Assembly (NCBI GenBank): GCA_964370935.1
Contig: CAYJKI010000002.1
Span: 522,545 to 586,544, forward strand
DNA: 64,000 nt
Source of the DNA: an uncultured Ignavibacteria bacterium
Lineage (GTDB): Bacteria; Zixibacteria; MSB-5A5; CAIYYT01
Direction of reading: 5' to 3'
This document shows positions 1 through 64,000 of this stretch, in pieces. How positions within the stretch are numbered: the first letter of the stretch is position 1; the number at the start of each line of letters is the position of its first letter. Both the position numbers and the translations under genes were made by a program. A model generated the notes under the pieces. The model was not told the DNA's origin, did no database searches, and was given only the letters and a program-made list of their open reading frames with translations.

Positions 1-758
1 CCCAGACCGCCGATGAGAGCTGAACTCAAGTCGCTGATGATATCGCCGTTCATGTTGGTCGTGATGATAACATCGAATTGTTCCGGCTTCTTCACAAGCT
101 GATGAGCGCAGTTATCGATGATGATATGATAGGACTCAATGTCAGGATATTCCGGTGCAATTGCCTCGAAGGCGCGCTTGAGAGTGCCTTCGGTAAATTT
201 CATTATGTTGGCCTTGGTGGCGCAGTGGACAGTTTTGCGTCCTTCGGCACGGGCAACCTCGAATCCAAGGCGGACGATCTTCTCGCATCCTTTGCGGGAG
301 ATCAGCTTTAGGCACTGGGCGACACCCGGTGTCTGCATATGCTCAATTCCGGCATATAGATCTTCGACGTTTTCACGAACGACGATGAGATCGACGCCGC
401 GTCCGGTGTACGGGGTCTTGACGCCGGGAATTTCGCGGGCCGGACGAATGTTGCCGTAAGTTTCAAACAGCTTGCGTAACGTGACATTCGCGCTCTTCTC
501 GCCATAGCCGACCGGGGTCCCGAGGGGACCTTTTAACACGAGACGAGTTTTCTTGATTGATTCGATTGTTTCGGGCGTTACGCCGGAGGGGATTCCCTGC
601 TTGAAAACGCTTTCGCCAGCGGCACGCTCTTCCCATGCGAGTGGCGCGCCCGTGGCTTCGATCATTTTCTTTGCCGAGTTGACACACTCGGGGCCGATAC
701 CGTCGCCGGGTATTAGAGTAACGAGAACTTTACCATCAGGTGTTTTGAACGGTGACAT
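1..758 (-). CDS. Isocitrate/isopropylmalate dehydrogenase family enzyme, partial (likely NAD(P)-isocitrate dehydrogenase). Only the N-terminal ~252 aa are in the window; the 3' end lies beyond position 1.
   Basis: Own minus-strand translation starts MSPFKTPDGKVLVTLIPGDGIGPE. It contains VRENVEDLYAGIEH and NMNGDIISDLSSALIGGLG, which are IDH/IMDH-family signatures. The ORF is absent from the track because no stop lies within the window. Confidence 0.7.
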   Translation of the reverse strand, partial: MSPFKTPDGKVLVTLIPGDGIGPECVNSAKKMIEATGAPLAWEERAAGESVFKQGIPSGVTPETIESIKKTRLVLKGPLGTPVGYGEKSANVTLRKLFETYGNIRPAREIPGVKTPYTGRGVDLIVVRENVEDLYAGIEHMQTPGVAQCLKLISRKGCEKIVRLGFEVARAEGRKTVHCATKANIMKFTEGTLKRAFEAIAPEYPDIESYHIIIDNCAHQLVKKPEQFDVIITTNMNGDIISDLSSALIGGL

Positions 759-893
759 TTTAAACCAACCTTATCATTAGTGTCGAAGTCTCTGACTTCA
801 ATTGTTTCAGACGGTCGCTTATTTCTGCGCCGCAGGAACGAAGCAATTTACACGAAAGTTGCCTCCGCCAAAAGGAAATCTTGTCGGTCGGGA

Positions 894-2072
894 TTAAAAT
901 AATTGAGGATTTGTTCGATGATTGGGACGCTGCAAAGCAAGCATTTCATCGATGATTTTTCTGTCAATTGCCGGAAGGGGGTAGCCGTCGAGCTTGGAAC
1001 AGGCTACCCAATTGATGTTTGCGGACTTAGGGAACTCGGTGCTTTCGAGCCTGACCACAATTGGTGAAACTTTGTCGATATTCTTGGTGTAGGTATGTGT
1101 CCTCGGGTGGAGTCGCGCTGTTATTTCAAATCCTTGTGTGTCCTCTTTATGCAAGAAGCGAGAGATCATTCGTTCTGCAGAAAGTTTTGATCTGGGCGCC
1201 CGCGGCAGAGACCACATTCCGGCAAACAGACCGGCATTGTTCTTCCGAAGCAGTAATTTATCGCGACAAAGAATCAGTAAGACAAAGGATGCCTTGACAA
1301 CGGAGACCCTCGTCTTCGGTATCGGGATATCCGATTGGATACCGAGAGCACGCGCGCAGCACTTGCTCTTAACTGGGCATACATCACACAATGGGTTCCG
1401 GACGCGGCAAATCGTTTGACCCAACTCCATCATCGCTTCATTGAAATCACCCGGATGCTTAGGCGAGATTGCACTGTGAAGGAATTCGCGGATCTGCTGT
1501 GTGGATTTCGAGCCTTCGATTTCTATGGCAAGAAGCCTTCGCACAACCCGGCGAACATTCGCGTCGAGGACCGGGTACGGCTTTTGAAAGGCAATGCTTA
1601 GAATTGCCGACGCTGTATAGTCTCCAATTCCGGGAAGGTGAACTAATCTCTCATATTGGTCGGGGAGATTCCCACCATCTTGATCAACCAACAGTCGCGC
1701 TGTTTTATGGAGATTCCTTGCGCGAGAGTAGTAGCCGAGTCCTTCCCATTGGCGAAGAACTTCCTTCTCCGATGATGATGCGAGGGACTGGATATCAGGG
1801 AAGCGTTTCATCCAGGCATTGTAGTAGGGAATTACAGCCTGAACGACAGTCTGCTGAAGCATTACCTCTGCGATCCAAATGGAATACGGTGTGGGTTTGA
1901 TTCTCCATGGGTCGGGGCGTTTGTTGCGGGCAAACCATCGGAGCAGTGCAGTGCGTGTATACTTGTCAAGTCCGGTTTGGAAATTCGTCTGCAACATTAC
2001 GGAGATTCTACTCGCGGACAGTTCGATATGTTTGTGCTTGACGCTTGGCGATAACTGCCGTACACTTGCCAT
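894..2072 (-). CDS. mutY: A/G-specific adenine DNA glycosylase MutY
   Basis: 392 aa. Contains the WEGLGYYSRARNLHK motif, the HhH-GPD region (LPGIGDYTA) and a Cys cluster (CxxxxxxCxxCxxxxxC) for the 4Fe-4S site. A C-terminal NUDIX-like domain is present. Confidence 0.85.
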   Translation of the reverse strand: MASVRQLSPSVKHKHIELSASRISVMLQTNFQTGLDKYTRTALLRWFARNKRPDPWRIKPTPYSIWIAEVMLQQTVVQAVIPYYNAWMKRFPDIQSLASSSEKEVLRQWEGLGYYSRARNLHKTARLLVDQDGGNLPDQYERLVHLPGIGDYTASAILSIAFQKPYPVLDANVRRVVRRLLAIEIEGSKSTQQIREFLHSAISPKHPGDFNEAMMELGQTICRVRNPLCDVCPVKSKCCARALGIQSDIPIPKTRVSVVKASFVLLILCRDKLLLRKNNAGLFAGMWSLPRAPRSKLSAERMISRFLHKEDTQGFEITARLHPRTHTYTKNIDKVSPIVVRLESTEFPKSANINWVACSKLDGYPLPAIDRKIIDEMLALQRPNHRTNPQLF

Positions 2073-2137
2073 GCCTCCGACAGACTACAAGAGAATAATC
2101 ATTCACGTTTGCCGGTCGTATCGAATTGGGAGAGTAA

Positions 2138-2893
2138 TTGGAAGTCTGGACATATACTTTAGTAAGTGTCGCGGTGGTGAGTCTGATCTCGCTGGTCGGC
2201 GTATTCACGATGTCGCTCTCGCGCGACCGACTCCAGCGGATAACTCTCTATCTGGTGGCATTTGCAGTCGGCGGACTATTTGGCAACGCGTTTATTCATT
2301 TGCTGCCCGAAGCGTTTCATCATAGCGAGTCCTCGATAATGACGTCGCTTCTGATTGTCGTAGGCATCATGATCTTCTTTGTTCTGGAGAAGTTCCTGCG
2401 CTGGCGGCATTGCCACGTGACTTCGCATCAACACACGCATCCGATGGCGACGCTGAACATCGTGAGCGACGCATTGCACAATCTTATTGACGGCGTCCTG
2501 ATTGGTTCGACCTTTCTGGTCAGTATTCCGCTGGGATTGACAACTTCTGTGGCGATTGTCTTGCATGAAATACCGCAGGAAATCGGTGATTTCGGTATTC
2601 TCATACATAGTGGAATGACCGTTAAGCGGGCACTGATATTTAACTTCTTGTCGGCTTCGGTCGCCATGATCGGAGCAATAGTGGTTTTGACTTTTGGACC
2701 GAGCATTGGACACCTAACCGAGGCGATGATTCCGGTGACTGCCGGAGGATTTCTCTACATTGCCGGTTCTGATCTGATTCCGGAATTGCAACACGATGTC
2801 AAGTTGTCGAACTCGGTGGGTCAATTCATCTGCATCATTCTCGGTGTCGCCACAATGGCGCTTTTGGTAAGCATCAGCTCCCACGCACATTGA
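2138..2893 (+). CDS. zupT: ZIP-family divalent metal (zinc) transporter, ZupT-like
   Basis: 251 aa polytopic membrane protein. Carries the HEIPQEIGDFGIL signature of ZIP transporters and a His-rich loop (HCHVTSHQHTH). Confidence 0.8.
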   Translation: MEVWTYTLVSVAVVSLISLVGVFTMSLSRDRLQRITLYLVAFAVGGLFGNAFIHLLPEAFHHSESSIMTSLLIVVGIMIFFVLEKFLRWRHCHVTSHQHTHPMATLNIVSDALHNLIDGVLIGSTFLVSIPLGLTTSVAIVLHEIPQEIGDFGILIHSGMTVKRALIFNFLSASVAMIGAIVVLTFGPSIGHLTEAMIPVTAGGFLYIAGSDLIPELQHDVKLSNSVGQFICIILGVATMALLVSISSHAH

Positions 2894-2944
2894 TCGCGAA
2901 CAATTTCCCTTGCCGATGCCTAAGCGACAGTTGTAGAATACCTT

Positions 2945-4300
2945 GTGTGGATTCTAACGCGTTACGTCCTTAGGGAGCATCTCGGTCCCTTTCTCTTTGC
3001 TTTTTTCATTATCACATTTGTCCTGATCATCGACTTTATCCCGCGCATGCTGGAGTTGATCATCGGCAAGGACCTTTCGGCCTGGACGGTGGTCAAGTTT
3101 CTGGTCCTGAACCTTGCTTGGATGTTGGCGCTGGCGGTCCCGATGGCAGTATTAGTCGGGACACTGATGGCGTTTGGCCGAATGACCGGCGACAAGGAAA
3201 TTCTGGCGATAAAATCGCTGGGGATCGATCTCTTTCGTTTGATGATTCCGGTCATCATTGCGGCATCATTGATTGGCGGCGGTCTGATCTGGTTTAACAA
3301 CGACGTTTTGCCGGAAGCAAATCACATGGCGTCAAATCTGCGAAGCGATATTGGCCGGCTGCGCCCGGCTTTGCAGATACAGCCCGGTGTTTTTGTGGAC
3401 GATATCCCCGGCTACATCGTCCTGGTGGATGATATTGACCACAAAACTTCGAAGATTAGGGGTGCTGTGATTTATGACCGCACCAACCAGAACCTTAACC
3501 GGACAATTACAGCCGATTCCGGGACAGTAGAATTTTCACCGCGCGATGAGATGATCACATTTCATCTGATGAGCGGACAGGTGCACGAACAAGACCGCGA
3601 CAACGCACGTGACTACCGGATTTCTGCTTTCCGATCACAAACATTCAAAGTCGGCAACCTGGAAACGCGGCTGAAAGAGACACAACAGGATTATCGAGGC
3701 GACCGGGAAATGTCGGCACCGCAGATGCTGGAAAAGGTCCACGGTTGGGAGAAAGAGATTGACGAATATCGAAATGCAGTGGTTCTGGATACCGACTCTT
3801 CGTTGCTCGACATATTAGCCGCCCCACAGAAAGTCGTGGAAGGCGAAAATCGCGGAGCGCGCGAGTGGCTGGCATACGCGGTCGGACAATCCTACAATAA
3901 GATTGTCCAGATGACGAGACTCTTCAAAACCAGACGAACACAGATTGCGACCAACATCAAGTTGATTTCCAAGTATTCCGTGGAGATCCACAAGAAGTAC
4001 TCGCTGCCGGCGGCGTGTCTGGCGTTCATCCTGATTGGCGCGCCGTTGGGAGTCGTCAGCCGTGGCGGCGGAATGGCGCTATCAGTCGGAATTTCGATTG
4101 GTCTGTTTACGGTCTACTGGGCGTTTCTGATCGGAGGCGAACAATTGGCCGATCGATTGATTATCCCAGCCTGGGTCGCGATGTGGGCGGCGAACATACT
4201 GATGGTAGGTCTCGGATTGATTTTGATTTATTGGGTACGGAGCGAGAAGAGCTTTTTGTCGGCGCTACAAACCATCTTCTGGCGGAGCAACCGGAATTGA
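2945..4300 (+). CDS. LptF/LptG-family LPS export permease (YjgP/YjgQ)
   Basis: 451 aa. N-terminus MWILTRYVLREHLGPFLFAFFI... with six predicted TM segments and a periplasmic beta-jellyroll insert. It is paired with a downstream paralog, as expected for lptF/lptG. Confidence 0.75.
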   Translation: MWILTRYVLREHLGPFLFAFFIITFVLIIDFIPRMLELIIGKDLSAWTVVKFLVLNLAWMLALAVPMAVLVGTLMAFGRMTGDKEILAIKSLGIDLFRLMIPVIIAASLIGGGLIWFNNDVLPEANHMASNLRSDIGRLRPALQIQPGVFVDDIPGYIVLVDDIDHKTSKIRGAVIYDRTNQNLNRTITADSGTVEFSPRDEMITFHLMSGQVHEQDRDNARDYRISAFRSQTFKVGNLETRLKETQQDYRGDREMSAPQMLEKVHGWEKEIDEYRNAVVLDTDSSLLDILAAPQKVVEGENRGAREWLAYAVGQSYNKIVQMTRLFKTRRTQIATNIKLISKYSVEIHKKYSLPAACLAFILIGAPLGVVSRGGGMALSVGISIGLFTVYWAFLIGGEQLADRLIIPAWVAMWAANILMVGLGLILIYWVRSEKSFLSALQTIFWRSNRN

Positions 4301-5394
4301 GTATCCTCGCCCGTTATCTGCTTAGGCGTTTTTTCCTGACGTTTGTCGTTTCGATCGCCTGCTTCATCCTGATATTCGACCTCGTCAATCTTGTCGAGAA
4401 CATCGGCAAGTATGTTGAGTCGGGGGCGAGAGCTTCGGATATCGCGCTCTACTATCTGTACTTCACTCCTTTCATCGTCGTATTGACTTGTCCGATTGCG
4501 ACACTGCTTGCTGCGATATTTTCAATCGGGCTACTCGCAAAGACGAATGAACTGACGGCGATGAAAGCCGCAGGCATATCAATTTACCGAATCGCCGTGG
4601 TGTTGATGACGGGAGGCTTCGTGATTGCCGGCGGCCTGTGGGTCTTCGGTGAATTGGTGCTGCCGGAAGCCAATCATCAGAAGAACATTATCAAGACAGA
4701 ACGAATCGAGCGACGAAAATCGGAGAGTGCCGGAGTCTATCGCAATCAACTGTTTCAGGGGTTAGACGGCCGCATATTCCAGTTCGGTAATTACGTGTCC
4801 AAATCGGCGACCGGAGAGGATGTTTTGATTCAAACTTTCGAGGGGCGGTCATTGAGACAAATCATCACAGCCAAAAAGCTGGAATGGCGTGACTCAATCT
4901 GGGTCGGTACCGGTGTCAGCTTGAAGGAAATCGGCGATCTTGACACAGCGAGCCAGCCAATATTGTCAGTTACTCACGACTCGCTCGTATTCTCGAATTT
5001 TCGCGAGCAACCGGGATTCTTTGAAGATTGGTTTACCCGTCAGGACGCTTACTCCATGGACTATTTCAAATTGAAACGTTTCATCGCCGTGAGCCGCGCT
5101 TTGGGTAAGGATGTGACGCCACAGACGGTGGATTTATACAATAAGACCTCATTCCCACTGATCAATGTCATCATCATTCTCATTGGTGTGGCGTTGGCGT
5201 CGAATCCACGCCGTGCAGGAATAGGAATTAGCTTCGGGCTATCGATGGGTATTTCGTTTGTTTTCTTCACAATGGTCAAAGTGGCAATCGAGATGGGACA
5301 TAATGGAATTATCACGCCGATCGTTGCGGCCTGGGGGACCAATGCCGTTTTCTTCGTTCTCGGGTTGATCCTTCTGCTTCGCGTACCCAAGTAG
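4297..5394 (+). CDS. LptF/LptG-family LPS export permease, second copy of the pair
   Basis: The track ORF 4015-5394 extends upstream into the previous gene. The homologous region begins at ...SILARYLLRRFFLTFVV. A TTG at 4297 overlapping the upstream stop (TTGA) is the proposed start. Confidence 0.7.
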   Translation: MSILARYLLRRFFLTFVVSIACFILIFDLVNLVENIGKYVESGARASDIALYYLYFTPFIVVLTCPIATLLAAIFSIGLLAKTNELTAMKAAGISIYRIAVVLMTGGFVIAGGLWVFGELVLPEANHQKNIIKTERIERRKSESAGVYRNQLFQGLDGRIFQFGNYVSKSATGEDVLIQTFEGRSLRQIITAKKLEWRDSIWVGTGVSLKEIGDLDTASQPILSVTHDSLVFSNFREQPGFFEDWFTRQDAYSMDYFKLKRFIAVSRALGKDVTPQTVDLYNKTSFPLINVIIILIGVALASNPRRAGIGISFGLSMGISFVFFTMVKVAIEMGHNGIITPIVAAWGTNAVFFVLGLILLLRVPK

Positions 5395-5577
5395 GTACTT
5401 TCCAGTATCTTTGTTCACAGCATTGCATAGTCTGCAGGTTAAAGTGCAACGACGCGCATAGTATGCATTTTCGTTTCACAACCACGTTTTTCTGTACCTG
5501 CGCGTAACTCCATAACCAACAAGAGAATCCTCGGCTTCCTGTCGAGCCGTCTTCAGAAGACCCGGTCGGCACAGCTA

Positions 5578-6249
5578 TTGCGTAAGAGTATTTCCGCGAA
5601 CGATAGAGAGGGAAGGAGATACACTACGATGGTTGCAGCAGACATGAAGAGAGGATTCGCCGCAAATCGCTTCGAAAAAAGCGTTGAGCCGCGAGTGAAG
5701 AGAGATGACGGGGGATACTTCATCTATACGCTTAGCGAAAATGTGAAGGTCTACTTCGAGGATTATTATGGATTCCTTGAACAGGTCGAATCACGCGCGC
5801 TGAACGATCTAAAAGATATCAAAATGAAACTGTCCGAGGTTCAGCCTCATCAAAACGAGCTTAACGCCTATCTATATGCCCGTAAGAAGGTGATTGAGGT
5901 ATTACTGCAGACGGTTTACAATTTCTATAGCGAAGGCAACAATTTCGGCGTCGTCATGACTCCGTGGTGCTTCGGAACCGTTGTGCTGGAAAAGGTTGAA
6001 GCCTATCGCGACAAATTAAGCAAGGGCAACGCGAACGACGAGGACCTGCCGGAATACACCTATGACGTCGTACGTTATCTCGACGAGATCTACCGTAAGA
6101 CGCTGTTGGACCTGTTTGATTTCCCGGAAAAGGCGTTCTCGATGCGCTGGCAGTACTCGGAGCTGTTGAAAAGATACTCAAAAGCCCTCACAAATATTAC
6201 TACCTCGCTGCAGTCGGTCATGATGTTAGTCAAGAGCTACGGCAGCTGA
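5578..6249 (+). CDS. Hypothetical cytoplasmic protein (no recognisable domain). The true start may be the downstream M at about 5626-5644.
   Basis: 223-aa ORF with coding-like composition. It is followed by a strong intrinsic terminator. Confidence 0.4.
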   Translation: MRKSISANDREGRRYTTMVAADMKRGFAANRFEKSVEPRVKRDDGGYFIYTLSENVKVYFEDYYGFLEQVESRALNDLKDIKMKLSEVQPHQNELNAYLYARKKVIEVLLQTVYNFYSEGNNFGVVMTPWCFGTVVLEKVEAYRDKLSKGNANDEDLPEYTYDVVRYLDEIYRKTLLDLFDFPEKAFSMRWQYSELLKRYSKALTNITTSLQSVMMLVKSYGS

Positions 6250-6297
6250 CAAATCCTCCTCTTTAGTGTAGCCTGTTGGCCCCTCCCTTTCTGTGGA

Positions 6298-6330
6298 CCG
6301 GTCCTGCATAAAGCAGGGCCGGTTTTTTGA
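6298..6330 (+). terminator. Rho-independent terminator
   Basis: CCGGTCCTGC-ATAAA-GCAGGGCCGG forms a 10-bp stem (one G-U pair) with a 5-nt loop. It is followed immediately by TTTTTTGATTT. Confidence 0.8.
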
Positions 6331-6368
6331 TTTCAAGTAAGCCCAAGTCTTTGTCGATACTACTCTTG

Positions 6369-7373
6369 ATGCTCTCGCAATCGGAACACTTGCTGAAAAA
6401 GCGACAGGAGGCTGGACAGCCGGCGTTTATCCCGATCCATGTCGAGTCGCTGCGAATCGACAAGGTATTGGGATTTGATATCTACATCTATGTCGGGCGG
6501 GAGTTGGTGCTCTATCGCTCACAAACGCTCCCCTTCACCAACGAGAATCTCGAGCGGCTCCGTGAGAACAATGTTCAGCAGATCTTTATCGCCCATGATT
6601 CGAAAGCGGCCTATCAACGATATATCGAAGAGAACTTATCGGATATCCTCACCGATCCGAAAATCGAAGAGGTCAAGAAGGCCGAGATCCTTTACGACAC
6701 TTCGAAAGCACTGATTAAGGACGTACTCGCCAATCCGACTTATTCCGAAAATATCAAACGAAGTCAAAGTTTGGTCGAGAACACGATCGACTACATCTTA
6801 AAAGGGCGCGAAGCATTCTTGAGCTTGATGAAGATCACTTCATTCAACTACTACACCTACACTCATTCGGTGAATGTCGCGACATTCTCTTTGGCGTTGG
6901 CGCGACAGCTTGGTATCGATGACCGTGACCAGCTAATGGTACTCGGAACTGGAGCTTTGTTGCATGATGTCGGCAAGAGCAAGGTGCCGGAGCGGATACT
7001 TACGAAGCGCACTTCTCTGAATCGTTCAGAATTTGAGATCATGAAGAAGCATCCCGGCTGGGGCGGAGACATCCTGCGTGAGACCGACATGATCCATGAG
7101 GAATCGTATTATCCAGTATTGCATCATCACGAACGCATGGATGGTTCGGGATACCCGCACGGTTTGGTGGAAGCGGACATGCATCCCTACAGCCGAATAG
7201 TGGCAATCGCCGATGTATTTGATGCTTTGACAACGGAACGAGTGTACCAATCAGCAATAGAGACATTTTCAGCTCTGAAGTTGATGCACGGTATGAAGAA
7301 TAATTTTGACCCGCAGTTGCTCCGCGAGTTTACGGTCTTGATGGGACCAAACAGTCCCGGTGTGCGCTATTAA
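6369..7373 (+). CDS. HD-GYP domain protein (putative c-di-GMP phosphodiesterase) with an N-terminal uncharacterised domain
   Basis: HDVGK ... HHHERMDGSGYPHGL ... IAIADVFDALTTERVYQ are canonical HD-GYP motifs. The track ORF starts at 6327 inside the terminator T-run. The start was moved to the in-frame M at 6369 (MLSQSEH...). Confidence 0.75.
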   Translation: MLSQSEHLLKKRQEAGQPAFIPIHVESLRIDKVLGFDIYIYVGRELVLYRSQTLPFTNENLERLRENNVQQIFIAHDSKAAYQRYIEENLSDILTDPKIEEVKKAEILYDTSKALIKDVLANPTYSENIKRSQSLVENTIDYILKGREAFLSLMKITSFNYYTYTHSVNVATFSLALARQLGIDDRDQLMVLGTGALLHDVGKSKVPERILTKRTSLNRSEFEIMKKHPGWGGDILRETDMIHEESYYPVLHHHERMDGSGYPHGLVEADMHPYSRIVAIADVFDALTTERVYQSAIETFSALKLMHGMKNNFDPQLLREFTVLMGPNSPGVRY

Positions 7374-7428
7374 TCACGCCCAATATTGAACCCGCAATTC
7401 TCACTCAACTAGGAAATCGAATCAACGG

Positions 7429-10400
7429 CTACAGCTCTCTGCCGCGTTTAAGACGATACTCGGCCACGAGGCTGTGCATGACGGGAACCGTCAGCACGGT
7501 AATGAGCGCGATGGTCATTCCGCCAAATGACGGTATTGCCATCGGAATCATGACATCGGATCCTTTGCCGGATGAAGTGAGAACAGGAATCAAAGCCAAG
7601 AGCGTGGTGGCGACAGTCATCAGCGCCGGACGAATTCGAATGGAACCGGCCTGTATAATCGCTTCACGGATTTCCACGGCGGTTGTCGGTTTCTTTTCGG
7701 TAAAGACTTGCTTGATATAGGTCGAAATCAGGACACCGTCATCGGTAGCGACACCGAATAATGCCAGGAATCCGACCCAGACTGCAACAGAGAGATTGTA
7801 CATCTTGATATTGTAGAGCTCGCGGACATTCTCACCAAAGAGTGAGAAGTTCATGAACCAGTCTTGCCCATAGAACCACATCATCAAGAATCCACCGGAC
7901 CACGCCACAAAGATACCGGTGAAGACCAACATTGTGACCGGCACATCTCGGAACTGGAAGTAGATCAGCATAAAGATGATGAAGAGCGCGAGCGGAATGA
8001 CGATTCGCAGCGTTTTCTCGGAGCGAATCTGATTTTCATAACTGCCGGCAAAGCTGTAACTCACACCGGCGGGTATGATAAGCTCACCGGATGCGATTTT
8101 ATCCTTCAGCAGGTGATCGGCTTCCTCGACTACATCAACCTCGGCACGACCTGGCTTCTTGTCGAAGATGACATAACCGGTAAGAAACGTATCTTCGGAT
8201 CGGATCATCATCGGACCGCGAACGTAGTTGATCTGTGCCAACTCAATCAACGGAATCTGCTTGCCGTCGGAGGTTGGAACCAAGACGCGGGCGATGTCTT
8301 CGATGGAACTGCGCAATTCGCGCTGGTAGCGCACGCGGACCGGATAACGCTCGCGACCTTCTACGGTGGTGGTTATCGGCATACCGCCTAGAGCGACCTC
8401 GATAACATCCTGTACATCGCGGATGGATAAGCCGAAGCGGGCGATGGCTTCGCGATCGATCTCAATCTCGAGATATGGATTGCCGACAATTCGATCAGCA
8501 ACAACTGTTGCGGGCTCGACCGAACCGACTTCCTTAAGCAGTCTTTCAACTTCCAAGCCGACGGCATCGACTGTTTCGAGATTTGGTCCTTTGATCTTCA
8601 CACCCATCGGCGCTCGCATTCCGGATTGCAGCATGACGATTCGCGCCGCAATTGGCTGCAGCTTCGGCGCCGAGGTTACCCCAACCACCTTTCCGGCTTC
8701 AACAATTTCTTTCCAGATATCGTTGGTCGATCGAATCTGGTCCCGCCATTGGCGAAACGGTTTGCCGCCCTCGTCCGGAATCAACTTGCCACTCTCATCG
8801 CGGACGAAAGCATTCGAATCATCATCGAATCGAAACTTCAGACGGTTGCCATCTTCACCGCTGATATATTCGGATTTGTAACTTATTACTGTTTCAATCA
8901 TGGATGTCGGCGCCGGGTCGAGTGATGATTCGACGCGGCCAAGTTTGCCGACTACCGATTCGATCTCGGGAATACTCTCGAAGGCCTTGTCCTGAAGCTG
9001 AAGTATGCTCAACGCCTCATCAATTGAGGCATGCGGCATAGTGGTTGGCATGTAGAGGAATGAACCTTCATCAAGGTCAGGCATGAATTCCTTGCCGGTA
9101 CCGGGGAAGGCATGATTAAGCGCGACATACGGTGACGACGAGCGGATGAAGTTCGGGAGGAAACCAAAGATCGAGTCAAAGCCGAGCCACACAACGAAAC
9201 CGATAGAAACCAATCCAACCGGCATTGAAAGAAACAACAGTCTGTTATTCAGGCACCAGCGCAATACCGGTTGATAGACTCGGATGAACATCTGGAACAG
9301 CGCCAAAATCCCGCCGATGACAATGACGACGAAGATGAAATTCAGTAATTCGCCTCTGCCTACGCCCAGCGGCATCCAGTGTTTGGTGAGGATCGAGGCG
9401 ACGAATAAGGCGAGCGCGTAGTTGATGTAGCGCGGCATGTTCCGTTGGAGTGAATCGGAAAGCATTGGCTTGGCAATCATGTAGGCAGCAATTGCCATGA
9501 GCATTAGACCGGCCAACCACAGCGACCAGACGGCAATGAGAGTGACACCCGCGATGCCGAGTCCGATGGGTATGAGACGCGAGCTGCGTTTTTTCCCATC
9601 TGGGTTGCTGAACATCAAGTGTGCTAAAGCCGGTACGATTGTCAAAGCAACGATTACAGACGCGACCAAGGCAAAAGTTTTGGTGTATGCCAGCGGCTTG
9701 AACATCTTGCCTTCAGCTGCAATCATCGTGAACACCGGCAGGAACGAAACAACAGTAGTCGCAATGGTGGTGAGGACCGCCGAGCCGACTTCAGAGGTGG
9801 CGGTGAAAATAATGTCACGGCGCGAAGTCCCGGGTGGGGCTTTATCGAAGTGCCGCAGGATGTTCTCGCAAATGACAATACCCATATCGACAATATCGCC
9901 GATGGCAATCGCAATTCCGGCAAGGGCCATTACATTGGCGTCGACGCCGAACATTTTCATCCCGATAAATGAGCCAAGGACGGCAACTGGCAATAGCCCC
10001 GAAATTAGCAACGAACTCCGCAAGTGCATCACCATCACAAGGACGACGATGATCGTGACGATGATCTCGTCGACGATGGCGGAGTTAAGTGTTCCGAGCG
10101 TTTCATAGATCAGGCCGGTGCGATCGTAGAAAGGCACGATGGTAACTTTCGAGATGGTGCCATCGTTCAGGGTTTTTTGCGGTAACCCGGCAGAGAGTTC
10201 AGCGATCTTGAGTTTAACATTTTTGATTGTTGCCAGCGGGTTTTGCCCGAATCGCGCGACGACAACACCACCGACGACTTCGGCACCGCCTTTATCAAGC
10301 GCGCCGCGCCGCATTGCCGGACCAAGGGTGACCGTGGCAACGTCCTTTAACCGGACGGGCAGGTTATTAGTCTGCTTGATAACTGAATTCTCGAGATCAG

Positions 10401-11217
10401 TGACACTCTTAAGAAACCCGACGCCGCGGATTGTGTATTCGACATTGTTGATTTCAATTGTCCCGGCGCCGACATCAATGTTGGATTTGCGGACAGCTTC
10501 GAAAACGTCCTCGAGCATCACATCGAAGGCGCGTAATGCGCTTGGGTTGACATCAACTTGGTATTCTTTGACGAACCCGCCGATGGACGCAACCTCGGCG
10601 ACGCCTTCAGCAGATTGCAGCGTATAACGCACGGTCCAATCCTGAATCGATCGAAGCTCGTGCAAATCCCAACCACCGGTTGCATTACCCGAAGGATCGC
10701 GCCCTTCAAGCGTATACCAGAAGACCTGCCCCAGCGCGGTCGCATCCGGACCGAGAGCGGGTTTGACGCCGGGAGGGAGAACTTCCGGCGGAAGCGCATT
10801 CAGCTTCTCGAGGATTCGTGTCCGCGACCAGTAGAACTCGACGTCATCGGTGAAGATTATGTAGATCGTGGAGAACCCGAGGTAGGAGTAGCTGCGAATC
10901 GTCTTAACGCCGGGAAGCCCTAACAGCGCCGAGGTCAGTGGATAGGTAATCTGATTCTCGATATCCTGCGCCGAGCGGCCGTCCCATTCGGTAAAAACGA
11001 TCTGCTGATTTTCGCCGATATCGGGTATCGCGTCGACGCCGACCGGGTCGCGCGGAAGAAAGTCAATATCCCAATCGAACGGCGCCACCATCGTGCCCCA
11101 CACGAGCACAGCCAGAGTCATCAGCAGGACGACCAGTTTGTTGTCGAGGCAAAAAGCGATGATGCGGTCGATCAACGACATCTTGGACGGATCGGGGATT
11201 TGATAACGATCGCTCAT
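7429..11217 (-). CDS. cusA: CusA/CzcA-family heavy-metal efflux RND permease, unusually long at 1262 aa
   Basis: HME-RND architecture: twelve TM segments with large periplasmic loops. It directly follows a CusB-like adaptor and a TolC-like gene on the same strand. Confidence 0.9.
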   Translation of the reverse strand: MSDRYQIPDPSKMSLIDRIIAFCLDNKLVVLLMTLAVLVWGTMVAPFDWDIDFLPRDPVGVDAIPDIGENQQIVFTEWDGRSAQDIENQITYPLTSALLGLPGVKTIRSYSYLGFSTIYIIFTDDVEFYWSRTRILEKLNALPPEVLPPGVKPALGPDATALGQVFWYTLEGRDPSGNATGGWDLHELRSIQDWTVRYTLQSAEGVAEVASIGGFVKEYQVDVNPSALRAFDVMLEDVFEAVRKSNIDVGAGTIEINNVEYTIRGVGFLKSVTDLENSVIKQTNNLPVRLKDVATVTLGPAMRRGALDKGGAEVVGGVVVARFGQNPLATIKNVKLKIAELSAGLPQKTLNDGTISKVTIVPFYDRTGLIYETLGTLNSAIVDEIIVTIIVVLVMVMHLRSSLLISGLLPVAVLGSFIGMKMFGVDANVMALAGIAIAIGDIVDMGIVICENILRHFDKAPPGTSRRDIIFTATSEVGSAVLTTIATTVVSFLPVFTMIAAEGKMFKPLAYTKTFALVASVIVALTIVPALAHLMFSNPDGKKRSSRLIPIGLGIAGVTLIAVWSLWLAGLMLMAIAAYMIAKPMLSDSLQRNMPRYINYALALFVASILTKHWMPLGVGRGELLNFIFVVIVIGGILALFQMFIRVYQPVLRWCLNNRLLFLSMPVGLVSIGFVVWLGFDSIFGFLPNFIRSSSPYVALNHAFPGTGKEFMPDLDEGSFLYMPTTMPHASIDEALSILQLQDKAFESIPEIESVVGKLGRVESSLDPAPTSMIETVISYKSEYISGEDGNRLKFRFDDDSNAFVRDESGKLIPDEGGKPFRQWRDQIRSTNDIWKEIVEAGKVVGVTSAPKLQPIAARIVMLQSGMRAPMGVKIKGPNLETVDAVGLEVERLLKEVGSVEPATVVADRIVGNPYLEIEIDREAIARFGLSIRDVQDVIEVALGGMPITTTVEGRERYPVRVRYQRELRSSIEDIARVLVPTSDGKQIPLIELAQINYVRGPMMIRSEDTFLTGYVIFDKKPGRAEVDVVEEADHLLKDKIASGELIIPAGVSYSFAGSYENQIRSEKTLRIVIPLALFIIFMLIYFQFRDVPVTMLVFTGIFVAWSGGFLMMWFYGQDWFMNFSLFGENVRELYNIKMYNLSVAVWVGFLALFGVATDDGVLISTYIKQVFTEKKPTTAVEIREAIIQAGSIRIRPALMTVATTLLALIPVLTSSGKGSDVMIPMAIPSFGGMTIALITVLTVPVMHSLVAEYRLKRGREL

Positions 11218-11220
11218 CGA

Positions 11221-13071
11221 TTAATTCACTGCCTTGAGCGTTTGTTTGGTCTCGCCGCAGCGCAGCATCATCGCGCCATAAAACGAGTTGTAAACCGTGT
11301 CGACAGTCTGCAACCAATAGGCGCCCTTGTTGTCGCGCGCCATCGGGCAAAATGTCAGGTAGTAGTTCATGTCGCTGCCGTGCCCGAAGGCACTCTGAAG
11401 CTCGATGACTGCCTTGGAGAGATAGAAGAAGGCATCGCGTGCGCCTTCAATATCTTCGGCATTCGCCGCCTTCTCCGAAAACTCCTGCATCTGCTGTGAC
11501 AAGTCCATCCAGCGATTATGAGCGGCACCGGAGAAAAGGGACATATCGATGTTAGAAATTGTCTTGGCAAGCTGTGCTGATGATTGTTTGGCAGCGCTGA
11601 TATCGTCCGCCGCCAACGCCATCTGGAACTTGAAATAGTCGTTATAGAGCGGAGCCAGAGCATTGCGAGCGGACTCGGAAACCGTGAGTGCGTCATTCAT
11701 TGCTGCAGGCTCTTTTGCTCCTGAACTGTGATCATGCGATGCTGGTGCGGCCCCGCCTTCGGGTGACATCATGCTTGGCTTCGCCTGAATCTGCAGTTCG
11801 CTGTCGAGTTTGAATGCGCCATTAGTAACCACCATGTCTCCCTCGGTCAATCCTTCGAGCACGACGTAGTGATCGTTGATACGAGAACCGAGTGTGACTT
11901 CCCGGCCTTCAAACAGCGGGCCAACTTCGCTGGGAAGCTGCAAATAAACCACAGCCCGCTTACCGGTAAATAGTACCGCGGATGCCGGCACAAGGAGCGA
12001 ATTGTCGGTTACGTCAGTGCGAGTGCTGATTGCTGATTTTGTCGTTGCCGTTACGAACATGTCGGGTTTCAATCTTCCACCGCCGTTGTCGACGACCGTG
12101 CGCACTTGCACTGTACGAGACATCGGGTCGATTGTCGGGCTGACAAAACTCACCTTCGCCGAAAACTCTTCGCCCGGGACCGACTGTGTGACAAAGTTGA
12201 TTTCGTCACCAGTTTTGAGAAGCGCCAGATCCGATTCGTAGGCTTCGAAGACAGCCCACAATCTTGAGAGGTCAGCGATTCGGAACAAGTCCATTCCGGG
12301 TTCGACATACTGGCCTTCGACGACCATTTTTTCAATGACAGTCCCGCCACCGGGTGCCATAACTGAGATGTGTTCAGTGACATCAGCCTGTGACTCAACG
12401 TTTGCGATTTGCTCATCACTGAAACCAAAAAGCCGCAGCTTCTCTGTTGCGGCTCGAACAGTTGCCTCGGAAGTACTTTTGAGGATCTCGCTGTTTGATT
12501 CAGCCACACTCTTAAGGGAAGCCTTGGCTGCGATAAGTTCCTTCTGCGCGGACAGTAGTTCCGGCGAATAGAGTTCAAGCATTTTTTCACCGCGCCTGAC
12601 AAGCTGACCGGTGGTGTTGATGTACAGCCGATCGATGCGTCCGCCGACGCGAGCAGTTATTCGAAATAGTTTCGTTTCATCGGCGGCCAGTTTGCCGTAG
12701 AGTCTTAGCTCGTTTTGTGCTGTACCGCGTGTGACCGGCGAAGTCGCGATTTGTGCAAGTTGTCTGGAGGACTCGGACATCCGCAGTTGACGCGGACCGA
12801 GGTCTTCCCCGCCGTCAGTAGTAAGTGGAATCAGGTCCATGAAGCAGATCGGACACTTGCCTTCTTTCGGAAGTTTGATCTGCGGATGCATTGAGCAGGT
12901 CCAGACTTGTGGTTCTTTCGACGTTTCCGCCGCGGTGCCAATCTCTGGTGCAGCCGATTTTCCGCCGGAAAGGAGTGCTCCGAGAGCGAAGGCGACAATC
13001 GTCACGGCGGCGATCGCTATCCAGAACGCAGGTTGTCTCATCAGACCATTGCGATTGTTCAACTCACTCAT
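11221..13071 (-). CDS. cusB: CusB-like periplasmic adaptor (membrane fusion protein) with an N-terminal metal-binding motif and a C-terminal DUF3347-like helical domain
   Basis: N-terminal CSMHPQI...CPICFM (heavy-metal-binding domain of CusB-type adaptors). Biotinyl/lipoyl-like and beta-barrel MFP core. C-terminal ~150 aa matches the DUF3347 tail that CusB homologs carry in Bacteroidetes-like lineages. Confidence 0.85.
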   Translation of the reverse strand: MSELNNRNGLMRQPAFWIAIAAVTIVAFALGALLSGGKSAAPEIGTAAETSKEPQVWTCSMHPQIKLPKEGKCPICFMDLIPLTTDGGEDLGPRQLRMSESSRQLAQIATSPVTRGTAQNELRLYGKLAADETKLFRITARVGGRIDRLYINTTGQLVRRGEKMLELYSPELLSAQKELIAAKASLKSVAESNSEILKSTSEATVRAATEKLRLFGFSDEQIANVESQADVTEHISVMAPGGGTVIEKMVVEGQYVEPGMDLFRIADLSRLWAVFEAYESDLALLKTGDEINFVTQSVPGEEFSAKVSFVSPTIDPMSRTVQVRTVVDNGGGRLKPDMFVTATTKSAISTRTDVTDNSLLVPASAVLFTGKRAVVYLQLPSEVGPLFEGREVTLGSRINDHYVVLEGLTEGDMVVTNGAFKLDSELQIQAKPSMMSPEGGAAPASHDHSSGAKEPAAMNDALTVSESARNALAPLYNDYFKFQMALAADDISAAKQSSAQLAKTISNIDMSLFSGAAHNRWMDLSQQMQEFSEKAANAEDIEGARDAFFYLSKAVIELQSAFGHGSDMNYYLTFCPMARDNKGAYWLQTVDTVYNSFYGAMMLRCGETKQTLKAVN

Positions 13072-13113
13072 AACTCTCGGGCTCCTTGTGATTACTTAGT
13101 CATTGCGCGCTAT

Positions 13114-13137
13114 GGGCGGTATCCGAAAATACCGCCC
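13114..13137. other. Perfect 9-bp stem-loop (GGGCGGTAT-CCGAAA-ATACCGCCC) in the intergenic region between the YHS gene and cusB
   Basis: Read directly from the sequence. No adjacent T-tract on the minus (transcribed) strand, so this is more likely an intra-operon processing or stability hairpin than a terminator. Confidence 0.4.
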
Positions 13138-13155
13138 TTCGAGCGTTACTCTCGG

Positions 13156-13656
13156 TTATCCGTGGTTGTGACCCTCGTGGCCAGTTGGTTCCTTCTTCTC
13201 TTCTTTCGGAGCCGGCTTTTGTTCGTCGAGCTTCTTCAGGTATTTTTGTGCATCCTTGGGAAACATGCTCTTGCACTTATTGCAGCAGAAGTAGACGCGA
13301 CGACCTTCAAAATCACTGAAGACGCTCTTGTCTTCAAGTGTTTCACCCGAGACGGGGCAAATGGTCTGAATGTTTTGGAATAGTACACCTTCAGCAGCTG
13401 CTTTCCTGAAATACTTATCCGGTTCCGCTTTCAACTTGGCAATGCACATCGGACAGCAGTGGTAGACGCGCTGACCCTGGATGTCGGTATAGACAGTCGA
13501 ATCAATTTTGCCGCCCATGACCGGGCAGTGCGTTTGATTCTTCAGCTCCTTGGGGGCGTCTTTCTTGGAATCGCTCTTGGACTCTTGGCCCAATGCGGCC
13601 ATCGCGGCGACGACGGTCAGCGCGATGATTGCGAACATGATCTTGCGTAATGTCAT
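13156..13656 (-). CDS. Secreted tandem-YHS-domain metal-binding protein with a His-rich C-terminus (putative periplasmic Cu/Ag chaperone, functional analogue of CusF)
   Basis: Signal peptide. Two YHS-type motifs (CPVMGGKIDSTVYTDIQGQRVYHCCPMC and CPVSGETLEDKSVFSDFEGRRVYFCCNKCK). C-terminal GHEGHNHG. Confidence 0.7.
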   Translation of the reverse strand: MTLRKIMFAIIALTVVAAMAALGQESKSDSKKDAPKELKNQTHCPVMGGKIDSTVYTDIQGQRVYHCCPMCIAKLKAEPDKYFRKAAAEGVLFQNIQTICPVSGETLEDKSVFSDFEGRRVYFCCNKCKSMFPKDAQKYLKKLDEQKPAPKEEKKEPTGHEGHNHG

Positions 13657-13672
13657 TTTGTTCCTCCGTAGA

Positions 13673-14998
13673 TTATTTATTGGTTGTTGGATTACTTAAC
13701 ATCGTTCCAGTGATCATTTCCAATTGTGCGAGCCGGGAGGCGGCATTGGCTTTGGCGCGTTCCGCCGTTAGTTCGAAATCGAACAGTTGTCGCTGGGCGT
13801 CGAGCAACATCAGGAAATCAGTCTGTCCCGACTGGTAGGATGTAAACGAGACGTTGAGCGACTCTTTCGCTTTCGGGATAAGTCCATTGCGATAGAGTCG
13901 AAGTTTTCTCAAGGCATCTGCGTATTCGAAGTTCGCCATCGCAATCATTGAAGCGACGTCATTGCGCTCTTCCTGATACATATACTCGCTCATCCTGACT
14001 CGCGAACGGGCGGCATCGCGCATGGCACGGTTCTTGCCAAACCAAATTGGCAGGGAAACCTGGACAGTAAGCATATATTCGTTCATGGTCTCCTTCTCAA
14101 GGGTCATGTCATTAAGAAGCGTCGCGCGCTCGTATTCAACGCCAAGCATCAGTTCCGGAAAGGTCATCTTCTTAACCACAGAGACTTCCGCTCGCTGCGA
14201 TTCTATTTGTTTTGCTATTGACGCAAGATCGGGACTCGCGATTTCCGCAAGCGCCACGAGTGAGTCCGTAGAAAACTGCAATTCTGAAACCGCGAATTCA
14301 GCAGGTAGTGGAAGAGTGGTGCCAGGCGGCAGATTGAGCAACGCCAACATCCGTGCCCGCGCCGGGACAAGCATCTGCTCCATACTTCGTATCATCTCTT
14401 CCATTTGTCCCAACTCGATTTGTGCCTTGATTAGGTCGGGATGCATTGCCAGACCGGCTTGATAACGTGTTCGAATGACAATCTCGAACTGGCGCATTAA
14501 CTCGAAGTTCTCCTGGGTCAGTGCCAGTTGTCGTGCCGAGAAGTAGTAGTCATAAAAGGCGGACTTGACTTGGTAAATGGTGCGGAGTTGTTCAGCGAGA
14601 TAGGATTGGTAATTCGCGTCGGAATTCAAGGCTGCAGCGTTCTTCTTGGCGCCTAGAGTACCAAACCAGGGAAACGGCTGCATGATTCCGAATTTCTGGC
14701 GATCAGGTCCAACCGGATCGGAGAATTTTGTGTAACCATACGAGTAACTCAAAAGGGGATTATCGAGGGCACCAGCGGAGCCCTTCATCGCGGTTGACTC
14801 TTGCCACTTCTCGTAAGCAGATTTGAGTCCACTGCGATTACGAAGCGCAAGATCAATGTAGGTTTGCAACGTTGCATTGGAATCAATTGCGGGTATGTTC
14901 GAGCCGTTGGGCAACTCACCAACCACATTGGACTGCCCATTCAACAAGGTCGGTAATGCAACAAACACCAGCAGAATTGTGATCATTAGGTTCTTCAC
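13673..14998 (-). CDS. TolC-family outer-membrane efflux protein (CusC/CzcC-like)
   Basis: 441 aa with a signal peptide (MKNLMITILLVFVALPTLLNG). Duplicated OEP-type coiled-coil/beta-strand repeats. First gene of the efflux operon. The apparent start codon is GTG. Confidence 0.8.
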   Translation of the reverse strand: MKNLMITILLVFVALPTLLNGQSNVVGELPNGSNIPAIDSNATLQTYIDLALRNRSGLKSAYEKWQESTAMKGSAGALDNPLLSYSYGYTKFSDPVGPDRQKFGIMQPFPWFGTLGAKKNAAALNSDANYQSYLAEQLRTIYQVKSAFYDYYFSARQLALTQENFELMRQFEIVIRTRYQAGLAMHPDLIKAQIELGQMEEMIRSMEQMLVPARARMLALLNLPPGTTLPLPAEFAVSELQFSTDSLVALAEIASPDLASIAKQIESQRAEVSVVKKMTFPELMLGVEYERATLLNDMTLEKETMNEYMLTVQVSLPIWFGKNRAMRDAARSRVRMSEYMYQEERNDVASMIAMANFEYADALRKLRLYRNGLIPKAKESLNVSFTSYQSGQTDFLMLLDAQRQLFDFELTAERAKANAASRLAQLEMITGTMLSNPTTNK

Positions 14999-15088
14999 AT
15001 GCTGCTTTATATCAATTAGCGTGCCGTTGATCGTAACTTATTTTATGTCAGCATGTTACCAATTGAAAGCCGTGTTAGATTTGAATCA

Positions 15089-15130
15089 ATTTGGAGAATA
15101 TTCTACAACGATGTAGAATATTCTCCAAAT
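15089..15130. promoter_or_regulatory. Perfect 19-bp inverted repeat with a 4-nt spacer (ATTGGAGAATATTCTACA-ACGA-TGTAGAATATTCTCCAAT). It lies in the divergent intergenic region between the metal-efflux operon and the HK/sigma-54 regulator operon and is a candidate operator or upstream activator site.
   Basis: Read directly from the sequence. Each arm also contains the internal palindrome GAATATTC. The arms are AT-rich with no downstream T-tract, so it is unlikely to be a terminator. Confidence 0.55.
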
Positions 15131-15259
15131 GCCCACTTTGGAATTCGTACCATTTAGAAGGTCAAACGGGCGGTTGCTGTTGTGCAACTTGCTCTTAAGA
15201 GTCTTGTAGGGCGGGTCTTCTGAATACGGCATCGGGATTGCTATAGGAATCGATGAACT

Positions 15260-16333
15260 TTGGAAGGAAGCAAATTGATCAGTATTGATGACCGACGGTA
15301 CAAGATTGCCACGATTACCGCGATTACATTATTAACAACGGCCATTCACTATGGCTATGTGCTTGAGCCGATCTTTGGTGATGCTCACTGGATTCATGCT
15401 GTTCATAGTCGATTCTGCTACATCCCAATTGTAATTGCCGCCGCTTGGTTCGGATTGCGTGGCGGGTTGTGGACCGCGACAGCAATCACCATAACGGTTC
15501 TGCCGTACGTATTTGGTTCCCGATCGAGTGAACACAATTTCGCGGGAGAACTGGTTGAGATCGTGTTTTACTTTGCGCTCGCACTACTGATCGGCGCACT
15601 GGTAGACAGAGAGTGGCGGGCGCGCCGGCGTCAGCAGGAGATGCAACTTCAACTCGAGCGATCGCAGAAACTTTCATTAGTCGGACAGGTCGCGGCGGGT
15701 GTCGCACATGAACTGAAGAATCCGCTGGCTTCCATCAAAGGCGCAGTTGAAATCATCAGCGATGAAAATACCGCTGATATTGAGAGAAGCGAGTTCAAGG
15801 AGATTCTCATTCGCGAAATTAAAAGGATGGATGGTACGGTTACCGAGTTTCTGGAATTCGCCCGTCCGAAGCCGACGCGAATGGAGAGGATTGATCTTTC
15901 GCAACTGGTGCAATCAAGCTTGCGTCAGTTGGAAGCACAGGCGGCGAAGGAGTCGATTCGAATCTCGGAAGAGGTCGAAGCCGGCGAGTTGATCGAAGGG
16001 GACCGCGAGAAGCTCCATCAGTTAATTCTGAATATCGTTCTGAATGCAATCCAGGCTTCGAGAGCCGGCGGCACCATAGAAATCGGACTTCGCGGTCGCA
16101 CCAATGAGGTTGAATTGACGTTCCGCGACAGCGGCCAGGGCATAAGCTCTGGCGATCTCGACCGGATTTTTGAGCCCTTTTATACGACGAGAGCCTCGGG
16201 AAGCGGACTGGGGCTGGCAATCGTAAAATCGATCATCGACGCGCACGGCGGTACCATTGACATTCAGAGTGAAGTCAATGCCGGCACGACGGTCACTGTC
16301 AGGCTGCCGCGCCAAGGCGGGATTCGGACATAA
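15260..16333 (+). CDS. Membrane-anchored sensor histidine kinase (HisKA + HATPase_c) with a His/Cys-rich four-TM N-terminal domain
   Basis: H-box VAAGVAHELKNPLASI. The N, G1 and G2 boxes are present (DSGQGI, GSGLGLAIV). N-terminal ~110 aa are hydrophobic and contain HYGY, DAHWIHAVHSRFCY. Confidence 0.85.
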   Translation: MEGSKLISIDDRRYKIATITAITLLTTAIHYGYVLEPIFGDAHWIHAVHSRFCYIPIVIAAAWFGLRGGLWTATAITITVLPYVFGSRSSEHNFAGELVEIVFYFALALLIGALVDREWRARRRQQEMQLQLERSQKLSLVGQVAAGVAHELKNPLASIKGAVEIISDENTADIERSEFKEILIREIKRMDGTVTEFLEFARPKPTRMERIDLSQLVQSSLRQLEAQAAKESIRISEEVEAGELIEGDREKLHQLILNIVLNAIQASRAGGTIEIGLRGRTNEVELTFRDSGQGISSGDLDRIFEPFYTTRASGSGLGLAIVKSIIDAHGGTIDIQSEVNAGTTVTVRLPRQGGIRT

Positions 16334-17667
16334 TGCGAGTTCTTCTTGCCGACGATGACGCCGCCTTGCGCCGTGTTCTGGAGTTCAAACTGAAGAAGAG
16401 CGGATTTGATGTTATGGCGGTTGCCGACGGCGAGGAAGCGCTCGCACAGTTAAAGGTCGGTGCCTTTGATCTGTTACTTGCGGATATTCGCATGCCACGG
16501 TTGACCGGAATCGAGCTTCTCGAGAAGGTGCGGAAACTGGAACCTTCACTCAAAGTGATTCTGATGACAGCTTATGCGACTGTACCGCAGGCGGTCGAAG
16601 CCGTCAAAATGGGCGCGTTTGACTACTTGACCAAGCCATTTGAAGACGAGCAGCTATTGATGACGATTGATCAAGCCCTGAAGTTCAAGCGGCTCGAGGA
16701 TGAGAACCAACGACTCAAGACGGAGCTAAACCTGCGTTCGGGGCTGAATGAGATCATCGGTGACTCGGAGCCCGTGCGGGAATTGAAGGAAATTATAACG
16801 CAAGTCGCGCCGACTGATGCCACAGTCTTGATTAGCGGAGAATCCGGGAGCGGCAAGGAACTTGTGGCGCGGGCGATCCACGCCTTGAGTCCGCGATCAA
16901 GCGCCCAGATGGTGGCAGTCAATTGTGCAGCATTGCCGCATGATTTGCTGGAGTCGGAGTTGTTCGGCCATGTCAAAGGCGCGTTTACCGGTGCCGCGAA
17001 GGATAAACGGGGGAAGTTTGAGATTGCCGGCGGCGGGACTTTGATGCTCGATGAAATCAGCGAGTTGGCGCTCGATCTACAGGCAAAACTTCTGCGGGCA
17101 ATTCAAGAGCGAATTATATCACCCGTTGGGAGCGAATCAGGTCGCGAAGTTGACGTGCGTATTGTCGCAGCTACGAATGTGAACCTGAAGAAGCGAGTGA
17201 GCGAAGGAAAATTCCGTGAAGACCTATTCTATCGATTGAACGTCATTCCGATTCATGTGCCCAGTCTCCGCAAGCGATCTTCCGATATTCCGCTTTTGGT
17301 GAGCCATTTCTTGAGTCGCCTTGCACCCCGGTCTGATGTCGGTTTGGATGCAGAATTGATGTCGATCTTGGCTAAACATCGATGGCCCGGCAATGTTCGT
17401 GAGTTGGAAAACTTGATCGAGCGCATGGTTGTCCTGCGCCGCGGTGACACCTTGACGAAGGCGGATTTGCCACATGACTTCTCTGCCGAAACGGAAAAGT
17501 CAGATATTCAGCAGGCGGTTACATTCCACGAGGCGGAGAAGAGCTTGATTCTGAATGCGCTGGAACGAAGCAATGGTAATCGCACTAAGGCTGCGGAATT
17601 GCTGGCAATTCCGCGACATGTTCTATTGTACCGCCTGAAAAAATATGGAATTGTCGCCGAGGATTGA
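16333..17667 (+). CDS. Sigma-54-dependent response regulator (NtrC/ZraR family: REC + AAA+ sigma-54 activation domain + Fis-type HTH)
   Basis: REC domain (DDD...K). Walker A GESGSGKE. GAFTGA motif (ESELFGHVKGAFTGA). C-terminal HTH. Its start overlaps the kinase stop (TAATG). Confidence 0.9.
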   Translation: MRVLLADDDAALRRVLEFKLKKSGFDVMAVADGEEALAQLKVGAFDLLLADIRMPRLTGIELLEKVRKLEPSLKVILMTAYATVPQAVEAVKMGAFDYLTKPFEDEQLLMTIDQALKFKRLEDENQRLKTELNLRSGLNEIIGDSEPVRELKEIITQVAPTDATVLISGESGSGKELVARAIHALSPRSSAQMVAVNCAALPHDLLESELFGHVKGAFTGAAKDKRGKFEIAGGGTLMLDEISELALDLQAKLLRAIQERIISPVGSESGREVDVRIVAATNVNLKKRVSEGKFREDLFYRLNVIPIHVPSLRKRSSDIPLLVSHFLSRLAPRSDVGLDAELMSILAKHRWPGNVRELENLIERMVVLRRGDTLTKADLPHDFSAETEKSDIQQAVTFHEAEKSLILNALERSNGNRTKAAELLAIPRHVLLYRLKKYGIVAED

Positions 17668-17733
17668 ATCGGCAATCGACGCCTGTAAGAATCGCATTGC
17701 CTCAAGGCCACAAACCTGTAATCTTGGATCACT

Positions 17734-20058
17734 ATGAACTGGAAACGCTTCTTCGTCATATTAGGCCTTTCTGTTGTTGTCCTCGGTGTTGCAGGCATAG
17801 TCGCCGTAAAGATGCTCGTCTCGCCGGAGACAATCACACGGGCGATTGTGCCGAAGATTTCTGCGATGCTCGATCGCGAAGTTACAGTCGGCAAAGCGGA
17901 ATTAGGGCTGTTTCCGATCGGCGTTCGAATTGCCGATGTGACCATCGCAAATAGGGGGCAGTTCGCGGACCGGCCATTGGCAAAGATTGATCATATTGAT
18001 GCGAACCTGCAATATTTGCCATTGCTGCTGGGCCGGATCAAGGTCAAGGAAGTTGCCATCGCCGGTTGGGAGATGTTGCTCTTCAAGGACTCTTTGGGGT
18101 CGACCAACTACGACTTCTTTTCGGCGCGTGCAATGTTGCCCAACGAGCAACAGCAGTTTGAAGAGCCGCTTTGCCGCAAGTTTCGATTGGATAGCGGACG
18201 GCTGCTGATGCGAGATGATTCAACCGGATTTCGTTTTGTACTTGGCAATGTCAGATTGAATTATGACCTGCTCGGAGAGCGGCAATCGGAGATTCTGGGC
18301 AAGCTGGAGATCGATTCGCTGTTCGTGTGGGCCGGAGCAGGAACTTTCCTCATTCAGCCCAATGCACTTTCCACCGACTGGCGAGGCTTCTACTCGCTTA
18401 GCAAGGATTCCCTGTCACTGCGGCGCTGCGAATGGCGTCTTGACAAGTTTGCCGGACGATTGGAAGGCTCGGTGGGCCGGATTACATCGTCACCGTCGAT
18501 TAATCTCCGGGTGCTTTCCGAACGCACGGATCTGTCTACTTGCGCGGAATCCCGCGTGCTGGCGGCCATTCCCTTTCTTCGTGACCTGGACCTTGGCGGA
18601 CAGATTCGAATTGATGTAGCTTATTCGGGCAAGGTGGGTGTACCGACGAGTCGAAGCTTGCGCGGCAAAGTATCCGTAACCGACTTCACCGGCATTCTCC
18701 CGGAGAAGAACATTGACGTGCGCATGAAGCTGTTGGAGGCCAACTTCAACGAGCAGACGCTTTCGCTATTTACCGAGGCCGGTTTCATTGGCTCCTCGCC
18801 GGCATCTTTTCGGTTTACAGCGGATAACTACAGCGATCCGACGTATTCCGGCGAAGTGAATCTGACAAGTGATGCCATGACTCTGGCTCGGATACTTGAT
18901 GCGAAACCGACATTATCGTTTGGAGGCCTGGTCGAGGTCAATCTTTCCGGATTCGTTCGCCCCTCTGCTCCCGAAGAGGGACGCGTTTTCGGTTCGGTTG
19001 TTGTCTCCGGGCTCTCGGTCTCGGATTCATCCGCCGGTTGGTCGCTGGATACTCTGAATGCAGAAGTGCATTGCAGCGGTAACTACGCTCAAATACCACA
19101 GTTCGATTTGAGTATCGGCGCAAATCGACTTCAGGCATATGGCAACGTAACTGATTTCTCACTGTTGTTTGCAGAGGGCAGAAAAGTGCGCAAGCGTCCT
19201 CGATTAGAATTTAGTTTATCCAGCGAGTACTTCAATTTCGATACCTTGACAGCCCTTAGCGATAACAGCCAAGCGCCAGCAGATACCGACGCTGTCATGG
19301 CAATCGTTGATCGATTGATTGACTTCGACGCAGCCGGTCAAGTCCGGGTGATGGCTGGACGCGCCGCCGGGATTGACTTCGAAACACTTGATTCGCGACT
19401 GTCTGTGACTAACCGGATAATTTACAGCGACACAGTATCCGTGGGTGTTTTTGGCGGGTCAGTGAGCGGTGAAATCATCTATGATTTCAATGATCTTCTT
19501 AAGCCAGATTTTGAGCTCGACCTGCGCGGCAGGAACATCGCGGCGGCTCACTTTCTCAATCGCTGCACCGGATTTGGTGAAGTGCTTTCAGGAGAAATCG
19601 ATATGCAGCTGGTTGCGCGTGGACGTGGGCTGACAGCGACGGAGTACCGACCAACACTGAACATCAAGGGACGCGCGATCATTGAAGACGGCAGCATAGA
19701 GGGGTTCGATTTAAGTCGGCGCTTTGAGGATTTCTTCGGCATCAAGGCGTTTGATAACCGGCGTGTCGATGATCTTGTCGCAAACTTTATCTACGCCGAT
19801 CAGACTTTGCGTTTTAACCAACTGGTCTTTGATTCCGACGATATCGAGTATTCGATTGAAGGAACAGTTTCTCAAGACGGTATCGCTGACCTACTAATCA
19901 GTCGGAAACTCTCCAAGGATGATTCACAAGTACTCCAGTCGAATCGAGAGTTTCGTGATTTGAGCGGCGGCAAGCAACCCAAGTTGGCGGCAATCCGAGC
20001 GTCCGGTCCGGTGGGAAGCCCTTCATTTCACGTCGTATCAGTGCGACAAAAAGATTGA
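17734..20058 (+). CDS. AsmA-family outer-membrane biogenesis protein (large periplasmic protein with an N-terminal TM anchor)
   Basis: 774 aa. N-terminal TM helix followed by a long beta-rich region typical of the AsmA/TamB-like family. Confidence 0.55.
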
Positions 20059-20095
20059 CTACACTTTTATCCCCAACCGTCGTAACTTCCTAACT

Positions 20096-20647
20096 ATGGC
20101 ATTCGAAGACATCAAGGCAATCTATCGCAATGACCCGGCGGCACGGGGAATTGAGCCAATTCTCTATTCGGGTCTGCATGCTATTCTCTTCCACCGTGTA
20201 TCTCATCGCCTGTATCGGTGGGGACTCCGTTTCCTGGCGCGAGTTGTCTCGCAAACAGCGCGGTTCCTGACCGGAATTGAGATCCATCCCGGTGCTTCGA
20301 TCGGAAAAGGTCTGTTCATTGATCATGGTATGGCTTTGGTCGTCGGTGAAACGGCGGAAATCGGCAAAGACTGTGTGTTGTTCCACAACGTCACGCTGGG
20401 CGGTACCGGCAAGCATAAGGGCAAGCGTCATCCCACCTTGGGCGATGAGGTGTTTATCGGAACTGGCGCGGTTATCTTGGGTCCGGTGAAGATCGGCAAC
20501 CGCGTCAGGATTGGCGCCAATTCATTTATCTACATGTGTGATGTGCCGGATGATGCTACAGTCGTTGGCAGTCCGGGTCGAATCGTACGACTGCGCGGCG
20601 AGCCCGTGGATCTGCCACTGCCAAAGACAATTCATATCGAAGAGTGA
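20096..20647 (+). CDS. cysE: Serine O-acetyltransferase
   Basis: Hexapeptide-repeat left-handed beta-helix. [44 protein letters not shown] matches the CysE active-site region. Confidence 0.8.
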
Positions 20648-20746
20648 GATCATTCCCAGGCGTGGATACTAATGAGCGGGGCTTCATAGAGTTTCTGCAG
20701 AAGTTTAGTTGAGTGTCAGGGCTACTACCCGCTGGTGTTCCTATTA

Positions 20747-21154
20747 TCAGAGACCTTCGGTTCCGTTATCGAAGTAGTGAAAGTGCGCAAGTTGATTGAT
20801 TGCCGAGTTGATATTCTCGACGGACTCACCCAATGCAACAGCAAGTTTGGCAATTTCCTCTTTGGTCTCCGGAAATGTGGTAATCATGTCGACTACTTCG
20901 AGAAGAATGTGAGAGTCATCCTCTACTGGATTTCCGGCGATAAAGTTGTTCATGATATTGGCGGCAAAGCAGGCTGCGAAGATTCCGATTCGGGGATCGG
21001 CGGACTCGACGAAGAGATCAAAGCGACCTTCCGGTTTCTTCCAACCATTGTTGATGCTTGAGCTACTCGGCGTCTGGCCCAAGTTACCCGGATCGGCAGA
21101 CATCAGATGCTCCAGCAGGTGCGGAAAATCCGCGAGTTCTCCGATTCGTTTCAT
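20747..21154 (-). CDS. Hypothetical protein (135 aa)
   Basis: ORF with coding-like composition. No motif recognised. Confidence 0.35.
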   Translation of the reverse strand: MKRIGELADFPHLLEHLMSADPGNLGQTPSSSSINNGWKKPEGRFDLFVESADPRIGIFAACFAANIMNNFIAGNPVEDDSHILLEVVDMITTFPETKEEIAKLAVALGESVENINSAINQLAHFHYFDNGTEGL

Positions 21155-21439
21155 TCTTGTCGACTTCCTACTCGAGACATAAGACGATGCCGTTTTTCAC
21201 CTTTGGTACTGCTAGAAGCAATAGCGCTGTCACCCCAGTTATCGGACTTAGAAGGACCGACTTTAGTATGTTTGTGGTTCGAATCCCGGACAGGCGCCGT
21301 CGTCAGGGCTGAACGGGCAACAATAATCGAGGCTTGATCAACTCGAATTTGCGCAGGGAGTAATTGCACCGAATGGCGCTTAACGATATATTAGTTGTCT
21401 TCGCGCCGTTGATAATTGTGAACGTTGAGGAAGTAGCCC

Positions 21440-22792
21440 GTGAGCGATCTGTTTGAAGATGATGTTCCGCTGAAAAGAAAACCCAATGCGCCACTTGCCG
21501 AGCGGATGCGTCCGGAGCGACTCGACGAGTTTGTCGGTCAACACGATATCATGGACGAAGGGAAGCCGTTGCGAGCGCTGCTCGATAAGGGCAAGATTCA
21601 CTCGGCGATCTTCTGGGGACCGCCCGGGTCCGGCAAGACAACGTTAGCCTACCTGATCTCCAAGACTCTGAAATTGAAGTTCATTTTCTTCTCGGCCGTG
21701 ACATCGGGAATTAAAGAGATCAAAGAGGTCATGGCCGAAGCCGAAAAGACGGAAGCGCTTTATGGACAGCGGACAGTGCTGTTCGTTGACGAAATACATC
21801 GATTTAATAAGGGGCAGCAGGATGCTTTCCTGCCGTACGTTGAATCGGGTAAGATCGTTCTGTTGGGTGCGACAACGGAAAATCCGTCATTCGAGGTAGT
21901 CGGCGCACTATTGTCACGTCTCAAAGTGTATCTGCTTAAGCCGCTCGATGCGGAGGATCTCGACAGGATCATATCGCGCGCTCTGGCAGACAAGGACAAA
22001 GGTCTGGGAGCCAAGAATGTAAAACTAAGCGCAGACGCGAGATCATACATCATTCAGGTAAGTGGTGGCGATGCGAGGCGAGCGCTGACATTGCTCGATT
22101 TAGCTTGCGAGGCCGATCCTGGTTGGGAGACGGGCTCTGCGGACATCACTTTGGAACGTATCACTGAAGTCCAGCAGAAGAAAGTTTTGCTGTATGACAA
22201 GTCGGGCGAAGAGCATTTCAATTTAATATCGGCACTGCACAAATCGATGCGCGATTCGGACCCCGATGCTTCACTGTACTGGTTGGCACGAATGCTCGCC
22301 GGCGGTGAAGATCCTTTGTACATTGCCAGACGAGTAGTGCGATTTGCCGTCGAGGATGTTGGCTTGGCTGATCCAGGCGCGATGGCCGTTGCCTTGAACG
22401 CCAAAGAGATCTACCACTTTCTCGGAACACCAGAAGGTGAGTTGGCGATTGCTGAAGCTGTAGTATATCTCGCAGCAGCGCCCAAGTCGAATCGGATCTA
22501 CAGAGCGTACCAGAAGGTGATGAAGACCGTGGAAGAAGAGCCCGCTTATGAGGTACCTTATCACATCCGCAATGCCGTGACCGGGATGATGAAAGGTTTC
22601 GGTTATGGCAAAGGCTACCAGTATGCGCACGATGTTGACAATGCCATCACCGGCCAGTCGGATCTCCCGGACCAGTTGAAAACGCGGGTGTTTTATGAGC
22701 CTTCGGAGTACGGGATTGAGAAGAAGATCAAGGAGCGGCTTGAATACTGGGAAGAAATCAGGAAACAGGCGCGTGAACGGGGCAAGAAATAA
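21440..22792 (+). CDS. rarA: Replication-associated recombination protein A (AAA+ ATPase RarA/MgsA)
   Basis: Walker A GPPGSGKTTLA, Walker B VLFVDEIHRFNK, and the C-terminal MgsA-specific helical domain. Confidence 0.85.
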   Translation: MSDLFEDDVPLKRKPNAPLAERMRPERLDEFVGQHDIMDEGKPLRALLDKGKIHSAIFWGPPGSGKTTLAYLISKTLKLKFIFFSAVTSGIKEIKEVMAEAEKTEALYGQRTVLFVDEIHRFNKGQQDAFLPYVESGKIVLLGATTENPSFEVVGALLSRLKVYLLKPLDAEDLDRIISRALADKDKGLGAKNVKLSADARSYIIQVSGGDARRALTLLDLACEADPGWETGSADITLERITEVQQKKVLLYDKSGEEHFNLISALHKSMRDSDPDASLYWLARMLAGGEDPLYIARRVVRFAVEDVGLADPGAMAVALNAKEIYHFLGTPEGELAIAEAVVYLAAAPKSNRIYRAYQKVMKTVEEEPAYEVPYHIRNAVTGMMKGFGYGKGYQYAHDVDNAITGQSDLPDQLKTRVFYEPSEYGIEKKIKERLEYWEEIRKQARERGKK

Positions 22793-22856
22793 TATTTCTT
22801 GAGGGTTTAGGCGGCTTGGACATTGACCTGTATAATCAAAGAGTAAACAACTATCA

Positions 22857-24137
22857 ATGGACGTTATGAAGACGACTCGATTTCTGATATTATCACTCAT
22901 TGGTATGACGCTGTTTTGTTCGCAATCTTTTGCCAACAAGATCTTGATCTATATGGATCGCGAGCAGACCAATCACCTCAAGGCTTACGGAGTAGCTTTC
23001 TGGACACTCAAGCAGAATCGCCCGGTTGAGTGGCTGCTCAATTATCGCGGCGGTTCATTCTTGATGGACGAATTTGAGGGCATCAAGAACTTGTGTGCAT
23101 TGCGCGGCGTCGCGGCGACCACCATCGACGCCGGCGATGAAGCCCTGATCCGCGCTACTATCGAAGAGAACAACATGGAGTCCGTACTGCTGGAGAAAGC
23201 ACCGGCGGTGGCGATTTATAGTCCGCCGAACAACGAGCCATGGGATGATGCGGTGACACTGGCGCTGCAATACGCCGAAATCGAGTACAAGACTCTTTGG
23301 GATCCCGAAGTCCTGGATGGCAAACTCGAGGAATACGACTGGCTGCATCTGCATCACGAAGATTTCACCGGACAATACGGGCGATTCTATAATTCCTTCC
23401 GCAATACACTCTGGTATCAACAGGAGGTAGCGGCGAATGAGCAGACGGCGAGAACGCTCGGCTACCGCAAGGTTTCAGAAATGAAGCGCGACGTAGTACT
23501 CGCAGTGGAAGATTTCGTCGCCCGCGGCGGTTTCATGTTCTCGATGTGTTCGGCGCCCGAGACATTTGATATCATGCTGGCCGCCCAGAACACTGATATC
23601 GTCCCGAAGGAATTCGACGGTGATGCCATCGATCCGAATTTTGCCAGCAAATTGGACTTTAGCAGATGTATGGCGTTCGAGAACTTCACATTATCAGTCA
23701 ATCCACTTGAGTACAAGCACTCGGACATTGATACATATCCGGATCGGCAGCAATTTGCGCCGGTTCCGGATTTGGACTATTTCCAATTATTCGATTTTTC
23801 CGCAAAGCTTGACCCGGTGCCGACGATGTTGGTACAAGATCACGTCGGTATGGTCAAGGGATTCATGGGGCAGTCCACCGCATTTCGAAAATCGCTGGTC
23901 AAGAAATTCGTAACGATACTTGCGGAAGTGGATGGACAGGATGAAGCTCGTTATATTCACGGCAACTATGGCAAGGGAACATTTACGTTTCTGGGCGGTC
24001 ATGACCCGGAAGACTATCAACACATGGTGGGAGACCCACCGACACAGTTGGAGCTATACAAAGATTCGCCCGGCTACCGCTTGATTCTGAACAACATCTT
24101 ATTTCCGGCGGCGAAAAAGAAAGAACGCAAGACATAA
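22857..24137 (+). CDS. Secreted hypothetical protein (426 aa)
   Basis: Signal peptide MKTTRFLILSLIGMTLFCSQSFA. No confidently recognised domain. Confidence 0.4.
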   Translation: MDVMKTTRFLILSLIGMTLFCSQSFANKILIYMDREQTNHLKAYGVAFWTLKQNRPVEWLLNYRGGSFLMDEFEGIKNLCALRGVAATTIDAGDEALIRATIEENNMESVLLEKAPAVAIYSPPNNEPWDDAVTLALQYAEIEYKTLWDPEVLDGKLEEYDWLHLHHEDFTGQYGRFYNSFRNTLWYQQEVAANEQTARTLGYRKVSEMKRDVVLAVEDFVARGGFMFSMCSAPETFDIMLAAQNTDIVPKEFDGDAIDPNFASKLDFSRCMAFENFTLSVNPLEYKHSDIDTYPDRQQFAPVPDLDYFQLFDFSAKLDPVPTMLVQDHVGMVKGFMGQSTAFRKSLVKKFVTILAEVDGQDEARYIHGNYGKGTFTFLGGHDPEDYQHMVGDPPTQLELYKDSPGYRLILNNILFPAAKKKERKT

Positions 24138-24371
24138 GTCGCTGTCAGTGTCAAAGATAGTGATAGTGAATAATTTCTCTTGATTTTCGTAATCGCTTTC
24201 ATTAAATAACAGTATCTTCACTGATCTGAACAGGTCGGATAGACGGCTAAATACCCTTCATCGTTTAGAATGTCGTCAAAGCGTTAACGCAGATTTGCCC
24301 GAGAATCTGGTAGTCCGTCTGTTGATCAAGATAGAAGAAACACAGCACATTACAACAGCTTGGAGGATTAG

Positions 24372-25088
24372 GTGTCCGGTGCGAGCGATATACTCATCGC
24401 AAATATAAAGGAAAAAGGTTCGGAGGTTACCGCCTTCCTGGAGAAGGAAGGAATCAACATCCGCTATACGGCATTGCGTCTAATCGACTATTTGATTGCC
24501 GGAAGAATCGCAGTCATTCGCCGGACAGTACCGGCGTTCATGGAAGATCTGTCGAATAAGTTAGTTTATCGTACGGCGCCGGAATTCAAGCGGACCTTTC
24601 CGGATCCGCTGTACATTGTCGAGGGCGACCGACCGGCATCAACGATATCCTCAACGACCCACGGCCGTTCCGGTGTCACCTATCTGACTTTTGTCAATCG
24701 AATTCCGATCATTTTCTCCAGCACTCCCGAAGAGACCGGGAAATATATAGCGCTCATGATGAAACAAGTGGCATTTGCCTCGACGGCGGAAACCATGTCA
24801 AATGACAACGAAGAAACATCCGAAGAGTCGACAGTTGAGATTGATGCTGAAGTTCAAATGCAGGTGCTTTCGGCGATACCCGGAGTGAAGGAAGAAAATG
24901 CCAAGGCACTTATCGCCAAATTCGGTTCCTTGCGCGCTATCGCAGAAGCTGACGAAGCGGAAATCGCCAAAGTCAAAGGTCTCGGCGGCAAGAGAGCTAA
25001 GGCCATAGCACAGGCTTTTAATGCGTCACTTCTTGAGAGCCAGCCGCGGGTTGAAACAAAGTCTTCCAAGTCATCCGTTACCCGATAG
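24372..25088 (+). CDS. ERCC4 (XPF/Mus81)-like nuclease-fold protein with a C-terminal tandem helix-hairpin-helix (HhH2). The catalytic motif appears degenerate.
   Basis: IDYLIAGRIAVIRRTVPAFMEDL aligns to the archaeal XPF core GDY..(x)..AVERKSxxDLxxSI, but with G->I, E->I, K->R. The C-terminus IPGVKEENAKALIAKFGSLRAIAEADEAEIAKVKGLGGKRAKAI is a classic (HhH)2. Confidence 0.5.
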   Translation: MSGASDILIANIKEKGSEVTAFLEKEGINIRYTALRLIDYLIAGRIAVIRRTVPAFMEDLSNKLVYRTAPEFKRTFPDPLYIVEGDRPASTISSTTHGRSGVTYLTFVNRIPIIFSSTPEETGKYIALMMKQVAFASTAETMSNDNEETSEESTVEIDAEVQMQVLSAIPGVKEENAKALIAKFGSLRAIAEADEAEIAKVKGLGGKRAKAIAQAFNASLLESQPRVETKSSKSSVTR

Positions 25089-25155
25089 ACTATCAAGTAA
25101 TTTTCGAACCAAGTCTCTCTCTTTCCAATTTTAGGATTGCGCGTATATTGGGATC

Positions 25156-27306
25156 GTGACCGATAAACCGCAGATCGATAGAATCTTCGTTGCGCTGGCC
25201 TTAGCGCTGCCGTTCTGCCTCTACCTCCTCACTCTTTGTAGAGGAATCCCGGTCGGTGATGCACCGGAATTGGCATTGGCAGCGGCAAGACTTCAGATTG
25301 CCCATCCACCCGGCTATCCACTGCTGACGATAGTCGGCTACATTTGGAGCCAGGCATTTTCCTTTTTGCGCCCGATTGTCACACTCAATTTGCTTAGCGC
25401 CGTATTTGCAGCCGCGTCATGCGGAGCTTTCTATCTTCTCGCGTCTCGACTTGTCGTGGTGCAGGGAATGACTGGGCGCGTTCTCATGTTGGCCATCGCT
25501 GTTTCCATTGCGGCCGGCCGGACCCTGTGGTCGACGGCAACGAATTTCGAGGTCTATTCCCTGGCGGCACTGTTCACTGTGCTGATTCTCCTACTGCTCA
25601 TTCGATTGATGCAAACCGGCGACCGGCGATTCTTCTTGCTTGCGACGTACCTGCTGGGGCTGTCCCTCTGCAATCATCTTTCATTGCTTGCTTTGCTGCC
25701 GGCTGTGATCATCGCCGCAATCGGCATACGATCAATTTTGGGTTGGCGGCATCTGCTTGCCGGCATCGTGTTGGGAGTCGTTCCGGGAACTCTTTACGGT
25801 TACCTGCTTATTCGTTCGCGATTTGATCTGGTGATGAGTTGGTATAATCCGCAACGGTGGACCGGTTTCAAGCAACAGGTGTTTGCGGAGACCTATCAGC
25901 GCTTTGTCGCCTCACCGAATTTTGCGGACTTAATGCCCTATATGCATCGGCTCCAGGAATTATTCGGTGGCGAATTGGTGCTGCCGTTCACATTGTTGGC
26001 CCTGGGTGGACTAATTGTCCAATGGCGCAGGAATCCAAAAATTGCGTTGATGCTCGGCTCTGTAGCCGTAACCAACTGCATACTCAATTTCAATTACACC
26101 ATCAGCGACATCGCGCCTTATTTCTTGCCGACAATCACTGTGCTGTTGATCTGGATATTCGAGTTATTGAATTGGATGATCAGCAAGTCTCGAGCGACGA
26201 CGGGCGTTGCTGTGACAGTTTCAATTGCTGTCGCAGCGACTTCGATTGTTGGCAACTATGACCGATCTGACCTTTCTACTCGCACTAAGTCCGAAACCTA
26301 TGCGAAGGATCTGTTCAAAAATGTCCCGACGGGAGGAATGCTCTTCTGCGGAAGCGACAATTCGATGTTCCCGGCATTATATCTGCGCTATGTTGAGAAC
26401 TACCGACCTGACAGCGAGGTATTTGGTCACTTGCCGACGATGAGTCATCTGCAACGTGAGCTGGGTTACCAATTCGACGGTGATTGGACGAATTTTCCGG
26501 ACTTGCTCAAACACGCCATTAAATCGGGTTCGCGGCCAGTCGTGATGGCACGCGAACTGATGAATTTCGACAACAACTTCCCGCGCATAGTGGACAACTT
26601 GATAGCTCGAGATTTAGTATATGTTGCCGATTCAGCAATGCAATTGCCTTTGCAGGACTATCGCACACAAATCGACGACATTCCAAATCTGTATGATCCT
26701 AAGGAAGCACTGATGTATGCTGTCTATCAACTGGCGGCGGCGGAGTCAGCCGAAGATGCGAGCGACACTGAAAGCGAGCGGTACTACAACCGCGCGATCA
26801 GAATAGTCAACGCAATGAAGGAACCTTCACTATCGAGCGCCCTGGCCGCCTACTTTGTTGATCGCAATCAACATCGTTACGCAATAGCGGTGATTGAACC
26901 TGCGCTGGCATTGTCGTCACTGCGGCTGAAAGAGCGACTTCAATTGCTCGGAGGACTCGGCACCGCGCAAATGCGACTACAAAACAGGGCGGGCGCAAGG
27001 GCTGTTTTCGAGAAGATGCTGACTCTGGAAGCCGATAATACTGAAGCGCAATTTCAAATCATGACGCTGGATGCTTCGGAAGCAATGAATGGCGGAAATC
27101 TGGAGGCCGCAATTTCGGTGTATGAGCGAATGGCGCAATTGGCACCCGATCAACACCAGGTGACTATGCAGCTGGCAGGACTCTACATCAGGACAGGCAA
27201 CCTCAAGTCAGCCCGGTTGGCTCTGCAGCGTTGCATCGACGCCGATTACCGGCGCGATGAGGCCACCACTTTACTCGGGCAATTGGATTCGACGGGGCTC
27301 AAGTAG
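25156..27306 (+). CDS. DUF2723-family polytopic membrane protein (GT-C/PMT-like putative glycosyltransferase) with C-terminal TPR repeats
   Basis: N-terminal signature PVGDAPELALAAARLQIAHPPGYPL, about eleven TM helices, then a soluble TPR-like C-terminal ~200 aa. Confidence 0.7.
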   Translation: MTDKPQIDRIFVALALALPFCLYLLTLCRGIPVGDAPELALAAARLQIAHPPGYPLLTIVGYIWSQAFSFLRPIVTLNLLSAVFAAASCGAFYLLASRLVVVQGMTGRVLMLAIAVSIAAGRTLWSTATNFEVYSLAALFTVLILLLLIRLMQTGDRRFFLLATYLLGLSLCNHLSLLALLPAVIIAAIGIRSILGWRHLLAGIVLGVVPGTLYGYLLIRSRFDLVMSWYNPQRWTGFKQQVFAETYQRFVASPNFADLMPYMHRLQELFGGELVLPFTLLALGGLIVQWRRNPKIALMLGSVAVTNCILNFNYTISDIAPYFLPTITVLLIWIFELLNWMISKSRATTGVAVTVSIAVAATSIVGNYDRSDLSTRTKSETYAKDLFKNVPTGGMLFCGSDNSMFPALYLRYVENYRPDSEVFGHLPTMSHLQRELGYQFDGDWTNFPDLLKHAIKSGSRPVVMARELMNFDNNFPRIVDNLIARDLVYVADSAMQLPLQDYRTQIDDIPNLYDPKEALMYAVYQLAAAESAEDASDTESERYYNRAIRIVNAMKEPSLSSALAAYFVDRNQHRYAIAVIEPALALSSLRLKERLQLLGGLGTAQMRLQNRAGARAVFEKMLTLEADNTEAQFQIMTLDASEAMNGGNLEAAISVYERMAQLAPDQHQVTMQLAGLYIRTGNLKSARLALQRCIDADYRRDEATTLLGQLDSTGLK

Positions 27307-27318
27307 CCGGTTGCCACG

Positions 27319-28629
27319 CTACGCCACGGAGAGCGTAACGTCCTTGGTTGGGACGGCAACCAAACGATCACCGTCAAGGCTCGTTAGATCAACCGAGCAG
27401 ATTTGATTCTGTAGATTTCGTTCGGACTTCAAGTGAACCCGCATGTAGTTTTCCGTATACCCGGTCCAATAGTAATCTTCCTGCGTTTCAAATAGCACAT
27501 TGACAGTCGTGCCAAGATGCGCGGAGTAATATGCCCGACGTTTGCGCTCGGAGAGCTCAATTAAATTGCGAGTGCGTGCCTTCTTGACTTGATGTGGTAC
27601 TTTGGGTTTCAGATTCCATGAGGGCGTACCCGGACGATCGGAATAGGTGAACACGTGGAAATAGAAAAAGGGGAGATCTGTCAGAACGTCGCGAGTATTT
27701 TGAAATTCGGCCTCGCCCTCGGTGGGATAACCGACCATGATATCTGTACCGAGCCCTATGTCGGGAATCAATTTGGCGGACCACTCAATGAACTTGGCGA
27801 ACGGTTTGATGGTATGTTTGCGCGACATCGAAGAGAGAATCTTGTCATCTCCGCTTTGCAGTGGCACGTGCAAGTAGTGGCACAACTTAGCCGACGAGGC
27901 CATATAGCGCACCAATTCCGCCCCGATAGTGGTCGGTTCGATTGAACTGATGCGGATGCGCGACAGGCCTTCAATCAGCTCGAGACGCTCGATGACTTTG
28001 AGCAGGTTTTTTCCGTCATTCTTGTAGGTGCCAATGTTAACACCGGTGAGGACGAGTTCGCGGTGTCCGGCAGCGACCAGAGCTTCGGCTTCGCGAATAA
28101 TGTCGTTGAAATTCCGGCTGCGAGCACGGCCTCGGACTGTTGGGATAATGCAGAACGAGCAAAAATAATTGCAGCCATCCTGGATTTTCAGGTTAGCTCG
28201 TGTATTGAACGTGTACAGGCCGCTGGTGTCAATGGTGAATTCTTTCTCGGGCAACTTCGGCGAGTGGATTATTTGCGGCGCGGAGTTCTTATTGAGACCA
28301 TTGAGAAAGTCGCCTACACGCAGCTTGTGTTCATTGCCAATGATCAGATCGACGCCGCGAATGGCGCTGATGGCATCGATGCCGTTTTGCGCGTAACAGC
28401 CGACGACTGCAACGAAGGTCGTAGGATTGACACGCAGCGCTGCCCGCACCGCCTGTCGGCATTTGGAATCGGCTTGTTCGGTAACAGTGCAGGTGTTAAT
28501 AACCGTCACATCTGCAGGCTCGCCGAATTCGACGATATCGAATCCGCGGGCAGCCAGACTGTTGGCAATAATCGCGGTCTCGGCCTGATTGAGCCGACAA
28601 CCGAGTGTATGCAGCGAAGCCTTGGGCAA
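27319..28629 (-). CDS. mtaB: MiaB-family radical-SAM methylthiotransferase (MtaB-like tRNA t6A37 methylthiotransferase)
   Basis: UPF0004 domain (LHTLGCRLNQAE). Radical SAM CNYFCSFCIIP. C-terminal TRAM domain. The track ORF extends to 28815, but the homologous region begins about 28629 (TTG) with ...KASLHTLGC. Confidence 0.8.
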   Translation of the reverse strand: MPKASLHTLGCRLNQAETAIIANSLAARGFDIVEFGEPADVTVINTCTVTEQADSKCRQAVRAALRVNPTTFVAVVGCYAQNGIDAISAIRGVDLIIGNEHKLRVGDFLNGLNKNSAPQIIHSPKLPEKEFTIDTSGLYTFNTRANLKIQDGCNYFCSFCIIPTVRGRARSRNFNDIIREAEALVAAGHRELVLTGVNIGTYKNDGKNLLKVIERLELIEGLSRIRISSIEPTTIGAELVRYMASSAKLCHYLHVPLQSGDDKILSSMSRKHTIKPFAKFIEWSAKLIPDIGLGTDIMVGYPTEGEAEFQNTRDVLTDLPFFYFHVFTYSDRPGTPSWNLKPKVPHQVKKARTRNLIELSERKRRAYYSAHLGTTVNVLFETQEDYYWTGYTENYMRVHLKSERNLQNQICSVDLTSLDGDRLVAVPTKDVTLSVA

Positions 28630-28736
28630 GTTCCTGCTCCAGAAATGATCCGTTTTGACGCCGAATTGCCGGCGCCGCTGACAGGGAGCAGAATATAGAC
28701 TCGAGCGAGGAATGTCAAGCGGGAGACAGGCTGAAC

Positions 28737-29042
28737 TTATGTCCTGTGAGGTTTGAAGGCAAACTCGCGGATACTCATCGACTCGGGCACCGGATAGACT
28801 CCAGCGCCGGCGCAAAGCGGGCAGGGGCTCTTGTCGGACTGGCGAATTTCGATCATGCCGGATCCTTTACAGGCGTAACAGTCCTTTCCGGAAGCATCCT
28901 GCCCCTTGCCAAAGCAGTACATGCAGACGTGGGCATGATTCGGTGTCAAGCAGCGGTTGTCAACCCAGCCACGCCCGAGGCATTCCGGACAGGTTTTCGG
29001 CGGCCCTTCACTTGACGGTGGTAGGTGCTTCTCGGTTGACAT
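28737..29042 (-). CDS. Small DnaJ-type zinc-finger protein with four CxxCxGxG repeats and no J domain
   Basis: CPECLGRG, CMYCFGKG, CYACKGSG and CPLCAGAG are the four DnaJ central-domain repeats. The ORF overlaps the 3' end of the hydrogenase maturation protease gene. Confidence 0.5.
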   Translation of the reverse strand: MSTEKHLPPSSEGPPKTCPECLGRGWVDNRCLTPNHAHVCMYCFGKGQDASGKDCYACKGSGMIEIRQSDKSPCPLCAGAGVYPVPESMSIREFAFKPHRT

Positions 29043-29523
29043 AAATTTCCTTTCCAGTATGCAATTCAAGCCATTGATTGATACTCACCAGCGCCGGTTC
29101 GACAGCGGACCTCACCTGTCCCGTCATAGATTCATTCAGAGTAGTCACATCAGCGACTTCGACAGCTAACACATCAATATGTTCCGGCATTTGATATCCG
29201 AGCCGGCGCCCCAACTCCAAGGCGGTCGGGAGACTCATCTGATGGCTGGTGGTGAGATTTCGCGATGGTGTCAGAGTCCCCATGGGGAAGAAGTGCAGAG
29301 TACCGGGTGGTACTCCACCGGTCACTATGCTATCAATAAGAAGGACTTTGTCTCTCCCGTTGAGCAAATCCAGAAGGCCGAATCCGGCAACCGGAGCGAA
29401 AATCACTTCGACATGCTCGCAATCCCGCTGCCTTGTGTTCAGTATTCCGGCGATCGTCGGGCCGAACGCGTCATCCGACAAGACTTCGTTGCCGAGACAA
29501 AGTATCAAGAATGGCTTCAACAT
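29008..29523 (-). CDS. [NiFe]-hydrogenase maturation endopeptidase (HycI/HoxW family)
   Basis: MLKPFLILCLGNEVLSDDAFGPTIAGIL matches the N-terminal signature of hydrogenase maturation proteases. The track ORF extends to 29625. The start was chosen at the M preceding LKPFLILCLGN. Confidence 0.75.
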   Translation of the reverse strand: MLKPFLILCLGNEVLSDDAFGPTIAGILNTRQRDCEHVEVIFAPVAGFGLLDLLNGRDKVLLIDSIVTGGVPPGTLHFFPMGTLTPSRNLTTSHQMSLPTALELGRRLGYQMPEHIDVLAVEVADVTTLNESMTGQVRSAVEPALVSINQWLELHTGKEIYVNREAPTTVK

Positions 29524-31001
29524 TGCCTTTTGACGACCTCGACAACTTCTCCGCTTTCCGCAGAATGAATGACAATTTCGAGCGGCATTTCGCCGGGAAG
29601 CGAATGAGTAGCGCAACCAAAACACGGATCGTACGCACGGAACGCCATCTCGATTCGATTGAGAATGCCGTCGGTGATTGTCGTGCCTTTCTTAATCAAC
29701 CCTTCAGCGGCGCGTTTGATCGACATCGTGATCGGCGCGTTGTTGTTAGTCGTACCGACAATGAGATTTGCCTCGGTGACGATTCCGTTCTGATCGGTTT
29801 TGTAGTGATGCGTCAAGGTTCCGCGCGGCGCCTCGACAATGCCGACACCTTCTCCGACAATGCCAGTCGGTGGTTCGAGGATATGATCGGAAGTGATCTC
29901 GTCATCCTTGGCCTGCTCGAGCGTGGCCTCGCAGGCGAACATCAACTCAACCACACGCGCCCAGTGTGTTGCCAGCGTGGAATTGACCGGTGTCTTGCCG
30001 GTTCGATCTCCGGTGAGCGTTTCGAAATAGCGTTCGTACTCGGCGTGCGCAAGCGGCGTCGCCATACCGTCGGCTACGTTGAGCCTTGCCAGAGGGGTCG
30101 CTTTGTAAACGCCGGAGTCCATACCATCGACGAAACCTTTCCAGCCGACTTTTTTGAGATAAGGATACTTGAGATATGAATAGGGTTCGACGCGCTCTTC
30201 AACATACTGAAGATAATCCTTCGGTTCGTACTTGGCGTGTTCCGTACCATCAGGAGCTGTTACTCGCACTTTGCCGTCATAGAAGGTGACGTGGTTGTTG
30301 GCATCGACCAATCCCATATTATAGGTCTGATGGGCGTAGGAATCGGAGAGAATCATCTCCAGATAGGCTTTATTCGCAAGCACGATATCATTCAATACCT
30401 GAATGGTGAACTTGGCGAATTCGACCATGTCTTCGCCGATCTTGATGATCTCCTGCTGCTCTTCCTTGGTCACGCGCTTGCTCATTCCGCCCGGTAATGC
30501 AGTCACGGGGTGAACTTTCTTCCCACCGATGATCTCGATCACACGTTGACCGCGGGCGCGTTGTGCAATGACCTTCTTGCCGGCATCTAGTCCGACCTTG
30601 GCGATTACGCCGAGAATGTTGCGTTCGGCTTTGGGAGCATCGGGACCGCAAACGAAGTCTGGTCCACCGAGGGCATAGAAGTGAGTTGTGTGGTCACCGG
30701 CATAGAACGCGTTGTAGACTAACTCGCGCAATTTGCGCGCTGCCGACGGAATAGTAACACCATACACAGCATCGGCGGCTTTGGCAGACGCCATGTGATG
30801 CGCGTCGGGACACACGCCGCAGATACGGGTGGTAATGCGCGCCAATTCTTCTACCGGGCGTCCCTGGCAGAATTTTTCGAAGCCGCGCAATTCGGGTACC
30901 TGAAAGTAACAGTTGGCTAATTCACCATCGTCGTTGATGAATAAGTGAATCTTGCCGTGCCCTTCAAGGCGCGTAATCGGATCTATGACAATGCTCTTCA
31001 T
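29517..31001 (-). CDS. mvhA: [NiFe]-hydrogenase large subunit, group 3 (MvhA-like)
   Basis: N-terminal RLEGHG...RICGVC and C-terminal DPCFGCATH Ni-Fe ligand motifs. The size (494 aa) and the MvhD/MvhG neighbours indicate group 3. Confidence 0.9.
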   Translation of the reverse strand: MKSIVIDPITRLEGHGKIHLFINDDGELANCYFQVPELRGFEKFCQGRPVEELARITTRICGVCPDAHHMASAKAADAVYGVTIPSAARKLRELVYNAFYAGDHTTHFYALGGPDFVCGPDAPKAERNILGVIAKVGLDAGKKVIAQRARGQRVIEIIGGKKVHPVTALPGGMSKRVTKEEQQEIIKIGEDMVEFAKFTIQVLNDIVLANKAYLEMILSDSYAHQTYNMGLVDANNHVTFYDGKVRVTAPDGTEHAKYEPKDYLQYVEERVEPYSYLKYPYLKKVGWKGFVDGMDSGVYKATPLARLNVADGMATPLAHAEYERYFETLTGDRTGKTPVNSTLATHWARVVELMFACEATLEQAKDDEITSDHILEPPTGIVGEGVGIVEAPRGTLTHHYKTDQNGIVTEANLIVGTTNNNAPITMSIKRAAEGLIKKGTTITDGILNRIEMAFRAYDPCFGCATHSLPGEMPLEIVIHSAESGEVVEVVKRQC

Positions 31002-31969
31002 ACTTGCACCCTCCGAAGCAGAGAACCGGCCATGCTAAAGCGATAGAATGTTCCAAGTGGATCGGGAATGGTGTTGATGATCTGTTCAATCTCCTCTGGA
31101 TCGGTGGAATCGATCACGCTGGCCAATGCCGAGACCATTTTGGCTCCCTGGTCTTTGATGTTTGACGGGAGTCCATAGCAGCCACGGCACGGCATTCCAG
31201 CCTTAACGCATTTGGCTCCGCACCCGGAACGCGTCGCCGGCCCGAGGCAGACGATGCCCTGCTCCATGAGACAGAGATTCGGATCAGTGACCTTGGCAAA
31301 CGGCCTGGAGAAGGCTTTAATCTTTTTGATATTGCGTTCGCGCGGGCACTCGTCACAACAGCTCTTATCGGTTGCTCCAAGAACGGTTCCCTTGGGAGGC
31401 AGCGGCTTGTTGTTCTGGAGGATGTCGATAACGGCCATAACTGCATTCACGATTTGATCTGACTGGGGCGGGCAGCCGGGAATGTAATAATCAACCTCAA
31501 CTACCTGGTCTAGTGAGCGAACCGTATTCCAGAATTTCGGAATTGTGATGGTTCCTTCTGGAACTTGAACTTCCGGCTGGGGCTCGACACTGCCGCCATT
31601 AGCGAGAGAAGGCGACTTATGATAAACGTAATCGAGAATCGAATCTTTGTTGAAGAAGTTAGCCAACGCTGGAATGCACCCTTCGCCGGCACAACTGCCA
31701 AACGCTACCAGCACCACTGATTTCTGGCGCAGTAGTTCGGCGAGCTCATAATTCTCGCTTGTCCGGATCGCCCCGTTAAACAGTGTTAGAGTAATTGACT
31801 TGTCATCCATTGCGCGGACATCGTCGTACTTGATATCCATCGCGCAGGGCCAGAAGACGAGATCAAAGAAATCTACCACGGCGAGAATCTTTTCCTCGAT
31901 ATCGAGAATCGAAATATCACAGCCGCCGCAGGAGGAAGCCCAATATATCGCAAGTTTCGGTTTAGACAT
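30998..31969 (-). CDS. mvhG: [NiFe]-hydrogenase small subunit, group 3 (MvhG-like)
   Basis: MSKPKLAIYWASSCGGCDISILD (proximal cluster), GSCAGEGCIP, and distal CCDECPRE/CLGPATRSGCGAKC motifs. Confidence 0.85.
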   Translation of the reverse strand: MSKPKLAIYWASSCGGCDISILDIEEKILAVVDFFDLVFWPCAMDIKYDDVRAMDDKSITLTLFNGAIRTSENYELAELLRQKSVVLVAFGSCAGEGCIPALANFFNKDSILDYVYHKSPSLANGGSVEPQPEVQVPEGTITIPKFWNTVRSLDQVVEVDYYIPGCPPQSDQIVNAVMAVIDILQNNKPLPPKGTVLGATDKSCCDECPRERNIKKIKAFSRPFAKVTDPNLCLMEQGIVCLGPATRSGCGAKCVKAGMPCRGCYGLPSNIKDQGAKMVSALASVIDSTDPEEIEQIINTIPDPLGTFYRFSMAGSLLRRVQV

Positions 31970-32411
31970 GTTGATGCACCTCCTCGGCATTGGGGTCGAA
32001 ATCGTAGTCGTGCAATTTCAAAGGTCCCAAGGCGCGAATCTGTTCGGTGAACTCGGTGATGACCTCCTGGAAACGGCCGCCTTCGGAAGCCGAAACCCAT
32101 TCGAGGCGCATGCGGTTGCGATCGATTCCCAATTGTTGAAGTAACAATTGCGTCAGGGGCATTCGGCGCATGCACTTGTAGTTCCCTTCGATGTAATGAC
32201 AATCGCCGGGATGACAGCCGCAAACCAACACGCCATCGGCGCCGCGCCGGAAGGCATCGAGGATAAACGCCGGATCGACGCGCCCGGAACACATCACACG
32301 GATGCTGGTCACATTGGGCGGATAGTGCATGCGTGCAGTACCGGCGAGGTCGGCGCCGGTATAACTACACCAGTTGCAGAGGAAGCCGACAATTCTCGGT
32401 TCAAAACTCAT
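31962..32411 (-). CDS. mvhD: MvhD-like hydrogenase iron-sulfur subunit (Hdr-Mvh electron-transfer adaptor)
   Basis: IVGFLCNWCSYTGADLAG...CSGRVDPAFILDAFRRGADGVLVCGCHPGDCHY is the MvhD/FlxD signature. Confidence 0.85.
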   Translation of the reverse strand: MSFEPRIVGFLCNWCSYTGADLAGTARMHYPPNVTSIRVMCSGRVDPAFILDAFRRGADGVLVCGCHPGDCHYIEGNYKCMRRMPLTQLLLQQLGIDRNRMRLEWVSASEGGRFQEVITEFTEQIRALGPLKLHDYDFDPNAEEVHQHV

Positions 32412-34168
32412 GACAAAATCCCCTCAATCTGCGCATAGATTTGTTCGTCAGTGAAGTGGCGGCCCTTGATCGCACCCGAAGGACAAGCCGCGACGCAGGT
32501 GCCGCAAGCCTTACACAGTGCGGAATTGACGTGGCTGATCTTCTTTTCGGGATCAAAGTCGATCGCATGATATGGACACATGTCATTACAGATTTTGCAT
32601 CCGGAGCAAAGCTCGTCCTGGACCTCGGCGTAGGTTGCATCCATCAGGACTTCGCGTTGGCACAAGAGCCTCATTACCTGTGCGGCAGCCGCCGAACCTT
32701 GTGCGACAGAGTCAGGAATGTCCTTTGCACCCTGACAGACTCCGGCGAGGAAGATTCCCTCGGTTGACGTTGATACCGGCGCCAGCTTGGGATGCGATTC
32801 GATAAACCAGCCATCGGCACCGACGGAGATATTGAAACGGCGGGCAACCTCCTTGGCATCAACTCGTGCTTCAAGAGCGGTGCAGAGGACAATCATGTCG
32901 ACTGGCACTTCGCGATACTTGCCGATCATTGTGTCTTCGCAGCGGACAATCAGGGCGCCTTCGGCTTTTTGTGATTGACTGGCCGGGGCAACTTCGGCGC
33001 CTTTACCGCGGATGACATTGCCGCCTTCATCGAGAATTCGCTGGTAGAATTCTTCGTAGCCCTTTCCGAACGAGCGCATGTCGATGTAGAACTGATAGAC
33101 ATCAGCCTTGGTTTTCTCCATGATCAAGTGCGAGAACTTGAGGGCGTACATGCAGCAAACGCGGCTGCAGTATTTGTGGTGGTTTTCGTCGCGACTACCG
33201 ATGCAGTGGATGATTGCGATCCGGCGCGGTTCTTCGCCATTCTCCAAACAGATCTTTCCACCGGTCGGGCCGGCGGCATTGTTCATTTTCTCAAACTCGA
33301 TTGAGGAAACAACGTTGGGATAGTGGCCATAACCATACTGCTTCATTGGCGTGGGATCGAAATCGTCAAAGCCGGTTGCCAGCACAACGGCGCCGACTTC
33401 AATTTCCTCGAAATCTGCGCGATCGCCGTAGTCGATACAGCCCTTGGGGCACACCTTCTCGCAAATCATACACCCGCCAGTCTTGTAGTGTATGCAATTC
33501 TCGCGCACGATATAGGGTACGTTGGGGACTGCCTGTCGGAAAGGCAATGTAATTGCGGAGTTGGGTCCCAAGTTCAGTTCGCGGTGATTGATGACCCGCT
33601 CTTCAATATCCTCCATTTTAATATGGCCGGTCGGGCAGTATTTGGCGCAGGCGCCGCAGAGAATGCAGGCCTCGGAATCCAGGTTGAACGGAGTTGAGAC
33701 ATCGCGTTCCCGGCCACGATTGACAAAGGTCAGAGCGTGAGCACCGACGACCTCGTCGCAGATACGCACACAGAGTCCGCAGAGAATGCAAGTGTAGGTT
33801 CCATGTCCCCAGCGAGGCTCCTTGACACCGAACTTCGCTGCATAATGCTCCAGCAAGGGGACCGGGGCGCAGTTGGCCATCAACATTTCAAGGTTTGTGC
33901 GGCGTGCATTAACCACTCGCGGAGTTTCGGTGAAAATTTCCAGACCGTCCCAAGCCGGGTAATTGCAGGCCGTTACGATCTTGCTCCAGCCCTTGTTGTT
34001 GCGAGCCTCCACGACACAGATTCGGCAAGCAGCATACGGGCTCATAAATGGGTAGTAGCAGAGAGTCGGGATCTCGATTCCCAACGACTGTGCAGCGCCC
34101 AGGACGTACGAGCCCTCTTCGACCTCGATCGCTTGACCGTCTATTTTAATCTTAACAGTTGCCATCAT
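32408..34168 (-). CDS. Fusion protein: a NuoG/HoxU-like N-terminal module (2Fe-2S plus two [4Fe-4S] motifs) joined to the C-terminal half of HdrA (remainder of the inserted ferredoxin, FAD-domain second half with CSRVCC, C-terminal 2x[4Fe-4S] ferredoxin)
   Basis: N-terminus KIKIDGQAIEVEEGSYVLGAAQSLGIEIPTLCYYP...CRIC (2Fe-2S), CILCGLCVRICDE, CILCGACAKYCP. This is followed by LNLGPNSAITLPFRQAVP, IAIIHCIGSRDENHHKYCSRVCCMYALK, and CSGCKICNDMCP...CKACGTCVAACP, all collinear with methanogen HdrA from about residue 235 onward. Confidence 0.8.
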   Translation of the reverse strand: MMATVKIKIDGQAIEVEEGSYVLGAAQSLGIEIPTLCYYPFMSPYAACRICVVEARNNKGWSKIVTACNYPAWDGLEIFTETPRVVNARRTNLEMLMANCAPVPLLEHYAAKFGVKEPRWGHGTYTCILCGLCVRICDEVVGAHALTFVNRGRERDVSTPFNLDSEACILCGACAKYCPTGHIKMEDIEERVINHRELNLGPNSAITLPFRQAVPNVPYIVRENCIHYKTGGCMICEKVCPKGCIDYGDRADFEEIEVGAVVLATGFDDFDPTPMKQYGYGHYPNVVSSIEFEKMNNAAGPTGGKICLENGEEPRRIAIIHCIGSRDENHHKYCSRVCCMYALKFSHLIMEKTKADVYQFYIDMRSFGKGYEEFYQRILDEGGNVIRGKGAEVAPASQSQKAEGALIVRCEDTMIGKYREVPVDMIVLCTALEARVDAKEVARRFNISVGADGWFIESHPKLAPVSTSTEGIFLAGVCQGAKDIPDSVAQGSAAAAQVMRLLCQREVLMDATYAEVQDELCSGCKICNDMCPYHAIDFDPEKKISHVNSALCKACGTCVAACPSGAIKGRHFTDEQIYAQIEGILS

Positions 34169-34174
34169 AGTCTC

Positions 34175-36193
34175 CTATGCCACGGTCGCCGGCTGTTTTG
34201 CGGTTTCCTTGGGCTGCCAAAGTTCGCGGGCTTTCAGTTGGATCTTGTCGCCTTCGCCGCGCTTGACTCGCTTGATCGAGTTGTAGCGACAGATCTGGTA
34301 ACAAGCTCCACATTGAATGCACTTGTCCTGGATGATCATGTGCAGGCGTTTGGGTTCGCCGACGATAGCGTTAGTCGGGCAGGGTTTGACACAGGCGTGA
34401 CAGCCAGTGCAGGTATTGTCGATGGCGTGCGCCACAAGTTCCTTGCAGACACCGGCTGGGCAGCGTTTGTCACGAACGTGCGCGATGTATTCCTGGCGGA
34501 AGTAACGAATCGTGGAAAGCACCGGATTCGGAGCTGAACCGCCGAGCTGACACAAGCTGGTGTCGATAATAACCTGCGACAGCTCCTCGAGGTACTCGAT
34601 GTCCTCCATCGTGCCTTTGCCTTCGCAGATTTTGTTAAGAATGTTCAGCATCACGACAATGCCTTCACGACAGGGTACGCACTTGCCGCACGACTCCTCC
34701 TGGAGGAATTTCAGGAAGTACCGTGCGACATCGACCATGCAGGAATCTTCATCCATCACGATCATGCCACCCGATCCCATCATCGAACCGGCTTTGGTGA
34801 GTTCATCGAAGTCCACAGGCAAATCGAGCAGGCTGACCGGTTCATCTTCCTCGCGAATGTCGCCATGAGCAACCATACTGGCATGAACGGAGGTTTCGGA
34901 AGTCTCGACAATCAAGGTACCGCCTGACGGGCCACCGGTTTGCACGGCTTTGAAGCGTTTCTTGTTTGGGACTCCGCCGCCGATGTCATAGAGAATCTCG
35001 CGCAGGGTAATCCCCATTGGGACCTCGACCAATCCGGTGTTGTTGATTTTGCCGGTGAGAGCAAATACCTTGGTACCTTTGGAGTTGGCGGTTCCAATCC
35101 CGGCAAAATACTCGGCGCCTTTTTCAATGATGACCGGAATGTTAGCCCACGTTTCAACATTGTTCAGATTCGAGGGCTTTTCCCAGAGACCGGCTTCCAC
35201 CGTGTGGATATATTTGGCTCGCGGTTCACCGACCTTCCCTTCAAGCGAGGCCATCAAGGCAGTTGATTCGCCGCAGACAAATGCGCCACCGCCGCGGGAA
35301 ATCTCAATCTCGAAGTTGAATCCGGTCCCGAGAATATTCTGCCCGATTAGACCATACTCGCGCGCCTGATTCATCGCAATTGTCAGGTTCTTGACCGCCA
35401 ATGGATATTCGTTGCGAACATAAACGAATCCATCATTACTGCCGATGGCGAAAGCGCCGATAACCATCCCTTCAATCACCATGTGGGGATTGCCTTCGAG
35501 CAGAGAACGATCCATGAAGGCTCCGGGGTCGCCCTCGTCAGCGTTACAGATGACGTATTTCGGTTCGCCTTTGGCATTGCGGCATGATTCCCATTTTCTG
35601 CCGGCTGGATATCCACCACCGCCTCGACCGCGCAATCCGGACCGTTTGACCTCATCGATTATTTGCGTCGGCATCATTTGAGTCAGCGCTTTCACCATCG
35701 CCTGATAACCGCCGAGGAGGATGTAGTCGTTGATCGAGGTCGGGTCCATATAACCGTTCCTGCCGAAAATCAGACGCATCTGCTTTTTGTAAAACGGTAT
35801 GTCTTTTTCCAGTTTAATGACCTGCTGCGATTGCGGATCGCGATAGAGCAGTTTATTCACCAGATGACCGCCCTTGATTGTCTGTTCCCAGATCAACTTG
35901 GCGTCCGCAGGGCGGACTTTCTGATAGAAGATTCCTTGTGGCTGGACGACAACCAGCGGACCACGTTCACAGAATCCGTGACAACCTGTGGTCTTGATTT
36001 CAACTTCATTCTCCAGATGGTCATTAACGATTTCTTCCCGGAAGACCTTGGTAACCGCTTCGCAGCCACAGGCCAGGCAGCCGGTTCCGGCACAAACGGT
36101 CAGCACCGTTTTATTGGCGTTGCGATTGTTCTTGATTTGCTCGCGCAACTTGGCCAAATCCTGTGGCGACTTTATTCTGTTTTCTTTCATCAC
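34175..36193 (-). CDS. NuoF/HoxF/HndC-like NAD(P)H-binding flavoprotein (51-kDa type) with an N-terminal thioredoxin-like [2Fe-2S] domain and C-terminal 2x[4Fe-4S]
   Basis: GRGGGGYPAGRKWE (FMN/NADH site), ESCGKCVPCREG (N3 cluster), C-terminal CTGCHACVKPCP and CIQCGACYQICR, N-terminal CAGTGCLACGC...CHGFCERGP. Confidence 0.85.
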   Translation of the reverse strand: MMKENRIKSPQDLAKLREQIKNNRNANKTVLTVCAGTGCLACGCEAVTKVFREEIVNDHLENEVEIKTTGCHGFCERGPLVVVQPQGIFYQKVRPADAKLIWEQTIKGGHLVNKLLYRDPQSQQVIKLEKDIPFYKKQMRLIFGRNGYMDPTSINDYILLGGYQAMVKALTQMMPTQIIDEVKRSGLRGRGGGGYPAGRKWESCRNAKGEPKYVICNADEGDPGAFMDRSLLEGNPHMVIEGMVIGAFAIGSNDGFVYVRNEYPLAVKNLTIAMNQAREYGLIGQNILGTGFNFEIEISRGGGAFVCGESTALMASLEGKVGEPRAKYIHTVEAGLWEKPSNLNNVETWANIPVIIEKGAEYFAGIGTANSKGTKVFALTGKINNTGLVEVPMGITLREILYDIGGGVPNKKRFKAVQTGGPSGGTLIVETSETSVHASMVAHGDIREEDEPVSLLDLPVDFDELTKAGSMMGSGGMIVMDEDSCMVDVARYFLKFLQEESCGKCVPCREGIVVMLNILNKICEGKGTMEDIEYLEELSQVIIDTSLCQLGGSAPNPVLSTIRYFRQEYIAHVRDKRCPAGVCKELVAHAIDNTCTGCHACVKPCPTNAIVGEPKRLHMIIQDKCIQCGACYQICRYNSIKRVKRGEGDKIQLKARELWQPKETAKQPATVA

Positions 36194-36711
36194 TTCGCCT
36201 CCTCGGATTTGTGAACCTTGCCCGCGCGCACATCGTTAAGCATCGTTTCCGTCTTGGTGACTGTCATGTTGCCATAGTAAACCTCATTGGCGGTCACGAG
36301 CGGTCCGAGCGCGCACGCACCGAGGCAGTTTACGGTTTCGAGGCTGATCTCACCGTCCGGCGTCGTTTCTCCGGGCTTGATCTTGAGGTCGCGCTCCAGT
36401 TTGTCAACGATTACGGTCGCTTGCCGAACGTGGCAGGCGGTGCCGGTACAAACACAGATGTGATTCTTACCTTTCGGTTTCAGGCTGAAGGTGCGATAGA
36501 ACGTCGCTACACCGTATATCTGCGCCAGCGGCAGTTTCATCGTTTTGGAGACAGCGCGCATGGCTGACTCCGGCAGGTAGCGATAGTGCTTCTGAATGTC
36601 CTGGAGGATCATGATGAGCGCCGATGCCTTGGCGCCGTACTCGGCCACAATTTGGTCGATGGCTTCTTGAACATCATACTCTTCTTGCGGAGTCGCGGGT
36701 AATGTCGTCAT
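36190..36711 (-). CDS. NuoE/HoxE-like thioredoxin-fold [2Fe-2S] subunit (24-kDa type)
   Basis: CVCTGTACHVRQ...CLGACALGP is the NuoE cluster motif. The gene has 4-nt overlaps with both neighbours. Confidence 0.85.
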   Translation of the reverse strand: MTTLPATPQEEYDVQEAIDQIVAEYGAKASALIMILQDIQKHYRYLPESAMRAVSKTMKLPLAQIYGVATFYRTFSLKPKGKNHICVCTGTACHVRQATVIVDKLERDLKIKPGETTPDGEISLETVNCLGACALGPLVTANEVYYGNMTVTKTETMLNDVRAGKVHKSEEAK

Positions 36712-37673
36712 GATTGTTTCACCTCCGCAGGCAGCAGATCTTTTTCAGGCATGGGTTGAGCCGCTGTGAGAACTGTTAAATCGTGCTTTGGCCCCATTCG
36801 CCATTTGTCCTGAACGTCGAGAAGCCGCCCTTCGCGGTAGACACGATCTCCAAGCATCATGCGACGACGGGTCGGTGTCGGCACGCTGGGACAGGCTTCG
36901 TAGCAGGCGCCGCAGCTGTTGCACTTTGTGGTATCCACGTAACGGGGTTTCTTCTTCAGTTTGACCGTGAAATTCCCCAAATACCCCGAGACTTCCTCAA
37001 CTTCTGTCCAAGTCAAAAGACGAATGTTGGGATGTTTCCCGACCGCAACCATTTTCGGAGTTAGAATACAAGCGGCGCAGTCGAGCGTTGGAAACGTCTT
37101 GTCAAATTGCGCCATGTGACCGCCAATCGTGGTTTCCTTTTCGACAAGGATAACCTTGAAGCCGGCATCGGCAATTTGCAGAGCTGCTTCAATTCCGGCA
37201 ATACCGCCGCCGACAATTAGAACCTGCTGTTTGATTGGGACGCGGCGCATGTCGAGCGGTTCATGAAGCCTGACTCTGGCAACCGCCGCTCGCACCAGTG
37301 AGACCGCCTTGGCCGTCGCAGCTTTGGGATCAAGAGTCACCCAGCTTACCTGCTCGCGAATATTCGCCATTTCAAAAAGATAGCGATTGAGTTGAGCGCG
37401 TTCGCACGCGTTGCGAAATGTCGGTTCATGCATCAGCGGGCTGCAGGCAGCGACCACAACGCGATTGAGTTTAGATTCGCGAATGTCCTTCTGAATCAGT
37501 TCCTGTCCCGGTTCCGAACACATGAATTTGTATTGTCTGGCGACCACCACATTAGGAAGCGCGGCGGCGACCTCGACGACCTTACTTACATCGACCATTT
37601 TGGCGATGTTGTTTCCGCAATGACAGACATAGACGCCGATGCGGATTTCAGAGCCATTTTGCGACTGGTTCAT
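36708..37673 (-). CDS. hdrA: HdrA N-terminal fragment (N-terminal Cys-cluster domain, first half of the FAD-binding domain, first [4Fe-4S] motif of the inserted ferredoxin) ending in a ~50-aa unrelated tail
   Basis: IGVYVCHCGNNIAKMVDV...RVVVAACSPLMHEPTFRNAC...YLFEMANIREQ. VLIVGGGIAGIEAALQIADAGFKVILVEKETTIGGHMAQFDKTFPTLDCAACIL. KPRYVDTTKCNSCGACYEACP. Its stop overlaps the nuoE-like start. Confidence 0.8.
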   Translation of the reverse strand: MNQSQNGSEIRIGVYVCHCGNNIAKMVDVSKVVEVAAALPNVVVARQYKFMCSEPGQELIQKDIRESKLNRVVVAACSPLMHEPTFRNACERAQLNRYLFEMANIREQVSWVTLDPKAATAKAVSLVRAAVARVRLHEPLDMRRVPIKQQVLIVGGGIAGIEAALQIADAGFKVILVEKETTIGGHMAQFDKTFPTLDCAACILTPKMVAVGKHPNIRLLTWTEVEEVSGYLGNFTVKLKKKPRYVDTTKCNSCGACYEACPSVPTPTRRRMMLGDRVYREGRLLDVQDKWRMGPKHDLTVLTAAQPMPEKDLLPAEVKQS

Positions 37674-38554
37674 ACTGCCACCACGCCTTTCATCGCCATA
37701 AGCTTGCTGGGTTCGATGAGCAGTTTATCGAGTCCAAGCTCCTCGGGCGACAGTCCAAGTGCAATTCCGACCAAATGCGTGAAGTATATGACGGGTATGT
37801 TAAAGTCAGTCGAGTACTGCGAATTGACTTTGCCCTGGAAGCCTTCAAGGTTCACGTGGCATAGAGGGCAGGCAGTGGCGATCATCTCACCACCGTTCTC
37901 TGCCGCGGCCTGCAGAAGTTCATGACAGAGCTTCAGCGCAATCTGCTCATCGGTGGTCATTAGCATTCCACCGCAGCAGCGTACTTTGGGCGGGTAGGGA
38001 ACCGACTCGGCGCCGAGGGCGCGGATCAAATTGTCCATCGTTTGCGGATCATCCTTGTCATCGAAGTAGCCGACTGGCCGGACAATCTGACAACCGTAGT
38101 ATGGAGCGACCTTGAGTCCGGTCAGTGGCTGCGTAACCTTTGTCTTGAGCACGTCGATTCCGACATCATTGACGATGATGTCAAGCGGATGACGAACGTT
38201 GACTGGCTTGGTATACGACATCCCCGCAGCGGCGAGGGCTTCATTGATCTTCTTGCCTTCTTTGGGATCCCAGGCGATGTGTCGATTCGTCTTGCGAAGT
38301 ATCGTGTAGCAACTACTGCACGGGGCGCAGATTTCGAGTCCCATCTCCTGCGCCAACGCCAGATTTCGCGCACTGATCGAGTAGCCGACGATCTTCTTGG
38401 CGGACATGTACATTGTGGCGCCGCAACAGTTCCAATCCTCGATTTCACGGAGCCCGATTCCAAGCGATTTGAACACAGCGCGCGTCGACTTGTCGTAAGG
38501 GCTGGCCGTATGCTCAAGGCTGCAGCCGGGGTAGTAAGCAAATTCTAGCATCAC
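37670..38554 (-). CDS. hdrB: Heterodisulfide-reductase subunit B-like protein (two CCG domains)
   Basis: WNCCGA... and RCCGGMLM CCG-domain motifs, plus conserved Cys spacing of HdrB/HdrD. Confidence 0.85.
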   Translation of the reverse strand: MMLEFAYYPGCSLEHTASPYDKSTRAVFKSLGIGLREIEDWNCCGATMYMSAKKIVGYSISARNLALAQEMGLEICAPCSSCYTILRKTNRHIAWDPKEGKKINEALAAAGMSYTKPVNVRHPLDIIVNDVGIDVLKTKVTQPLTGLKVAPYYGCQIVRPVGYFDDKDDPQTMDNLIRALGAESVPYPPKVRCCGGMLMTTDEQIALKLCHELLQAAAENGGEMIATACPLCHVNLEGFQGKVNSQYSTDFNIPVIYFTHLVGIALGLSPEELGLDKLLIEPSKLMAMKGVVAV

Positions 38555-39138
38555 TGTTCTCCAAACTCGTTAGCTTTTTTGATAATGGCCTGGATTTGAT
38601 TGACGCGTTTAATGCGTTTCGGGAGTAGTCCCATTCTGCCCCGCCGGATCATTGCCATCCCGTAACCGGCTGTCGTGAATAATTTCACAATGTGTGAGCG
38701 CATAAAGTACTTTATACCGAGACCGAGTTCATAATTGCGCCCGTACCTGTAGACATTATTCATGAATGTCGAGGAGAGGCTATGGACCGGAAAGTTGGCT
38801 GGGTAGATCTTTCTGTGCATCGCAATTCGCTTCAGCGCATACATGGTATCGGTGACCTTGATTCCAGCAGGACACCTGACCGTGCAAGCGTAGCATGAAG
38901 CGCAGATCCAGATCGTCTTGCTGCGAAGGATGTCCTCCAGGCGGCCAGCTCTGAACATCGCGATGGTTTGGCGGGGCGTGATGTCCATAAACTGCGAAAC
39001 CGGGCAGGTTCCCGTGCAGGTTCCGCACTGAAGGCACTTCTTGATCTTGTGTCCGTCGGGAAAAGAGTCGATTTGCTCCCAAAAGGCGGCATGCAATTCG
39101 GCCTCTGTGGGCGAAGTGGTCTTGATTGCTTCAGTCAT
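38551..39138 (-). CDS. hdrC: Heterodisulfide-reductase subunit C-like 2x[4Fe-4S] ferredoxin
   Basis: CLQCGTCTGTCP and CASCYACTVRCP. First gene of the operon. Confidence 0.85.
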   Translation of the reverse strand: MTEAIKTTSPTEAELHAAFWEQIDSFPDGHKIKKCLQCGTCTGTCPVSQFMDITPRQTIAMFRAGRLEDILRSKTIWICASCYACTVRCPAGIKVTDTMYALKRIAMHRKIYPANFPVHSLSSTFMNNVYRYGRNYELGLGIKYFMRSHIVKLFTTAGYGMAMIRRGRMGLLPKRIKRVNQIQAIIKKANEFGEQ

Positions 39139-39392
39139 AAGACCTCAAAGAGATATAAGTACTCGAATTCGGAAGGAAACACCGACTTAGAATACCAGTC
39201 GCGTCAACAGGATGGCATCGTGACGCAAATCCCATTGTCGATGTCGCTATCTATGATGGAAATAATCAGCTTTTCGGGCAAGTGTCAAGAGAAATATTTC
39301 ACAAAGTCATACTGTAATATGAAACAAAGAATAGCTTCGTTGTGGTGGAATCCGCCCTTTAAAAACCAATCAAGTTGGGCCGCTTTTAATGG

Positions 39393-39983
39393 TTAACGGC
39401 CGATCAGATGGAGAAATTCCGCTCTTGTAGCCGGGTCTTCATGCAATTCGCCAAGCATCGCTGATGTCACCATTACTGAATTCTGCTTTTCTACGCCACG
39501 CATCATCATGCAAAGGTGTTGTGCTTCTATGACAACTCCAACTCCGATAGCTCCGGTGTGGATTTGAATCGTATTAGCGATCTGACGTGTTAGATTCTCC
39601 TGAATCTGAAGCCGGCGGCCAAAGACATCAACAACTCTTGCGACTTTTGAGAGGCCAAGCACCTTTCCATCGGGTATATACCCGACGTGACACTTCCCGA
39701 AGAATGGCAATAGATGGTGCTCACACATTGAGTAGAGCTCGATGTTTTTTACGACCACAAGTTCCTTCGTATCTGACTCAAATAACGCATCGTTAATGAT
39801 TGCGCCGATGTCCTCGCTATATCCTTTCATTAGGAATTCGAATGCCTTGGCGGCGCGGGCGGGAGTTCTTCGAAGACCCTCACGGTTGGGATCTTCACCA
39901 ATGTGGGTTATGAGATTGTGATAGAGTTCTTCAAGCCGCAAAGTCATTTTGTGCTCTCCTGAAAGTCGTGCGCCAATGTTCAA
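39393..39983 (-). CDS. folE: GTP cyclohydrolase I
   Basis: [19 protein letters not shown]...[10 protein letters not shown]...[14 protein letters not shown] motifs of FolE. Confidence 0.85.
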
Positions 39984-40092
39984 TCGCCATCAGGCAGGTG
40001 TGACGGCCAATCAAGCCTTCGGCAATATACACGGATCGTAATTCAAGTGTTGGAATTATCTGCGACAACGGAGGAAGAAGATTCTTGCGGTG

Positions 40093-40674
40093 TCAGTTTT
40101 CCGGCTGGGCAATCGGAAGTGCCGGGTTTGCTTCGGCAGAGATGATCATACGTAACGGCGCTCCAGAAGATTCGGCGGCACTGACCATAATTGTGGTTGA
40201 GCGGCGCACTCGCATCCACTGCGACTGCGGTATTGATGGAGCCAGTGTTGCCTCGAATTGATAGAGCGAGAAGTTGATATCGAATAGAGTCCTGACATTA
40301 AAGCTAAATAATATGTGCGGAGGCTTCTTGATGATATGGGGCAAGTGCTCTTTGTTTTCGTACTCAGAGAAATTGAGCAGCAGAGCTCGTCTTGAACTAG
40401 TGTGACCCAGCAAGTCGCTGGGGATCTCGAAACAGGCGATGAATTTAGTCTGCGAATGCGGCAAGGTAATGATCGAGAAAGTCGCCAACTGCTGAATCAA
40501 CTCTACGTCTTCTGGTCGACTGACGGTGCCGATGATACCGTTGACCGTATGAATGACTTCAAGGAACTCCGGAGTCGAATTCACCATGTAACGAACCGGC
40601 TTCAATACTCCGAATGGAGTAATCGCAGCTTGGCTCAAGACGTGAGTCATAGCGACCGCCTTAGCCACTTGCAA
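40093..40674 (-). CDS. Hypothetical protein (193 aa)
   Basis: ORF only. No motif recognised. Confidence 0.35.
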   Translation of the reverse strand: MQVAKAVAMTHVLSQAAITPFGVLKPVRYMVNSTPEFLEVIHTVNGIIGTVSRPEDVELIQQLATFSIITLPHSQTKFIACFEIPSDLLGHTSSRRALLLNFSEYENKEHLPHIIKKPPHILFSFNVRTLFDINFSLYQFEATLAPSIPQSQWMRVRRSTTIMVSAAESSGAPLRMIISAEANPALPIAQPEN

Positions 40675-40786
40675 ATAAATCGATACATGCTACGATTATC
40701 GGCAAGGATTGAGGAATTGTTAGTAATCACCGGGCCAGAATTAAACGCGGTTTCGCTTCTAATCCATTGCTAGATAGACAATTACA

Positions 40787-42625
40787 TTACTCGGCCAACA
40801 TCACAGAGATTCCCCAATATTGAGGATTCCTTGGTTTTGTGTCGTTCCAGTTTCCGAATGAATGAGATCCATCAGATACATAGTGAAGTCGATACGATCC
40901 GGCATCAAGGAAGATTTGAGTGTCAGCAATTCGGTTCTTATCCGCACCACCGGCAGCAGTGGTCTTGCGGTAGGTCATCTCCCAAACGACATCTCGAGTT
41001 TGGACATCCTCGATCCATCCGTAATCATACATTTCATTCCCGGATCCTTCACCCATGGCAATAATATGTACGCGAGTCGGCTTGCTGATGGTGAATGAAG
41101 TCGACTCCTCGGCGTCATCGCCAACACGGACTATTCTGGCAAGTACGTCCTTCGATTCCGCCTCTTCCTGCAATTCGGCGATAAGAGAGCGGTCGAATGA
41201 ATTGTTAACGGCGAAGAGGGTCACGCCGTAGTTTTTCTGATCGTATGGCGCCCCGGAATTCCATGCTCCATAAGCATGCGAGTCATCGGTAACATAGCCG
41301 AGAACATAATCGCCCTTTGGCAGGGTAACGACTTCATCAGCCAACCGATTCTTTTTCGCTCCGCCGGCCGGTTCGGTGTTGCGTTCCTGCATTAGCCAGA
41401 ATGGTCTCGAGTCACCAAGTCGTTCAATCCAGGCATAGTCGGCGAAATCACCGCTGCCGGTGCTATATTCGCCGAGAGCATAAACACGTACTTCGCAATC
41501 CTGCTTTACACGGAAAGGTTTGACTTCCATAAAATCATCGCCGGCACGAACAATGGATAGAAGTGCCAACTGCGACGAACTTTCGCGGAAGGTGGAAACA
41601 GAGGCTAAATCGGTCTTGGACAATGCAGAAACTCGAACGCCGTAAGCTTCGGGATTATAAGGTGGCGGGCAATTCCAATCATCATAGCTGTGCGAATCAT
41701 CAGTGACGTAATAAAGCAAGTAGTTGCCTTTGTCGAGCTGCAATGTGCGTCGCGCCATTTTGTTTTTCTCGCCGCCACCCGCCCAGCGCAGATGCTCGTC
41801 GGCCATTGACCATTCACGTTTGCGCGTATCGGCATTGATGATCCAGCCGTAATCGGCGTAAGAATCACTCCAGTCGGGGATTTCGCCAATGGCTTGAATT
41901 TCCACTTCCATTGGTTTGGCGAGTGAAAAGCCCACTGAAGTATATTGTTCATGATCCGGATGGAGGATTTCAGCGATGACCCGATCAGACGTGTAGGTGC
42001 AAGTGGCACTGCGAATGTCGCCGTTGTCCCCAGTGATCTCCAGCCGGTATTCGGCGAGCAGCTCCTCCATTTCGGCTGACCAATCGGAATCAACTGTGAC
42101 ATTCCAATTGTTGTCTTTAAGCTGCTTCTCCAATTCGGCCAGATCTTTGGTCTTGTTTCCCAACTCCTTTTTAACTTCCTCCAAAGCGGCTTTGAGCTGC
42201 TCCCAGTCGAGACTGAAGTTCACGTTGTTCCAGAAGTTTACCGGTCCCGCAAAGAAGTACACTTGATATTGGCCGGGCTCGAGTTCCAGATTCCGATCAT
42301 ATTCGCGAAGTCTATCGTCCTTGTTTGAAGGGTCGGTGTTCGTGTCATCCATAATCCAGACCGGCTCAAGCCCGCTGGCAGGAATGATCCAGGCATACGC
42401 GGCCATTTCGCGATCATTACCGGATGCGGCACCGACGGCGTTGATATGTATGGAGGAAGGTTTGTTGACTTCAAAAGCTTTGCAGTAGAGCTCACCTTTG
42501 CGGAAATCGCGCACCTTAACAATCTGGACATTCTCGGCTACAGCGGTTACCGCTAAGACAATTAGAACCAGCGCAACAGAGGCAGTGCCAACGGTGCCAA
42601 TTCGATTTTCCGGTTTAACTCTCAA
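40787..42625 (-). CDS. Secreted/membrane-anchored protein composed of four tandem ~140-aa repeats of an unknown domain
   Basis: N-terminal TM/signal segment. Four copies of the pattern [AD]Y[AG]WI...GG.KN+.A+..L..G.Y.L.YV.DDSH.Y..WN...PY......YGV (AYAWIIP.., DYGWIINAD.., DYAWIERLG.., DYGWIEDVQ..). Confidence 0.5.
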   Translation of the reverse strand: MRVKPENRIGTVGTASVALVLIVLAVTAVAENVQIVKVRDFRKGELYCKAFEVNKPSSIHINAVGAASGNDREMAAYAWIIPASGLEPVWIMDDTNTDPSNKDDRLREYDRNLELEPGQYQVYFFAGPVNFWNNVNFSLDWEQLKAALEEVKKELGNKTKDLAELEKQLKDNNWNVTVDSDWSAEMEELLAEYRLEITGDNGDIRSATCTYTSDRVIAEILHPDHEQYTSVGFSLAKPMEVEIQAIGEIPDWSDSYADYGWIINADTRKREWSMADEHLRWAGGGEKNKMARRTLQLDKGNYLLYYVTDDSHSYDDWNCPPPYNPEAYGVRVSALSKTDLASVSTFRESSSQLALLSIVRAGDDFMEVKPFRVKQDCEVRVYALGEYSTGSGDFADYAWIERLGDSRPFWLMQERNTEPAGGAKKNRLADEVVTLPKGDYVLGYVTDDSHAYGAWNSGAPYDQKNYGVTLFAVNNSFDRSLIAELQEEAESKDVLARIVRVGDDAEESTSFTISKPTRVHIIAMGEGSGNEMYDYGWIEDVQTRDVVWEMTYRKTTAAGGADKNRIADTQIFLDAGSYRLHYVSDGSHSFGNWNDTKPRNPQYWGISVMLAE

Positions 42626-42762
42626 GGTTTCTGTCCTTCCGCGACAAGTTCGACTATCATTAACCGCCCCGATATAGTTACGAATCCCGCCGGTATAAGT
42701 TTCACCCAGTCCAAGCTAATGGTCATTCAGAATTTAATCCGAACTGACTCAATTTGAACCAA

Positions 42763-43698
42763 TTACAACAGCTTCTGACGACGTAATCGATTGAAATCAA
42801 GGTCCTCCACTGAAGCGATTTCGGCACGGGATGTTGCGATCCGAACGGCTATTGCGGTGGCGCTCCGAATCGATGCTTTTGACATTACTGCCGACAAGAA
42901 CGCCGCGGCAAAGACATCCCCACAACCGGTCGTATCGACCACCTTTTTCGTTGCCGGCGGCACAATCTGCTGCACGACAATCGATGTTCCCCGTCGGTAA
43001 CAGACGATACAGCCACGGCTTCCAAGCGTAACCAAGAGTGCTCGAGCTCCCTTATTCATCTCTGTTGCCATAAACTGCTGGCAACGGCTGCGGTCCGGTA
43101 GTTGTCGAGCGAGCAGCTTGAATTCGACTTCGTTCATCTGTAGGAAATCAGCGCAAAGAACAGTCTTTCGCCAATCCCTGGGACGGCGTAGATATCGTGT
43201 TCCGTCGGCCCTGCGACCGAGTGTCCGCGAGTGAAAATCGATATAGATCTTCGCACGAGTTTGACTCTGCAACCACATCAAGTTGGCGGTAGAGATGTCA
43301 CTTCCGGAGATGTAGTTGACAAGGACGTATTCAGAGTCAACAATCTTCCGCAGTTGCTCACGGCCGACACCGCCAACCCAGCCGGACAACTTTTCGGTTT
43401 TGTCAGAAGTATTCTCATATTTCAACAGACAGTGATTATTTGGACTGGATACTGCCCGCACTGAATCAGATCTGATCTTTAGCAGTTCGCTAATCCTCGC
43501 CCTGATTTGCTTGTCATGATCTCTACCGACACTTACGACCGGCCAAATCTCCACTTCGTCATCACTCAAGCGTGAAAGCACGATCAAGCTGTAGAGAATG
43601 CCTCCATATCCTCGACAGAGTGTACCATCGGGTCGGACCACCGTGTCGCAATTGATTGTACCGATTACGGCAATCTTACGAAATTGTGACTTGGTCAT
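42763..43698 (-). CDS. PfkB-family carbohydrate/nucleoside kinase (ribokinase-like)
   Basis: C-terminal DTTGCGDVFAAAFL is the PfkB signature 2. An N-terminal GG dipeptide region is present. Confidence 0.75.
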   Translation of the reverse strand: MTKSQFRKIAVIGTINCDTVVRPDGTLCRGYGGILYSLIVLSRLSDDEVEIWPVVSVGRDHDKQIRARISELLKIRSDSVRAVSSPNNHCLLKYENTSDKTEKLSGWVGGVGREQLRKIVDSEYVLVNYISGSDISTANLMWLQSQTRAKIYIDFHSRTLGRRADGTRYLRRPRDWRKTVLCADFLQMNEVEFKLLARQLPDRSRCQQFMATEMNKGARALLVTLGSRGCIVCYRRGTSIVVQQIVPPATKKVVDTTGCGDVFAAAFLSAVMSKASIRSATAIAVRIATSRAEIASVEDLDFNRLRRQKLL

Positions 43699-43750
43699 TG
43701 CGCGAATCTAAGCAATTCCGTCGAAGGGAGCAACTGGTTGCGAGATTGAC

Positions 43751-44923
43751 TTGCCGGTGGTGAAACGATATTATGCGCAGACTATGAGAATCGGTTTCGA
43801 CGCCAAACGCGCGGTCTTCAATATGACCGGACTCGGCAACTACTCGCGCAATCTTGTCCGGAGTCTTGCCACCCTATATCCGAACGACGAATTCTTTCTG
43901 TATTCGCCGGGCCGGGTTGATAATCCGCGCCTCGAGTTTCTGAATGAACTCTCGCATGCGCGCATCGTTGTGCCGCGCGGTCTTTATGCGGGAGCGCTGA
44001 AAGGCATCTGGAGATCGCTGGGTATCTGCGGCGACATCAAGCGCGACCGCGTCGATTTGTTTCACGGGCTAAGCAATGAACTGCCCTTTGGAATTGGCCG
44101 TGTTCATGTGGCTAAGATTGTCACCATTCATGATCTGATATTCAAGCGCTATCCACATTACTATCCGACTTTAGACCGGCGGATATACGATTTCAAGAGT
44201 CGCTACGCGTGCCGGAATGCTGATATCATCATCGCAGTTAGTGAGCAAACCAAACGTGATATCGTTGAGTTTTATGGCACTGCACCAGAGAAGATTAAGG
44301 TCGTTTACCAGAGTTGTGATGCCAGCTTCTCACACTCGATTACCGAGAGCGAGAAATCGGAAGTCCGATCGCGCTATAGTCTCCCCGCACAATTCGTGCT
44401 CTATGTCGGATCAATTGAAGAACGGAAGAACCTGCTCGGTTTGGTTAAGGCGATCACTTTACTAAGGAAATCGCACGATCTCTTTCTGGTCGCTATCGGT
44501 CGTGGAACAGAATATCTCGGACAAGTCAAGCAGTACATCAATTCGTCAGGCATGAACGATCGGATCCAGATCAGATCGGACATCGCTTTCGCAGACTTCC
44601 CGGCGATCTACCAAATGGCCCAGGTGTTTGTTTACCCTTCGCAATTCGAGGGATTCGGAATACCGATCATCGAGGCCCTCTGGAGTAAGACACCGGTCAT
44701 TACCACTCGCGGCGGATGCTTTGCGGAAGCCGGCGGTCCGGCAAGCATGTACGTGTCACCTGACAATTCCGAAGAGATTGCCTCTGCCATAACGAAAGTT
44801 CTTGGTGATTCCAATCTCCGCGCAAGAATGATTGGCGGCGGATATTCTCACGTACAGAAGTTCCGCGAGGAAAATGTCATTAGGCAAATTATGGAAATCT
44901 ACCAAAGCATCCTAAAGCAGTGA
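43751..44923 (+). CDS. GT4-family (GT-B fold) glycosyltransferase
   Basis: EGFGIPIIEALWSKTPVITT and the surrounding E-x7-E region typical of Glycos_transf_1 proteins. Confidence 0.8.
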   Translation: MPVVKRYYAQTMRIGFDAKRAVFNMTGLGNYSRNLVRSLATLYPNDEFFLYSPGRVDNPRLEFLNELSHARIVVPRGLYAGALKGIWRSLGICGDIKRDRVDLFHGLSNELPFGIGRVHVAKIVTIHDLIFKRYPHYYPTLDRRIYDFKSRYACRNADIIIAVSEQTKRDIVEFYGTAPEKIKVVYQSCDASFSHSITESEKSEVRSRYSLPAQFVLYVGSIEERKNLLGLVKAITLLRKSHDLFLVAIGRGTEYLGQVKQYINSSGMNDRIQIRSDIAFADFPAIYQMAQVFVYPSQFEGFGIPIIEALWSKTPVITTRGGCFAEAGGPASMYVSPDNSEEIASAITKVLGDSNLRARMIGGGYSHVQKFREENVIRQIMEIYQSILKQ

Positions 44924-45646
44924 CTATTGCTTCGGTTTGAATACCACTTTGCCGGCGGTCATTGTGACCCTGGCGAGTTCTTGTTCAGCTGTATCGCGAA
45001 ACACCAAAACAGCCGATTTAGGATCATACCCGCATTTTTGAAGACACTCGCTCCAGTAATTGAATGCTGATTCTGCTGTCGCACGTCGGTCATCTACGGC
45101 AAGTGAGTTCCACTCTTCTGCGGACACGGTTAGTGCTGCGGATGGAGCTTCGCCATCAATGCCGGCTACGCCGGAGATGATCTTGAGTGCCGGGTCGACG
45201 CGGCTGGCATCAAACTTGAAACGAGTCCAGGGGTCAACATAACGTTCTTTGGTCAACAGCGTCTCAAATACAAAGGCTGTACGACCGTCTGAAAGCTGAA
45301 CTTTCCACCACTTGTCCGTTAATTCAATGAGTTTGACTTCAGTACCGCGTGGTAGTTGTGCCACCACATCGGCAGTCGTGGCCGGCTTACTGCGAACGTT
45401 GATAAGATCCTTGATCACCCAACCGGACGCAAATGTCTCGGCCGTCGCGGCAGGTGCTTCTGCTTCCACTTGCGCTGCGGCATCAGTTTCTTGTGCAGTT
45501 GCTTGCTCCTTCGCTTCTTGGTTGACCGGCGGGAGAGTGGATTCGGTTTTCTTGCCGCACCCAACAAAGATCAAGTTGAGCAGTAGGCTTAGCAGGCCCG
45601 CAATAATCACGGCATGCGGAGAATTTTGCTTGATATTCATAAGCAT
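44924..45646 (-). CDS. Lipoprotein with a bacterial SH3 (SH3b) domain
   Basis: Lipobox LIFVGCG. SH3b-like GWVIKDLINVRSKPATTADVVAQLPRGTEVKLIELTDKWWKVQLSDGRTAFV. Confidence 0.55.
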   Translation of the reverse strand: MLMNIKQNSPHAVIIAGLLSLLLNLIFVGCGKKTESTLPPVNQEAKEQATAQETDAAAQVEAEAPAATAETFASGWVIKDLINVRSKPATTADVVAQLPRGTEVKLIELTDKWWKVQLSDGRTAFVFETLLTKERYVDPWTRFKFDASRVDPALKIISGVAGIDGEAPSAALTVSAEEWNSLAVDDRRATAESAFNYWSECLQKCGYDPKSAVLVFRDTAEQELARVTMTAGKVVFKPKQ

Positions 45647-45749
45647 TCAGTTGCCTCCTTGGTATGACAGTATTGTATTGATCAGGAATATTGCGTAGTT
45701 ATCTCCGACTGTCAAGTCGAATCGCCAAGTCGGTGTATTCATCAGGCGC

Positions 45750-46661
45750 TTAATAACCGCCGATGGTTGACTTCCAACGTCGATGTGTCCAGAGCCATTG
45801 GCCGGGGTATCGGCGGACAATATCTCCAAGTAATCCCGAGAACACGGAAATGAGACGAGTAATTTCCTCCTCGCGGGGAGCGTCTCGGTTCGGCTCGACA
45901 ATTGCAGGAATCAGCAGATTCAAGTCATCGCCGTTTCGGATTAGAAAAACTACCACCAACGGTGCGTTATAGTGGTAGGCGAACGAGGCGATACCACGAT
46001 GATAAGACGCCGGCGTGCCCATGAAATCGACTACGATTCCCTCTTTGCCGGCATCCTGATCGGCCACCAACAATATCGGCGCTCCCTGCTTGAGAGCCCG
46101 CGGCAATTCGCGCGCCGCAGCATGGCTATGGATAATGGTGTTATCTTTCATCCGGGCGATACGTAACTTATTAATGTAGCGGTCCACCAGCTTGTTGCTT
46201 TGCTCTTGTGCGACGAAGCGACACTCTTCAAACTCAATTCCAATGTATTGCCCGAGAATCTCCCAGTTGCCGATGTGTCCGGTGGCAAAAACAACCGGGC
46301 GTTTCGCGGCAAGGAAAGTCTTTATTGCAGTTAATTGTGATTGAGCATGCGTCGGTATTTTGATTCGTTCCAGTGCGGCCCTGGCGTCAGCGACATCAAA
46401 GGCATTGCGGGCAATGTTGCGGTAGACGGCACGGATTATGGGTTGAACTTCCGCTGGCGTAGATTCGGAGAAGACGAGATTCAAATTGCGGCGCGCAACC
46501 TTTAACCGTCGAGCGGTGAGCAGTCGAGCGATGTCCGCAAGAAGTCCGGCAAGCGGTACTCGCAGTTTGCCGGGCGTGAGTTTGACCAAGAGGTGGAAGG
46601 CGCGGACAAACAGGTACTCAAATACGTGTTGAATCTTCTTCAGAGTCTTTCCATGGCTCAT
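45750..46661 (-). CDS. LpxL/HtrB-family lipid A (Kdo2-lipid IVA) acyltransferase
   Basis: HIGNWE catalytic motif and an N-terminal membrane anchor. The start was moved to MSHGK... to limit overlap with the upstream gene. Confidence 0.75.
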   Translation of the reverse strand: MSHGKTLKKIQHVFEYLFVRAFHLLVKLTPGKLRVPLAGLLADIARLLTARRLKVARRNLNLVFSESTPAEVQPIIRAVYRNIARNAFDVADARAALERIKIPTHAQSQLTAIKTFLAAKRPVVFATGHIGNWEILGQYIGIEFEECRFVAQEQSNKLVDRYINKLRIARMKDNTIIHSHAAARELPRALKQGAPILLVADQDAGKEGIVVDFMGTPASYHRGIASFAYHYNAPLVVVFLIRNGDDLNLLIPAIVEPNRDAPREEEITRLISVFSGLLGDIVRRYPGQWLWTHRRWKSTIGGY

Positions 46662-47553
46662 CGTCCGATCCGGAATAGTCGAAGTCGGTGCTCTGGTATT
46701 TTTCTTCCTCTTTCCAGCGATCGATCGCGTGTTTCTTACGTTTGCGAATGATGATCCATCCAAAGACTACGATGAGAGCAAGAATAACCCAAAGTCCCGA
46801 CATATCGGAGAGTATAGCAAACAACGTATAATTGTCCGACAGGAATTTTCGATAGTCGGCCTCGAATCGCCAGAACGAGATACCAAGGGTGTTGTGAAAA
46901 GCCTCGCTCATGTTCTGGCCCGAGGCGAAGGCATCGAGCAGATCGAGGAACGCTAATTCGCCATAGCGCGTGAAGATGAAGTTAACAACCAGATAGCTTT
47001 GCGCGTACGCCAGATTAGCCTCGCTCTGATGGAAACGATTCACATCATCAATATCGCGTAATGGTAAAATCGACTTGGTGATCTGCGCCGAAGCAATAGT
47101 TGAAACTTGGGCAAATGCCCACTCGCCGGCAAACCAGGATGCGAACCCTTCGTCGATGAATCGCGGCAAACGCGCGGTCTGCACCCGACGACTCAATGCG
47201 ATATGCGCTAGTTCGTGCTGTAACAAGTCTGCCGTGTTTCCCGGATAGCGATTCATCATCGGCTGGCGCAAGATGATGAGGTTTCTTGACGGTATCGCGG
47301 CTCCGGCGCCCCATTCCGGAATCTTGCCACCGGCGAGAGCATCGAACTGCTCCTGGGTCTGGACGATGGCAATGTCGATGGTGTCGTTGAAGGGTATCCC
47401 GAGCAGTCTTCCCAGTCGCAAAGCGGCAACTTCAAGGACCAGCCGCATCTCTTTATCTTGTGATTCGTTGGGAGGCGTAAATCGGAAAGTCGCCGCTTGG
47501 AGCGAAACAGCTGCGGCAATCAAGATGGTGAAAACAGCGACAATGACCTTCAT
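46618..47553 (-). CDS. Putative HExxH zinc metalloprotease with a C-terminal TM anchor (peptidase-MA-like)
   Basis: Signal peptide. LLQHELAHIAL (HExxH). One C-terminal TM helix followed by an acidic tail. Confidence 0.5.
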   Translation of the reverse strand: MKVIVAVFTILIAAAVSLQAATFRFTPPNESQDKEMRLVLEVAALRLGRLLGIPFNDTIDIAIVQTQEQFDALAGGKIPEWGAGAAIPSRNLIILRQPMMNRYPGNTADLLQHELAHIALSRRVQTARLPRFIDEGFASWFAGEWAFAQVSTIASAQITKSILPLRDIDDVNRFHQSEANLAYAQSYLVVNFIFTRYGELAFLDLLDAFASGQNMSEAFHNTLGISFWRFEADYRKFLSDNYTLFAILSDMSGLWVILALIVVFGWIIIRKRKKHAIDRWKEEEKYQSTDFDYSGSDDEPWKDSEEDSTRI

Positions 47554-47797
47554 AGACAAAGTATACGCAAACAACGTGGTAAAGCAAAAGCCGAGTCGGA
47601 GTCTGTTGGAATTGATTTTGAGTGCAATTCCACGTCCTTTGTCTGAAGATAGTCCTTGGAGATCGGCTGGCTCACCAGCACTATCACCAAGCAGGATATA
47701 TATTTGGCCCGGATAAACACCTTTAATGCTTGACCGATGAGGTGATCGCGTTTAGCTTTGCTTGAGTGTATTCCCTTCATCGAATGGAGTTCTGCAA

Positions 47798-49129
47798 ATG
47801 CGACAATGTCTATTAGTATTCTTATCTGTCCTGCTGATGCTGGCCAATCAGGCCAACGCCGTTGGGTTTGACATCAAGGTCGATGAAAGCAAGCTTGACA
47901 ACGGCTTGACGGTTCTGATCGCGCCGGACTCAACGGCTGTCACTGTCAGTGTATTCACCTTTGTCAATGCCGGATCGCGTGATGAAGATCGCGCCGGAGT
48001 GACTGGACTTGCACACGTTTTTGAGCACATGATGTTTCGGGGAACAGAGAAGTATCCGGTATTTTCGGATGCAGTGTCTCCGCTTGGTGCCGAAACCAAT
48101 GCCTGGACAACCAACGACTACACTGCGTACTTCTTAAACGCCGAGGCGCGATTTCTCGACACGATGCTGAACATCGAATCGGACCGGATTCGCAATTTGA
48201 TATTCACCAACGAAACCTTCCGCACAGAGCTGGGTCCCGTAAAAGAAGAGCGCCGACGCGGCGTTGTGGACGACCCGGAGGGATTTTTGAGCGTTGAACT
48301 CGAACGGCTGGCTTTTACGATTCACACCTATCATCATCCCGTCATCGGTTGGGAAGAAGATCTTGAACAAAACATGACATCTGATGATGGTCTGCAGTTC
48401 AAAAACCGTCACTATGTACCCAACAATTGTGTTCTGATAATCTCTGGTAACGTTGTTGTTGATGAAGCGCGCAAGCTGGTTGACAAGTACTACGGTGATT
48501 GGCAGCGTGGTGAAGCGTATACATCACTGGTATTGCCGGAACCAGTTCAAACCGAGGAGCGAATCAAGAATTTCACTTGGAAGGATGATGAAACCTCGCC
48601 ATTAATGAGAATTGCATTCCATATCCCATCGGCCAGTCAGGACTTTGAGAGTCTGGCCGCAATGAATCTGATCAATGAGGTGCTCTTCTCGAATTCGGGA
48701 CGACTCACCCGCCTATTGCAGAATGATCTCACTTTGGTTGAGTCGATTAGCGGCGACGGTGAGATGCGGAAAGATCCAAGCCTCGAGATAGTTTCCACGC
48801 GATTACGAAAGGGTGTATCACTGACGGAAGTCAGAGACTCAATCTACAGCGAGCTGCGGCGAATAAGCGCAACGGTAATCTCGGCTGAAGAGCTGGATCG
48901 CGCCCGGAACAATCTGCGTGCTCGCATGATTTACGGACTCAATAGCCCATCGCGAATCGCTTCATCGCTCGGTGTGAATCGGGTGATCACCGGCGACTAC
49001 CGCGCTTTGATGCAGTTGTTTGAGCTATATGCTTCGGTGTCCCCAGAAAAGATTCGCAGCCTGGCTTCCGAGGTATTCATACCAACCAACCGGACAGTCG
49101 TAACACTTGTGCCCAAGAGCGGGATTTAA
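47798..49129 (+). CDS. M16-family zinc peptidase, catalytic subunit (pitrilysin-like)
   Basis: Signal peptide. Inverted zinc motif HVFEHMMFRGT...E (HxxEH). Confidence 0.8.
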   Translation: MRQCLLVFLSVLLMLANQANAVGFDIKVDESKLDNGLTVLIAPDSTAVTVSVFTFVNAGSRDEDRAGVTGLAHVFEHMMFRGTEKYPVFSDAVSPLGAETNAWTTNDYTAYFLNAEARFLDTMLNIESDRIRNLIFTNETFRTELGPVKEERRRGVVDDPEGFLSVELERLAFTIHTYHHPVIGWEEDLEQNMTSDDGLQFKNRHYVPNNCVLIISGNVVVDEARKLVDKYYGDWQRGEAYTSLVLPEPVQTEERIKNFTWKDDETSPLMRIAFHIPSASQDFESLAAMNLINEVLFSNSGRLTRLLQNDLTLVESISGDGEMRKDPSLEIVSTRLRKGVSLTEVRDSIYSELRRISATVISAEELDRARNNLRARMIYGLNSPSRIASSLGVNRVITGDYRALMQLFELYASVSPEKIRSLASEVFIPTNRTVVTLVPKSGI

Positions 49130-49138
49130 GGAGCAGGG

Positions 49139-50686
49139 ATGAAGATTAATGACAAACCGACCAATGCTTCGCACCGTTCGGGCGACTGGCAACGCGGGAG
49201 TGGGTGGGTGGCAATGATTGTGTTACTCGCGACGGTCATCGGGTTCTGCATCATCGCGTGCGGTCCCGTTGCCGATGACCAGATTGTCGTGCTCAAGAAG
49301 CCGGGATTGCCGGTAATCTATTATCGCGTCATGATCAACGCCGGCTCGGCGCTTGATCCGGTAGACAAACCGGGATTGGCATACTTCACGGCAAAATTGC
49401 TCGACAAGGGGACGCGGAATCTTTCGAGCGCGGAAATCGAGCGACGTCTTAATCAGATTGGCGCCGATATCACCATTTCAGTTGACAAGGAAGTTGTCGT
49501 CATCACCGGGCGGACACTTTCTGAAAATGCCGGTGAATTCTATAGCATCTTTCGCGAAATTTTGACTGAACCCTCGTTCCCTGAAGATGAGGTCCGAAAG
49601 AGCGCAGCAAGACAGATCGATGAAATTGGGCGAATCCGGGAAGATGACGCATTGCTGTCACAGACTGTTTTCGAAAATGCGGTGTTCGAAGGTCATCGCT
49701 ACGGCCACGCCGTTCAAGGCACGGTTGATGCCGTTAGAAACTTCAATCGTCGGGACGTCGTTGAGTTTTATCATGCCAACTATGTGCGCGGTAATGTCCT
49801 CGCCGGAATCGGCGGGGATGTCGATGACTCGCTTGTGGAGCGGTTCAAGAATGACCTGGGAAGTCTGCCTGCCGGACGAGTCTTGAGGTCAGACGTCGAA
49901 CCGAGCCTGCCAAAGACACCCAAAGTCATTCTGGTCGAAAAGGAAAATCGCACCCAGTCGCATTTGCGAGTAGGGCATGCGCTCGAAGACAATCGCACAT
50001 CTCCGCAGTATTACCCGATGCGATTGCTTGGCTGCTATTTGGGACAGCATCGGGAAATGTTCGGGAGGCTATTCAAGACGGTTCGCGCCGAGCGCGGATT
50101 GGCTTACGGTGCGTACGCATATATAGAGCACTTTCGGCCGTTGGGATGGTCGAAACTGATGGACAACGGAATTGTCCGCAATGACCAGTACTTCCAGATG
50201 TGGACCTACCCCAAAGAAGCAAACTTTGAATTTTGCATCAAATTGATGCTGGCGGAAATGACCAAGCTCACCACTACACCTCTGACTGCGGAGGAAATCG
50301 ATCGAACCAAGGACTACGTAGCCAATAACTTCGCGTTCCAGATGGAGACTCCTGACCGGCAGTTGGGAATGCGCATTGATGAGAAGTGGTACAAACTCCC
50401 CGAATTTGTCGACAAGTTCAAACACAACATCGGTCGCGTCCCGCGCAGCGAACTGCAGACGGTCGCGCTTGACAACCTTCATCCGCAAAGTGTGCTGATC
50501 GTAGCAGTAGTTTCAAATGGTGAGCAAGCCAAACAAGAACTGCTTTCGCTCGACACCAAATTGGAGTTGCCATCCGGGTCGGAGGAAGGAGAACTCAAAG
50601 GTATCAATGACGAAATCAAGGGGCTGGATTTGAAGTTGTTGCCGGAGGACATTGTTATCGTTAAAGCCTCCGAGCTATTCAAGTGA
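49139..50686 (+). CDS. M16-family peptidase, non-catalytic partner subunit
   Basis: M16 fold without an intact HxxEH motif. It sits immediately downstream of the catalytic paralog. Possible lipoprotein start at the later M (..IIACG). Confidence 0.75.
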   Translation: MKINDKPTNASHRSGDWQRGSGWVAMIVLLATVIGFCIIACGPVADDQIVVLKKPGLPVIYYRVMINAGSALDPVDKPGLAYFTAKLLDKGTRNLSSAEIERRLNQIGADITISVDKEVVVITGRTLSENAGEFYSIFREILTEPSFPEDEVRKSAARQIDEIGRIREDDALLSQTVFENAVFEGHRYGHAVQGTVDAVRNFNRRDVVEFYHANYVRGNVLAGIGGDVDDSLVERFKNDLGSLPAGRVLRSDVEPSLPKTPKVILVEKENRTQSHLRVGHALEDNRTSPQYYPMRLLGCYLGQHREMFGRLFKTVRAERGLAYGAYAYIEHFRPLGWSKLMDNGIVRNDQYFQMWTYPKEANFEFCIKLMLAEMTKLTTTPLTAEEIDRTKDYVANNFAFQMETPDRQLGMRIDEKWYKLPEFVDKFKHNIGRVPRSELQTVALDNLHPQSVLIVAVVSNGEQAKQELLSLDTKLELPSGSEEGELKGINDEIKGLDLKLLPEDIVIVKASELFK

Positions 50687-51540
50687 TTTGTAGGCTCTGC
50701 GGTTCACAGCAGGTCTTTGAATCGAAAAACGTTGAGAGTCCGCACTTCGAAGTTGAATATACGCTGTATGAATGTCGCAGCTGTGCGTCGGCGTTTTTTG
50801 AAATTGAGCAACACCAGGTTGATATCGAAAAGCTCTATGACGACGTTGCAACGACCAAGGCGGACATTTATGAAGGTCTGTTCAGGCCGAGCCGCTACTG
50901 GCAACACGAGACGGCGCTGATCCGGCGCTGTGCGAAGATTCCAATTCAATCTGTGCTTGATGTTGGTTGCCGTACGGGTGATTTCCTTAAGCATTGGCCG
51001 GCGGACATTGAACGGGTCGGAGTGGAATTGTCCTTACGATCTGCAGAAGTGGCACGGTCACGCGGATTGATTATACACCAGGGTTACCTGGAGAAAACCG
51101 AGTTCGACCAACCATTTGATGTGGTAACCTGTTACGCCGTGATTGAGCACCTGTCAAATCCGACCACCTTCATTTCGCGACTTGCAAGGCTTGTCAATCC
51201 CGGCGGAGTATTGGCTATCATGGTACCGACCAGAGAGTGTTTGAAGCGGCGGTTAATTGACGCCGTTGGTAAACGTTGGCATATGTACTGCCCGCCCCAA
51301 CACCTGAATTTCATCAGTCGTGCCCGATTGGATCAAAGTCTCTCCAGTAATGATTTCGAGCTTCATCGACGACGATTCACTTCTGGCGGAATGTTCAATC
51401 CTTTAAGCGTAATCCCAATCGCAGACAAAGTTGGAGCAAGGCTAATGGAGATTAACGATCGGCACGGACCTTTGAATTTCCTGCCAATCTTCGACCATAT
51501 GTATAGCTATTACAGACTTGAGAAACAGCCTAAGCACTGA
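50683..51540 (+). CDS. Class I SAM-dependent methyltransferase with an N-terminal Cys4 zinc ribbon
   Basis: CRLC...CRSC ribbon. Motif I VLDVGCRTGDF. Post-I DVVTCYAVIEHL. Confidence 0.7.
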   Translation: MICRLCGSQQVFESKNVESPHFEVEYTLYECRSCASAFFEIEQHQVDIEKLYDDVATTKADIYEGLFRPSRYWQHETALIRRCAKIPIQSVLDVGCRTGDFLKHWPADIERVGVELSLRSAEVARSRGLIIHQGYLEKTEFDQPFDVVTCYAVIEHLSNPTTFISRLARLVNPGGVLAIMVPTRECLKRRLIDAVGKRWHMYCPPQHLNFISRARLDQSLSSNDFELHRRRFTSGGMFNPLSVIPIADKVGARLMEINDRHGPLNFLPIFDHMYSYYRLEKQPKH

Positions 51541-51876
51541 TTCTGGACAGGTGAAAAAACCAAGCCAGTCGCCATTTTCTTCTCATTTATTGGATTACTC
51601 TTTACCCCTTAAAATCAACGAGGGGAAGCAGTCCTCTCCTACTTCACTGATACACCCAATGGAATCAGTCAAGCGCTTCCCCTGTCGATACACAACTGAG
51701 GCGAACCTCGTGTATATTATACATCCGAAACCGAAAAACCGCAACTGTTTTTCCGAATTTTTGTAGACGGATTTACGATCGAAAAGGGGCTGATTGTCCA
51801 TATCAGGGGCGATTTAGCCGTCTTTCTGCGGTCGGTTTGCTTGTAATTCAGCCATTAAGTTGTATCTTCGACAGCG

Positions 51877-53352
51877 ATGAAAGTGTCAAAGTCTTTGCGC
51901 GACTTCAGGAAATGGGCTCCCTTTGCCATTGGTCTTTTGGCGATTCTCGCACTGTTTCTGGCATTCTTCAGTCGCGAGATCCACAATGACGAAGCGTGGA
52001 TTGGGCAGCACGTATGGTCTCTGGCACAACACGGATCGGTCGAGTCGGAGTTATTTCGAGATTGTCCGCCGCTTGACAGAGAAATCGTCGTATACCATAA
52101 GCTATTGGTGTGGAGCGGCTTAGTCGTCACGAAACTCGTTGGCTGGGGGCTGTTTCAGCTTCGTGGAATATCCTTTGTGGCTGGCCTTTTGACCATGATA
52201 CTGGTTTTCTGGCACCTGCAAAAAGGTCACAACCGGCAACTGGGCTGGCGGGTCATTGGCATATTGACGTTTACCCCGGTGTTTTGGCTTCAGATGCTGG
52301 AGTTTCGCCCCGAGGCGTTGCTTCTTCTCTTGGGTATCTCAAGTTTTCTGGTCATCAAAGCAGGGCTTCAAGGTCGAAACCTACTCTGGTTTGCGATCGG
52401 CGGCTTGTTCGCTGGCCTTGCCGGGTTAACGCATGCTTTTGGATTCGTATTTGTGATCGCCGGATTCGGAGCGTTGCTGATAGAGCGGAAATGGTCGCCG
52501 GCGCTTACCGTTTTGGCATTTGGATTGATTGGATTTTCGCCTTACCTGTCAGGATACTTTACAAATCGGGAGCTTTTCATCGAGCAAACAATTCACAACC
52601 CGCTCATGACAACCTCTATGAGTTTTGAGTGGTGGCAACCGTTTGTGAATCTTCTGACTGAACATAAACGAATACTGCGAAAACCCGAGGTGATCGGGTT
52701 GACAGTGTGGTTCATCTTGTCACTACCGTTGATGAATAGCGATTTCTGGCGCAAGAATCGCTTTGCCCTGATTTACCTTATTGTGACTGCTGTCGTGATT
52801 GCAGCATCTCCATTGCCGAAGTTCACCCGTTACATGATTCCGATGGTGCCGCTGATGGCGATAATTGTGGGACGGATATCAGTCAACTTGACAGAGTTGG
52901 CATTGGGCTGGCGTCGATATGCGGCAACGGTCTTCCGGGTGTGGGCGTCGGTGTTCTTCATGTATGGTGCTTTTGCACTTGCGCAAGCGGCACTCACACA
53001 AAGCCAGAATCTAATTGACGCCAACGAAGAGTTAGCCAGCCACATGCAAGCCGGAACATTGGTGATGTCGCCGTTCGATTTCGTTTTCATGCAACAAGGC
53101 AAGTTTGTCATCCAGTCGTGGTGGGGTGCTGATCGCGCAGCCGGCGAGCAGAAATCGATTTCGTTTCTTGAGAACTATGCAGACTCTCTCGGCGTGGAGT
53201 ATCTAATAATAGATCCCGTCATCATGCACGCCTGGAGAGTCGATGAACGGCAATTGGGCAGTGCCTTTAGTCGCTACCAGCTCCTGCACTCATTGCCTGA
53301 GTCTCGACGGTATTTGCTGGGCAGAAGCCATGTACGAATCAAAGAACAGTAA
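51877..53352 (+). CDS. GT-C-fold membrane glycosyltransferase (GT39/ArnT/PMT-like)
   Basis: 491 aa with ~12 TM helices. Conserved N-terminal DE (NDEAW) loop as in ArnT/PMT-type GT-C enzymes. Confidence 0.6.
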   Translation: MKVSKSLRDFRKWAPFAIGLLAILALFLAFFSREIHNDEAWIGQHVWSLAQHGSVESELFRDCPPLDREIVVYHKLLVWSGLVVTKLVGWGLFQLRGISFVAGLLTMILVFWHLQKGHNRQLGWRVIGILTFTPVFWLQMLEFRPEALLLLLGISSFLVIKAGLQGRNLLWFAIGGLFAGLAGLTHAFGFVFVIAGFGALLIERKWSPALTVLAFGLIGFSPYLSGYFTNRELFIEQTIHNPLMTTSMSFEWWQPFVNLLTEHKRILRKPEVIGLTVWFILSLPLMNSDFWRKNRFALIYLIVTAVVIAASPLPKFTRYMIPMVPLMAIIVGRISVNLTELALGWRRYAATVFRVWASVFFMYGAFALAQAALTQSQNLIDANEELASHMQAGTLVMSPFDFVFMQQGKFVIQSWWGADRAAGEQKSISFLENYADSLGVEYLIIDPVIMHAWRVDERQLGSAFSRYQLLHSLPESRRYLLGRSHVRIKEQ

Positions 53353-54736
53353 TCATGCACCCGCTATCGCGGTAGCGGCGCTCTGTGTGCTCGCGCGAAT
53401 CGCTGTACATTGCGCTACTGACTATCAAGTCGATGATGCTCTGATTACTTTTCGCTATGCGGAGAACATCGCAGCCGGCAACGGCTTCGTCTACAATATT
53501 GGCGAACGAGTGTGTGGTACCACGACACCTCTCTTTACAATGCTTCTTGCAGCGCTCGGGGCTATTGGGATTCCGACATCACTGGCAGCGGTGAGTATTT
53601 CGATCTCGTGCTCCGTGGTGACGGCGTTCGCACTCATCCGTCTGGCACAGGCTTGCGGCGCCGGGCAGGCCTCATATCTGCCGGCAATCATCTGCTCACT
53701 CTATCCGCGCAGCATGATCAGCGATATCTGTGGACTCGAGACGGCACTATTCACGATGCTTGTCGTGCTTGGCATCTTCAAGGCTCATCAGAAGGCGCAC
53801 TGGCAGGCAAGTCTAATTGCAGGCTTTGCGGCCTTAACCCGGCCGGAGGGTATTGGCCTGATTGCAGTCGTGGCAGTCACGGCTATTGTGGACCGGGCGC
53901 CTCGCTTGTGGCGAGCCTTTCTTCCACCACTACTTCTTATTGGCGGATGGGTTGTGTTCGCTGTTTCGTATTTTGGTGCTGCGATACCGAATTCACTTGG
54001 CGCAAAATCAGCACTCTATCATACAGCCGGATCTAATCTTCTGGGTCGTTTGGGTGAGATGATGACGCTGGGGCCGACGCTCGGAGTTATCGCATTTGCA
54101 GTGCTTGCTGCGCTAACACTTTGGCTTGCGTTCAAGCGAGACCGGTGCGTCATAGTTGCACTCACTGCGCTGGGACTGGTTTCCGGCCTGGCGATCTTTT
54201 CACCTCGAGTGTTTTTCTGGTACGCGGCACCAGCCCTGCCACTGATCTTTGTGCTGATGGGTAAGTTATTTGCAATGCTCTGCGAAAAATTCAAACTGCG
54301 TGGAGCGGCAACTACCGGCGCGATTGCGGCCATCGTAATCCTCGGTGTGGTTTCGTTTGGCAGGTTATCCGATCTCAAGCGCGAAATGACTTGGTACGAA
54401 GCAAATCACATTGCCGCAGCGGAGTATCTTAATGCAGATTCACGTAACGGCGATATCGTTGTTGCGGAGGATATCGGGCATTTCGGATATCACTATCGCG
54501 GCAAGATCATCGATCGCGACGGCCTGGTCACTCCGCAGGCAATCGAATACAATCTTCGCGGCGATTATCGGCAGTTTATTGACTCGATCAATGCCGATTG
54601 GATCTTTATCGCCAGCGACTACCCGACCTCTCAAGAAATTCTGAATTCTGCGTCGTTGCGCGATCGATACGCAGGAGTGGATTACGGAAATTCTTCGGAC
54701 GTGAAGTCGCATCTGCTTTTCAGACAACTGAAGTGA
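53330..54736 (+). CDS. Second GT-C-like polytopic membrane protein (putative glycosyltransferase), overlapping the upstream gene by ~23 nt
   Basis: ~470 aa with about ten TM helices. N-terminal YQVDDALITFRYAENIAAGNGFVYNIGE loop resembles aminoarabinose- or mannosyltransferase-type GT-C. The track ORF starts at 53243. The start was set at MYESKN. Confidence 0.5.
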   Translation: MYESKNSNHAPAIAVAALCVLARIAVHCATDYQVDDALITFRYAENIAAGNGFVYNIGERVCGTTTPLFTMLLAALGAIGIPTSLAAVSISISCSVVTAFALIRLAQACGAGQASYLPAIICSLYPRSMISDICGLETALFTMLVVLGIFKAHQKAHWQASLIAGFAALTRPEGIGLIAVVAVTAIVDRAPRLWRAFLPPLLLIGGWVVFAVSYFGAAIPNSLGAKSALYHTAGSNLLGRLGEMMTLGPTLGVIAFAVLAALTLWLAFKRDRCVIVALTALGLVSGLAIFSPRVFFWYAAPALPLIFVLMGKLFAMLCEKFKLRGAATTGAIAAIVILGVVSFGRLSDLKREMTWYEANHIAAAEYLNADSRNGDIVVAEDIGHFGYHYRGKIIDRDGLVTPQAIEYNLRGDYRQFIDSINADWIFIASDYPTSQEILNSASLRDRYAGVDYGNSSDVKSHLLFRQLK

Positions 54737-54839
54737 TGCTGGAAACATAAAACCGGCGGTTGCTATGGGCAAAGACCGCCGGCTAAGACAATGGAGCGGG
54801 TCATGCACCCGCCCCACAGGAGGTTAGATTGGTAGATCT

Positions 54840-55409
54840 TTAGAGGCCGCGTCCTCTTCCACCGCCGCGTGGTCCGCGATCATCGCAGTCCATACGATTC
54901 ATTTTCATTCCGCGTTCCATCATGCATTTGCCTTGACCACCCATTTTGCCCATCATCTTCGGCCTGCTGTTCCAGATCTCACGTTGCTCGGGCGTGAGCA
55001 ATTGGCGCATCGCGATACGATGAGCAGCCTGCTTCTTGGCGATGTCAGTTCGCAGTTTGCTGATTTCGTCGATCTTGCTGTTGATCGTACCGATTGCTGC
55101 ATCAGAGTCGAACAAATCGTTCAATTCGATCTGCTTGACCTTCACCTGCGCACGAAGGGGAATCATTTCCTTGCGATTAGTAGAACGCATCTGATCCATT
55201 TTCTGGAGTTGCTCTTTGGTCAGAGCGAGTTCTTCCATCATCGCCTTGCCGGGTCCGTCACCGGGTCCGCCACCGCGTCCCCAGCCGCCGGCCCACACGA
55301 CATCGTCATTGTCGACATCGACGTCATCAGCTTCTTGTGCGAATAGGGGCAGTGCAACGGCGAGAGCCAGAGTCAGCACGGCTACAATTGATGCGAGTTT
55401 CCATTTCAT
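54840..55409 (-). CDS. Spy/CpxP-family periplasmic LTxxQ protein (envelope-stress chaperone-like)
   Basis: Signal peptide. LTKEQ and LTPEQ motifs. Gly-rich termini. Confidence 0.6.
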   Translation of the reverse strand: MKWKLASIVAVLTLALAVALPLFAQEADDVDVDNDDVVWAGGWGRGGGPGDGPGKAMMEELALTKEQLQKMDQMRSTNRKEMIPLRAQVKVKQIELNDLFDSDAAIGTINSKIDEISKLRTDIAKKQAAHRIAMRQLLTPEQREIWNSRPKMMGKMGGQGKCMMERGMKMNRMDCDDRGPRGGGRGRGL

Positions 55410-55438
55410 AATTTTCTCCTTTCGAGAATCCACTCACT

Positions 55439-55930
55439 TTAGAAATCACGGTTCATTCTTCGACCGCCCATATGTTTCCGTTCCTGCCAGCGGCTGCGTT
55501 CTTCAATCATCTTCAGAAGGCGCGCCCGCTGTTCGGGACGAAGCGAATCGCGGTCATTAAGGAACTGGGCTACCATCTGCTTCTGGATTGCGCTCTGCAG
55601 TACGCCAATCTCACCGATCAGTTGGTATACCCGACTGGTATCTGGTTTATCATTCTTCAGCTCATCAAGTAAGTCGCGGCGATAACCACTCATCTTCTCT
55701 GCAAGCGGAGTGATCAGGCTGTCGGCCTGCTGACGCGATTTTTCCATTATCATTCGCTCCTGACTCGAGAGCTTCGGCATATCCGCCGGAGGAGGACCAT
55801 CTTCCGGACCAAACGGCATGCGCATCTCACCTCGCGGCGCCGAAATACGGTAGTACACAATCGTCGAGATTGCCGCGACGTTTACTACTAACAGCAGTAT
55901 GACAAGGTAGACGAGGGTACGAATCTTCAT
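55439..55930 (-). CDS. Second Spy/CpxP-like periplasmic protein
   Basis: N-terminal TM/signal segment. Helical region with an LRPEQ motif. Same operon and similar size. Confidence 0.5.
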   Translation of the reverse strand: MKIRTLVYLVILLLVVNVAAISTIVYYRISAPRGEMRMPFGPEDGPPPADMPKLSSQERMIMEKSRQQADSLITPLAEKMSGYRRDLLDELKNDKPDTSRVYQLIGEIGVLQSAIQKQMVAQFLNDRDSLRPEQRARLLKMIEERSRWQERKHMGGRRMNRDF

Positions 55931-56394
55931 TGACTACCCCCCTGATCCTCACTCACTTGTTCATATACTTCTGTTATTGGCAACACGGTTTCAGTAAGTG
56001 CACCGGCATAGTATGAGGCATACTCGTCTTCGTACGTCGTTTGCTGACTTTCCGGTGATTGTCCAAGTAGCACTCCGGCAATTATCGCTGTGGCGACGCC
56101 GAGAGTTTGAAGAGCATAGCCGAACAAGGGCCGCCGTTTGGGAAACAGGGTAGGCTGTGACTGACGGCCCTCTTCCAGCTCGTTGAGGCTGTACTGAATC
56201 TTGCGCCAAAGCGATTCCGGCGCGATAATCGGAGCACTTGCTTCCGCCTTGAACAGAGTCTGATAGTGCGCGACCAGATTGTGGCAATCAGGGCAGTTTT
56301 GCAGGTGTTCGATAACAGCCGCCGAGTCTGCTTGATTAAGTTCTCCTTCGAGAACCTCCATCAATCTGCTTTCAATGTCACTACATCTAAACAA
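55927..56394 (-). CDS. Anti-sigma factor with a zinc-binding ZAS motif and a single TM segment
   Basis: HLQNCPDCH (HxxxCxxC). TM helix LQTLGVATAIIAGVLL. Start overlaps the downstream gene and directly follows the ECF sigma gene. Confidence 0.65.
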   Translation of the reverse strand: MFRCSDIESRLMEVLEGELNQADSAAVIEHLQNCPDCHNLVAHYQTLFKAEASAPIIAPESLWRKIQYSLNELEEGRQSQPTLFPKRRPLFGYALQTLGVATAIIAGVLLGQSPESQQTTYEDEYASYYAGALTETVLPITEVYEQVSEDQGGSQ

Positions 56395-56438
56395 GTGTCT
56401 CCTCCATCATTCGTATCTTGGACATTACCATCCCCTAC

Positions 56439-57053
56439 TTACTTGCGCTTGTTTTTGAAGCGCTTCAGCATCACTTTTTGAAGGTTCTGTTTTGCCCGGT
56501 GTATCAGCGATTCTACGGACGATAGCGAGAGGTCCATTTCTTCCGCGATTTCCTTGTAACTCAATCCTTCAAGCTTATGCAGCAAATAGATTTCCCGCTG
56601 GCGGCCCGGCAGTTCCGCCATCAGTTCTGCCAGTTGTTCGCCGGCTTCCCGGGACTCCAGTTTCATATCGGGACGCTCCGATTCAGGCGCCGGAAGCTGT
56701 TCGGCAAGCGAGACATCCTCGGTATCGATCGACATGATTTGTTTGATCCTGCTGAAAACACCGCCGCGCTTGCGGTAGTTGATTGATTTGTTGACGGCTA
56801 CTCGGTGAAGCCATGTCGAGAGCTTTGCCTCACCGCGGACGCTACTCGCCTTCTGCCAAAGCGTCAGGAAGACATCCTGTGAAATCTCTTCCGCATCACC
56901 CGGATTGCCAAGCATCCGCAAACACACACTATAGACATGGTTGGAATGGGAATCGAACAGCATTTTGAAGGCAGACCTATCCCCTTGGGCGACCTTGGCT
57001 AATAGCTCAAGTTCGTTTATGTCTGATTCGCGACGCACCGGTGCGTTCAACAT
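56439..57053 (-). CDS. ECF-subfamily RNA polymerase sigma-70 factor (RpoE-like)
   Basis: Sigma-70 region 2 (VYSVCLRMLGNPGDAEEISQDVFLTLW) and region 4 (LSYKEIAEEMDLSLSSVESLIHRAK). Confidence 0.85.
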   Translation of the reverse strand: MLNAPVRRESDINELELLAKVAQGDRSAFKMLFDSHSNHVYSVCLRMLGNPGDAEEISQDVFLTLWQKASSVRGEAKLSTWLHRVAVNKSINYRKRGGVFSRIKQIMSIDTEDVSLAEQLPAPESERPDMKLESREAGEQLAELMAELPGRQREIYLLHKLEGLSYKEIAEEMDLSLSSVESLIHRAKQNLQKVMLKRFKNKRK

Positions 57054-57110
57054 ACGAATGATTGGACAGGAGTCTGTACTAAAAACTGGCGGAGGTTCGT
57101 TGGAGGGGAG

Positions 57111-57791
57111 TTACATCGTCAGAGTATCGCCTGATGACATCAACACACACTCCATTCCTTGTGCCCGCACCAGCTTGGCGAAGTCGTTGGGGTCCTGCTT
57201 GATCGGCGGGAAGGTGTTGTAATGCATGGGCACAACCTTCTTAGGATGCAGAAATTCCGCTGCCTTGGCGGCATCGACTGGTCCCATCGTGTAGTTGTCG
57301 CCAATCGGGAGCAGCGCCAGATCGATGGCATTCATCTCGCCGATCAGCTTCATATCCAGGAACAGCCCGGTGTCGCCGGCGTGATAGATTGTTTTCCCAC
57401 CAATATTCAGCAGAATTCCGGCCGGATTGCCGCCATAGCTTATCTCATCAGGAAGTGTTGAGCCGTGATGCGCAATTGTCAGCTTCACCCATCCGAATGG
57501 AAAGTTCGCTTTGCCGCCGATATGCAAAGAGTGATTTGTGCATCCTTGCCTTGCGGCATAGTCGCCCAACTCGAAATTTGAGATTACCGTTGCGTGGTTG
57601 GATTTGGCAAGTTGTTCCGTGTCGCCCCAGTGATCGCCGTGTCCGTGCGTCACGATGACAAAGTTTGGATGAATGTCGCCCGCATTGACTTTTGCGAATG
57701 GATTACCCGTAATGAACGGATCGATGATTAAGTTGTGCTGACCGTCGGTAATTTCAAAACAGGAATGCCCGTGATAGGTGAGCTTGACCAT
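57111..57791 (-). CDS. Metallo-beta-lactamase-fold metal-dependent hydrolase (UPF0173 family)
   Basis: MVKLTYHGHSCFEI...VIVTHGHGDHWGD (HxHxDH motif). Confidence 0.8.
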   Translation of the reverse strand: MVKLTYHGHSCFEITDGQHNLIIDPFITGNPFAKVNAGDIHPNFVIVTHGHGDHWGDTEQLAKSNHATVISNFELGDYAARQGCTNHSLHIGGKANFPFGWVKLTIAHHGSTLPDEISYGGNPAGILLNIGGKTIYHAGDTGLFLDMKLIGEMNAIDLALLPIGDNYTMGPVDAAKAAEFLHPKKVVPMHYNTFPPIKQDPNDFAKLVRAQGMECVLMSSGDTLTM

Positions 57792-57870
57792 ATTTGCACC
57801 TCGCTAAGGGAATATTACTCGCAAAGCACTACTCTATAAGAATCGGTCCGTTGTGTCAATCACCTAGATT

Positions 57871-59748
57871 TCAGATCAAGATGCTGTAGACGACTTTTAT
57901 TGCCCAGGTGTGACGATATTCGTGTTCACGAGTTTCGTAGTAACCGTGCCACGTAACTCCGTCATAGTCAGAATAGTACTCCTCGGCAGTGAAGTCCATC
58001 CTGAATCGCGTCCCCGGTTGCCAACGAAAATGCGGTCTTACTGTCCATCTGTCGTATCGGTATCGACTTAAGTAGTCAGGGTCATAGGCGGATGTAATCA
58101 CATCTTGTTGATAAGTGGCATCTAACCCGATCTCGACGCCATCGCATACTCCCAGAGCGCTTGAGTAGGACAATATCCACCGGTTATTGGATTCGCCTTT
58201 GAAGAAGTTGAAGATATTCTCTTCGTCATAATAGCCGCTCCACTCATGCGCTGGTGGTGTGACTGATATCGACGCTCGCCAGTCGCGCGGCTGCATCAGT
58301 GGCCCTAAGAGGTAATCGATGTCGTTGATTTGGTTCCAACCGATTGACTGTCGTTTGTCGGAATCCCAGCGGAACGAGTAGTATGATAGCTGAAGATCGA
58401 AATAGTGCCTTTGAGTGTGTCCATAGGACGTCACTTCGTTGTCTCGCGCGCTCCCCGAGACTTTGCGATCCAGAATGAATCGCAACAGCAGATCGAGGTT
58501 GAATTTCGAAAAATAGCTGACTTCGCTTGTTACCGATAAACGATCACGGCGCGATCTGTAGGTAGTGGAATCGCGTATAGATGTGTCGACTCGCTCGGAG
58601 GTACGTTCATATTTCTCTCGCCCGAACGTTAGATCTGCTGATGAACTAATTCGGAATGTCCCTGGTGTAAGTCGATGTCCGTAGTAAGAAGTATGATCAT
58701 CAAGAATCTGACCGAGGGGTACGGTGGCATCATTGGATATCCATGTATGGTCGGCGGAGATGCCATATACATTTGTATCGTCGATAAGTTTGTTTATGGT
58801 TCTGCTTCTTATCTGTGAGTCGTCCCAATTAGTGTTCTCGGACTTGTTGTCATTAACGTAGCTGTGAAAGGATGGCCGAATACTCGCCCAGTGTCGATTA
58901 CTTTTCAAGAGTAACGCTTCAACGAAGATCTCATTACTGCGAAAGGCGTCATCTCTGTCACCTACTGAACGGACGACGTGTGAGTCGAGATCGCTCAAAT
59001 CGTAGGAATCACGAATTTGGCTTGCCGGTCTGTTTTGGCGTCCAAGCTCCCAGCCTAATGTAAGTTGAAGCTTACGGCTGACGCCGTAACTTGAAACGGC
59101 TCCAGCGACCCAATATCTCGAGTCATTCACTTCTTCCGTCTTGACCAATACTGAAGCGGGATTCGATGGAAGGATCTTCGGCCACTGCATCCTACGACTG
59201 TAATCACTGATATTGAGTTGCAGGCTTGCATCCAGACTCCAGTTGCGTGGCTGCAGGACCATTCCTTTGGTGTAGTAGTACAGCGATCGCGAAGGGTCGA
59301 ACTCGATGTCCTTGTGAAGCATTCGCAACGTCTGATCCGACAGAAAGTCCGAGTGTTGGGTAAGACTTACCATTGTCTCGTCAAGTCGGAATTCGGAGTC
59401 TTCCTGCCAATCGAGCCGGTGGATTAGCAGGCGCATTCTCGGACCGAGTCTTGCAGCAGCGCTTAGCTTCGGACGCAGAAACTCTACTTGAAAGACATTT
59501 GATTGGCTGGTCGGACCAATTTCAAACAGTGATCCGACATTGACGCTAACCGCGTCGCCATAGCCGGTTTTGAGACTCGTCGTCAATGACCCGTGCTCGT
59601 CATTGTAGGCATCATGGATGGACTGAATCTGCGTGCGCCCGATGATCCTTCCAAAAAAGTAATCGAACGGTATTGTCTCGGCATTTGCCTGCGAGGCAAA
59701 GCAAAGTGCGATCATTAGCCCTGTGAGAATTCTTCTCTTGCCGATCAT
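57871..59748 (-). CDS. Large secreted protein, putative outer-membrane beta-barrel, paralog 1
   Basis: Signal peptide, then AETIPFDYFFGRIIG. 625 aa. Alternating beta-strand-like pattern rich in Y/W/R. No known family recognised. Confidence 0.45.
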   Translation of the reverse strand: MIGKRRILTGLMIALCFASQANAETIPFDYFFGRIIGRTQIQSIHDAYNDEHGSLTTSLKTGYGDAVSVNVGSLFEIGPTSQSNVFQVEFLRPKLSAAARLGPRMRLLIHRLDWQEDSEFRLDETMVSLTQHSDFLSDQTLRMLHKDIEFDPSRSLYYYTKGMVLQPRNWSLDASLQLNISDYSRRMQWPKILPSNPASVLVKTEEVNDSRYWVAGAVSSYGVSRKLQLTLGWELGRQNRPASQIRDSYDLSDLDSHVVRSVGDRDDAFRSNEIFVEALLLKSNRHWASIRPSFHSYVNDNKSENTNWDDSQIRSRTINKLIDDTNVYGISADHTWISNDATVPLGQILDDHTSYYGHRLTPGTFRISSSADLTFGREKYERTSERVDTSIRDSTTYRSRRDRLSVTSEVSYFSKFNLDLLLRFILDRKVSGSARDNEVTSYGHTQRHYFDLQLSYYSFRWDSDKRQSIGWNQINDIDYLLGPLMQPRDWRASISVTPPAHEWSGYYDEENIFNFFKGESNNRWILSYSSALGVCDGVEIGLDATYQQDVITSAYDPDYLSRYRYDRWTVRPHFRWQPGTRFRMDFTAEEYYSDYDGVTWHGYYETREHEYRHTWAIKVVYSILI

Positions 59749-59841
59749 GGCATTCTCCTTTTGGTGAGAGATCTACTTAGATTCTAACATGCAGTATACT
59801 ATCGATGTTTGGTCGTGTCAAGGGGAGAACGGCGTCTGCAA

Positions 59842-61701
59842 TTAGAAGACTGTGTCGACTTTGACACTAACACTCCAGGTAGCTCCCTCAACTGGACCTT
59901 CGGGATAATAGTCGTCGTCTGCCTCTCTTGAGTAGCTGTACTTGTACAGTAAGGAGAGTCTTGCGAATCGCAACGGCTGCCATTTCAGCGACGATTCCCA
60001 ATCCTGATCAGTGTGTCGCGTCAACCAGTCTGGATCTGGCCATTCAACCTGGCGGTACCTATAACTGAAATTCGACGTAATTTCGCAGTTGTTCGGCAAT
60101 CCGATACCGCCTTGGAGCATCATGTGCCAATCGCGATTCAACGATCCAGGCTGAAACTTCCATAGCTCTCTTGAGTCGGAGGAAGATGACTCTTTAAACC
60201 CCGGAAGTGTAGCTTCAACGCGGATTCGCAGATCCGACGCTCGCAGCATCGGCCCGAGCAAATAATCAATGTCCGAAACCTGATCCCAGGAGATTTCGCG
60301 CCGTTTGTCTGCCTGCCAGCGGTAGTTTCGGAATTCAAGCCAATATGACAGCGTCGTGGATTGCCCGTTGCGAAATTCGGGAGCCTCATTGCCGGGTCGT
60401 TCTTGAACAACTCGAGCTATCCGCAGAATCGCTCCGGTCGACACATTTGAGCGAAGATAGTAACTCAATTCAGTATTTAGTGACAGTTCGTGTGTGCGCT
60501 GGACTGTTCTGATGTCACTTGTTGCTTCGCTACTTGTGCCTCTAAAACGCGTGTCCTGTGTGTTGTACCTCCTTCGATACCACCGGAAATCAGAATTGAT
60601 CATCAGGGTACCGCGCTCGAGTTCCATTCCATAATACTCTCGATAATTATCCAACAATCTCTGCCGCTCTACAATCTGATGCCGCGAAATCCATGTAATC
60701 GCACCAATAAACTCATGTGCGTAGTCACTCGTGTTCGTCAAGTCGATGCGGTGATCAATAAGACCCCAGAGACTTCCTAGGTATTCATTATGGACGAGAC
60801 GATCATAGCGTTGGGACTCGTGCAAATATCGATAGGAGAGCATAGCCCACATTGAAGGTTGAATGAGCCGAGTCAGCTGAATTCCACCAGCACGGTCAAT
60901 TACATCTCGGTACCGTGTTTCGTAACTATCGGTCGTGTCTATTTCTTCTTGTCCTGTATATATCCACGCATACCGACGGCGGGTCAAACGGAGCTCCTTT
61001 CGTCTGTCTGTGTGAACATTAATCTCTGCTTGGAACCCGCGACCCAGACCGATTGTCGTCGACGCACCGATATCGGTTTGCTTATCCGAGGTATCAAACC
61101 TTCCGGTATCCGCCAACGTGGTCAATCCCTGAAATCTGTAAATGTCTCGGTCGTGATTGTTGTCATTACGCAAAATGAGATTGTCAATCAATACATGATA
61201 ACTCTTGGCGGAATACCATGGCCCGCTCAAGAGCGCGTAAGTCGAGGACTGGGGATCGAATTCGAGTGAGTCTCCCGACCAAATCTGAAATCGATGCGAG
61301 AATGAAAACTTGTCTTCATCAATGACTCCAGTACCGCCGTTCGTTGAATAGTCGTACTTCTCATTCGAGAGTTGAAGAAGATTGAAATTATACCGCGAAT
61401 GAAACGGCGTCTTTACAGTCAGGCTCAATCCAGTATTTGTCGACCGAAGCTTGTCGGATTTGATGTTCGGAATGTACCTGTAACGGTCTGGATGATAGAT
61501 TTCGTACTTTCCACTACTGCCAATACCGAGCGACAACAAGTACGTCGCGAGGTTGCTGCGGCTGTCGCGGTACTCCAGCGCTAATCGATCCGCCCCCACA
61601 ATTCGCCCATACCAATAGTCAAACGGTATTGTCTCGGCTAACAATGTTGTGGAAAGAATTAGTGTGAAGATGCCAACCCTTAGAATCCCGCCTGCGAACA
61701 T
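59842..61701 (-). CDS. Large secreted protein, putative outer-membrane beta-barrel, paralog 2
   Basis: Signal peptide, then AETIPFDYWYGRIVG. 619 aa with a C-terminal ...KVDTVF (terminal Phe). Tandem with paralog 1. Confidence 0.45.
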   Translation of the reverse strand: MFAGGILRVGIFTLILSTTLLAETIPFDYWYGRIVGADRLALEYRDSRSNLATYLLSLGIGSSGKYEIYHPDRYRYIPNIKSDKLRSTNTGLSLTVKTPFHSRYNFNLLQLSNEKYDYSTNGGTGVIDEDKFSFSHRFQIWSGDSLEFDPQSSTYALLSGPWYSAKSYHVLIDNLILRNDNNHDRDIYRFQGLTTLADTGRFDTSDKQTDIGASTTIGLGRGFQAEINVHTDRRKELRLTRRRYAWIYTGQEEIDTTDSYETRYRDVIDRAGGIQLTRLIQPSMWAMLSYRYLHESQRYDRLVHNEYLGSLWGLIDHRIDLTNTSDYAHEFIGAITWISRHQIVERQRLLDNYREYYGMELERGTLMINSDFRWYRRRYNTQDTRFRGTSSEATSDIRTVQRTHELSLNTELSYYLRSNVSTGAILRIARVVQERPGNEAPEFRNGQSTTLSYWLEFRNYRWQADKRREISWDQVSDIDYLLGPMLRASDLRIRVEATLPGFKESSSSDSRELWKFQPGSLNRDWHMMLQGGIGLPNNCEITSNFSYRYRQVEWPDPDWLTRHTDQDWESSLKWQPLRFARLSLLYKYSYSREADDDYYPEGPVEGATWSVSVKVDTVF

Positions 61702-61718
61702 AACGCGTCCTTTTGTAA

Positions 61719-62819
61719 TTACGCGATCTTGCCACCTCCCAGGACGATGTCGTCATCATAGAAAACGCAACTCTGACCGGGAGTCACCGCGCGTTGCTTA
61801 TCATGTAGTTTAACTTCCACATTGCCGTTTGTCAAGAGTGTGACGGTGCCCGGCACCGGTTTGTGCAAATAGCGAATGCGCACCAAAGCATCAAACGACT
61901 CGCCATTTCCGGTCGGTTTTTTCGCGACCCAGTTGACCTCCTTGACCTCGAAGGTCTCAAGGAGAAGGTCATCCTCGTCGCCGATCACGATCTCGTTGTT
62001 TGCGGCATCGATCGCCGTGACGAATTTTTTCTCGGTAGTGTTGATCTGAATCCGCTTACGCTGGCCGATCGTGTAGTGGAAATATCCCTCGTGCGTGCCG
62101 ACGACCTTGCCTTGCGTGTCGCGGATCTTGCCCGGCTTGGCGAGTTCCGGATGCTTCTTCTCAACCAGACGCGAGTAGTTGTTGTCGGGCACAAAGCAGA
62201 TCTCGCGTGACTCTTCCCGCTCGGCATTGATCAACCCATACTTGCGGCCAAGATCGCGCACCTGTGTCTTGTGCAGGTCGCCCAGCGGAAACATTGTCCG
62301 CGCCAGCGATTCCTGCTTGAGTCCCCAGAGGAAATACGACTGGTCGCGCGTCGGGTCGATGCCTTTGAGAATCTGGTAGCGGCCATTCGTTTCGTCGCGC
62401 TGGATACGCGCATAGTGTCCGGTCGCAAGATAGTCACAGCCAAGTTGCTTGACTTTGTTCTCCAGCAGTTCCCACTTGATCTTGTAGTTGCAGACGACAC
62501 AGGGATTCGGCGTGCGGCCCTGAACATATTCCGACACGAAGTCATTGATCACCGTGTCGTGGAAATCTTTGTGCATATTGAGGACGTAGTGGGGAATGCC
62601 GTACTTGAAGCAGACACTGCGGGCATCATCAAACATCTCGAGCGAACAGCAACGGCGCGAGACTTGTTTGTCCTCGCCGCCGACTTCAGCGAAGTCCCAC
62701 AACTTCATCGTCAGTCCGATGACATTGTAACCCTGAAGTTTCAGCATCACAGCGGCGACGGAACTGTCGATTCCGCCAGACATGGCAACTGCGACGAGTG
62801 TGTTCGAGTTGTCGGTCAT
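61719..62819 (-). CDS. mnmA: tRNA-specific 2-thiouridylase
   Basis: PP-loop VAVAMSGGIDSSV. Catalytic Cys residues. C-terminal beta-barrel. Lies directly downstream of a cysteine desulfurase gene. Confidence 0.9.
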   Translation of the reverse strand: MTDNSNTLVAVAMSGGIDSSVAAVMLKLQGYNVIGLTMKLWDFAEVGGEDKQVSRRCCSLEMFDDARSVCFKYGIPHYVLNMHKDFHDTVINDFVSEYVQGRTPNPCVVCNYKIKWELLENKVKQLGCDYLATGHYARIQRDETNGRYQILKGIDPTRDQSYFLWGLKQESLARTMFPLGDLHKTQVRDLGRKYGLINAEREESREICFVPDNNYSRLVEKKHPELAKPGKIRDTQGKVVGTHEGYFHYTIGQRKRIQINTTEKKFVTAIDAANNEIVIGDEDDLLLETFEVKEVNWVAKKPTGNGESFDALVRIRYLHKPVPGTVTLLTNGNVEVKLHDKQRAVTPGQSCVFYDDDIVLGGGKIA

Positions 62820-62834
62820 AGTCTTGGCTCCCGT

Positions 62835-63998
62835 CTACTTAGCCACATACTGCGGTGACATTTTACGTAGGCGCTCCACAATCGGAGGCAAGGTCGCAAG
62901 GAGATAGTCAATCTCTTCGGAGGTATTGTCTTTGCCAAGAGAGAATCTGATTGCAGAAGATGCTTCGTGCGGTTGAACGCCCATCGCCAAAAGCACATGC
63001 GACGGCTCGGTAGCGCCGGAAGTGCAGGCTGATCCGGACGACACGGCAATGCCTGCCATATCAAGCGAGAGAATGATCGCCTCGCCGTCAGCGCCGGGAA
63101 AAGTGAAGAACATGGTCCCGCGGTTTCCGCGCATCGGATCGCCGTGTAGGCGCGAATCAGGAATTGTCGCGAGAATTCCGCGGGTCAGCTTGTCGGAAAG
63201 TTCTGCCACATGCTGTGTGACCGTATCAAGCTCTGCAATGCTGTACTCGAGCGCAGTCGCCATTCCGACCGCTCCTGCGACATTCTCGGTGCCGCCGCGT
63301 TTGCCGCGTTCGTGCGCTCCGCCGTGAGTGTGCGGAAGAAAGCGTGTGCCGACTTTTGCGTACAGAAATCCCACACCTTTCGGTCCGTAGAATTTGTGCG
63401 CCGTGCCTGATGCGAGGATGACTCCTATTGAATGCAAGCCGACTGGCATTTTTCCAAGTGCCTGCACAGCATCCGTGTGGAAATATACATTACGTTCGCT
63501 GGCGACATTTGCGAGCGCCGCGATATCCTGCAAAGTCCCGGTTTCGTTGTTTGCCATGATAATCGAGACAAGAATTGTGTCGGGACGAATTGACGAACTC
63601 AATTGGTCGGCATCGACATAACCCTGCGAGTCCACATCGAGATAGGTGACCTCATATTCGTGTTTCTCAAGAAACTTGCACGGCTCAAGCACCGCCTGAT
63701 GTTCAGTCTTGGTGGTGACGATGTGTCGGCCCTTGTGGGCCAGGGCCTCGGCAACACCCTTGATCGCAATGTTATTCGACTCGGTGGCTCCGGAAGTGAA
63801 GTACAATTCATCGGGTCGACAGCCGAGCAGTGATGCGAGCTTTTCGCGCGACTGCTCCAGACCGGCGCGTGCTGACTGACCAACCGAATGCACCGAAGAG
63901 GCATTACCGTAGGTATCCTTCAGATACGGCAACATGGCGTCGAGAACACGAGGGTCAAGAGGCGTGGTGCTGTTATGATCGAAGTAGATTTGTTTCAC
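62835..63998 (-). CDS. Cysteine desulfurase (NifS/IscS family, PLP-dependent)
   Basis: PLP-lysine region ...SGTAHKFYGPKGVG and active-site loop SSGSACTSG. 387 aa. Confidence 0.85.
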   Translation of the reverse strand: MKQIYFDHNSTTPLDPRVLDAMLPYLKDTYGNASSVHSVGQSARAGLEQSREKLASLLGCRPDELYFTSGATESNNIAIKGVAEALAHKGRHIVTTKTEHQAVLEPCKFLEKHEYEVTYLDVDSQGYVDADQLSSSIRPDTILVSIIMANNETGTLQDIAALANVASERNVYFHTDAVQALGKMPVGLHSIGVILASGTAHKFYGPKGVGFLYAKVGTRFLPHTHGGAHERGKRGGTENVAGAVGMATALEYSIAELDTVTQHVAELSDKLTRGILATIPDSRLHGDPMRGNRGTMFFTFPGADGEAIILSLDMAGIAVSSGSACTSGATEPSHVLLAMGVQPHEASSAIRFSLGKDNTSEEIDYLLATLPPIVERLRKMSPQYVAK

Positions 63999-64000
63999 CG

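Follow-up and report, generated by a model that had tools for sequence, protein, structure and literature searches.

The inverted repeat at positions 15089–15130 of the window, by which we mean the whole 64-kb stretch of DNA analysed here, is probably an enhancer for the sigma-54-dependent response regulator encoded beside it. In the full model, in which we place good confidence, two divergent promoters would drive a metal-efflux operon on one side of the repeat and the kinase-regulator operon on the other. That the repeat is an operator or enhancer for the neighbouring sigma-54 activator had been proposed in an earlier note on this DNA, and the proposal is now supported by conservation of the element in orthologous loci, by its linkage to the regulator, and by a fixed distance to a promoter. 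Judging from sequence, the functional unit is a 16-bp dyad taken twice and not a 42-nt hairpin.

A repeat finder placed two arms of 19 nt each at 15089–15107 and 15112–15130, 100% complementary to each other and separated by a 4-nt spacer (ATTTGGAGAATATTCTACA / ACGA / TGTAGAATATTCTCCAAAT). The full inverted repeat has no strand assignment and is unique in the window: it was the only perfect inverted repeat (n = 1) with arms of at least 11 nt and a loop of up to 12 nt, and in 20 mononucleotide shuffles of the window the longest arms were 8–10 nt. We reproduced the coordinates and the full complementarity reported in the earlier note. Its description of a perfect 42-nt palindrome has to be amended because the spacer ACGA is not self-complementary, and the element is 19 + 4 + 19 rather than a perfect 42-mer. 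The string typed there also lacked one T/A per arm, so that ATTGGAG... should read ATTTGGAG.... The distances that had been given, ~90 nt to the efflux operon start and ~130 nt to the kinase gene, agree with our measurements of 91 nt to the GTG (14998) of the outer-membrane efflux protein (OEP) gene and 130 nt to the first in-frame TTG of the kinase (15260); the ortholog-supported TTG at 15275 is 145 nt away.

The palindrome doubles as a direct repeat, and the repeat finder returned a 10-bp palindrome, AGAATATTCT, in each arm; we therefore read the element as two 16-bp dyads. They are two copies of TGKAGAATATTCTMCA, of TGT-N10-ACA shape, lying 20 bp apart from centre to centre. The efflux-proximal copy, dyad site 1 (TGGAGAATATTCTACA, 15092–15107, no strand), is a predicted site for one regulator dimer and has 1 mismatch to the family consensus TGTAGAATATTCTACA. 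The kinase-proximal copy, dyad site 2 (TGTAGAATATTCTCCA, 15112–15127, no strand), is exactly 20 bp from site 1. Both are self-complementary at 14/16 positions, which matches the dyad of ~16–18 bp that we took as a criterion for a sigma-54 enhancer. Each departs from the ideal palindrome TGTAGAATATTCTACA at one outer position, and the 19-nt arms are perfect because the single deviations of these two near-consensus sites mirror each other. That the arms are perfect appears to be incidental, a feature of the window and its closest relatives. As 20 bp corresponds to about two helical turns, both sites should lie on the same face of the DNA.

We then compared the intergenic region with orthologous loci. 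With the regulator as query, a genome scan gave 13 such loci (58–95% identity) from MAGs labelled Zixibacteria, Ignavibacteria or Krumholzibacteria. A metagenome scan with the kinase added one more (L080), the other matches being almost all to generic histidine kinases and confined to the catalytic half, and kinase homologs of 55–84% identity added eight loci from Zixibacteria and Latescibacteria. The equivalent place between the genes holds dyads of the GAATATTC type in 22 orthologous loci, which come from MAGs of Zixibacteria and Latescibacteria type and encode kinases of 55–96% identity. The earlier note had named absence from orthologous loci beforehand as an outcome that would speak against its proposal, and the element is present in all 22. 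When we searched 1.38 Mb of sequence (159 loci and the window) for the 16-mer with up to 2 mismatches, 18/18 matches fell in orthologous loci, within the intergenic region upstream of the kinase. The synteny is also kept, with the kinase-regulator pair divergent from OEP-(YHS)-adaptor-RND genes or, in some lineages, from a YHS gene alone. In all eight loci recovered through kinase homologs, OEP-(YHS)-adaptor genes diverge from the kinase-regulator pair, and GAATATTC-type dyads are present together with the two promoters.

Conservation was most exact in the window's own clade of 8 loci (the window, L001–L005, L014 and L080), where both sites and the 20-bp spacing were kept in 8/8 loci and the sequence of the 4-nt spacer varied (ACGA, TCGT, TTGT, TCAT and others). 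In an alignment of 8 loci (A1) the mean column identity was 64%, and the invariant columns fell into four clusters: the two 16-mers, a CGTA motif, the GGC/G of the plus-strand promoter, and the Shine-Dalgarno/start region. More distant clades showed one strong dyad and a half-site, or three dyads in 20-bp steps (L166). The dyads were rearranged or degenerate in some distant loci (L163, L165, L032 and L168), with rearranged half-sites in L163, L165 and L032. These data effectively refute the idea that the palindrome arose by chance and has no function, to which we assign a negligible probability. Its one point of support is the AT-rich composition of the region; shuffled sequences never gave arms above 10 nt, and the element keeps its position in 22 loci, the most distant having 55% kinase identity.

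The same comparison bears on whether the element acts as a nucleic-acid hairpin, be it a bidirectional terminator or attenuator, a structured RNA, a cruciform, or a mobile REP/MITE-like repeat. We consider this very improbable, even with a strong predicted single-stranded DNA fold of 15089–15130 (-18.5 kcal/mol; z = -10.3 vs dinucleotide shuffles) and weak Rfam matches to generic hairpin models in its favour. A terminator had already been judged unlikely in the earlier note, and we found 0 terminator-like sites in a scan of 14900–15350; the stem is AT-rich and has no T-tract. The best Rfam match reached 23.7 bits vs a gathering threshold of 140, and all matches were to miRNA or plastid hairpins. 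Since the element is located between two divergent promoters, it is probably not transcribed. In L080, L004 and L014 the arms are complementary to each other at 12–13/16 positions, whereas each site is still self-complementary at 12–16/16. Across alignment A1, hairpin pairing was observed in 86.2% of cells vs 83.8% in shuffles, of which 48/500 were as high; self-pairing of each site was 86.7%, equal to that of the hairpin, and there was no covariation. A mobile repeat was rejected on copy number, as the element occurs once in the window and once in each locus and hence is not dispersed. Taken as a pattern in aligned sequences, these values indicate that the dyads, and not a long hairpin, are under selection.

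The genes on both sides agree with the divergent metal-efflux / sigma-54 two-component context described in the earlier note, as judged by Pfam and NCBIfam domains. On the minus strand, the first gene of the proposed target operon encodes the OEP (13673–14998; Pfam OEP), and its GTG start is shared by L001 and L002. It is followed by genes for a secreted YHS/TRASH-domain metal-binding protein (13156–13656; Pfam YHS), which is the sole divergent gene in several distant loci, a CusB-like periplasmic adaptor with HMBD and DUF3347 domains (11221–13071), and a CusA/CzcA-family heavy-metal RND pump of 1262 aa (7429–11217; NCBIfam TIGR00914, 749 bits vs a cutoff of 701). The TM4 motif of the pump is AIGDIVDMGIVICEN, which we take to be closer to CusA than to the DFG-DGA-VEN of CzcA. 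Together with the HMBD and DUF3347 domains of the adaptor, this motif points to a metal of the Cu/Ag type.

On the plus strand, a histidine kinase (15275–16333; Pfam HisKA, HATPase_c and a DUF4118-like domain) is followed by a response regulator that depends on sigma-54 (16333–17667). The open reading frame list started the kinase at the TTG at 15260; the TTG at 15275 aligns with ATG in L004, L005 and L014. It is preceded by a Shine-Dalgarno-like sequence read by eye from the DNA (GGAAGGAAG, 15262–15270, plus strand), of which AAGGAA is conserved in A1. The N-terminal part of the kinase is membrane-embedded, lacks a periplasmic domain, and carries a conserved His/Cys motif with the invariant residues FG[DH]xxWxHxIHxRxCYIP. 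The regulator has a REC - AAA+ - Fis-type HTH architecture (Pfam REC, Sigma54_activat, AAA_lid and HTH_8) and contains the GAFTGA motif, Asp51 and the Walker A sequence GESGSGKE; it carries all features of a sigma-54 activator. An RpoN-box pattern search of the open reading frames in the 64-kb window did not find rpoN, and we assume that the genome encodes sigma-54 because the regulator has the GAFTGA motif. An AsmA-like gene comes after the regulator gene on the plus strand.

This regulator is most likely the protein that binds the dyads, as far as gene linkage and motif conservation can indicate. The dyads remain with the kinase-regulator pair in L003, where an HD-domain gene replaces the efflux operon, and in L007, where a DinB gene is found instead. 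All orthologs, and they alone, keep the HTH IPRHVLLYRLKKYG, and paralog loci do not have the dyad motif. The recognition-helix segment IPRH(V/I)L(L/I/V)YR(L/M)KKY is common to the orthologs and differs in paralogs of up to 49% identity. We found no other regulator gene conserved in the neighbourhood. The linkage to the pair, the ortholog-specific helix and the lack of another conserved regulator connect the dyads with this pair and would imply autoregulation. As a separate observation, an HD-domain gene also lies in the window at 6327–7373, just past the RND pump; it is the counterpart of the gene that adjoins the L003 kinase.

Both flanks of the repeat contain a predicted promoter of the -24/-12 type. 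The predicted promoter of the efflux operon (cGGCACgctaaTTGAt, 15011–15026, minus strand) has the form GGCAC-N5-TTGA and a predicted start at ~15000. The earlier note had spotted this minus-strand element, which it wrote as GGCACG-N4-TTGA. Its location (15025–15012) holds, whereas its low rating does not, as GGCAY-N5-TTG(A/T), with variable N5 bases, occurs in every one of the tabulated loci whose divergent gene is of the efflux or YHS type (19/19). The promoter is missing in L003 and L007, where the efflux operon is also absent, and the kinase promoter is retained in both. The earlier note had overlooked the better promoter at 15227–15242 on the plus strand (cGGCATcgggaTTGCt, GGCAT-N5-TTGC), which is the predicted promoter of the kinase-regulator operon. 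GGCAY-N5-TTGC is found in 16/17 loci with a kinase-side promoter, and the GGC and the -12 G are invariant in A1. The layout on this side is canonical, with a predicted start at ~15253 followed by the Shine-Dalgarno sequence at 15262–15270 and the TTG at 15275.

Scanning the window with the consensus TGGCACG-N4-TTGCW was non-discriminating, with ~9 chance matches per 64 kb at the score of the minus-strand site (≥ 10/12); the plus-strand promoter scored 9, one below the minus-strand site. Because the consensus score alone is not significant, both promoter calls rest on conservation and geometry.

The two promoters differ consistently at positions -13/-12. On the efflux side these are GA in 12 loci, GT in 7 and GC in 0 of the 19 tabulated loci, and on the kinase side they are GC in 16/17 loci. 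GT at -13/-12 also occurs in two confirmed E. coli promoters, those of pspA (TTGGCACGCAAATTGTA) and pspG (PMC4591121), and a base other than C at -12 therefore does not disqualify the efflux promoter. The consistency of the -12 contrast suggests a tuning of the two outputs. In the window's clade, and also in L163 and L164, the predicted efflux start is just 2–5 nt before the GTG or ATG, which is unusual; efflux leaders in distant loci are 21–55 nt long and contain a Shine-Dalgarno sequence. The 2–5-nt gap would mean either a nearly leaderless efflux mRNA or a slightly different start point.

We next considered how the dyads are placed relative to the promoters. Measured to the -24 GG, the dyad centres of the window are 75 bp (site 1) and 95 bp away on the efflux side, and 109 and 129 bp away on the kinase side. 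We judged this placement to agree with an enhancer position of roughly 80–150 bp upstream of a promoter of the GG-N10-GC (-24/-12) type. Relative to the predicted starts the centres are near -100/-120 on the efflux side and -134/-154 on the kinase side, which is the usual range of sites for enhancer-binding proteins. Across loci, the dyad centre nearest to the efflux -24 GG was at 74–76 bp in 15 loci and at 84–85 bp, one helical turn more, in 4. Site-to-promoter distances on the kinase side vary from 127 to 167 bp, so phasing is not strict there. Inspection by eye of the DNA separating sites from promoters, in the window and in the aligned orthologs, gave no convincing match to the IHF consensus WATCAANNNNTTR. 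Twenty bp to the right of site 2 is a further conserved element, CGTACCAT (15146–15153, plus strand), with the pattern CGTAnnAT / TAnnnT. TAnnnT was at an equal offset in 12/12 loci examined and CGTA is invariant in A1; the element may be a sigma-70-type -10 box for basal expression of the kinase and regulator or a third, weak half-site.

This possible -10 box is one of several points that could be taken to mean that the dyads are the operator of another transcription factor encoded elsewhere, e.g., a metal-sensing repressor, or mainly a repressor site over overlapping sigma-70 promoters. Within the repeat, TGGAGA-16-TAGAAT can be read on both strands, and L005 and L014 show TGAATA/TGGATA-16-TATAAT at the equivalent place. 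There is also an established precedent for a dual role, which we counted for the sigma-70 version, in the NtrC sites that overlap and repress glnAp1. We nevertheless regard such an operator as unlikely. The number of sigma-70 matches is about what chance would give (2 vs 1.3 expected), and the fixed 75-bp distance to the -24/-12 element is meaningless for a sigma-70 operator but predicted for an enhancer. Another factor is disfavoured by the neighbourhood, which has no other conserved regulator gene, and by sites that follow the kinase-regulator pair when the neighbour gene differs. A glnAp1-like combination of sigma-54 activation and sigma-70 occlusion is compatible with the enhancer model. 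An operator of the MerR type was also considered and rejected, as the site is not within a 19–20-bp sigma-70 spacer.

Under the enhancer model, the membrane kinase would sense a metal stress, probably of the Cu(I)/Ag(I) type, and phosphorylate the regulator at Asp51. Each dyad would be bound by one regulator dimer through its C-terminal Fis-type helix-turn-helix, and the two bound dimers would nucleate an AAA+ hexamer. The hexamer would then loop to sigma-54 RNA polymerase held in closed complexes at both divergent -24/-12 promoters and drive their ATP-dependent opening. From the minus-strand promoter (15026–15011) this would produce the OEP-YHS-CusB-CusA efflux operon, and from the plus-strand promoter (15227–15242) the kinase-regulator operon in a positive autoregulatory loop. 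We infer looping and activation from the established NtrC and ZraR mechanisms.

The closest parallel is the ZraR enhancer of E. coli and Salmonella. We read the E. coli zraP-zraS intergenic region (L160) directly and observed a 20-nt inverted repeat, 95% complementary with a 12-nt spacer, made of two CGAGT-N7-ACTCG dyads; the -24 GGs of the divergent promoters TTGGCACGGAAGATGCA (zraP) and ATGGCATGATTTCTGCT (zraS) are 67 and 76 bp away from these dyads. The zraP and zraS promoters are sigma-54 ChIP-seq sites (PMC4591121), ZraR ChIP-exo peaks are located upstream of zraP and zraSR (PMC7657598), and divergent sigma-54 promoters under ZraR control have been described (PMC4987338); a Salmonella review enters the ZraR enhancer sequence as 'NK'. 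Given this architecture and its ChIP support, the window element would be expected to work like the ZraR enhancer. In both cases the operon of a two-component sigma-54 activator is divergent from a metal-related envelope gene or genes, with a central long inverted repeat of two dyads, flanking -24/-12 promoters and autoregulation of the kinase and regulator, which is proposed here. JGI annotation also names several family members HydH (= ZraS).

The two systems also differ in several respects. The ZraR sites, CGAGT-N7-ACTCG at ~31-bp spacing, are unrelated in sequence to TGTAGAATATTCTACA at 20-bp spacing. The window proteins fall below the equivalog cutoffs, with 413 bits vs 760 for the regulator (ZraR, NF007689) and 214 bits vs 479 for the kinase (ZraS, NF007688), and membership in ZraR was rejected on these scores. 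Unlike ZraS, the window kinase has no sensor domain in the periplasm. Instead of ZraP, which is absent, the targets are a CusCBA-like RND efflux operon and a YHS protein, and a base other than C is conserved at -12 of the efflux promoter, unlike in the ZraR system.

The NtrC enhancer at glnAp2 likewise has two adjacent dyads for dimers of a REC-AAA+-Fis-HTH protein and a possible overlap with a weak sigma-70 promoter. The glnAp2 NtrC sites, about 100–140 bp upstream of the sigma-54 promoter, seed formation of the active oligomer and work through looping of the DNA. The NtrC site, TGCACC-N5-GGTGCA, is different from the window site, the window regulator scores below the NtrC cutoffs, and the context is metal efflux, not nitrogen, with one enhancer for two divergent promoters. 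In its 16-bp outline the family consensus TGTAGAATATTCTACA is identical to the NifA upstream activating sequence, with the TGT-N10-ACA motif ~100 bp upstream of a -24/-12 promoter (NifA motif documented, e.g., in PMC2820453). The inner 10 bp (AGAATATTCT) are conserved in the window family and free in NifA sites. Membership in NifA was rejected from the protein, as the window regulator has REC and not GAF and scored 347 with the NifA model vs a cutoff of 529; nif genes are absent nearby, and the targets in the window are efflux genes.

CusRS and CopRS share with the window a two-component system that diverges from a CusCBA-like RND operon, with the exported metal as the presumed inducer. CusR and CopR are OmpR-family regulators that act on sigma-70 promoters through a direct-repeat box. 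The window regulator, in contrast, is a sigma-54 activator of the NtrC family with palindromic sites and -24/-12 promoters, and the circuit therefore differs in kind from CusRS. Copper/silver-type RND efflux in these lineages would thus be wired through sigma-54 and an enhancer and not through the proteobacterial OmpR-type CusRS. We found no description of this family or site when searching the literature for the motif string and for cus/czc-type efflux under sigma-54 control.

The tandem-dyad enhancer is well conserved but ordinary; it extends a textbook mechanism to new lineages and does not overturn current understanding. What it provides, for an uncharacterised family of regulators widespread in uncultured FCB-related phyla (> 1000 kinase homologs at E ≤ 1e-40), is a promoter map and a concrete recognition sequence (TGTAGAATATTCTACA twice at 20-bp spacing). 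The motif and its paired promoters could be used for regulon prediction in complete MAGs, for annotation of these phyla, and as metal biosensor parts, and the conserved -12 difference under one shared enhancer amounts to a small natural experiment in sigma-54 promoter tuning.

A broader reading, which we offer tentatively and consider doubtful as a whole, is that Zixibacteria, Latescibacteria and related candidate phyla have a large, uncharacterised family of two-component systems that control metal efflux through sigma-54, for which the locus would be the type example. The kinase would sense metal in the membrane through its invariant His/Cys residues, and one enhancer would serve two promoters that differ at -12 (GA/GT for efflux, GC for the regulator). 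If so, the two operons would answer the same activator with different thresholds or basal levels, and the efflux mRNA would be nearly leaderless in the window's clade.

We compared positions -13/-12 of the two divergent sigma-54-type promoters across the window and the fetched loci L001–L010, L014, L032, L063, L080 and L161–L168. The efflux-side promoter (15011–15026, minus strand) carried GA in 12 loci and GT in seven, and GC was found in none, whereas the kinase-side promoter (15227–15242, plus strand) had GC in 16 of 17 loci. The two promoters thus differ systematically at these positions while having one enhancer in common. GT at -13/-12, as in the seven efflux-side loci, is also found in the E. 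coli pspA and pspG promoters.

The predicted sigma-54 transcription start lies only 2–5 nt upstream of the GTG/ATG of the outer-membrane efflux gene (region 14996–15012, minus strand), and such a short gap was also present at the equivalent place in L001, L002, L004, L005, L014, L163 and L164. No Shine-Dalgarno sequence was found before the efflux gene start in the window or in these seven loci. The sequences suggest that the efflux mRNA is nearly leaderless in some lineages. Leaders in the L165–L168 orthologs were 21–55 nt long and contained a clear Shine-Dalgarno sequence.

The element CGTACCAT (15146–15153, plus strand; pattern CGTAnnAT / TAnnnT) was kept in 12 of 12 loci, always at a fixed 20-bp offset on the right-hand side of the kinase-proximal dyad. 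It may act as a sigma-70 -10 box; alternatively, it may serve the regulator as a third half-site. A sigma-70-like match, TGGAGA-16-TAGAAT, was also present within the palindrome on both strands (15092–15119, plus; 15127–15100, minus) and is at chance level; its equivalent in L005 and L014 reads TGAATA/TGGATA-16-TATAAT. It is possible that the regulator would occlude a glnAp1-like promoter inside the palindrome. Two distant loci, L165 (6106–6141) and L167 (6871–6907), contained paired weak dyad-like matches downstream of the regulator gene, 20–21 bp apart and with four mismatches each. The same regulator may have additional sites there, or the matches may be due to chance.

In L003 (3469–4927, compared with window 6327–15260; regulator identity 89%), the entire four-gene efflux operon and the promoter in front of it were missing. 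The position directly upstream of the dyads in L003 was taken by the HD-domain gene, which in the window (6327–7373) is a neighbour of the RND pump, and the L003 kinase promoter, AGGCTTCGGGACTGCC, looks decayed.

The kinase (N-terminal part, 15275–15650, plus strand) has no periplasmic domain, and its N-terminal 110 residues are membrane-embedded and contain motifs that are invariant across orthologs (IHxGW, FG[DH]xxWxHxIHxRxCYIP and AAWFGLRGG), making this region a candidate intramembrane metal sensor.

Among the efflux proteins, the RND pump (7429–11217, minus strand) is 1262 aa long, about 200 aa more than usual, with an extra hydrophobic segment around residues 540–700. Its TM4 motif, AIGDIVDMGIVICEN, resembles that of CusA and differs from the DFG-DGA-VEN of CzcA. 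In the YHS/TRASH protein (13156–13656, minus strand), a signal peptide is present, as are two YHS-like halves rich in Cys and a tail rich in His (HEGHNHG). Its gene is the sole divergent target in several of the distant loci, the same position as that of ZraP in E. coli.

A ZIP-family zinc transporter gene (2138–2893, plus strand) and the efflux locus are separated by about 12 kb; a motif match search that included the window did not find the dyad motif near it. Two LptF/LptG-family ORFs (2945–4300 and 4015–5394, plus strand) are listed as overlapping by about 285 nt, and the true start of the second is probably downstream of its longest-ORF start.

Follow-up and report, generated by a model that had tools for sequence, protein, structure and literature searches.

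The 64-kb stretch of bacterial DNA analysed here, hereafter the window, encodes an ERCC4-(HhH)2 protein of 238 residues that has lost the catalytic signature of the XPF/MUS81 nucleases and is nevertheless maintained by purifying selection in a lineage-restricted family. By analogy with related systems, there is about an even chance that it binds duplex or branched DNA without cutting it, probably as a homodimer, and so corresponds in bacteria to the pseudonuclease modules of eukaryotes. The ERCC4-fold domain would have been remodelled so that its active site can no longer bind the catalytic metal, and an acidic linker would join it to an intact (HhH)2 domain for DNA binding and dimerisation. 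Self-dimerisation seems most likely by analogy with archaeal short XPF and with FANCM-FAAP24, ERCC1, and Zip2-Spo16, and the HhH hairpins, together with the basic ERCC4-like domain, could bind duplex or branched DNA without cutting it. The cellular role might then be that of a sensor, protector, or recruiter at DNA structures.

The reading frame at 24372-25088 on the forward strand is genuine. A Shine–Dalgarno sequence, GGAGG, lies 6 nt 5' of its GTG start, homologues start at the identical position with an ATG or TTG codon, and the 238-codon reading is the longest possible because a stop codon lies just 5' of it. The frame and the parts of the protein that it encodes are the following:

24372..25088, + strand: ERCC4-(HhH)2 pseudonuclease-like reading frame, 238 aa, GTG start, stop codon at 25086-25088
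24390..24776, + strand: ERCC4-like (restriction-endonuclease-fold) domain, residues about 7-135, pI 9.3
24777..24851, + strand: acidic linker, residues 136-160, pI 4.05, poorly conserved and of low model confidence
24852..25025, + strand: HhH region, with a canonical second hairpin, G203-L-G205-x-K207, and a first hairpin P170-G-V-K
25026..25085, + strand: disordered C-terminal tail rich in Ser, Thr, and Lys, ending in [ILV]-x-R in the subfamily of the window

Pfam assigns residues 17-129 to ERCC4 (PF02732; E=2e-10, 41.2 bits against a cut-off of 24) and residues 165-217 to HHH_5 and HHH_2. In a sequence search of the PDB, all of the 14 top matches were XPF/MUS81-family chains, the best being Aeropyrum pernix XPF (2bgw, E=3e-13, over the full length), together with the Pyrococcus Hef nuclease domain (1j22, E=2e-10), human XPF (6e-7), the Hef (HhH)2 domain (2e-5), and FANCM (4e-3), whereas ERCC1 (E=0.07) and FAAP24 (E=0.9) were matched over the HhH region only. 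An earlier note on this DNA had taken the protein for a bacterial relative of short XPF, composed of an ERCC4-like core and tandem hairpins, and Pfam, the PDB sequence matches, and Foldseek bear this out; the N-terminal domain does not belong to an unrelated fold. The same note likened the protein to an ERCC1-type partner, and here the comparison fails, as the nearest proteins by sequence and fold are Hef, archaeal XPF, and FANCM/FAAP24, while ERCC1 aligns through its hairpins only, at the E value given above. Confidence in the AF2 model is moderate (pLDDT 69).

At a finer level of classification, both the archaeal Xpf equivalog of NCBIfam (NF040956, 57.3 bits against a cut-off of 300) and the Hef equivalog (NF010337, 100.9 bits against 610, over profile positions 574-775 of 781 only) remain below threshold. 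Since the catalytic feature of XPF/Hef and the NCBIfam cut-offs both fail, and there is no specific sequence relationship to ERCC1 or FAAP24, the protein is assigned to the XPF/MUS81 (ERCC4) superfamily only; its ancestry lies in the short XPF/Hef nuclease-HhH2 unit. The (HhH)2 region, with a pI of 9.6, has P170, L180, F184, A193, L198, G205, K207, and A209 in common with catalytic relatives, and its hydrophobic residues L180, F184, and L198 are conserved. Moreover, the family of the window has acquired four invariant basic residues, R51, K63, R67, and R74, and features associated with DNA binding are thus preserved.

The following features mark what has become of the nuclease site:

24402..24413, + strand: degenerate first motif, N11-I-K-E14 (D-x-R-E in catalytic relatives)
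24483..24491, + strand: I38-D39-Y40, equivalent of GDY, with the Asp retained
24516..24536, + strand: I49-R50-R51-T-V-P-A55, equivalent of ERKx3D, with the metal-binding Glu changed to Ile, the catalytic Lys to Arg, and the last Asp to Ala
24567..24572, + strand: Y66-R67, of which R67 is invariant across the degenerate clade and not conserved in catalytic relatives

When 175 proteins from the word-indexed and profile searches were aligned to the family profile, 133 of them were relatives with a canonical site, and in these D11 is found in 86%, E14 in 89%, D39, E49, K51, and D55 in 100%, S59 in 97%, R64 in 94%, and Q68 in 95%. The family of the window carries N, E, D, I/V, R, A/E/S, D, M/L, and T at these nine positions, seven of which are thus replaced, with only E14 and D39 kept. 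The signature GDXnERKX3D with the DxRE that precedes it is therefore absent and reads N-I-K-E / I-D-Y / I-R-R-x3-A. The equivalent of E62 of A. pernix XPF (ApXPF) is I49, which is Ile or Val in 29 of the 29 family members, and that of K64 is R51, which is invariant in the family. The alignments to ApXPF and Hef contain no gaps across residues 9-85, motif region included, and on the sequences compared the loss of the motif is no alignment accident. An inactivated motif, as proposed in the earlier note, stands for the Glu, the Lys, and the last Asp, and not for the first Asp (D39) and E14, which are retained; 'EDL' at 58-60, proposed there as the site of the last Asp, gives way to A55 as the true equivalent. 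The loss of the signature as such is both clade-wide and conserved.

ApXPF coordinates its Mg ion through the D52 and E62 side chains, whereas FANCM, with CDXnERRX3E, binds no metal and has no activity, and the corresponding motif of FAAP24 reads PDXnLYVX3D (PMC3905867). The window protein joins the FAAP24-type loss, with a hydrophobic residue in place of the Glu, to the FANCM-type loss, in which Lys becomes Arg, and the loss of the Glu ligand predicts that Mg- or Mn-dependent structure-specific cleavage would not occur.

The word-indexed search returned 26 relatives and a profile search of 1.84 billion representatives returned 3214 at E<=1e-3, with scores that drop steeply past the family (385, 355, 232, 178, 160 ... 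120 bits). The next tier (P0029-P0037, P0055, and P0070) consists of short proteins in which the motifs are degenerate as well, and a second search seeded with this tier revealed a sister family of ~34 sequences, among which one bears the name 'FCB group bacterium', with the motif [ST]-x-R-L / G-E-F / [KRM]-Y-[MLY]. From P0038 on, the signature is intact in almost all matches, which include ~750-aa Hef-like proteins and ~220-aa short XPFs. In a tree built by neighbour joining only, in which long-branch attraction is possible, all of the degenerate short proteins form one clade beside the catalytic short forms, and the sole derived residue common to the whole clade is R67, within a Y/F-R motif. 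This degenerate short ERCC4-(HhH)2 clade is found in metagenome genomes of Zixibacteria and the FCB group.

The replacements seen in the two families bear on whether the protein could still be a nuclease, with a relocated site composed of E14, D39, R51, and the family-specific acidic residues E24, E26, E71, and D78. Catalytic residues can migrate within the PD-(D/E)XK superfamily, and in the family of the window two of the old acidic positions persist, several new invariant acidic residues have appeared, and conservation of the replaced positions (IRR) suggests a function at the old site. Nevertheless, every member has a hydrophobic Ile or Val for the Glu that ligates Mg and an Arg for the Lys, the sister family differs in its replacements (GEF and [KRM]-Y-[MLY]) and has none of the candidate acidic residues, and FANCM, whose ERR...E variant is milder, is inactive and free of metal (PMC3905867). 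A relocated nuclease site is thus quite doubtful, and a non-cutting protein is the reading preferred here.

Among 185,579 GTDB species, each represented by one genome, 14 carry the subfamily of the window, a count that was obtained with subfamily-specific peptide patterns and is a lower bound for the wider clade. All 14 loci come from MAGs, with the labels Candidatus Zixiibacteriota, 'uncultured Ignavibacteria bacterium', or 'uncultured bacterium'. Catalytic ERCC4-(HhH)2 proteins are also present in bacteria, as a short form in a Bacillota MAG (P0043) and as WP_005742657.1 of the Pseudomonas megaplasmid pMPPla107. The latter is 24% identical to the window protein and shares with it the ERCC4-(HhH)2 module, here C-terminal, but differs from it in its length of 613 aa, its N-terminal P-loop domain, and its intact DMRE/GDY/ERKx3D site. 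Since bacteria possess ERCC4 proteins with an intact site, degeneracy is a property of the Zixibacteria/FCB clade. The supposed scarcity of the ERCC4 family in bacteria is thereby only partly upheld: the narrow distribution of the window family agrees with it, as does a review according to which XPF has no direct orthologues in bacteria (PMC6320978), but catalytic members do occur. Our literature search found no publication on dead ERCC4 proteins of bacteria or Zixibacteria or on the family of the window.

A place in a defence system or on a mobile element was considered and rejected. PADLOC gave no anti-phage defence match for the ERCC4-like protein, PHROGs matches cover the HhH region only, the phage search found none, and the only two plasmid matches are distant, lie on megaplasmids, and have intact motifs.

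Among known systems, the archaeal short XPFs (Aeropyrum pernix XPF, 2bgw/2bhn, and Sulfolobus XPF) belong to the same length class of about 220-240 aa, have the same order of ERCC4 and (HhH)2, and provide the best full-length match in both sequence and Foldseek searches. Archaeal short XPFs are homodimers in which the (HhH)2 domain serves dimerisation and DNA binding, and ApXPF, with its intact DxRE/GDY/ERKx3D site, cleaves 3' flaps and has a PCNA-binding motif at its C-terminus (PMC6320978), whereas the window protein is devoid of the site and has a different tail, in which no conserved PIP-like or clamp-binding motif was found, in a bacterial host. Pyrococcus furiosus Hef (1j22 and 1x2i) carries an N-terminal helicase and an active nuclease site, whereas the maximal reading frame of the window protein is 238 aa. 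The loss of the catalytic motif is shared with the ERCC1, EME1, and FAAP24 partners, and ERCC1, the partner of XPF, likewise combines a central ERCC4-like domain that is non-catalytic with a canonical (HhH)2 C-terminal to it. FANCM-FAAP24 (4bxo, 4m6w, and 9hjo) differs as a eukaryotic obligate heterodimer on a translocase; its sequence similarity to the window protein is weak (E=0.004), and the degeneration is therefore independent. Zip2-Spo16 and SHOC1-SPO16 form a eukaryotic, meiosis-specific XPF-ERCC1-like heterodimer with no detectable sequence similarity to the window protein. By analogy, the protein would work most like the dead ERCC4-(HhH)2 modules of FANCM/FAAP24, ERCC1, and Zip2-Spo16. 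Binding of DNA by the ERCC4-like domain is nevertheless not guaranteed, because the dead nuclease domains of FANCM-FAAP24 do not themselves bind DNA (PMC3905867).

The state of assembly of the protein depends on whether a second ERCC4 protein accompanies it. No second ERCC4-like sequence was found in six-frame translations of the window, nor in six frames of 29 related loci with flanks of about 10 kb (493 kb in total). In prokaryotes, the genes of partner subunits usually lie next to each other, and since neither the window nor the related loci hold a second ERCC4 gene, a homodimer is favoured over a heterodimer and a role as an ERCC1-type partner appears unsupported by the sequences. A non-catalytic subunit like ERCC1, EME1, or FAAP24, with a catalytic ERCC4 partner encoded elsewhere in the genome, would agree with the fact that all eukaryotic dead ERCC4 proteins are heterodimer partners (PMC3905867 and PMC6320978), and catalytic ERCC4-(HhH)2 proteins that could provide such a partner are known in bacteria, as P0043 and the Pseudomonas megaplasmid proteins illustrate. 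However, the window protein is XPF/Hef-like by sequence and not ERCC1-like, and together with the empty flanks this makes the heterodimer an unlikely arrangement. A protein that would dimerise with itself remains the preferred reading.

The gene lies in the following surroundings:

21440..22792, + strand: rarA/mgsA, encoding an AAA+ replication-associated recombination protein, a frequent partner of hyp426
22857..24137, + strand: hyp426, encoding a conserved exported protein of 426 aa with no Pfam match, the 5' neighbour of the ERCC4-like gene
24138..24371, + strand: spacer of 234 nt between hyp426 and the ERCC4-like gene, with regulatory signals of its own
25156-27306, downstream of the ERCC4-like gene: TMEM260-like/DUF2723 membrane protein with TPR repeats
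Beyond the TMEM260-like gene, convergent: radical-SAM methylthiotransferase-like gene

All of the 21 distinct loci, which come from four subfamilies, have hyp426 immediately upstream of the ERCC4-like gene and in the same orientation, the two genes being separated by 151-362 nt. Members of the P0028, P0031, and P0033 subfamilies share 27-40% identity with the window in their ERCC4-like protein and 59-72% in hyp426. The gene rarA lies upstream in 16 loci and is absent in three with sufficient sequence (L002/L014, L020, and L029). Sampling through hyp426 yielded three lineages, a complete Zixibacteria genome of 3.5 Mb among them, in which rarA-hyp426 is present and no ERCC4-like gene was found next to the pair or within 8 kb of it. 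The stable unit is thus rarA-hyp426, and the ERCC4-like gene immediately downstream is a passenger that some lineages have and others lack. The ERCC4-like gene, which the earlier note placed next to rarA, is separated from it by hyp426, and rarA was rejected as a specific functional partner, given its absence from three lineages and the persistence of the pair where the ERCC4-like gene is missing. The TMEM260-like glycosyltransferase and TPR gene was rejected as well, as the downstream gene varies and other subfamilies have in its place an MFS transporter, an rml operon on the opposite strand, or unknown genes.

Within a subfamily the length of the spacer is constant, at 230-235 nt for that of the window and 262 nt for another. 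At about 24175-24208 lies a conserved AT-rich block, TTTCnCTTGATTTT-N17-TAAATA, which may be the ERCC4-like gene's own promoter. Further downstream, a 7-bp hairpin (24221-24227/24232-24238) has four of its seven pairs changed on both sides, with 97% of cells paired, against 24-52% when the partners are slid by 1-3 columns. An invariant CCTTCA (24255-24260) is complementary to TGGAGG of the Shine–Dalgarno region (24361-24366), a pairing that shows no covariation because both sides are invariant. The promoter-like block, the hairpin, and CCTTCA together suggest a structured leader, predicted at roughly 165 nt, that may gate translation. Scans of the window with Rfam, at the gathering threshold, and for tRNAs returned nothing.

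The sole strictly conserved neighbour, hyp426, offers no evident link to DNA. A signal peptide (...SQSFA|N) is present, and the C-terminus, FPAAKKKERKT, is invariant; searches of Pfam, NCBIfam, and PDB sequences were empty, and a fold search gave weak matches to class-I glutamine-amidotransferase-like or ThuA-like proteins. A role of the ERCC4-like protein tied to hyp426 and not to DNA repair, such as binding nucleic acid to regulate the locus, would explain why the two genes stay adjacent down to 27% identity while the outer flanks vary, and would suit a gene with a conserved promoter-like block and a structured leader of its own. Nevertheless, hyp426 has more than 8000 homologues and in the three sampled lineages does without the ERCC4-like gene, which is thus not needed; the adjacency could also be gene order inherited in one lineage that has kept rarA-hyp426 as well, and we know of no regulator that uses an ERCC4-like fold. 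Such a role is hence improbable, and DNA binding without cleavage continues to be preferred. The very common and yet unnamed hyp426 merits study, as does its conserved pairing with rarA.

Relative to close relatives, the ERCC4-like gene has a dN/dS of 0.03-0.09 (Nei–Gojobori), compared with 0.02 for rarA, 0.01-0.03 for hyp426, and 0.12 for the downstream glycosyltransferase-like gene. The same catalytic-site replacements are found in all 29 family members, down to 40% identity, and the family alignment has 45 invariant columns. The reading frame is intact in the loci examined, with the exception of L019, where both neighbouring genes are frameshifted too, which points to a sequencing error; that this is a long-read assembly is inferred from the name of the MAG (MFD) only. 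The low dN/dS and the replacements fixed across the clade therefore indicate a protein that is maintained, not a decaying gene, and a pseudogene was rejected. A functionless relic of a horizontally acquired archaeal XPF gene would fit the lost catalytic residues, the absence from several related lineages, and a divergence at depth faster than that of rarA and hyp426 (44% vs. 76-78% identity), but the selection on the gene, its intact frames, and its invariant columns make such a relic scarcely credible, and the one frameshifted copy sits among frameshifted neighbours.

To our knowledge, catalytically dead XPF/MUS81 members are known only as eukaryotic heterodimer partners. The case presented here is clean and somewhat surprising, and the function proposed for the ERCC4-like protein follows from analogy. 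It is possible, and suggested here tentatively, that the family is the first prokaryotic one of XPF-type pseudonucleases, a self-sufficient homodimeric binder of DNA junctions that would have arisen by inactivation of a short XPF inside Zixibacteria/FCB, independently of and in parallel to the origin of ERCC1, FAAP24, and Zip2, and whose locking to hyp426 would point to an undescribed pathway. The XPF/MUS81 family has been described as archaeal and eukaryotic (PMC6320978). If this proposal is true, a dead ERCC4-(HhH)2 module would be useful on its own, as an apparently single-copy bacterial gene under strong purifying selection, and would provide a simple one-gene system for asking what dead ERCC4-(HhH)2 modules recognise.

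The genes that flank the ERCC4-like gene and the segments within and before it are as follows (window coordinates).

22857-24137, + strand: hyp426, encoding a 426-aa protein
24138-24371, + strand: spacer preceding the ERCC4-like gene, with the three features that follow
about 24175-24208, + strand: conserved, promoter-like AT-rich block
24221-24227/24232-24238, + strand: hairpin, with covariation in four of its seven pairs
24255-24260, + strand: CCTTCA box, complementary to the Shine-Dalgarno sequence at 24361-24366
24777-24851, + strand: interdomain linker of the ERCC4-like protein, joining two basic domains
25026-25085, + strand: C-terminal tail of the ERCC4-like protein
25156-27306, + strand: TMEM260-like/DUF2723 membrane protein with TPR repeats at its C-terminus
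27319-28815, - strand: radical-SAM/UPF0004 methylthiotransferase-like gene, a mechanical ORF of 498 aa from TTG

The upstream neighbour, hyp426, also lies immediately 5' of the ERCC4-like gene in the fetched loci L001-L029, and likewise occurs in L024-L027; in most of the sampled loci, among them all three that lack the ERCC4-like gene, rarA accompanies it as a pair. The homologue search returned more than 8000 relatives of this very widespread exported protein, and the copies in the loci compared share 59-98% identity and an invariant C-terminus, FPAAKKKERKT. Searches against Pfam, NCBIfam and PDB sequences gave no match for hyp426, which carries the name 'asparagine synthetase B' in certain NCBI entries, and its fold bears a weak resemblance to class-I glutamine-amidotransferase-like or ThuA-like domains. 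On the downstream side, the TMEM260-like gene (dN/dS 0.12) evolves far faster than the adjoining genes, with 43-80% identity as against 75-97% for rarA in the same loci, and other genes take its place in sister lineages. The true start of the radical-SAM/UPF0004 gene is probably some 55-60 codons inside the ORF, since its homologues are called at 437-443 aa. In locus L019 (8679-11630; MAG MFD05942.bin.1.428), frameshifts split the ERCC4-like gene as well as its two neighbours, hyp426 and the TMEM260-like gene, which looks like homopolymer errors of long reads rather than gene decay.

The lineage labels of the carriers are mutually inconsistent: most family-carrying MAGs are labelled 'uncultured Ignavibacteria bacterium' (record titles of L006-L015), and proteins near-identical to theirs are elsewhere filed under Candidatus Zixiibacteriota. 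The lineage is treated here as Zixibacteria/FCB group. 'ERCC4 domain-containing' proteins are also encoded on Pseudomonas megaplasmids, including the P. fluorescens SBW25 plasmid NZ_LN713926.1 and pMPPla107 of Pseudomonas amygdali. The pMPPla107 protein, WP_005742657.1 (613 aa; L030, 1804-3645), combines an N-terminal P-loop domain with an ERCC4-(HhH)2 module whose DMRE/GDY/ERKx3D site is intact, a Hef-like arrangement in a bacterial host.

Within the ERCC4-like protein, the linker is strongly acidic (Asp/Glu at 9 of 25 residues, none basic), varies in length and sequence among homologues and is modelled with low confidence; one possible role is that of a DNA mimic within the molecule. Comparison with the homologues P0181-P0214 showed that the C-terminal tails differ by subfamily: those of the window protein's own subfamily are rich in Ser/Thr/Lys and finish in [ILV]-x-R, whereas those of the sister family, a further group of short degenerate ERCC4-(HhH)2 proteins, terminate in -A-A (e.g., GQKAA, NRAA) or in KLS/KLN. 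Such subfamily-specific tails could be docking or degradation signals. Regarding the spacer, an Rfam scan of the window matched no family; with its three features, the spacer may constitute a leader for translational control of the ERCC4-like gene.

Follow-up and report, generated by a model that had tools for sequence, protein, structure and literature searches.

A conserved Mvh-Hdr-type hydrogenase operon with a putative electron-bifurcating NuoEF module inserted into a split HdrA

The closest characterised system to the locus described here is class II benzoyl-CoA reductase (BCRII), which combines an HdrA module with a HydBC-type module (bioRxiv 10.64898/2026.04.10.717634). In BCRII the Bfu module feeds the input port of HdrA, entering through the C-terminal ferredoxin domain and an MvhD-like adaptor. 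The inserted ferredoxin domain of HdrA is the low-potential output in Mvh-Hdr (PMC9012536) and also in BCRII (bioRxiv 10.64898/2026.04.10.717634), and ANME-1 HdrA carries an NfnB-like insertion (PMC9012536) at the same site as the split reported below. The present locus would share its hydrogen input with methanogen Mvh-Hdr, but the low-potential exit of its HdrA carries a Bfu module, and the port used by Bfu in BCRII is occupied by MvhD-MvhG-MvhA. No description of this exact split-HdrA/Bfu hydrogenase architecture was found in the literature searched, in agreement with the preliminary description, which had not recognised it among described systems. ANME-1 HdrA and BCRII provide precedents.

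A run of ten genes was found on the minus strand from position 39138 to 29008 of the window (the whole 64,000-nt stretch of DNA analysed, to which all coordinates refer), in the order hdrC, hdrB, hdrA-N, nuoE-like, nuoF-like, NuoG-N::hdrA-C, mvhD, mvhG, mvhA and maturation protease, with all ORFs where they had first been placed (Table 1). Pfam and NCBIfam profiles were used to identify each ORF, and hdrA-N, nuoF-like, the fusion protein and mvhA were also compared with the PDB by phmmer; every earlier gene assignment was borne out by the profiles. The genes are packed as tightly as had been claimed for a single unit, with junctions across the operon that run from overlaps of up to 35 nt to a gap of at most 9 nt, and a 254-nt intergenic region lies upstream of hdrC. 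ATGA-type 4-nt overlaps, previously assigned to most junctions, are certain at four junctions of the ten-gene run and possible at two more, where the choice of start codon decides between a 1-nt and a 4-nt overlap; the others are a gap of 6-9 nt, an 8-nt overlap and a 7-nt overlap. The start of hdrB is either the ATG at 38551 chosen by the gene caller or a GTG at 38554, that of mvhG is the gene caller's choice, and the true start of the protease gene is probably the ATG at 29523.

Table 1. Genes of the operon, in order of transcription, with positions in the window and main profile matches
Gene	Position	Strand	Product and matches
hdrC	38551-39138	-	195 aa; Fer4_8/Fer4_17 (Pfam), CoB_CoM_SS_C E 8e-22 (NCBIfam)
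hdrB	37670-38551/38554	-	two CCG domains, E 5e-27 (Pfam); CoB_CoM_SS_B E 3.5e-63 (NCBIfam)
hdrA-N	36708-37673	-	321 aa; HdrA2 profile positions 1-256 (NCBIfam)
nuoE/hydC/bfuC-like	36190-36711	-	173-aa [2Fe-2S] subunit; PF01257 (2Fe-2S_thioredx) E 1.7e-51; HoxE/NuoE (NCBIfam)
nuoF/hydB/bfuB-like	34175-36190/36193	-	flavoprotein, 671/672 aa; Complex1_51K, SLBB, NADH_4Fe-4S (Pfam)
NuoG-N::hdrA-C (fusion protein)	32408-34165/34168	-	585/586 aa; HoxU/NuoG/HydA-N-like + HdrA2 C-part
mvhD	31962-32411	-	149-aa [2Fe-2S] adaptor; FlpD E 2.5e-56 (Pfam)
mvhG	30998-31969	-	[NiFe]-hydrogenase small subunit, 323 aa; Oxidored_q6 (Pfam), VhuG E 1e-61 (NCBIfam)
mvhA	29517-31001	-	[NiFe]-hydrogenase large subunit, 494 aa; VhuA E 1e-118 (NCBIfam)
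maturation protease	29008-29523	-	hydrogenase maturation endopeptidase, 171 aa; HycI (Pfam), TIGR00072 E 6e-28 (NCBIfam)
zinc-finger gene	28737-29042	-	stand-alone DnaJ-type zinc-finger protein, 101 aa, four CxxCxGxG repeats; PF00684 E 3e-9 (Pfam)

The cofactor motifs of MvhAGD-HdrABC are complete for every subunit when both HdrA fragments are counted together. Two CxxCxxCxxxC motifs in HdrC (C35-C45 and C79-C89) correspond to two [4Fe-4S] clusters. MvhD matches VhuD and the MvhD-like C-terminus of HdrA2 among the NCBIfam models. PDB matches of MvhA include 5odc_F (MvhA; E 1e-115), 7t2r_D (E 2e-108) and 5xf9_D (HoxH; E 7e-92), and the protein carries the L1 motif RICGVCPDAH at residue 59 and the L2 motif DPCFGCATH at residue 458, the latter followed by a 28-aa C-terminal extension.

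As had been described, the NuoE/F/G-like genes lie physically inside hdrA. In the N-terminal fragment lie the FeS domain of the N-terminus, the FAD-binding GGGIAG with which the thioredoxin-reductase fold starts, and the pair C199/C202. The inserted ferredoxin domain is represented there by its first CxxCxxCxxxCP motif (C251-C261), and the break comes right after this motif. Its residues 8-263 align to residues 10-266 of HdrA in 8rvu (E 8e-104), and it also aligns to residues 3-270 of 5odc_A. A 60-aa tail follows, which is conserved only among members of the split-HdrA/Bfu family (dN/dS 0.02). HdrA resumes in the fusion protein, where residues 193-584 match HdrA2 profile positions 258-640 and residues 158-585 match HdrA 244-653 by phmmer against the PDB (E 7e-110). 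Lys344 of this protein is invariant in 63 homologues and aligns to K409 of 5odc_A, by residue count from the alignment; among the hallmarks named for bifurcating Hdr flavins is a lysine at FAD N5 (bioRxiv 10.64898/2026.04.10.717634). Because the split recurs with the same spacing in dozens of independent assemblies and purifying selection on both fragments is strong (dN/dS 0.02-0.04), it is real and not an ordinary full-length protein that was misread.

Matches to PF01257 and Complex1_51K bear out the NuoE- and NuoF-like assignments of the inserted genes, but the module, earlier described as a diaphorase, is not one of the Hox type. Non-bifurcating HoxF/Nqo1 are without the extra clusters of HydB/BfuB (PMC9304861), whereas the NuoF encoded here retains an N-terminal [2Fe-2S] thioredoxin-like domain (C34, C39, C71, C75), a linker Cys pair (C578, C583) and a C-terminal 2x[4Fe-4S] ferredoxin-like domain (C595-C605, C625-C635). 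Between them are the FMN/NAD(H) core, SLBB and a [4Fe-4S] site (C502, C505, C508, C548), with an extra insert of ~25 aa at residues about 430-455. NuoF aligns over its full length, with the Cys motifs in register, to structurally characterised bifurcating HydB proteins, namely 7t2r_B (A. mobile NiFe-HydB; E 2e-230), 9mqx_B (E 5e-225) and 8a6t_B (E 5e-222). Since all the extra-cluster motifs of HydB/BfuB are present, we predict a second bifurcating unit. From these motifs NuoF is expected to bind NAD(H) as well as ferredoxin; of the earlier suggestion that NAD(H) replaces or supplements ferredoxin, simple replacement is thus disfavoured and the use of both partners is kept. The NuoE-like subunit has cysteines at C88, C93, C129 and C133.

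Residues 1-~200 of the fusion protein form a short BfuA/BamI/HoxU-like part (residues 3-99 and ~121-198 being HoxU/NuoG/HydA-N-like) with a [2Fe-2S] site (C37, C48, C51, C68) and CxxCxxCxxxC motifs at C127-C137 and C168-C178; the His-ligated cluster motif is absent from this part. Residues 5-199 match residues 5-200 of 9mqx_A (E 3e-31, phmmer against the PDB). In a monomer AF2 model of moderate quality (pLDDT 70.8, pTM 0.41), Foldseek superposed some 214 columns of the N-terminal part with the N-termini of HydA proteins at ~4 Å and matched the remainder to HdrA. Motifs A and B fall in the BfuA-like fold of this model, leaving motif C without a partner in cis.

The architecture is not a one-off but a conserved family over several uncultured phyla. 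All ten genes are colinear in 44 of the 78 loci retrieved, these 44 coming from species-level MAGs of several phyla and 39 of them having identical spacing. The MAG records name Zixibacteria, Ignavibacteria, KSB1, Calditrichaeota, Eisenbacteria, Krumholzibacteriia and Acidobacteriota/Thermoanaerobaculaceae; every member is a MAG. The full-length fusion protein forms >120 clusters at 90% identity, and dN/dS is 0.01-0.10 over the ten genes. HdrA-N is fused to NuoE in three relatives (L081, L083, L085), and in L083 the fusion protein is additionally fused to MvhD. These fusions, which join HdrA-N with NuoE and HdrA-C with MvhD, are the reason for taking the subunits to form one complex. The split-HdrA/Bfu cassette is paired elsewhere with ETF/acyl-CoA dehydrogenase and other partners. 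The insertion site behaves as a position into which different pyridine-nucleotide modules can be plugged: one relative from the Zixibacteria, L068, has the same operon but an in-frame NfnB/GltD-like domain at this position, and four other loci have a divergent Bfu set there plus their own regulator genes. HdrL-like bacterial HdrA genes of 1,137 aa also have an NfnB-like insertion at the site. In three loci (L056, L058, L062) HdrA is likewise split and the NuoG-N fusion is present, but nuoE and nuoF are missing between the fragments, and therefore the FeS extension can occur without locally encoded NuoEF.

We propose, at about an even chance, that the eleven genes of Table 1 encode one cytoplasmic complex in which H2 would be bifurcated at the HdrA FAD to an HdrBC disulfide branch and to a Bfu module making NADH and reduced ferredoxin. 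Hydrogen electrons would enter as in methanogen Mvh-Hdr, and the two HdrA polypeptides would have to reassemble into the FAD-binding fold. The high-potential electron would pass from the flavin through HdrC to two non-cubane clusters of HdrB, which may reduce a disulfide or other sulfur compound; a survey of the flanks of the operon found only regulators and hypothetical genes. The low-potential electron would leave through the inserted ferredoxin domain, probably built in trans with motif 1 from HdrA-N and motif 2 from the fusion protein. Free ferredoxin would not be reduced at this exit; the electron would move through the covalently attached short BfuA part (two [4Fe-4S] and one [2Fe-2S]) to the HydBC/Bfu-type NuoEF core. 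There a second bifurcation would share electrons between NAD+, reduced at the FMN, and ferredoxin, reduced at the C-terminal 2x[4Fe-4S] domain of NuoF. The net reaction would be 4 H2 + 2 RSSR + NAD+ + 2 Fd(ox) -> 4 RSH + NADH + 2 Fd(red). Assuming potentials of -140 mV (disulfide), -320 mV (NAD+) and -450 mV (ferredoxin), we estimate a mean acceptor potential of about -260 mV, compared with about -295 mV for canonical Mvh-Hdr. If so, the usable H2 threshold would fall roughly ten-fold, to ~1 Pa, and NADH and reduced ferredoxin would be supplied together. Several points speak against this proposal. To supply electrons of very low potential to a module for which about -390 mV is enough seems wasteful at high H2; in BCRII, the only characterised HdrA+HydBC enzyme, the HydBC-type module is a confurcating input and not an output; and the three loci with the fusion but no nuoEF between the HdrA fragments also count against it.

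Electrons could also run in the Bam-like direction, which we consider unlikely. NuoEF/Bfu would then confurcate NADH and reduced ferredoxin into HdrA via the inserted ferredoxin domain, and HdrA would supply HdrBC and MvhD/hydrogenase, so that the complex would be redox-balancing or H2-evolving, or a disulfide reductase with H2 or NADH plus ferredoxin as donor. For BamGH, the homologous module of BCRII, NADH plus reduced ferredoxin have been shown to be the electron donors and the HdrA-like BamE the recipient, and HydDB classes group 3 [NiFe] hydrogenases as bidirectional (PMC5037454). Relatives of the cassette adjoin etfAB or acyl-CoA dehydrogenase genes, where electrons could plausibly come from a high-potential donor. 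However, MvhD and the hydrogenase hold the entry port that such flow uses in BCRII, and the inserted ferredoxin domain is an output in both characterised systems. By our estimate, electrons at ~-390 mV together with thiol-derived ones would evolve H2 only below ~1 Pa, and known HydABC-type enzymes already make H2 straight from NADH plus reduced ferredoxin.

Matches of the three inserted proteins to HoxE and NuoE/NuoF/NuoG family models, and the NfnB-like NAD(P)H domain at the same site in other lineages, would also suit a simple diaphorase that connects HdrA's low-potential branch only with NAD(H), with NAD+ in the place of ferredoxin and no second bifurcation; of the readings considered, this one comes nearest to that of the preliminary description. 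This is quite improbable, given the three extra cluster-binding elements of NuoF, the strong purifying selection on nuoF overall (dN/dS 0.024) and the dissipation of bifurcation energy if electrons near -500 mV reduced NAD+ (-320 mV). Strongly disfavoured, with only a very slight chance, is a separate co-transcribed NuoEF-type enzyme beside a degenerate Mvh-Hdr, the split being decay or an assembly artefact: hdrA is in two pieces and three loci have no nuoEF between them, but the dozens of assemblies sharing the split, the constraint on both fragments and the tail (dN/dS 0.02-0.04), the covalent joining of NuoG-N to HdrA-C and the HdrA-N::NuoE fusions argue against it.

The eleventh conserved member of the operon, the zinc-finger gene, had been overlooked in the preliminary description. 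It shares 35 nt with the 3' end of the protease gene and has a dN/dS of 0.05-0.11; in 36 related loci, which come from several phyla, it likewise follows the protease gene directly. Against NCBIfam and the PDB the protein gave only weak DnaJ/anti-TRAP matches; this putative zinc-finger protein may help in maturation or serve as a thiol/disulfide partner.

Ten closely spaced ORFs were found on the minus strand, and their identities were assigned with Pfam and NCBIfam. Profile annotation returned HdrA, NuoE, NuoF, NuoG-N, MvhADG and the protease, and the ten-gene run of the preliminary description was correct as written in its identities, coordinates and junctions. Its claim that the NuoE/F/G-like genes lie inside hdrA was also borne out, as the positions of the HdrA2 model are divided between two ORFs on either side of them. 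With gene-caller starts, the junctions are overlaps of 1-8 nt except two, which are a 9-nt gap ahead of the gene for the NuoG-N::HdrA-C fusion protein and an overlap of 35 nt with an eleventh ORF. On the upstream side, folE lies across a 254-nt spacer, and a MiaB-like radical-SAM gene follows ~107 nt downstream. Promoter and terminator scans of 28300-39700 gave sites no more numerous than in shuffled sequence, no sigma-54 consensus was found upstream of hdrC, and the window-wide sigma-54 matches were at chance level. Since these scans were uninformative, the evidence for a single transcription unit is the gene packing and the synteny.

Features of the operon, of other regions in the window and of selected related loci (L numbers) from other genomes
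Feature	Location	Strand	Length	Description
Ten-gene operon	window 39138-29008	minus
HdrC	within operon	minus		2x[4Fe-4S]
HdrB	within operon	minus		two CCG domains (Pfam CCG, two stretches; motif regex)
HdrA N-terminal fragment	window 36708-37673	minus	321 aa	HdrA2 model positions 1-256
NuoE/HoxE-like [2Fe-2S] protein	within operon	minus		PF01257, E 1.7e-51; C88, C93, C129, C133
NuoF-like flavoprotein	window 34175-36193	minus	672 aa
Fusion protein	window 32408-34168	minus	586 aa	first ~200 residues HoxU/NuoG/HydA-N-like
Fusion protein, HdrA-C part	residues 193-584	minus		HdrA2 model positions 258-640
MvhD, MvhG, MvhA	within operon	minus		Pfam and NCBIfam
Hydrogenase maturation protease	within operon	minus		directly downstream of mvhA
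Eleventh gene	window 28737-29042	minus	101 aa	stand-alone, four CxxCxGxG repeats, DnaJ-type zinc finger (PF00684)
RND efflux system	window 7429-14998	minus		heavy-metal type
Large ORF	window 57871-59748			no Pfam match at E <= 1e-6
Large ORF	window 59842-61701	minus		no Pfam match at E <= 1e-6
Large ORF	window 40787-42625	minus		matching contig's precomputed annotation shows no Pfam match
Cassette without hydrogenase	L081 4858-10941
Cassette without hydrogenase	L083 363-9928
Cassette without hydrogenase	L085 1221-7788
Cassette without hydrogenase	L086 584-7866
Unsplit HdrA	L068 5646-9377		1,243 aa	Zixibacteria MAG
Extra genes between HdrA fragments	L057 4295-8143			DRTGG, CBS-HATPase, PHP, HATPase
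No nuoE/nuoF between HdrA fragments	L056 2622-5317
No nuoE/nuoF between HdrA fragments	L058 9040-11755
Fragmented fusion-protein and mvhA matches	L071 10850-14015			close relative
Example of flanks with recurrent genes	L022 807-2168			NtrC-type response regulator upstream of hdrC or hyp genes downstream
Example of flanks with recurrent genes	L021 14986-16083			NtrC-type response regulator upstream of hdrC or hyp genes downstream
Example of flanks with recurrent genes	L070 15839-18211			NtrC-type response regulator upstream of hdrC or hyp genes downstream

The N-terminal HdrA fragment aligns to M. marburgensis HdrA residues 10-266 and to 5ODC chain A residues 3-270, and its HdrA-like part stops at C251-C261, where the inserted ferredoxin domain has its first CxxCxxCxxxCP motif. 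The remaining tail of ~60 aa is not HdrA-like; its first ~25 residues are conserved among homologues with the same split HdrA, and its dN/dS is 0.02 against the close relative L002. Alignment of the fusion protein with HdrA begins at HdrA residue 244 and continues through the C-terminus. Once both polypeptides were combined, a motif search found the HdrA cofactor motifs complete. The FAD-binding thioredoxin-reductase fold, the N-terminal cluster, the inserted and C-terminal ferredoxin domains and the flavin-N5 Lys are all present, spread over the two polypeptides, and there is no single-chain HdrA. The Lys of the CCMYAxK motif in the fusion protein, K344, is invariant in 63 homologues and is equivalent to K409 of 5ODC by residue count from the alignment. 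A misreading of ordinary full-length HdrA genes as two ORFs was rejected on the PDB alignments and on the same split in related loci.

The split is located exactly in the domain predicted to be the low-potential exit, a role which the inserted ferredoxin domain plays in Mvh-Hdr (PMC9012536) and in the class II benzoyl-CoA reductase, BCRII (bioRxiv 10.64898/2026.04.10.717634). In the HdrA alignment, the CILCGACAKYCP motif of the fusion protein (motif B, C168-C178) falls on the first HdrA motif. AF2 modelling of the single fusion-protein chain gave a model of moderate quality (pLDDT 70.8, pTM 0.41), with residues 1-160 confident, and this model supports a two-part fold: by Foldseek, ~214 N-terminal columns superpose on HydA N-termini at ~4 Å and the rest on HdrA. 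Based on this superposition, motif B and the preceding motif A (C127-C137) are assigned to the BfuA-like fold. HdrA's own motif C (C225-C240) would then be without a cis partner on the fusion protein, and motif 1 on the N-terminal fragment would be its obvious partner in trans.

The preliminary description took the inserted module for a NuoE/NuoF/NuoG-like NAD(P)H diaphorase, and a diaphorase of the Hox type was not borne out. The top PDB matches of NuoF are HydB subunits of bifurcating hydrogenases and their relatives, i.e., 7t2r_B (E 2e-230), 9mqx_B and 8a6t_B (E 5e-222). In the alignments to these three proteins, NuoF keeps the N-terminal [2Fe-2S] domain, the FMN/NAD(H) core with its [4Fe-4S] cluster, the Cys pair at the linker site and the C-terminal 2x[4Fe-4S] ferredoxin-like domain. 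Every Cys motif of a BfuB, B1 as well as the extra sites B2-B5, is present. These extra clusters define the Bfu family and are absent from the non-bifurcating homologues R. eutropha NiFe-hydrogenase (Hox-type), Nqo and R. capsulatus Fdh (Schut et al. 2022, PMC9304861). A Hox-type or complex-I-type diaphorase identity of NuoEF was rejected, as NuoF retains the extra HydB clusters. Compared to all structurally characterised HydB homologues, NuoF carries an extra insert of ~25 aa, ETSETSVHASMVAHGDIREEDEPV, at residues ~430-455, in the stretch that separates the SLBB region from the [4Fe-4S] helix bundle. NuoE is BfuC-like, with one [2Fe-2S]. The N-terminal part of the fusion protein contains a four-Cys [2Fe-2S] site and two [4Fe-4S] motifs, no motif for a His-ligated cluster was found in it by motif search, and it matches BfuA of Wor-Bfu (9mqx_A) over residues 5-199. 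It is a short three-cluster form of BfuA; the known Type 2 short form lacks two of the five A clusters (PMC9304861).

In the hydrogenase large subunit MvhA, the L1 motif RICGVCPDAH at residue 59 fits RxCGxCxxxH, and the L2 motif DPCFGCATH at residue 458 fits DPCxxCxxH and is followed by a 28-aa tail. Both the C-terminal extension and a cognate protease gene directly downstream are thus present. The best family match was VhuA, with 396 bits, under the equivalog cut-off of 800. In the PDB, the best match was MvhA (390 bits, E 1e-115), followed by A. mobile HydL (366 bits, E 2e-108) and HoxH (312 bits); all of these are profile or pairwise scores. The gene is linked to mvhD and hdrABC, as in group 3c [NiFe] hydrogenases.

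The eleventh gene overlaps the end of the protease gene. In 36 related loci belonging to several phyla it directly follows the protease gene, and its dN/dS of 0.05-0.11 indicates purifying selection. Its product gave weak matches only, to DnaJ Cys-rich domains and anti-TRAP. The protein may be a maturation helper; speculatively, it is also the only operon-encoded candidate for a dedicated thiol/disulfide partner.

The fusion protein forms more than 120 full-length clusters at 90% identity. A scan of one genome per species gave 78 loci, in 44 of which all ten genes are found in order, with identical spacing in 39; most of the remaining loci are interrupted by contig ends. Hence hdrA fragments flanking nuoEF, for which the preliminary description had proposed a gene-neighbourhood search, do recur. 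Every operon-bearing genome found is a MAG, and the labels include Zixibacteria/Zixiibacteriota, 'Ignavibacteria', KSB1, Calditrichaeota, Eisenbacteria, Krumholzibacteriia, Acidobacteriota and Thermoanaerobaculaceae. The two closest MAGs differ in label, L001 being titled Zixibacteria and L002 'uncultured Ignavibacteria', and in both the match is ~97% identical to the fusion protein, which leaves the organism label ambiguous. Against L002, dN/dS is 0.011-0.10 over all ten genes. In L071, the fusion-protein and mvhA matches are fragmented, with only 50% identity over residues 284-568 of the fusion protein, which suggests frameshifts or MAG assembly errors.

A search of 1.84 billion representative proteins showed that further, more distant families share the NuoG-N::HdrA-C junction. 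In L081, L083 and L085, HdrA-N and NuoE form one protein of 423-424 aa; in L083, MvhD is appended to the fusion protein (706 aa), and in L086 the HdrA N-terminal domain is relocated to the C-terminus by a domain permutation. These four loci carry the cassette without the hydrogenase, and the partners of such cassettes are of three kinds: acyl-CoA dehydrogenase with etfBA and an HdrD-like protein, etfA with hdrCB and a CCG protein of large size, or a CCG protein fused to a GlcD-like FAD oxidase (FAD oxidase::CCG). The covalent joint between NuoG-N and HdrA-C, the fusions in relatives, the conserved colinearity and the low dN/dS together argue for one machine.

Other variants differ at the site of insertion. 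In L068, the operon is otherwise identical and HdrA is unsplit; an NfnB/GltD-like domain (Fer4_20 and Pyr_redox_2) follows motif 1 and precedes motifs A, B and C, so that NuoE, NuoF and the [2Fe-2S] domain are replaced while both extra [4Fe-4S] motifs are retained. The HdrL-like genes of three Desulfobacterota loci (L076-L078; 1,137 aa) have an NfnB-like insert between motifs 1 and 2. In L055, L057, L059 and L063, the NuoE and NuoF between the HdrA fragments are much more divergent (39-47% and ~57% identity, respectively, at similar fusion-protein divergence) and are accompanied by DRTGG, CBS-HATPase, PHP and HATPase genes, in an arrangement similar to that of the accessory genes in FeFe-hydrogenase HydABC operons. 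A separate 129-aa protein at the site, with no Pfam match, appears to be the split-off [2Fe-2S] domain. The divergent NuoE/NuoF and the extra genes suggest that the Bfu set of these loci was replaced or separately acquired. In L056, L058 and L062, nuoE and nuoF are absent between the HdrA fragments, and the split HdrA and the NuoG-N::HdrA-C fusion are retained. Since NfnB-like, Bfu and divergent Bfu variants all occur there, the inserted ferredoxin domain is regarded as a plug-in site for pyridine-nucleotide modules.

A flank survey of the related loci returned only three kinds of recurrent neighbours, which are NtrC-type regulators (17 loci, upstream of hdrC), maturation genes of the hyp type (~11-12 loci; hypD, hypF, hypE and hypA each downstream in ~8-12) and lineage-specific genes. 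Neither the regulator nor the hyp genes adjoin the operon in this window, and none of DsrC, TusA or a lipoate-binding protein was a conserved flank partner in the survey.

All six subunit types of the methanogen MvhAGD-HdrABC complex (PDB 5ODC) are found here with their cofactor motifs, the HdrA fragments have HdrA as their best PDB match (E 1e-101 to 1e-110), and the orders mvhD-mvhG-mvhA and hdrC-hdrB-hdrA are shared. Unlike in that complex, HdrA is split in the inserted ferredoxin domain, with the NuoE/NuoF/NuoG-N module at the split, and the hosts are bacteria of uncultured phyla. CoM-S-S-CoB is an unlikely disulfide substrate here, since Zixibacteria RBG-1, which has an Mvh/Hdr locus, is without CoM/CoB biosynthesis according to Castelle et al. 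(PMC3903129). With A. mobile NiFe-HydABCSL (7T2R) and FeFe-HydABC (8A6T, 7P5H), the operon shares a HydB-like NuoF with all cluster motifs, a HydC-like NuoE and a fusion protein whose first ~200 residues are HydA-N-like. The hydrogenase of those enzymes connects straight to BfuA, whereas here a full HdrABC/MvhD unit intervenes and BfuA is cut to three clusters and fused to HdrA-C. An NAD(H) module is combined with a [NiFe] hydrogenase in HoxEFUYH (group 3d), whose HoxE and HoxU family models match here, and with HdrABC in FlxABCD-HdrABC of sulfate reducers. However, HoxU is wired directly to the hydrogenase, while the HoxU-like part here is fused to HdrA-C with MvhD and HdrABC in between, and neither Hox nor Flx has a split HdrA. 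In Flx, NADH electrons pass via the MvhD-like FlxD into the HdrA input port, and to our knowledge a NuoF-type flavoprotein is absent. A pyridine-nucleotide module at the same site as here is found in ANME-1 HdrA9-11, with the NfnB-like insertion between the Cys motifs of the inserted ferredoxin domain (PMC9012536), and in the HdrL-like HdrA of Desulfobacterota; the position was confirmed on L076 and on the Zixibacteria locus L068. Those inserts are single in-frame NfnB/GltD-like domains, whereas the insert here is a three-subunit HydBC-type module that divides HdrA into two ORFs and adds FMN, a domain for binding ferredoxin and a further nine FeS-cluster motifs.

The only characterised complex joining HydBC/Bfu-type and HdrA-type modules is BCRII of Geobacter metallireducens, Bam[(BC)2DEFGHI]2 (bioRxiv 10.64898/2026.04.10.717634), named 'Bam-Bfu' in PMC9304861. 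In BCRII, BamGHI is of the HydBC/Bfu type, BamE of the HdrA type, BamF MvhD-like and BamD HdrBC-like, and BamI has one [2Fe-2S] and two [4Fe-4S], matching the N-terminal part of the fusion protein. The wiring is different. The Bfu of BCRII feeds the HdrA input port, consisting of the C-terminal ferredoxin domain and BamF, which is occupied by the [NiFe] hydrogenase here; from its inserted ferredoxin domain the path goes on to BamBC, a tungsten enzyme, whereas here that domain contains the Bfu module. No AOR-family (BamB-type) gene was found in the operon or its ±10 kb flanks, and there is no BamB/C. Moreover, BamD has a degenerate distal cluster and ETF as acceptor, while HdrB here keeps both complete CCG motifs, and the fused double HdrA of BCRII is a single split unit here.

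The predicted input side (MvhA-MvhG-MvhD along with the C-terminal ferredoxin domain) is canonical, and so is the predicted high-potential side (HdrC-HdrB, both CCG motifs complete). Since the low-potential exit is the sole re-engineered port, a serial arrangement is proposed. Beyond this anatomy, we infer that H2 would reduce the HdrA flavin, from which the first electron would pass through HdrBC to a disulfide-type acceptor and the second via the inserted ferredoxin domain and then the BfuA clusters to the NuoEF core, which would reduce NAD+ and ferredoxin. The stoichiometry would be 4 H2 + 2 RSSR + NAD+ + 2 Fd(ox) -> 4 RSH + NADH + 2 Fd(red). With potentials assumed from textbook values (disulfide -140 mV, NAD+ -320 mV and Fd -450 mV), the calculated mean acceptor potential is ~-260 mV, compared to ~-295 mV for Mvh-Hdr, and the H2 threshold calculated from the same assumed potentials would be near 1 Pa instead of ~10 Pa.

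The main rival is the reverse logic, in which Bfu confurcates NADH and reduced ferredoxin into HdrA. This is how the HydBC-type BamGH of BCRII supplies the HdrA-like BamE, but there Bfu enters via the C-terminal ferredoxin domain and the MvhD-like adaptor, a port which is owned by the hydrogenase here. We disfavour a module that acts as a simple diaphorase, because the extra NuoF clusters are conserved, and likewise two separate enzymes encoded side by side, against which the subunit fusions speak. The serial arrangement can be extended to a second natural class of complexes with two unrelated bifurcators, in which the low-potential output of HdrA feeds a HydBC-type bifurcator in the reverse of the BCRII order. 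This extended reading has three further parts: two polypeptides would come together around the inserted module to form the flavoprotein and its ferredoxin domain, the CxxCxGxG zinc-finger protein at the operon end would be the dedicated dithiol/disulfide partner of HdrB, and the split-HdrA/Bfu cassette would be a general adaptor that also serves ETF/acyl-CoA dehydrogenase and FAD-oxidase partners. We consider it unlikely that all of this holds jointly. If it did, sediment bacteria would convert trace H2 and a sulfur oxidant to NADH and reduced ferredoxin in one machine.

Strict anaerobes obtain low-potential ferredoxin by flavin-based electron bifurcation (FBEB), at hardly any cost in energy. 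The lineages in which the operon family occurs (Zixibacteria, KSB1, Calditrichota, Eisenbacteria, Krumholzibacteria and Acidobacteriota) abound in soils and sediments, and few or none of their members are in culture. The family suggests that both modules are also combined in a second way, far more widespread, with other wiring and H2 as the substrate. If serial bifurcation is true, models of the H2 threshold and of NADH/ferredoxin supply would change for the host organisms, the complex would be a natural case of a flavoprotein divided by an inserted multi-subunit module, and the long-standing question of the substrate of bacterial HdrB homologues could be tested on the eleven-gene unit.

The architecture had been described as unfamiliar among named systems, and in the literature searched, to which the HdrA review of Appel et al. 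2021 did not belong, no complex of hydrogenase and Hdr was described whose split HdrA encloses a Bfu module. An 'MvhADG/HdrABC hydrogenase complex' was reported in Zixibacteria RBG-1, with no mention of a NuoEF insertion or a split HdrA in the accessible text of that article (Castelle et al., PMC3903129), and nuoEFG-mvhD-hdrA clusters in Desulfotignum (Poehlein et al., PMC4046663). Bam-Bfu is the only Bfu enzyme with an HdrA module according to Schut et al., and the supplement of their survey holds no Hdr, Mvh or Zixibacteria entries (PMC9304861). Two FBEB modules in one complex were unreported before BCRII (2026 preprint, bioRxiv 10.64898/2026.04.10.717634). None of the parts is new, and for the stacking of HdrA with HydBC modules there is one precedent; undescribed in the literature searched are the wiring with Bfu at the low-potential exit, the splitting of the flavoprotein, the input from a hydrogenase and the wide distribution. 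Current annotations of the loci read 'HdrA', '4Fe-4S dicluster protein' or simply 'MvhADG/HdrABC', and the NAD(H) link is therefore missed in metabolic reconstructions.

Elsewhere in the window, three large ORFs encode proteins of 612-625 aa. The RND efflux system consists of a 1,262-aa pump of the AcrB/CusA family, a 616-aa membrane-fusion protein (HMBD, DUF3347) and an outer-membrane factor.
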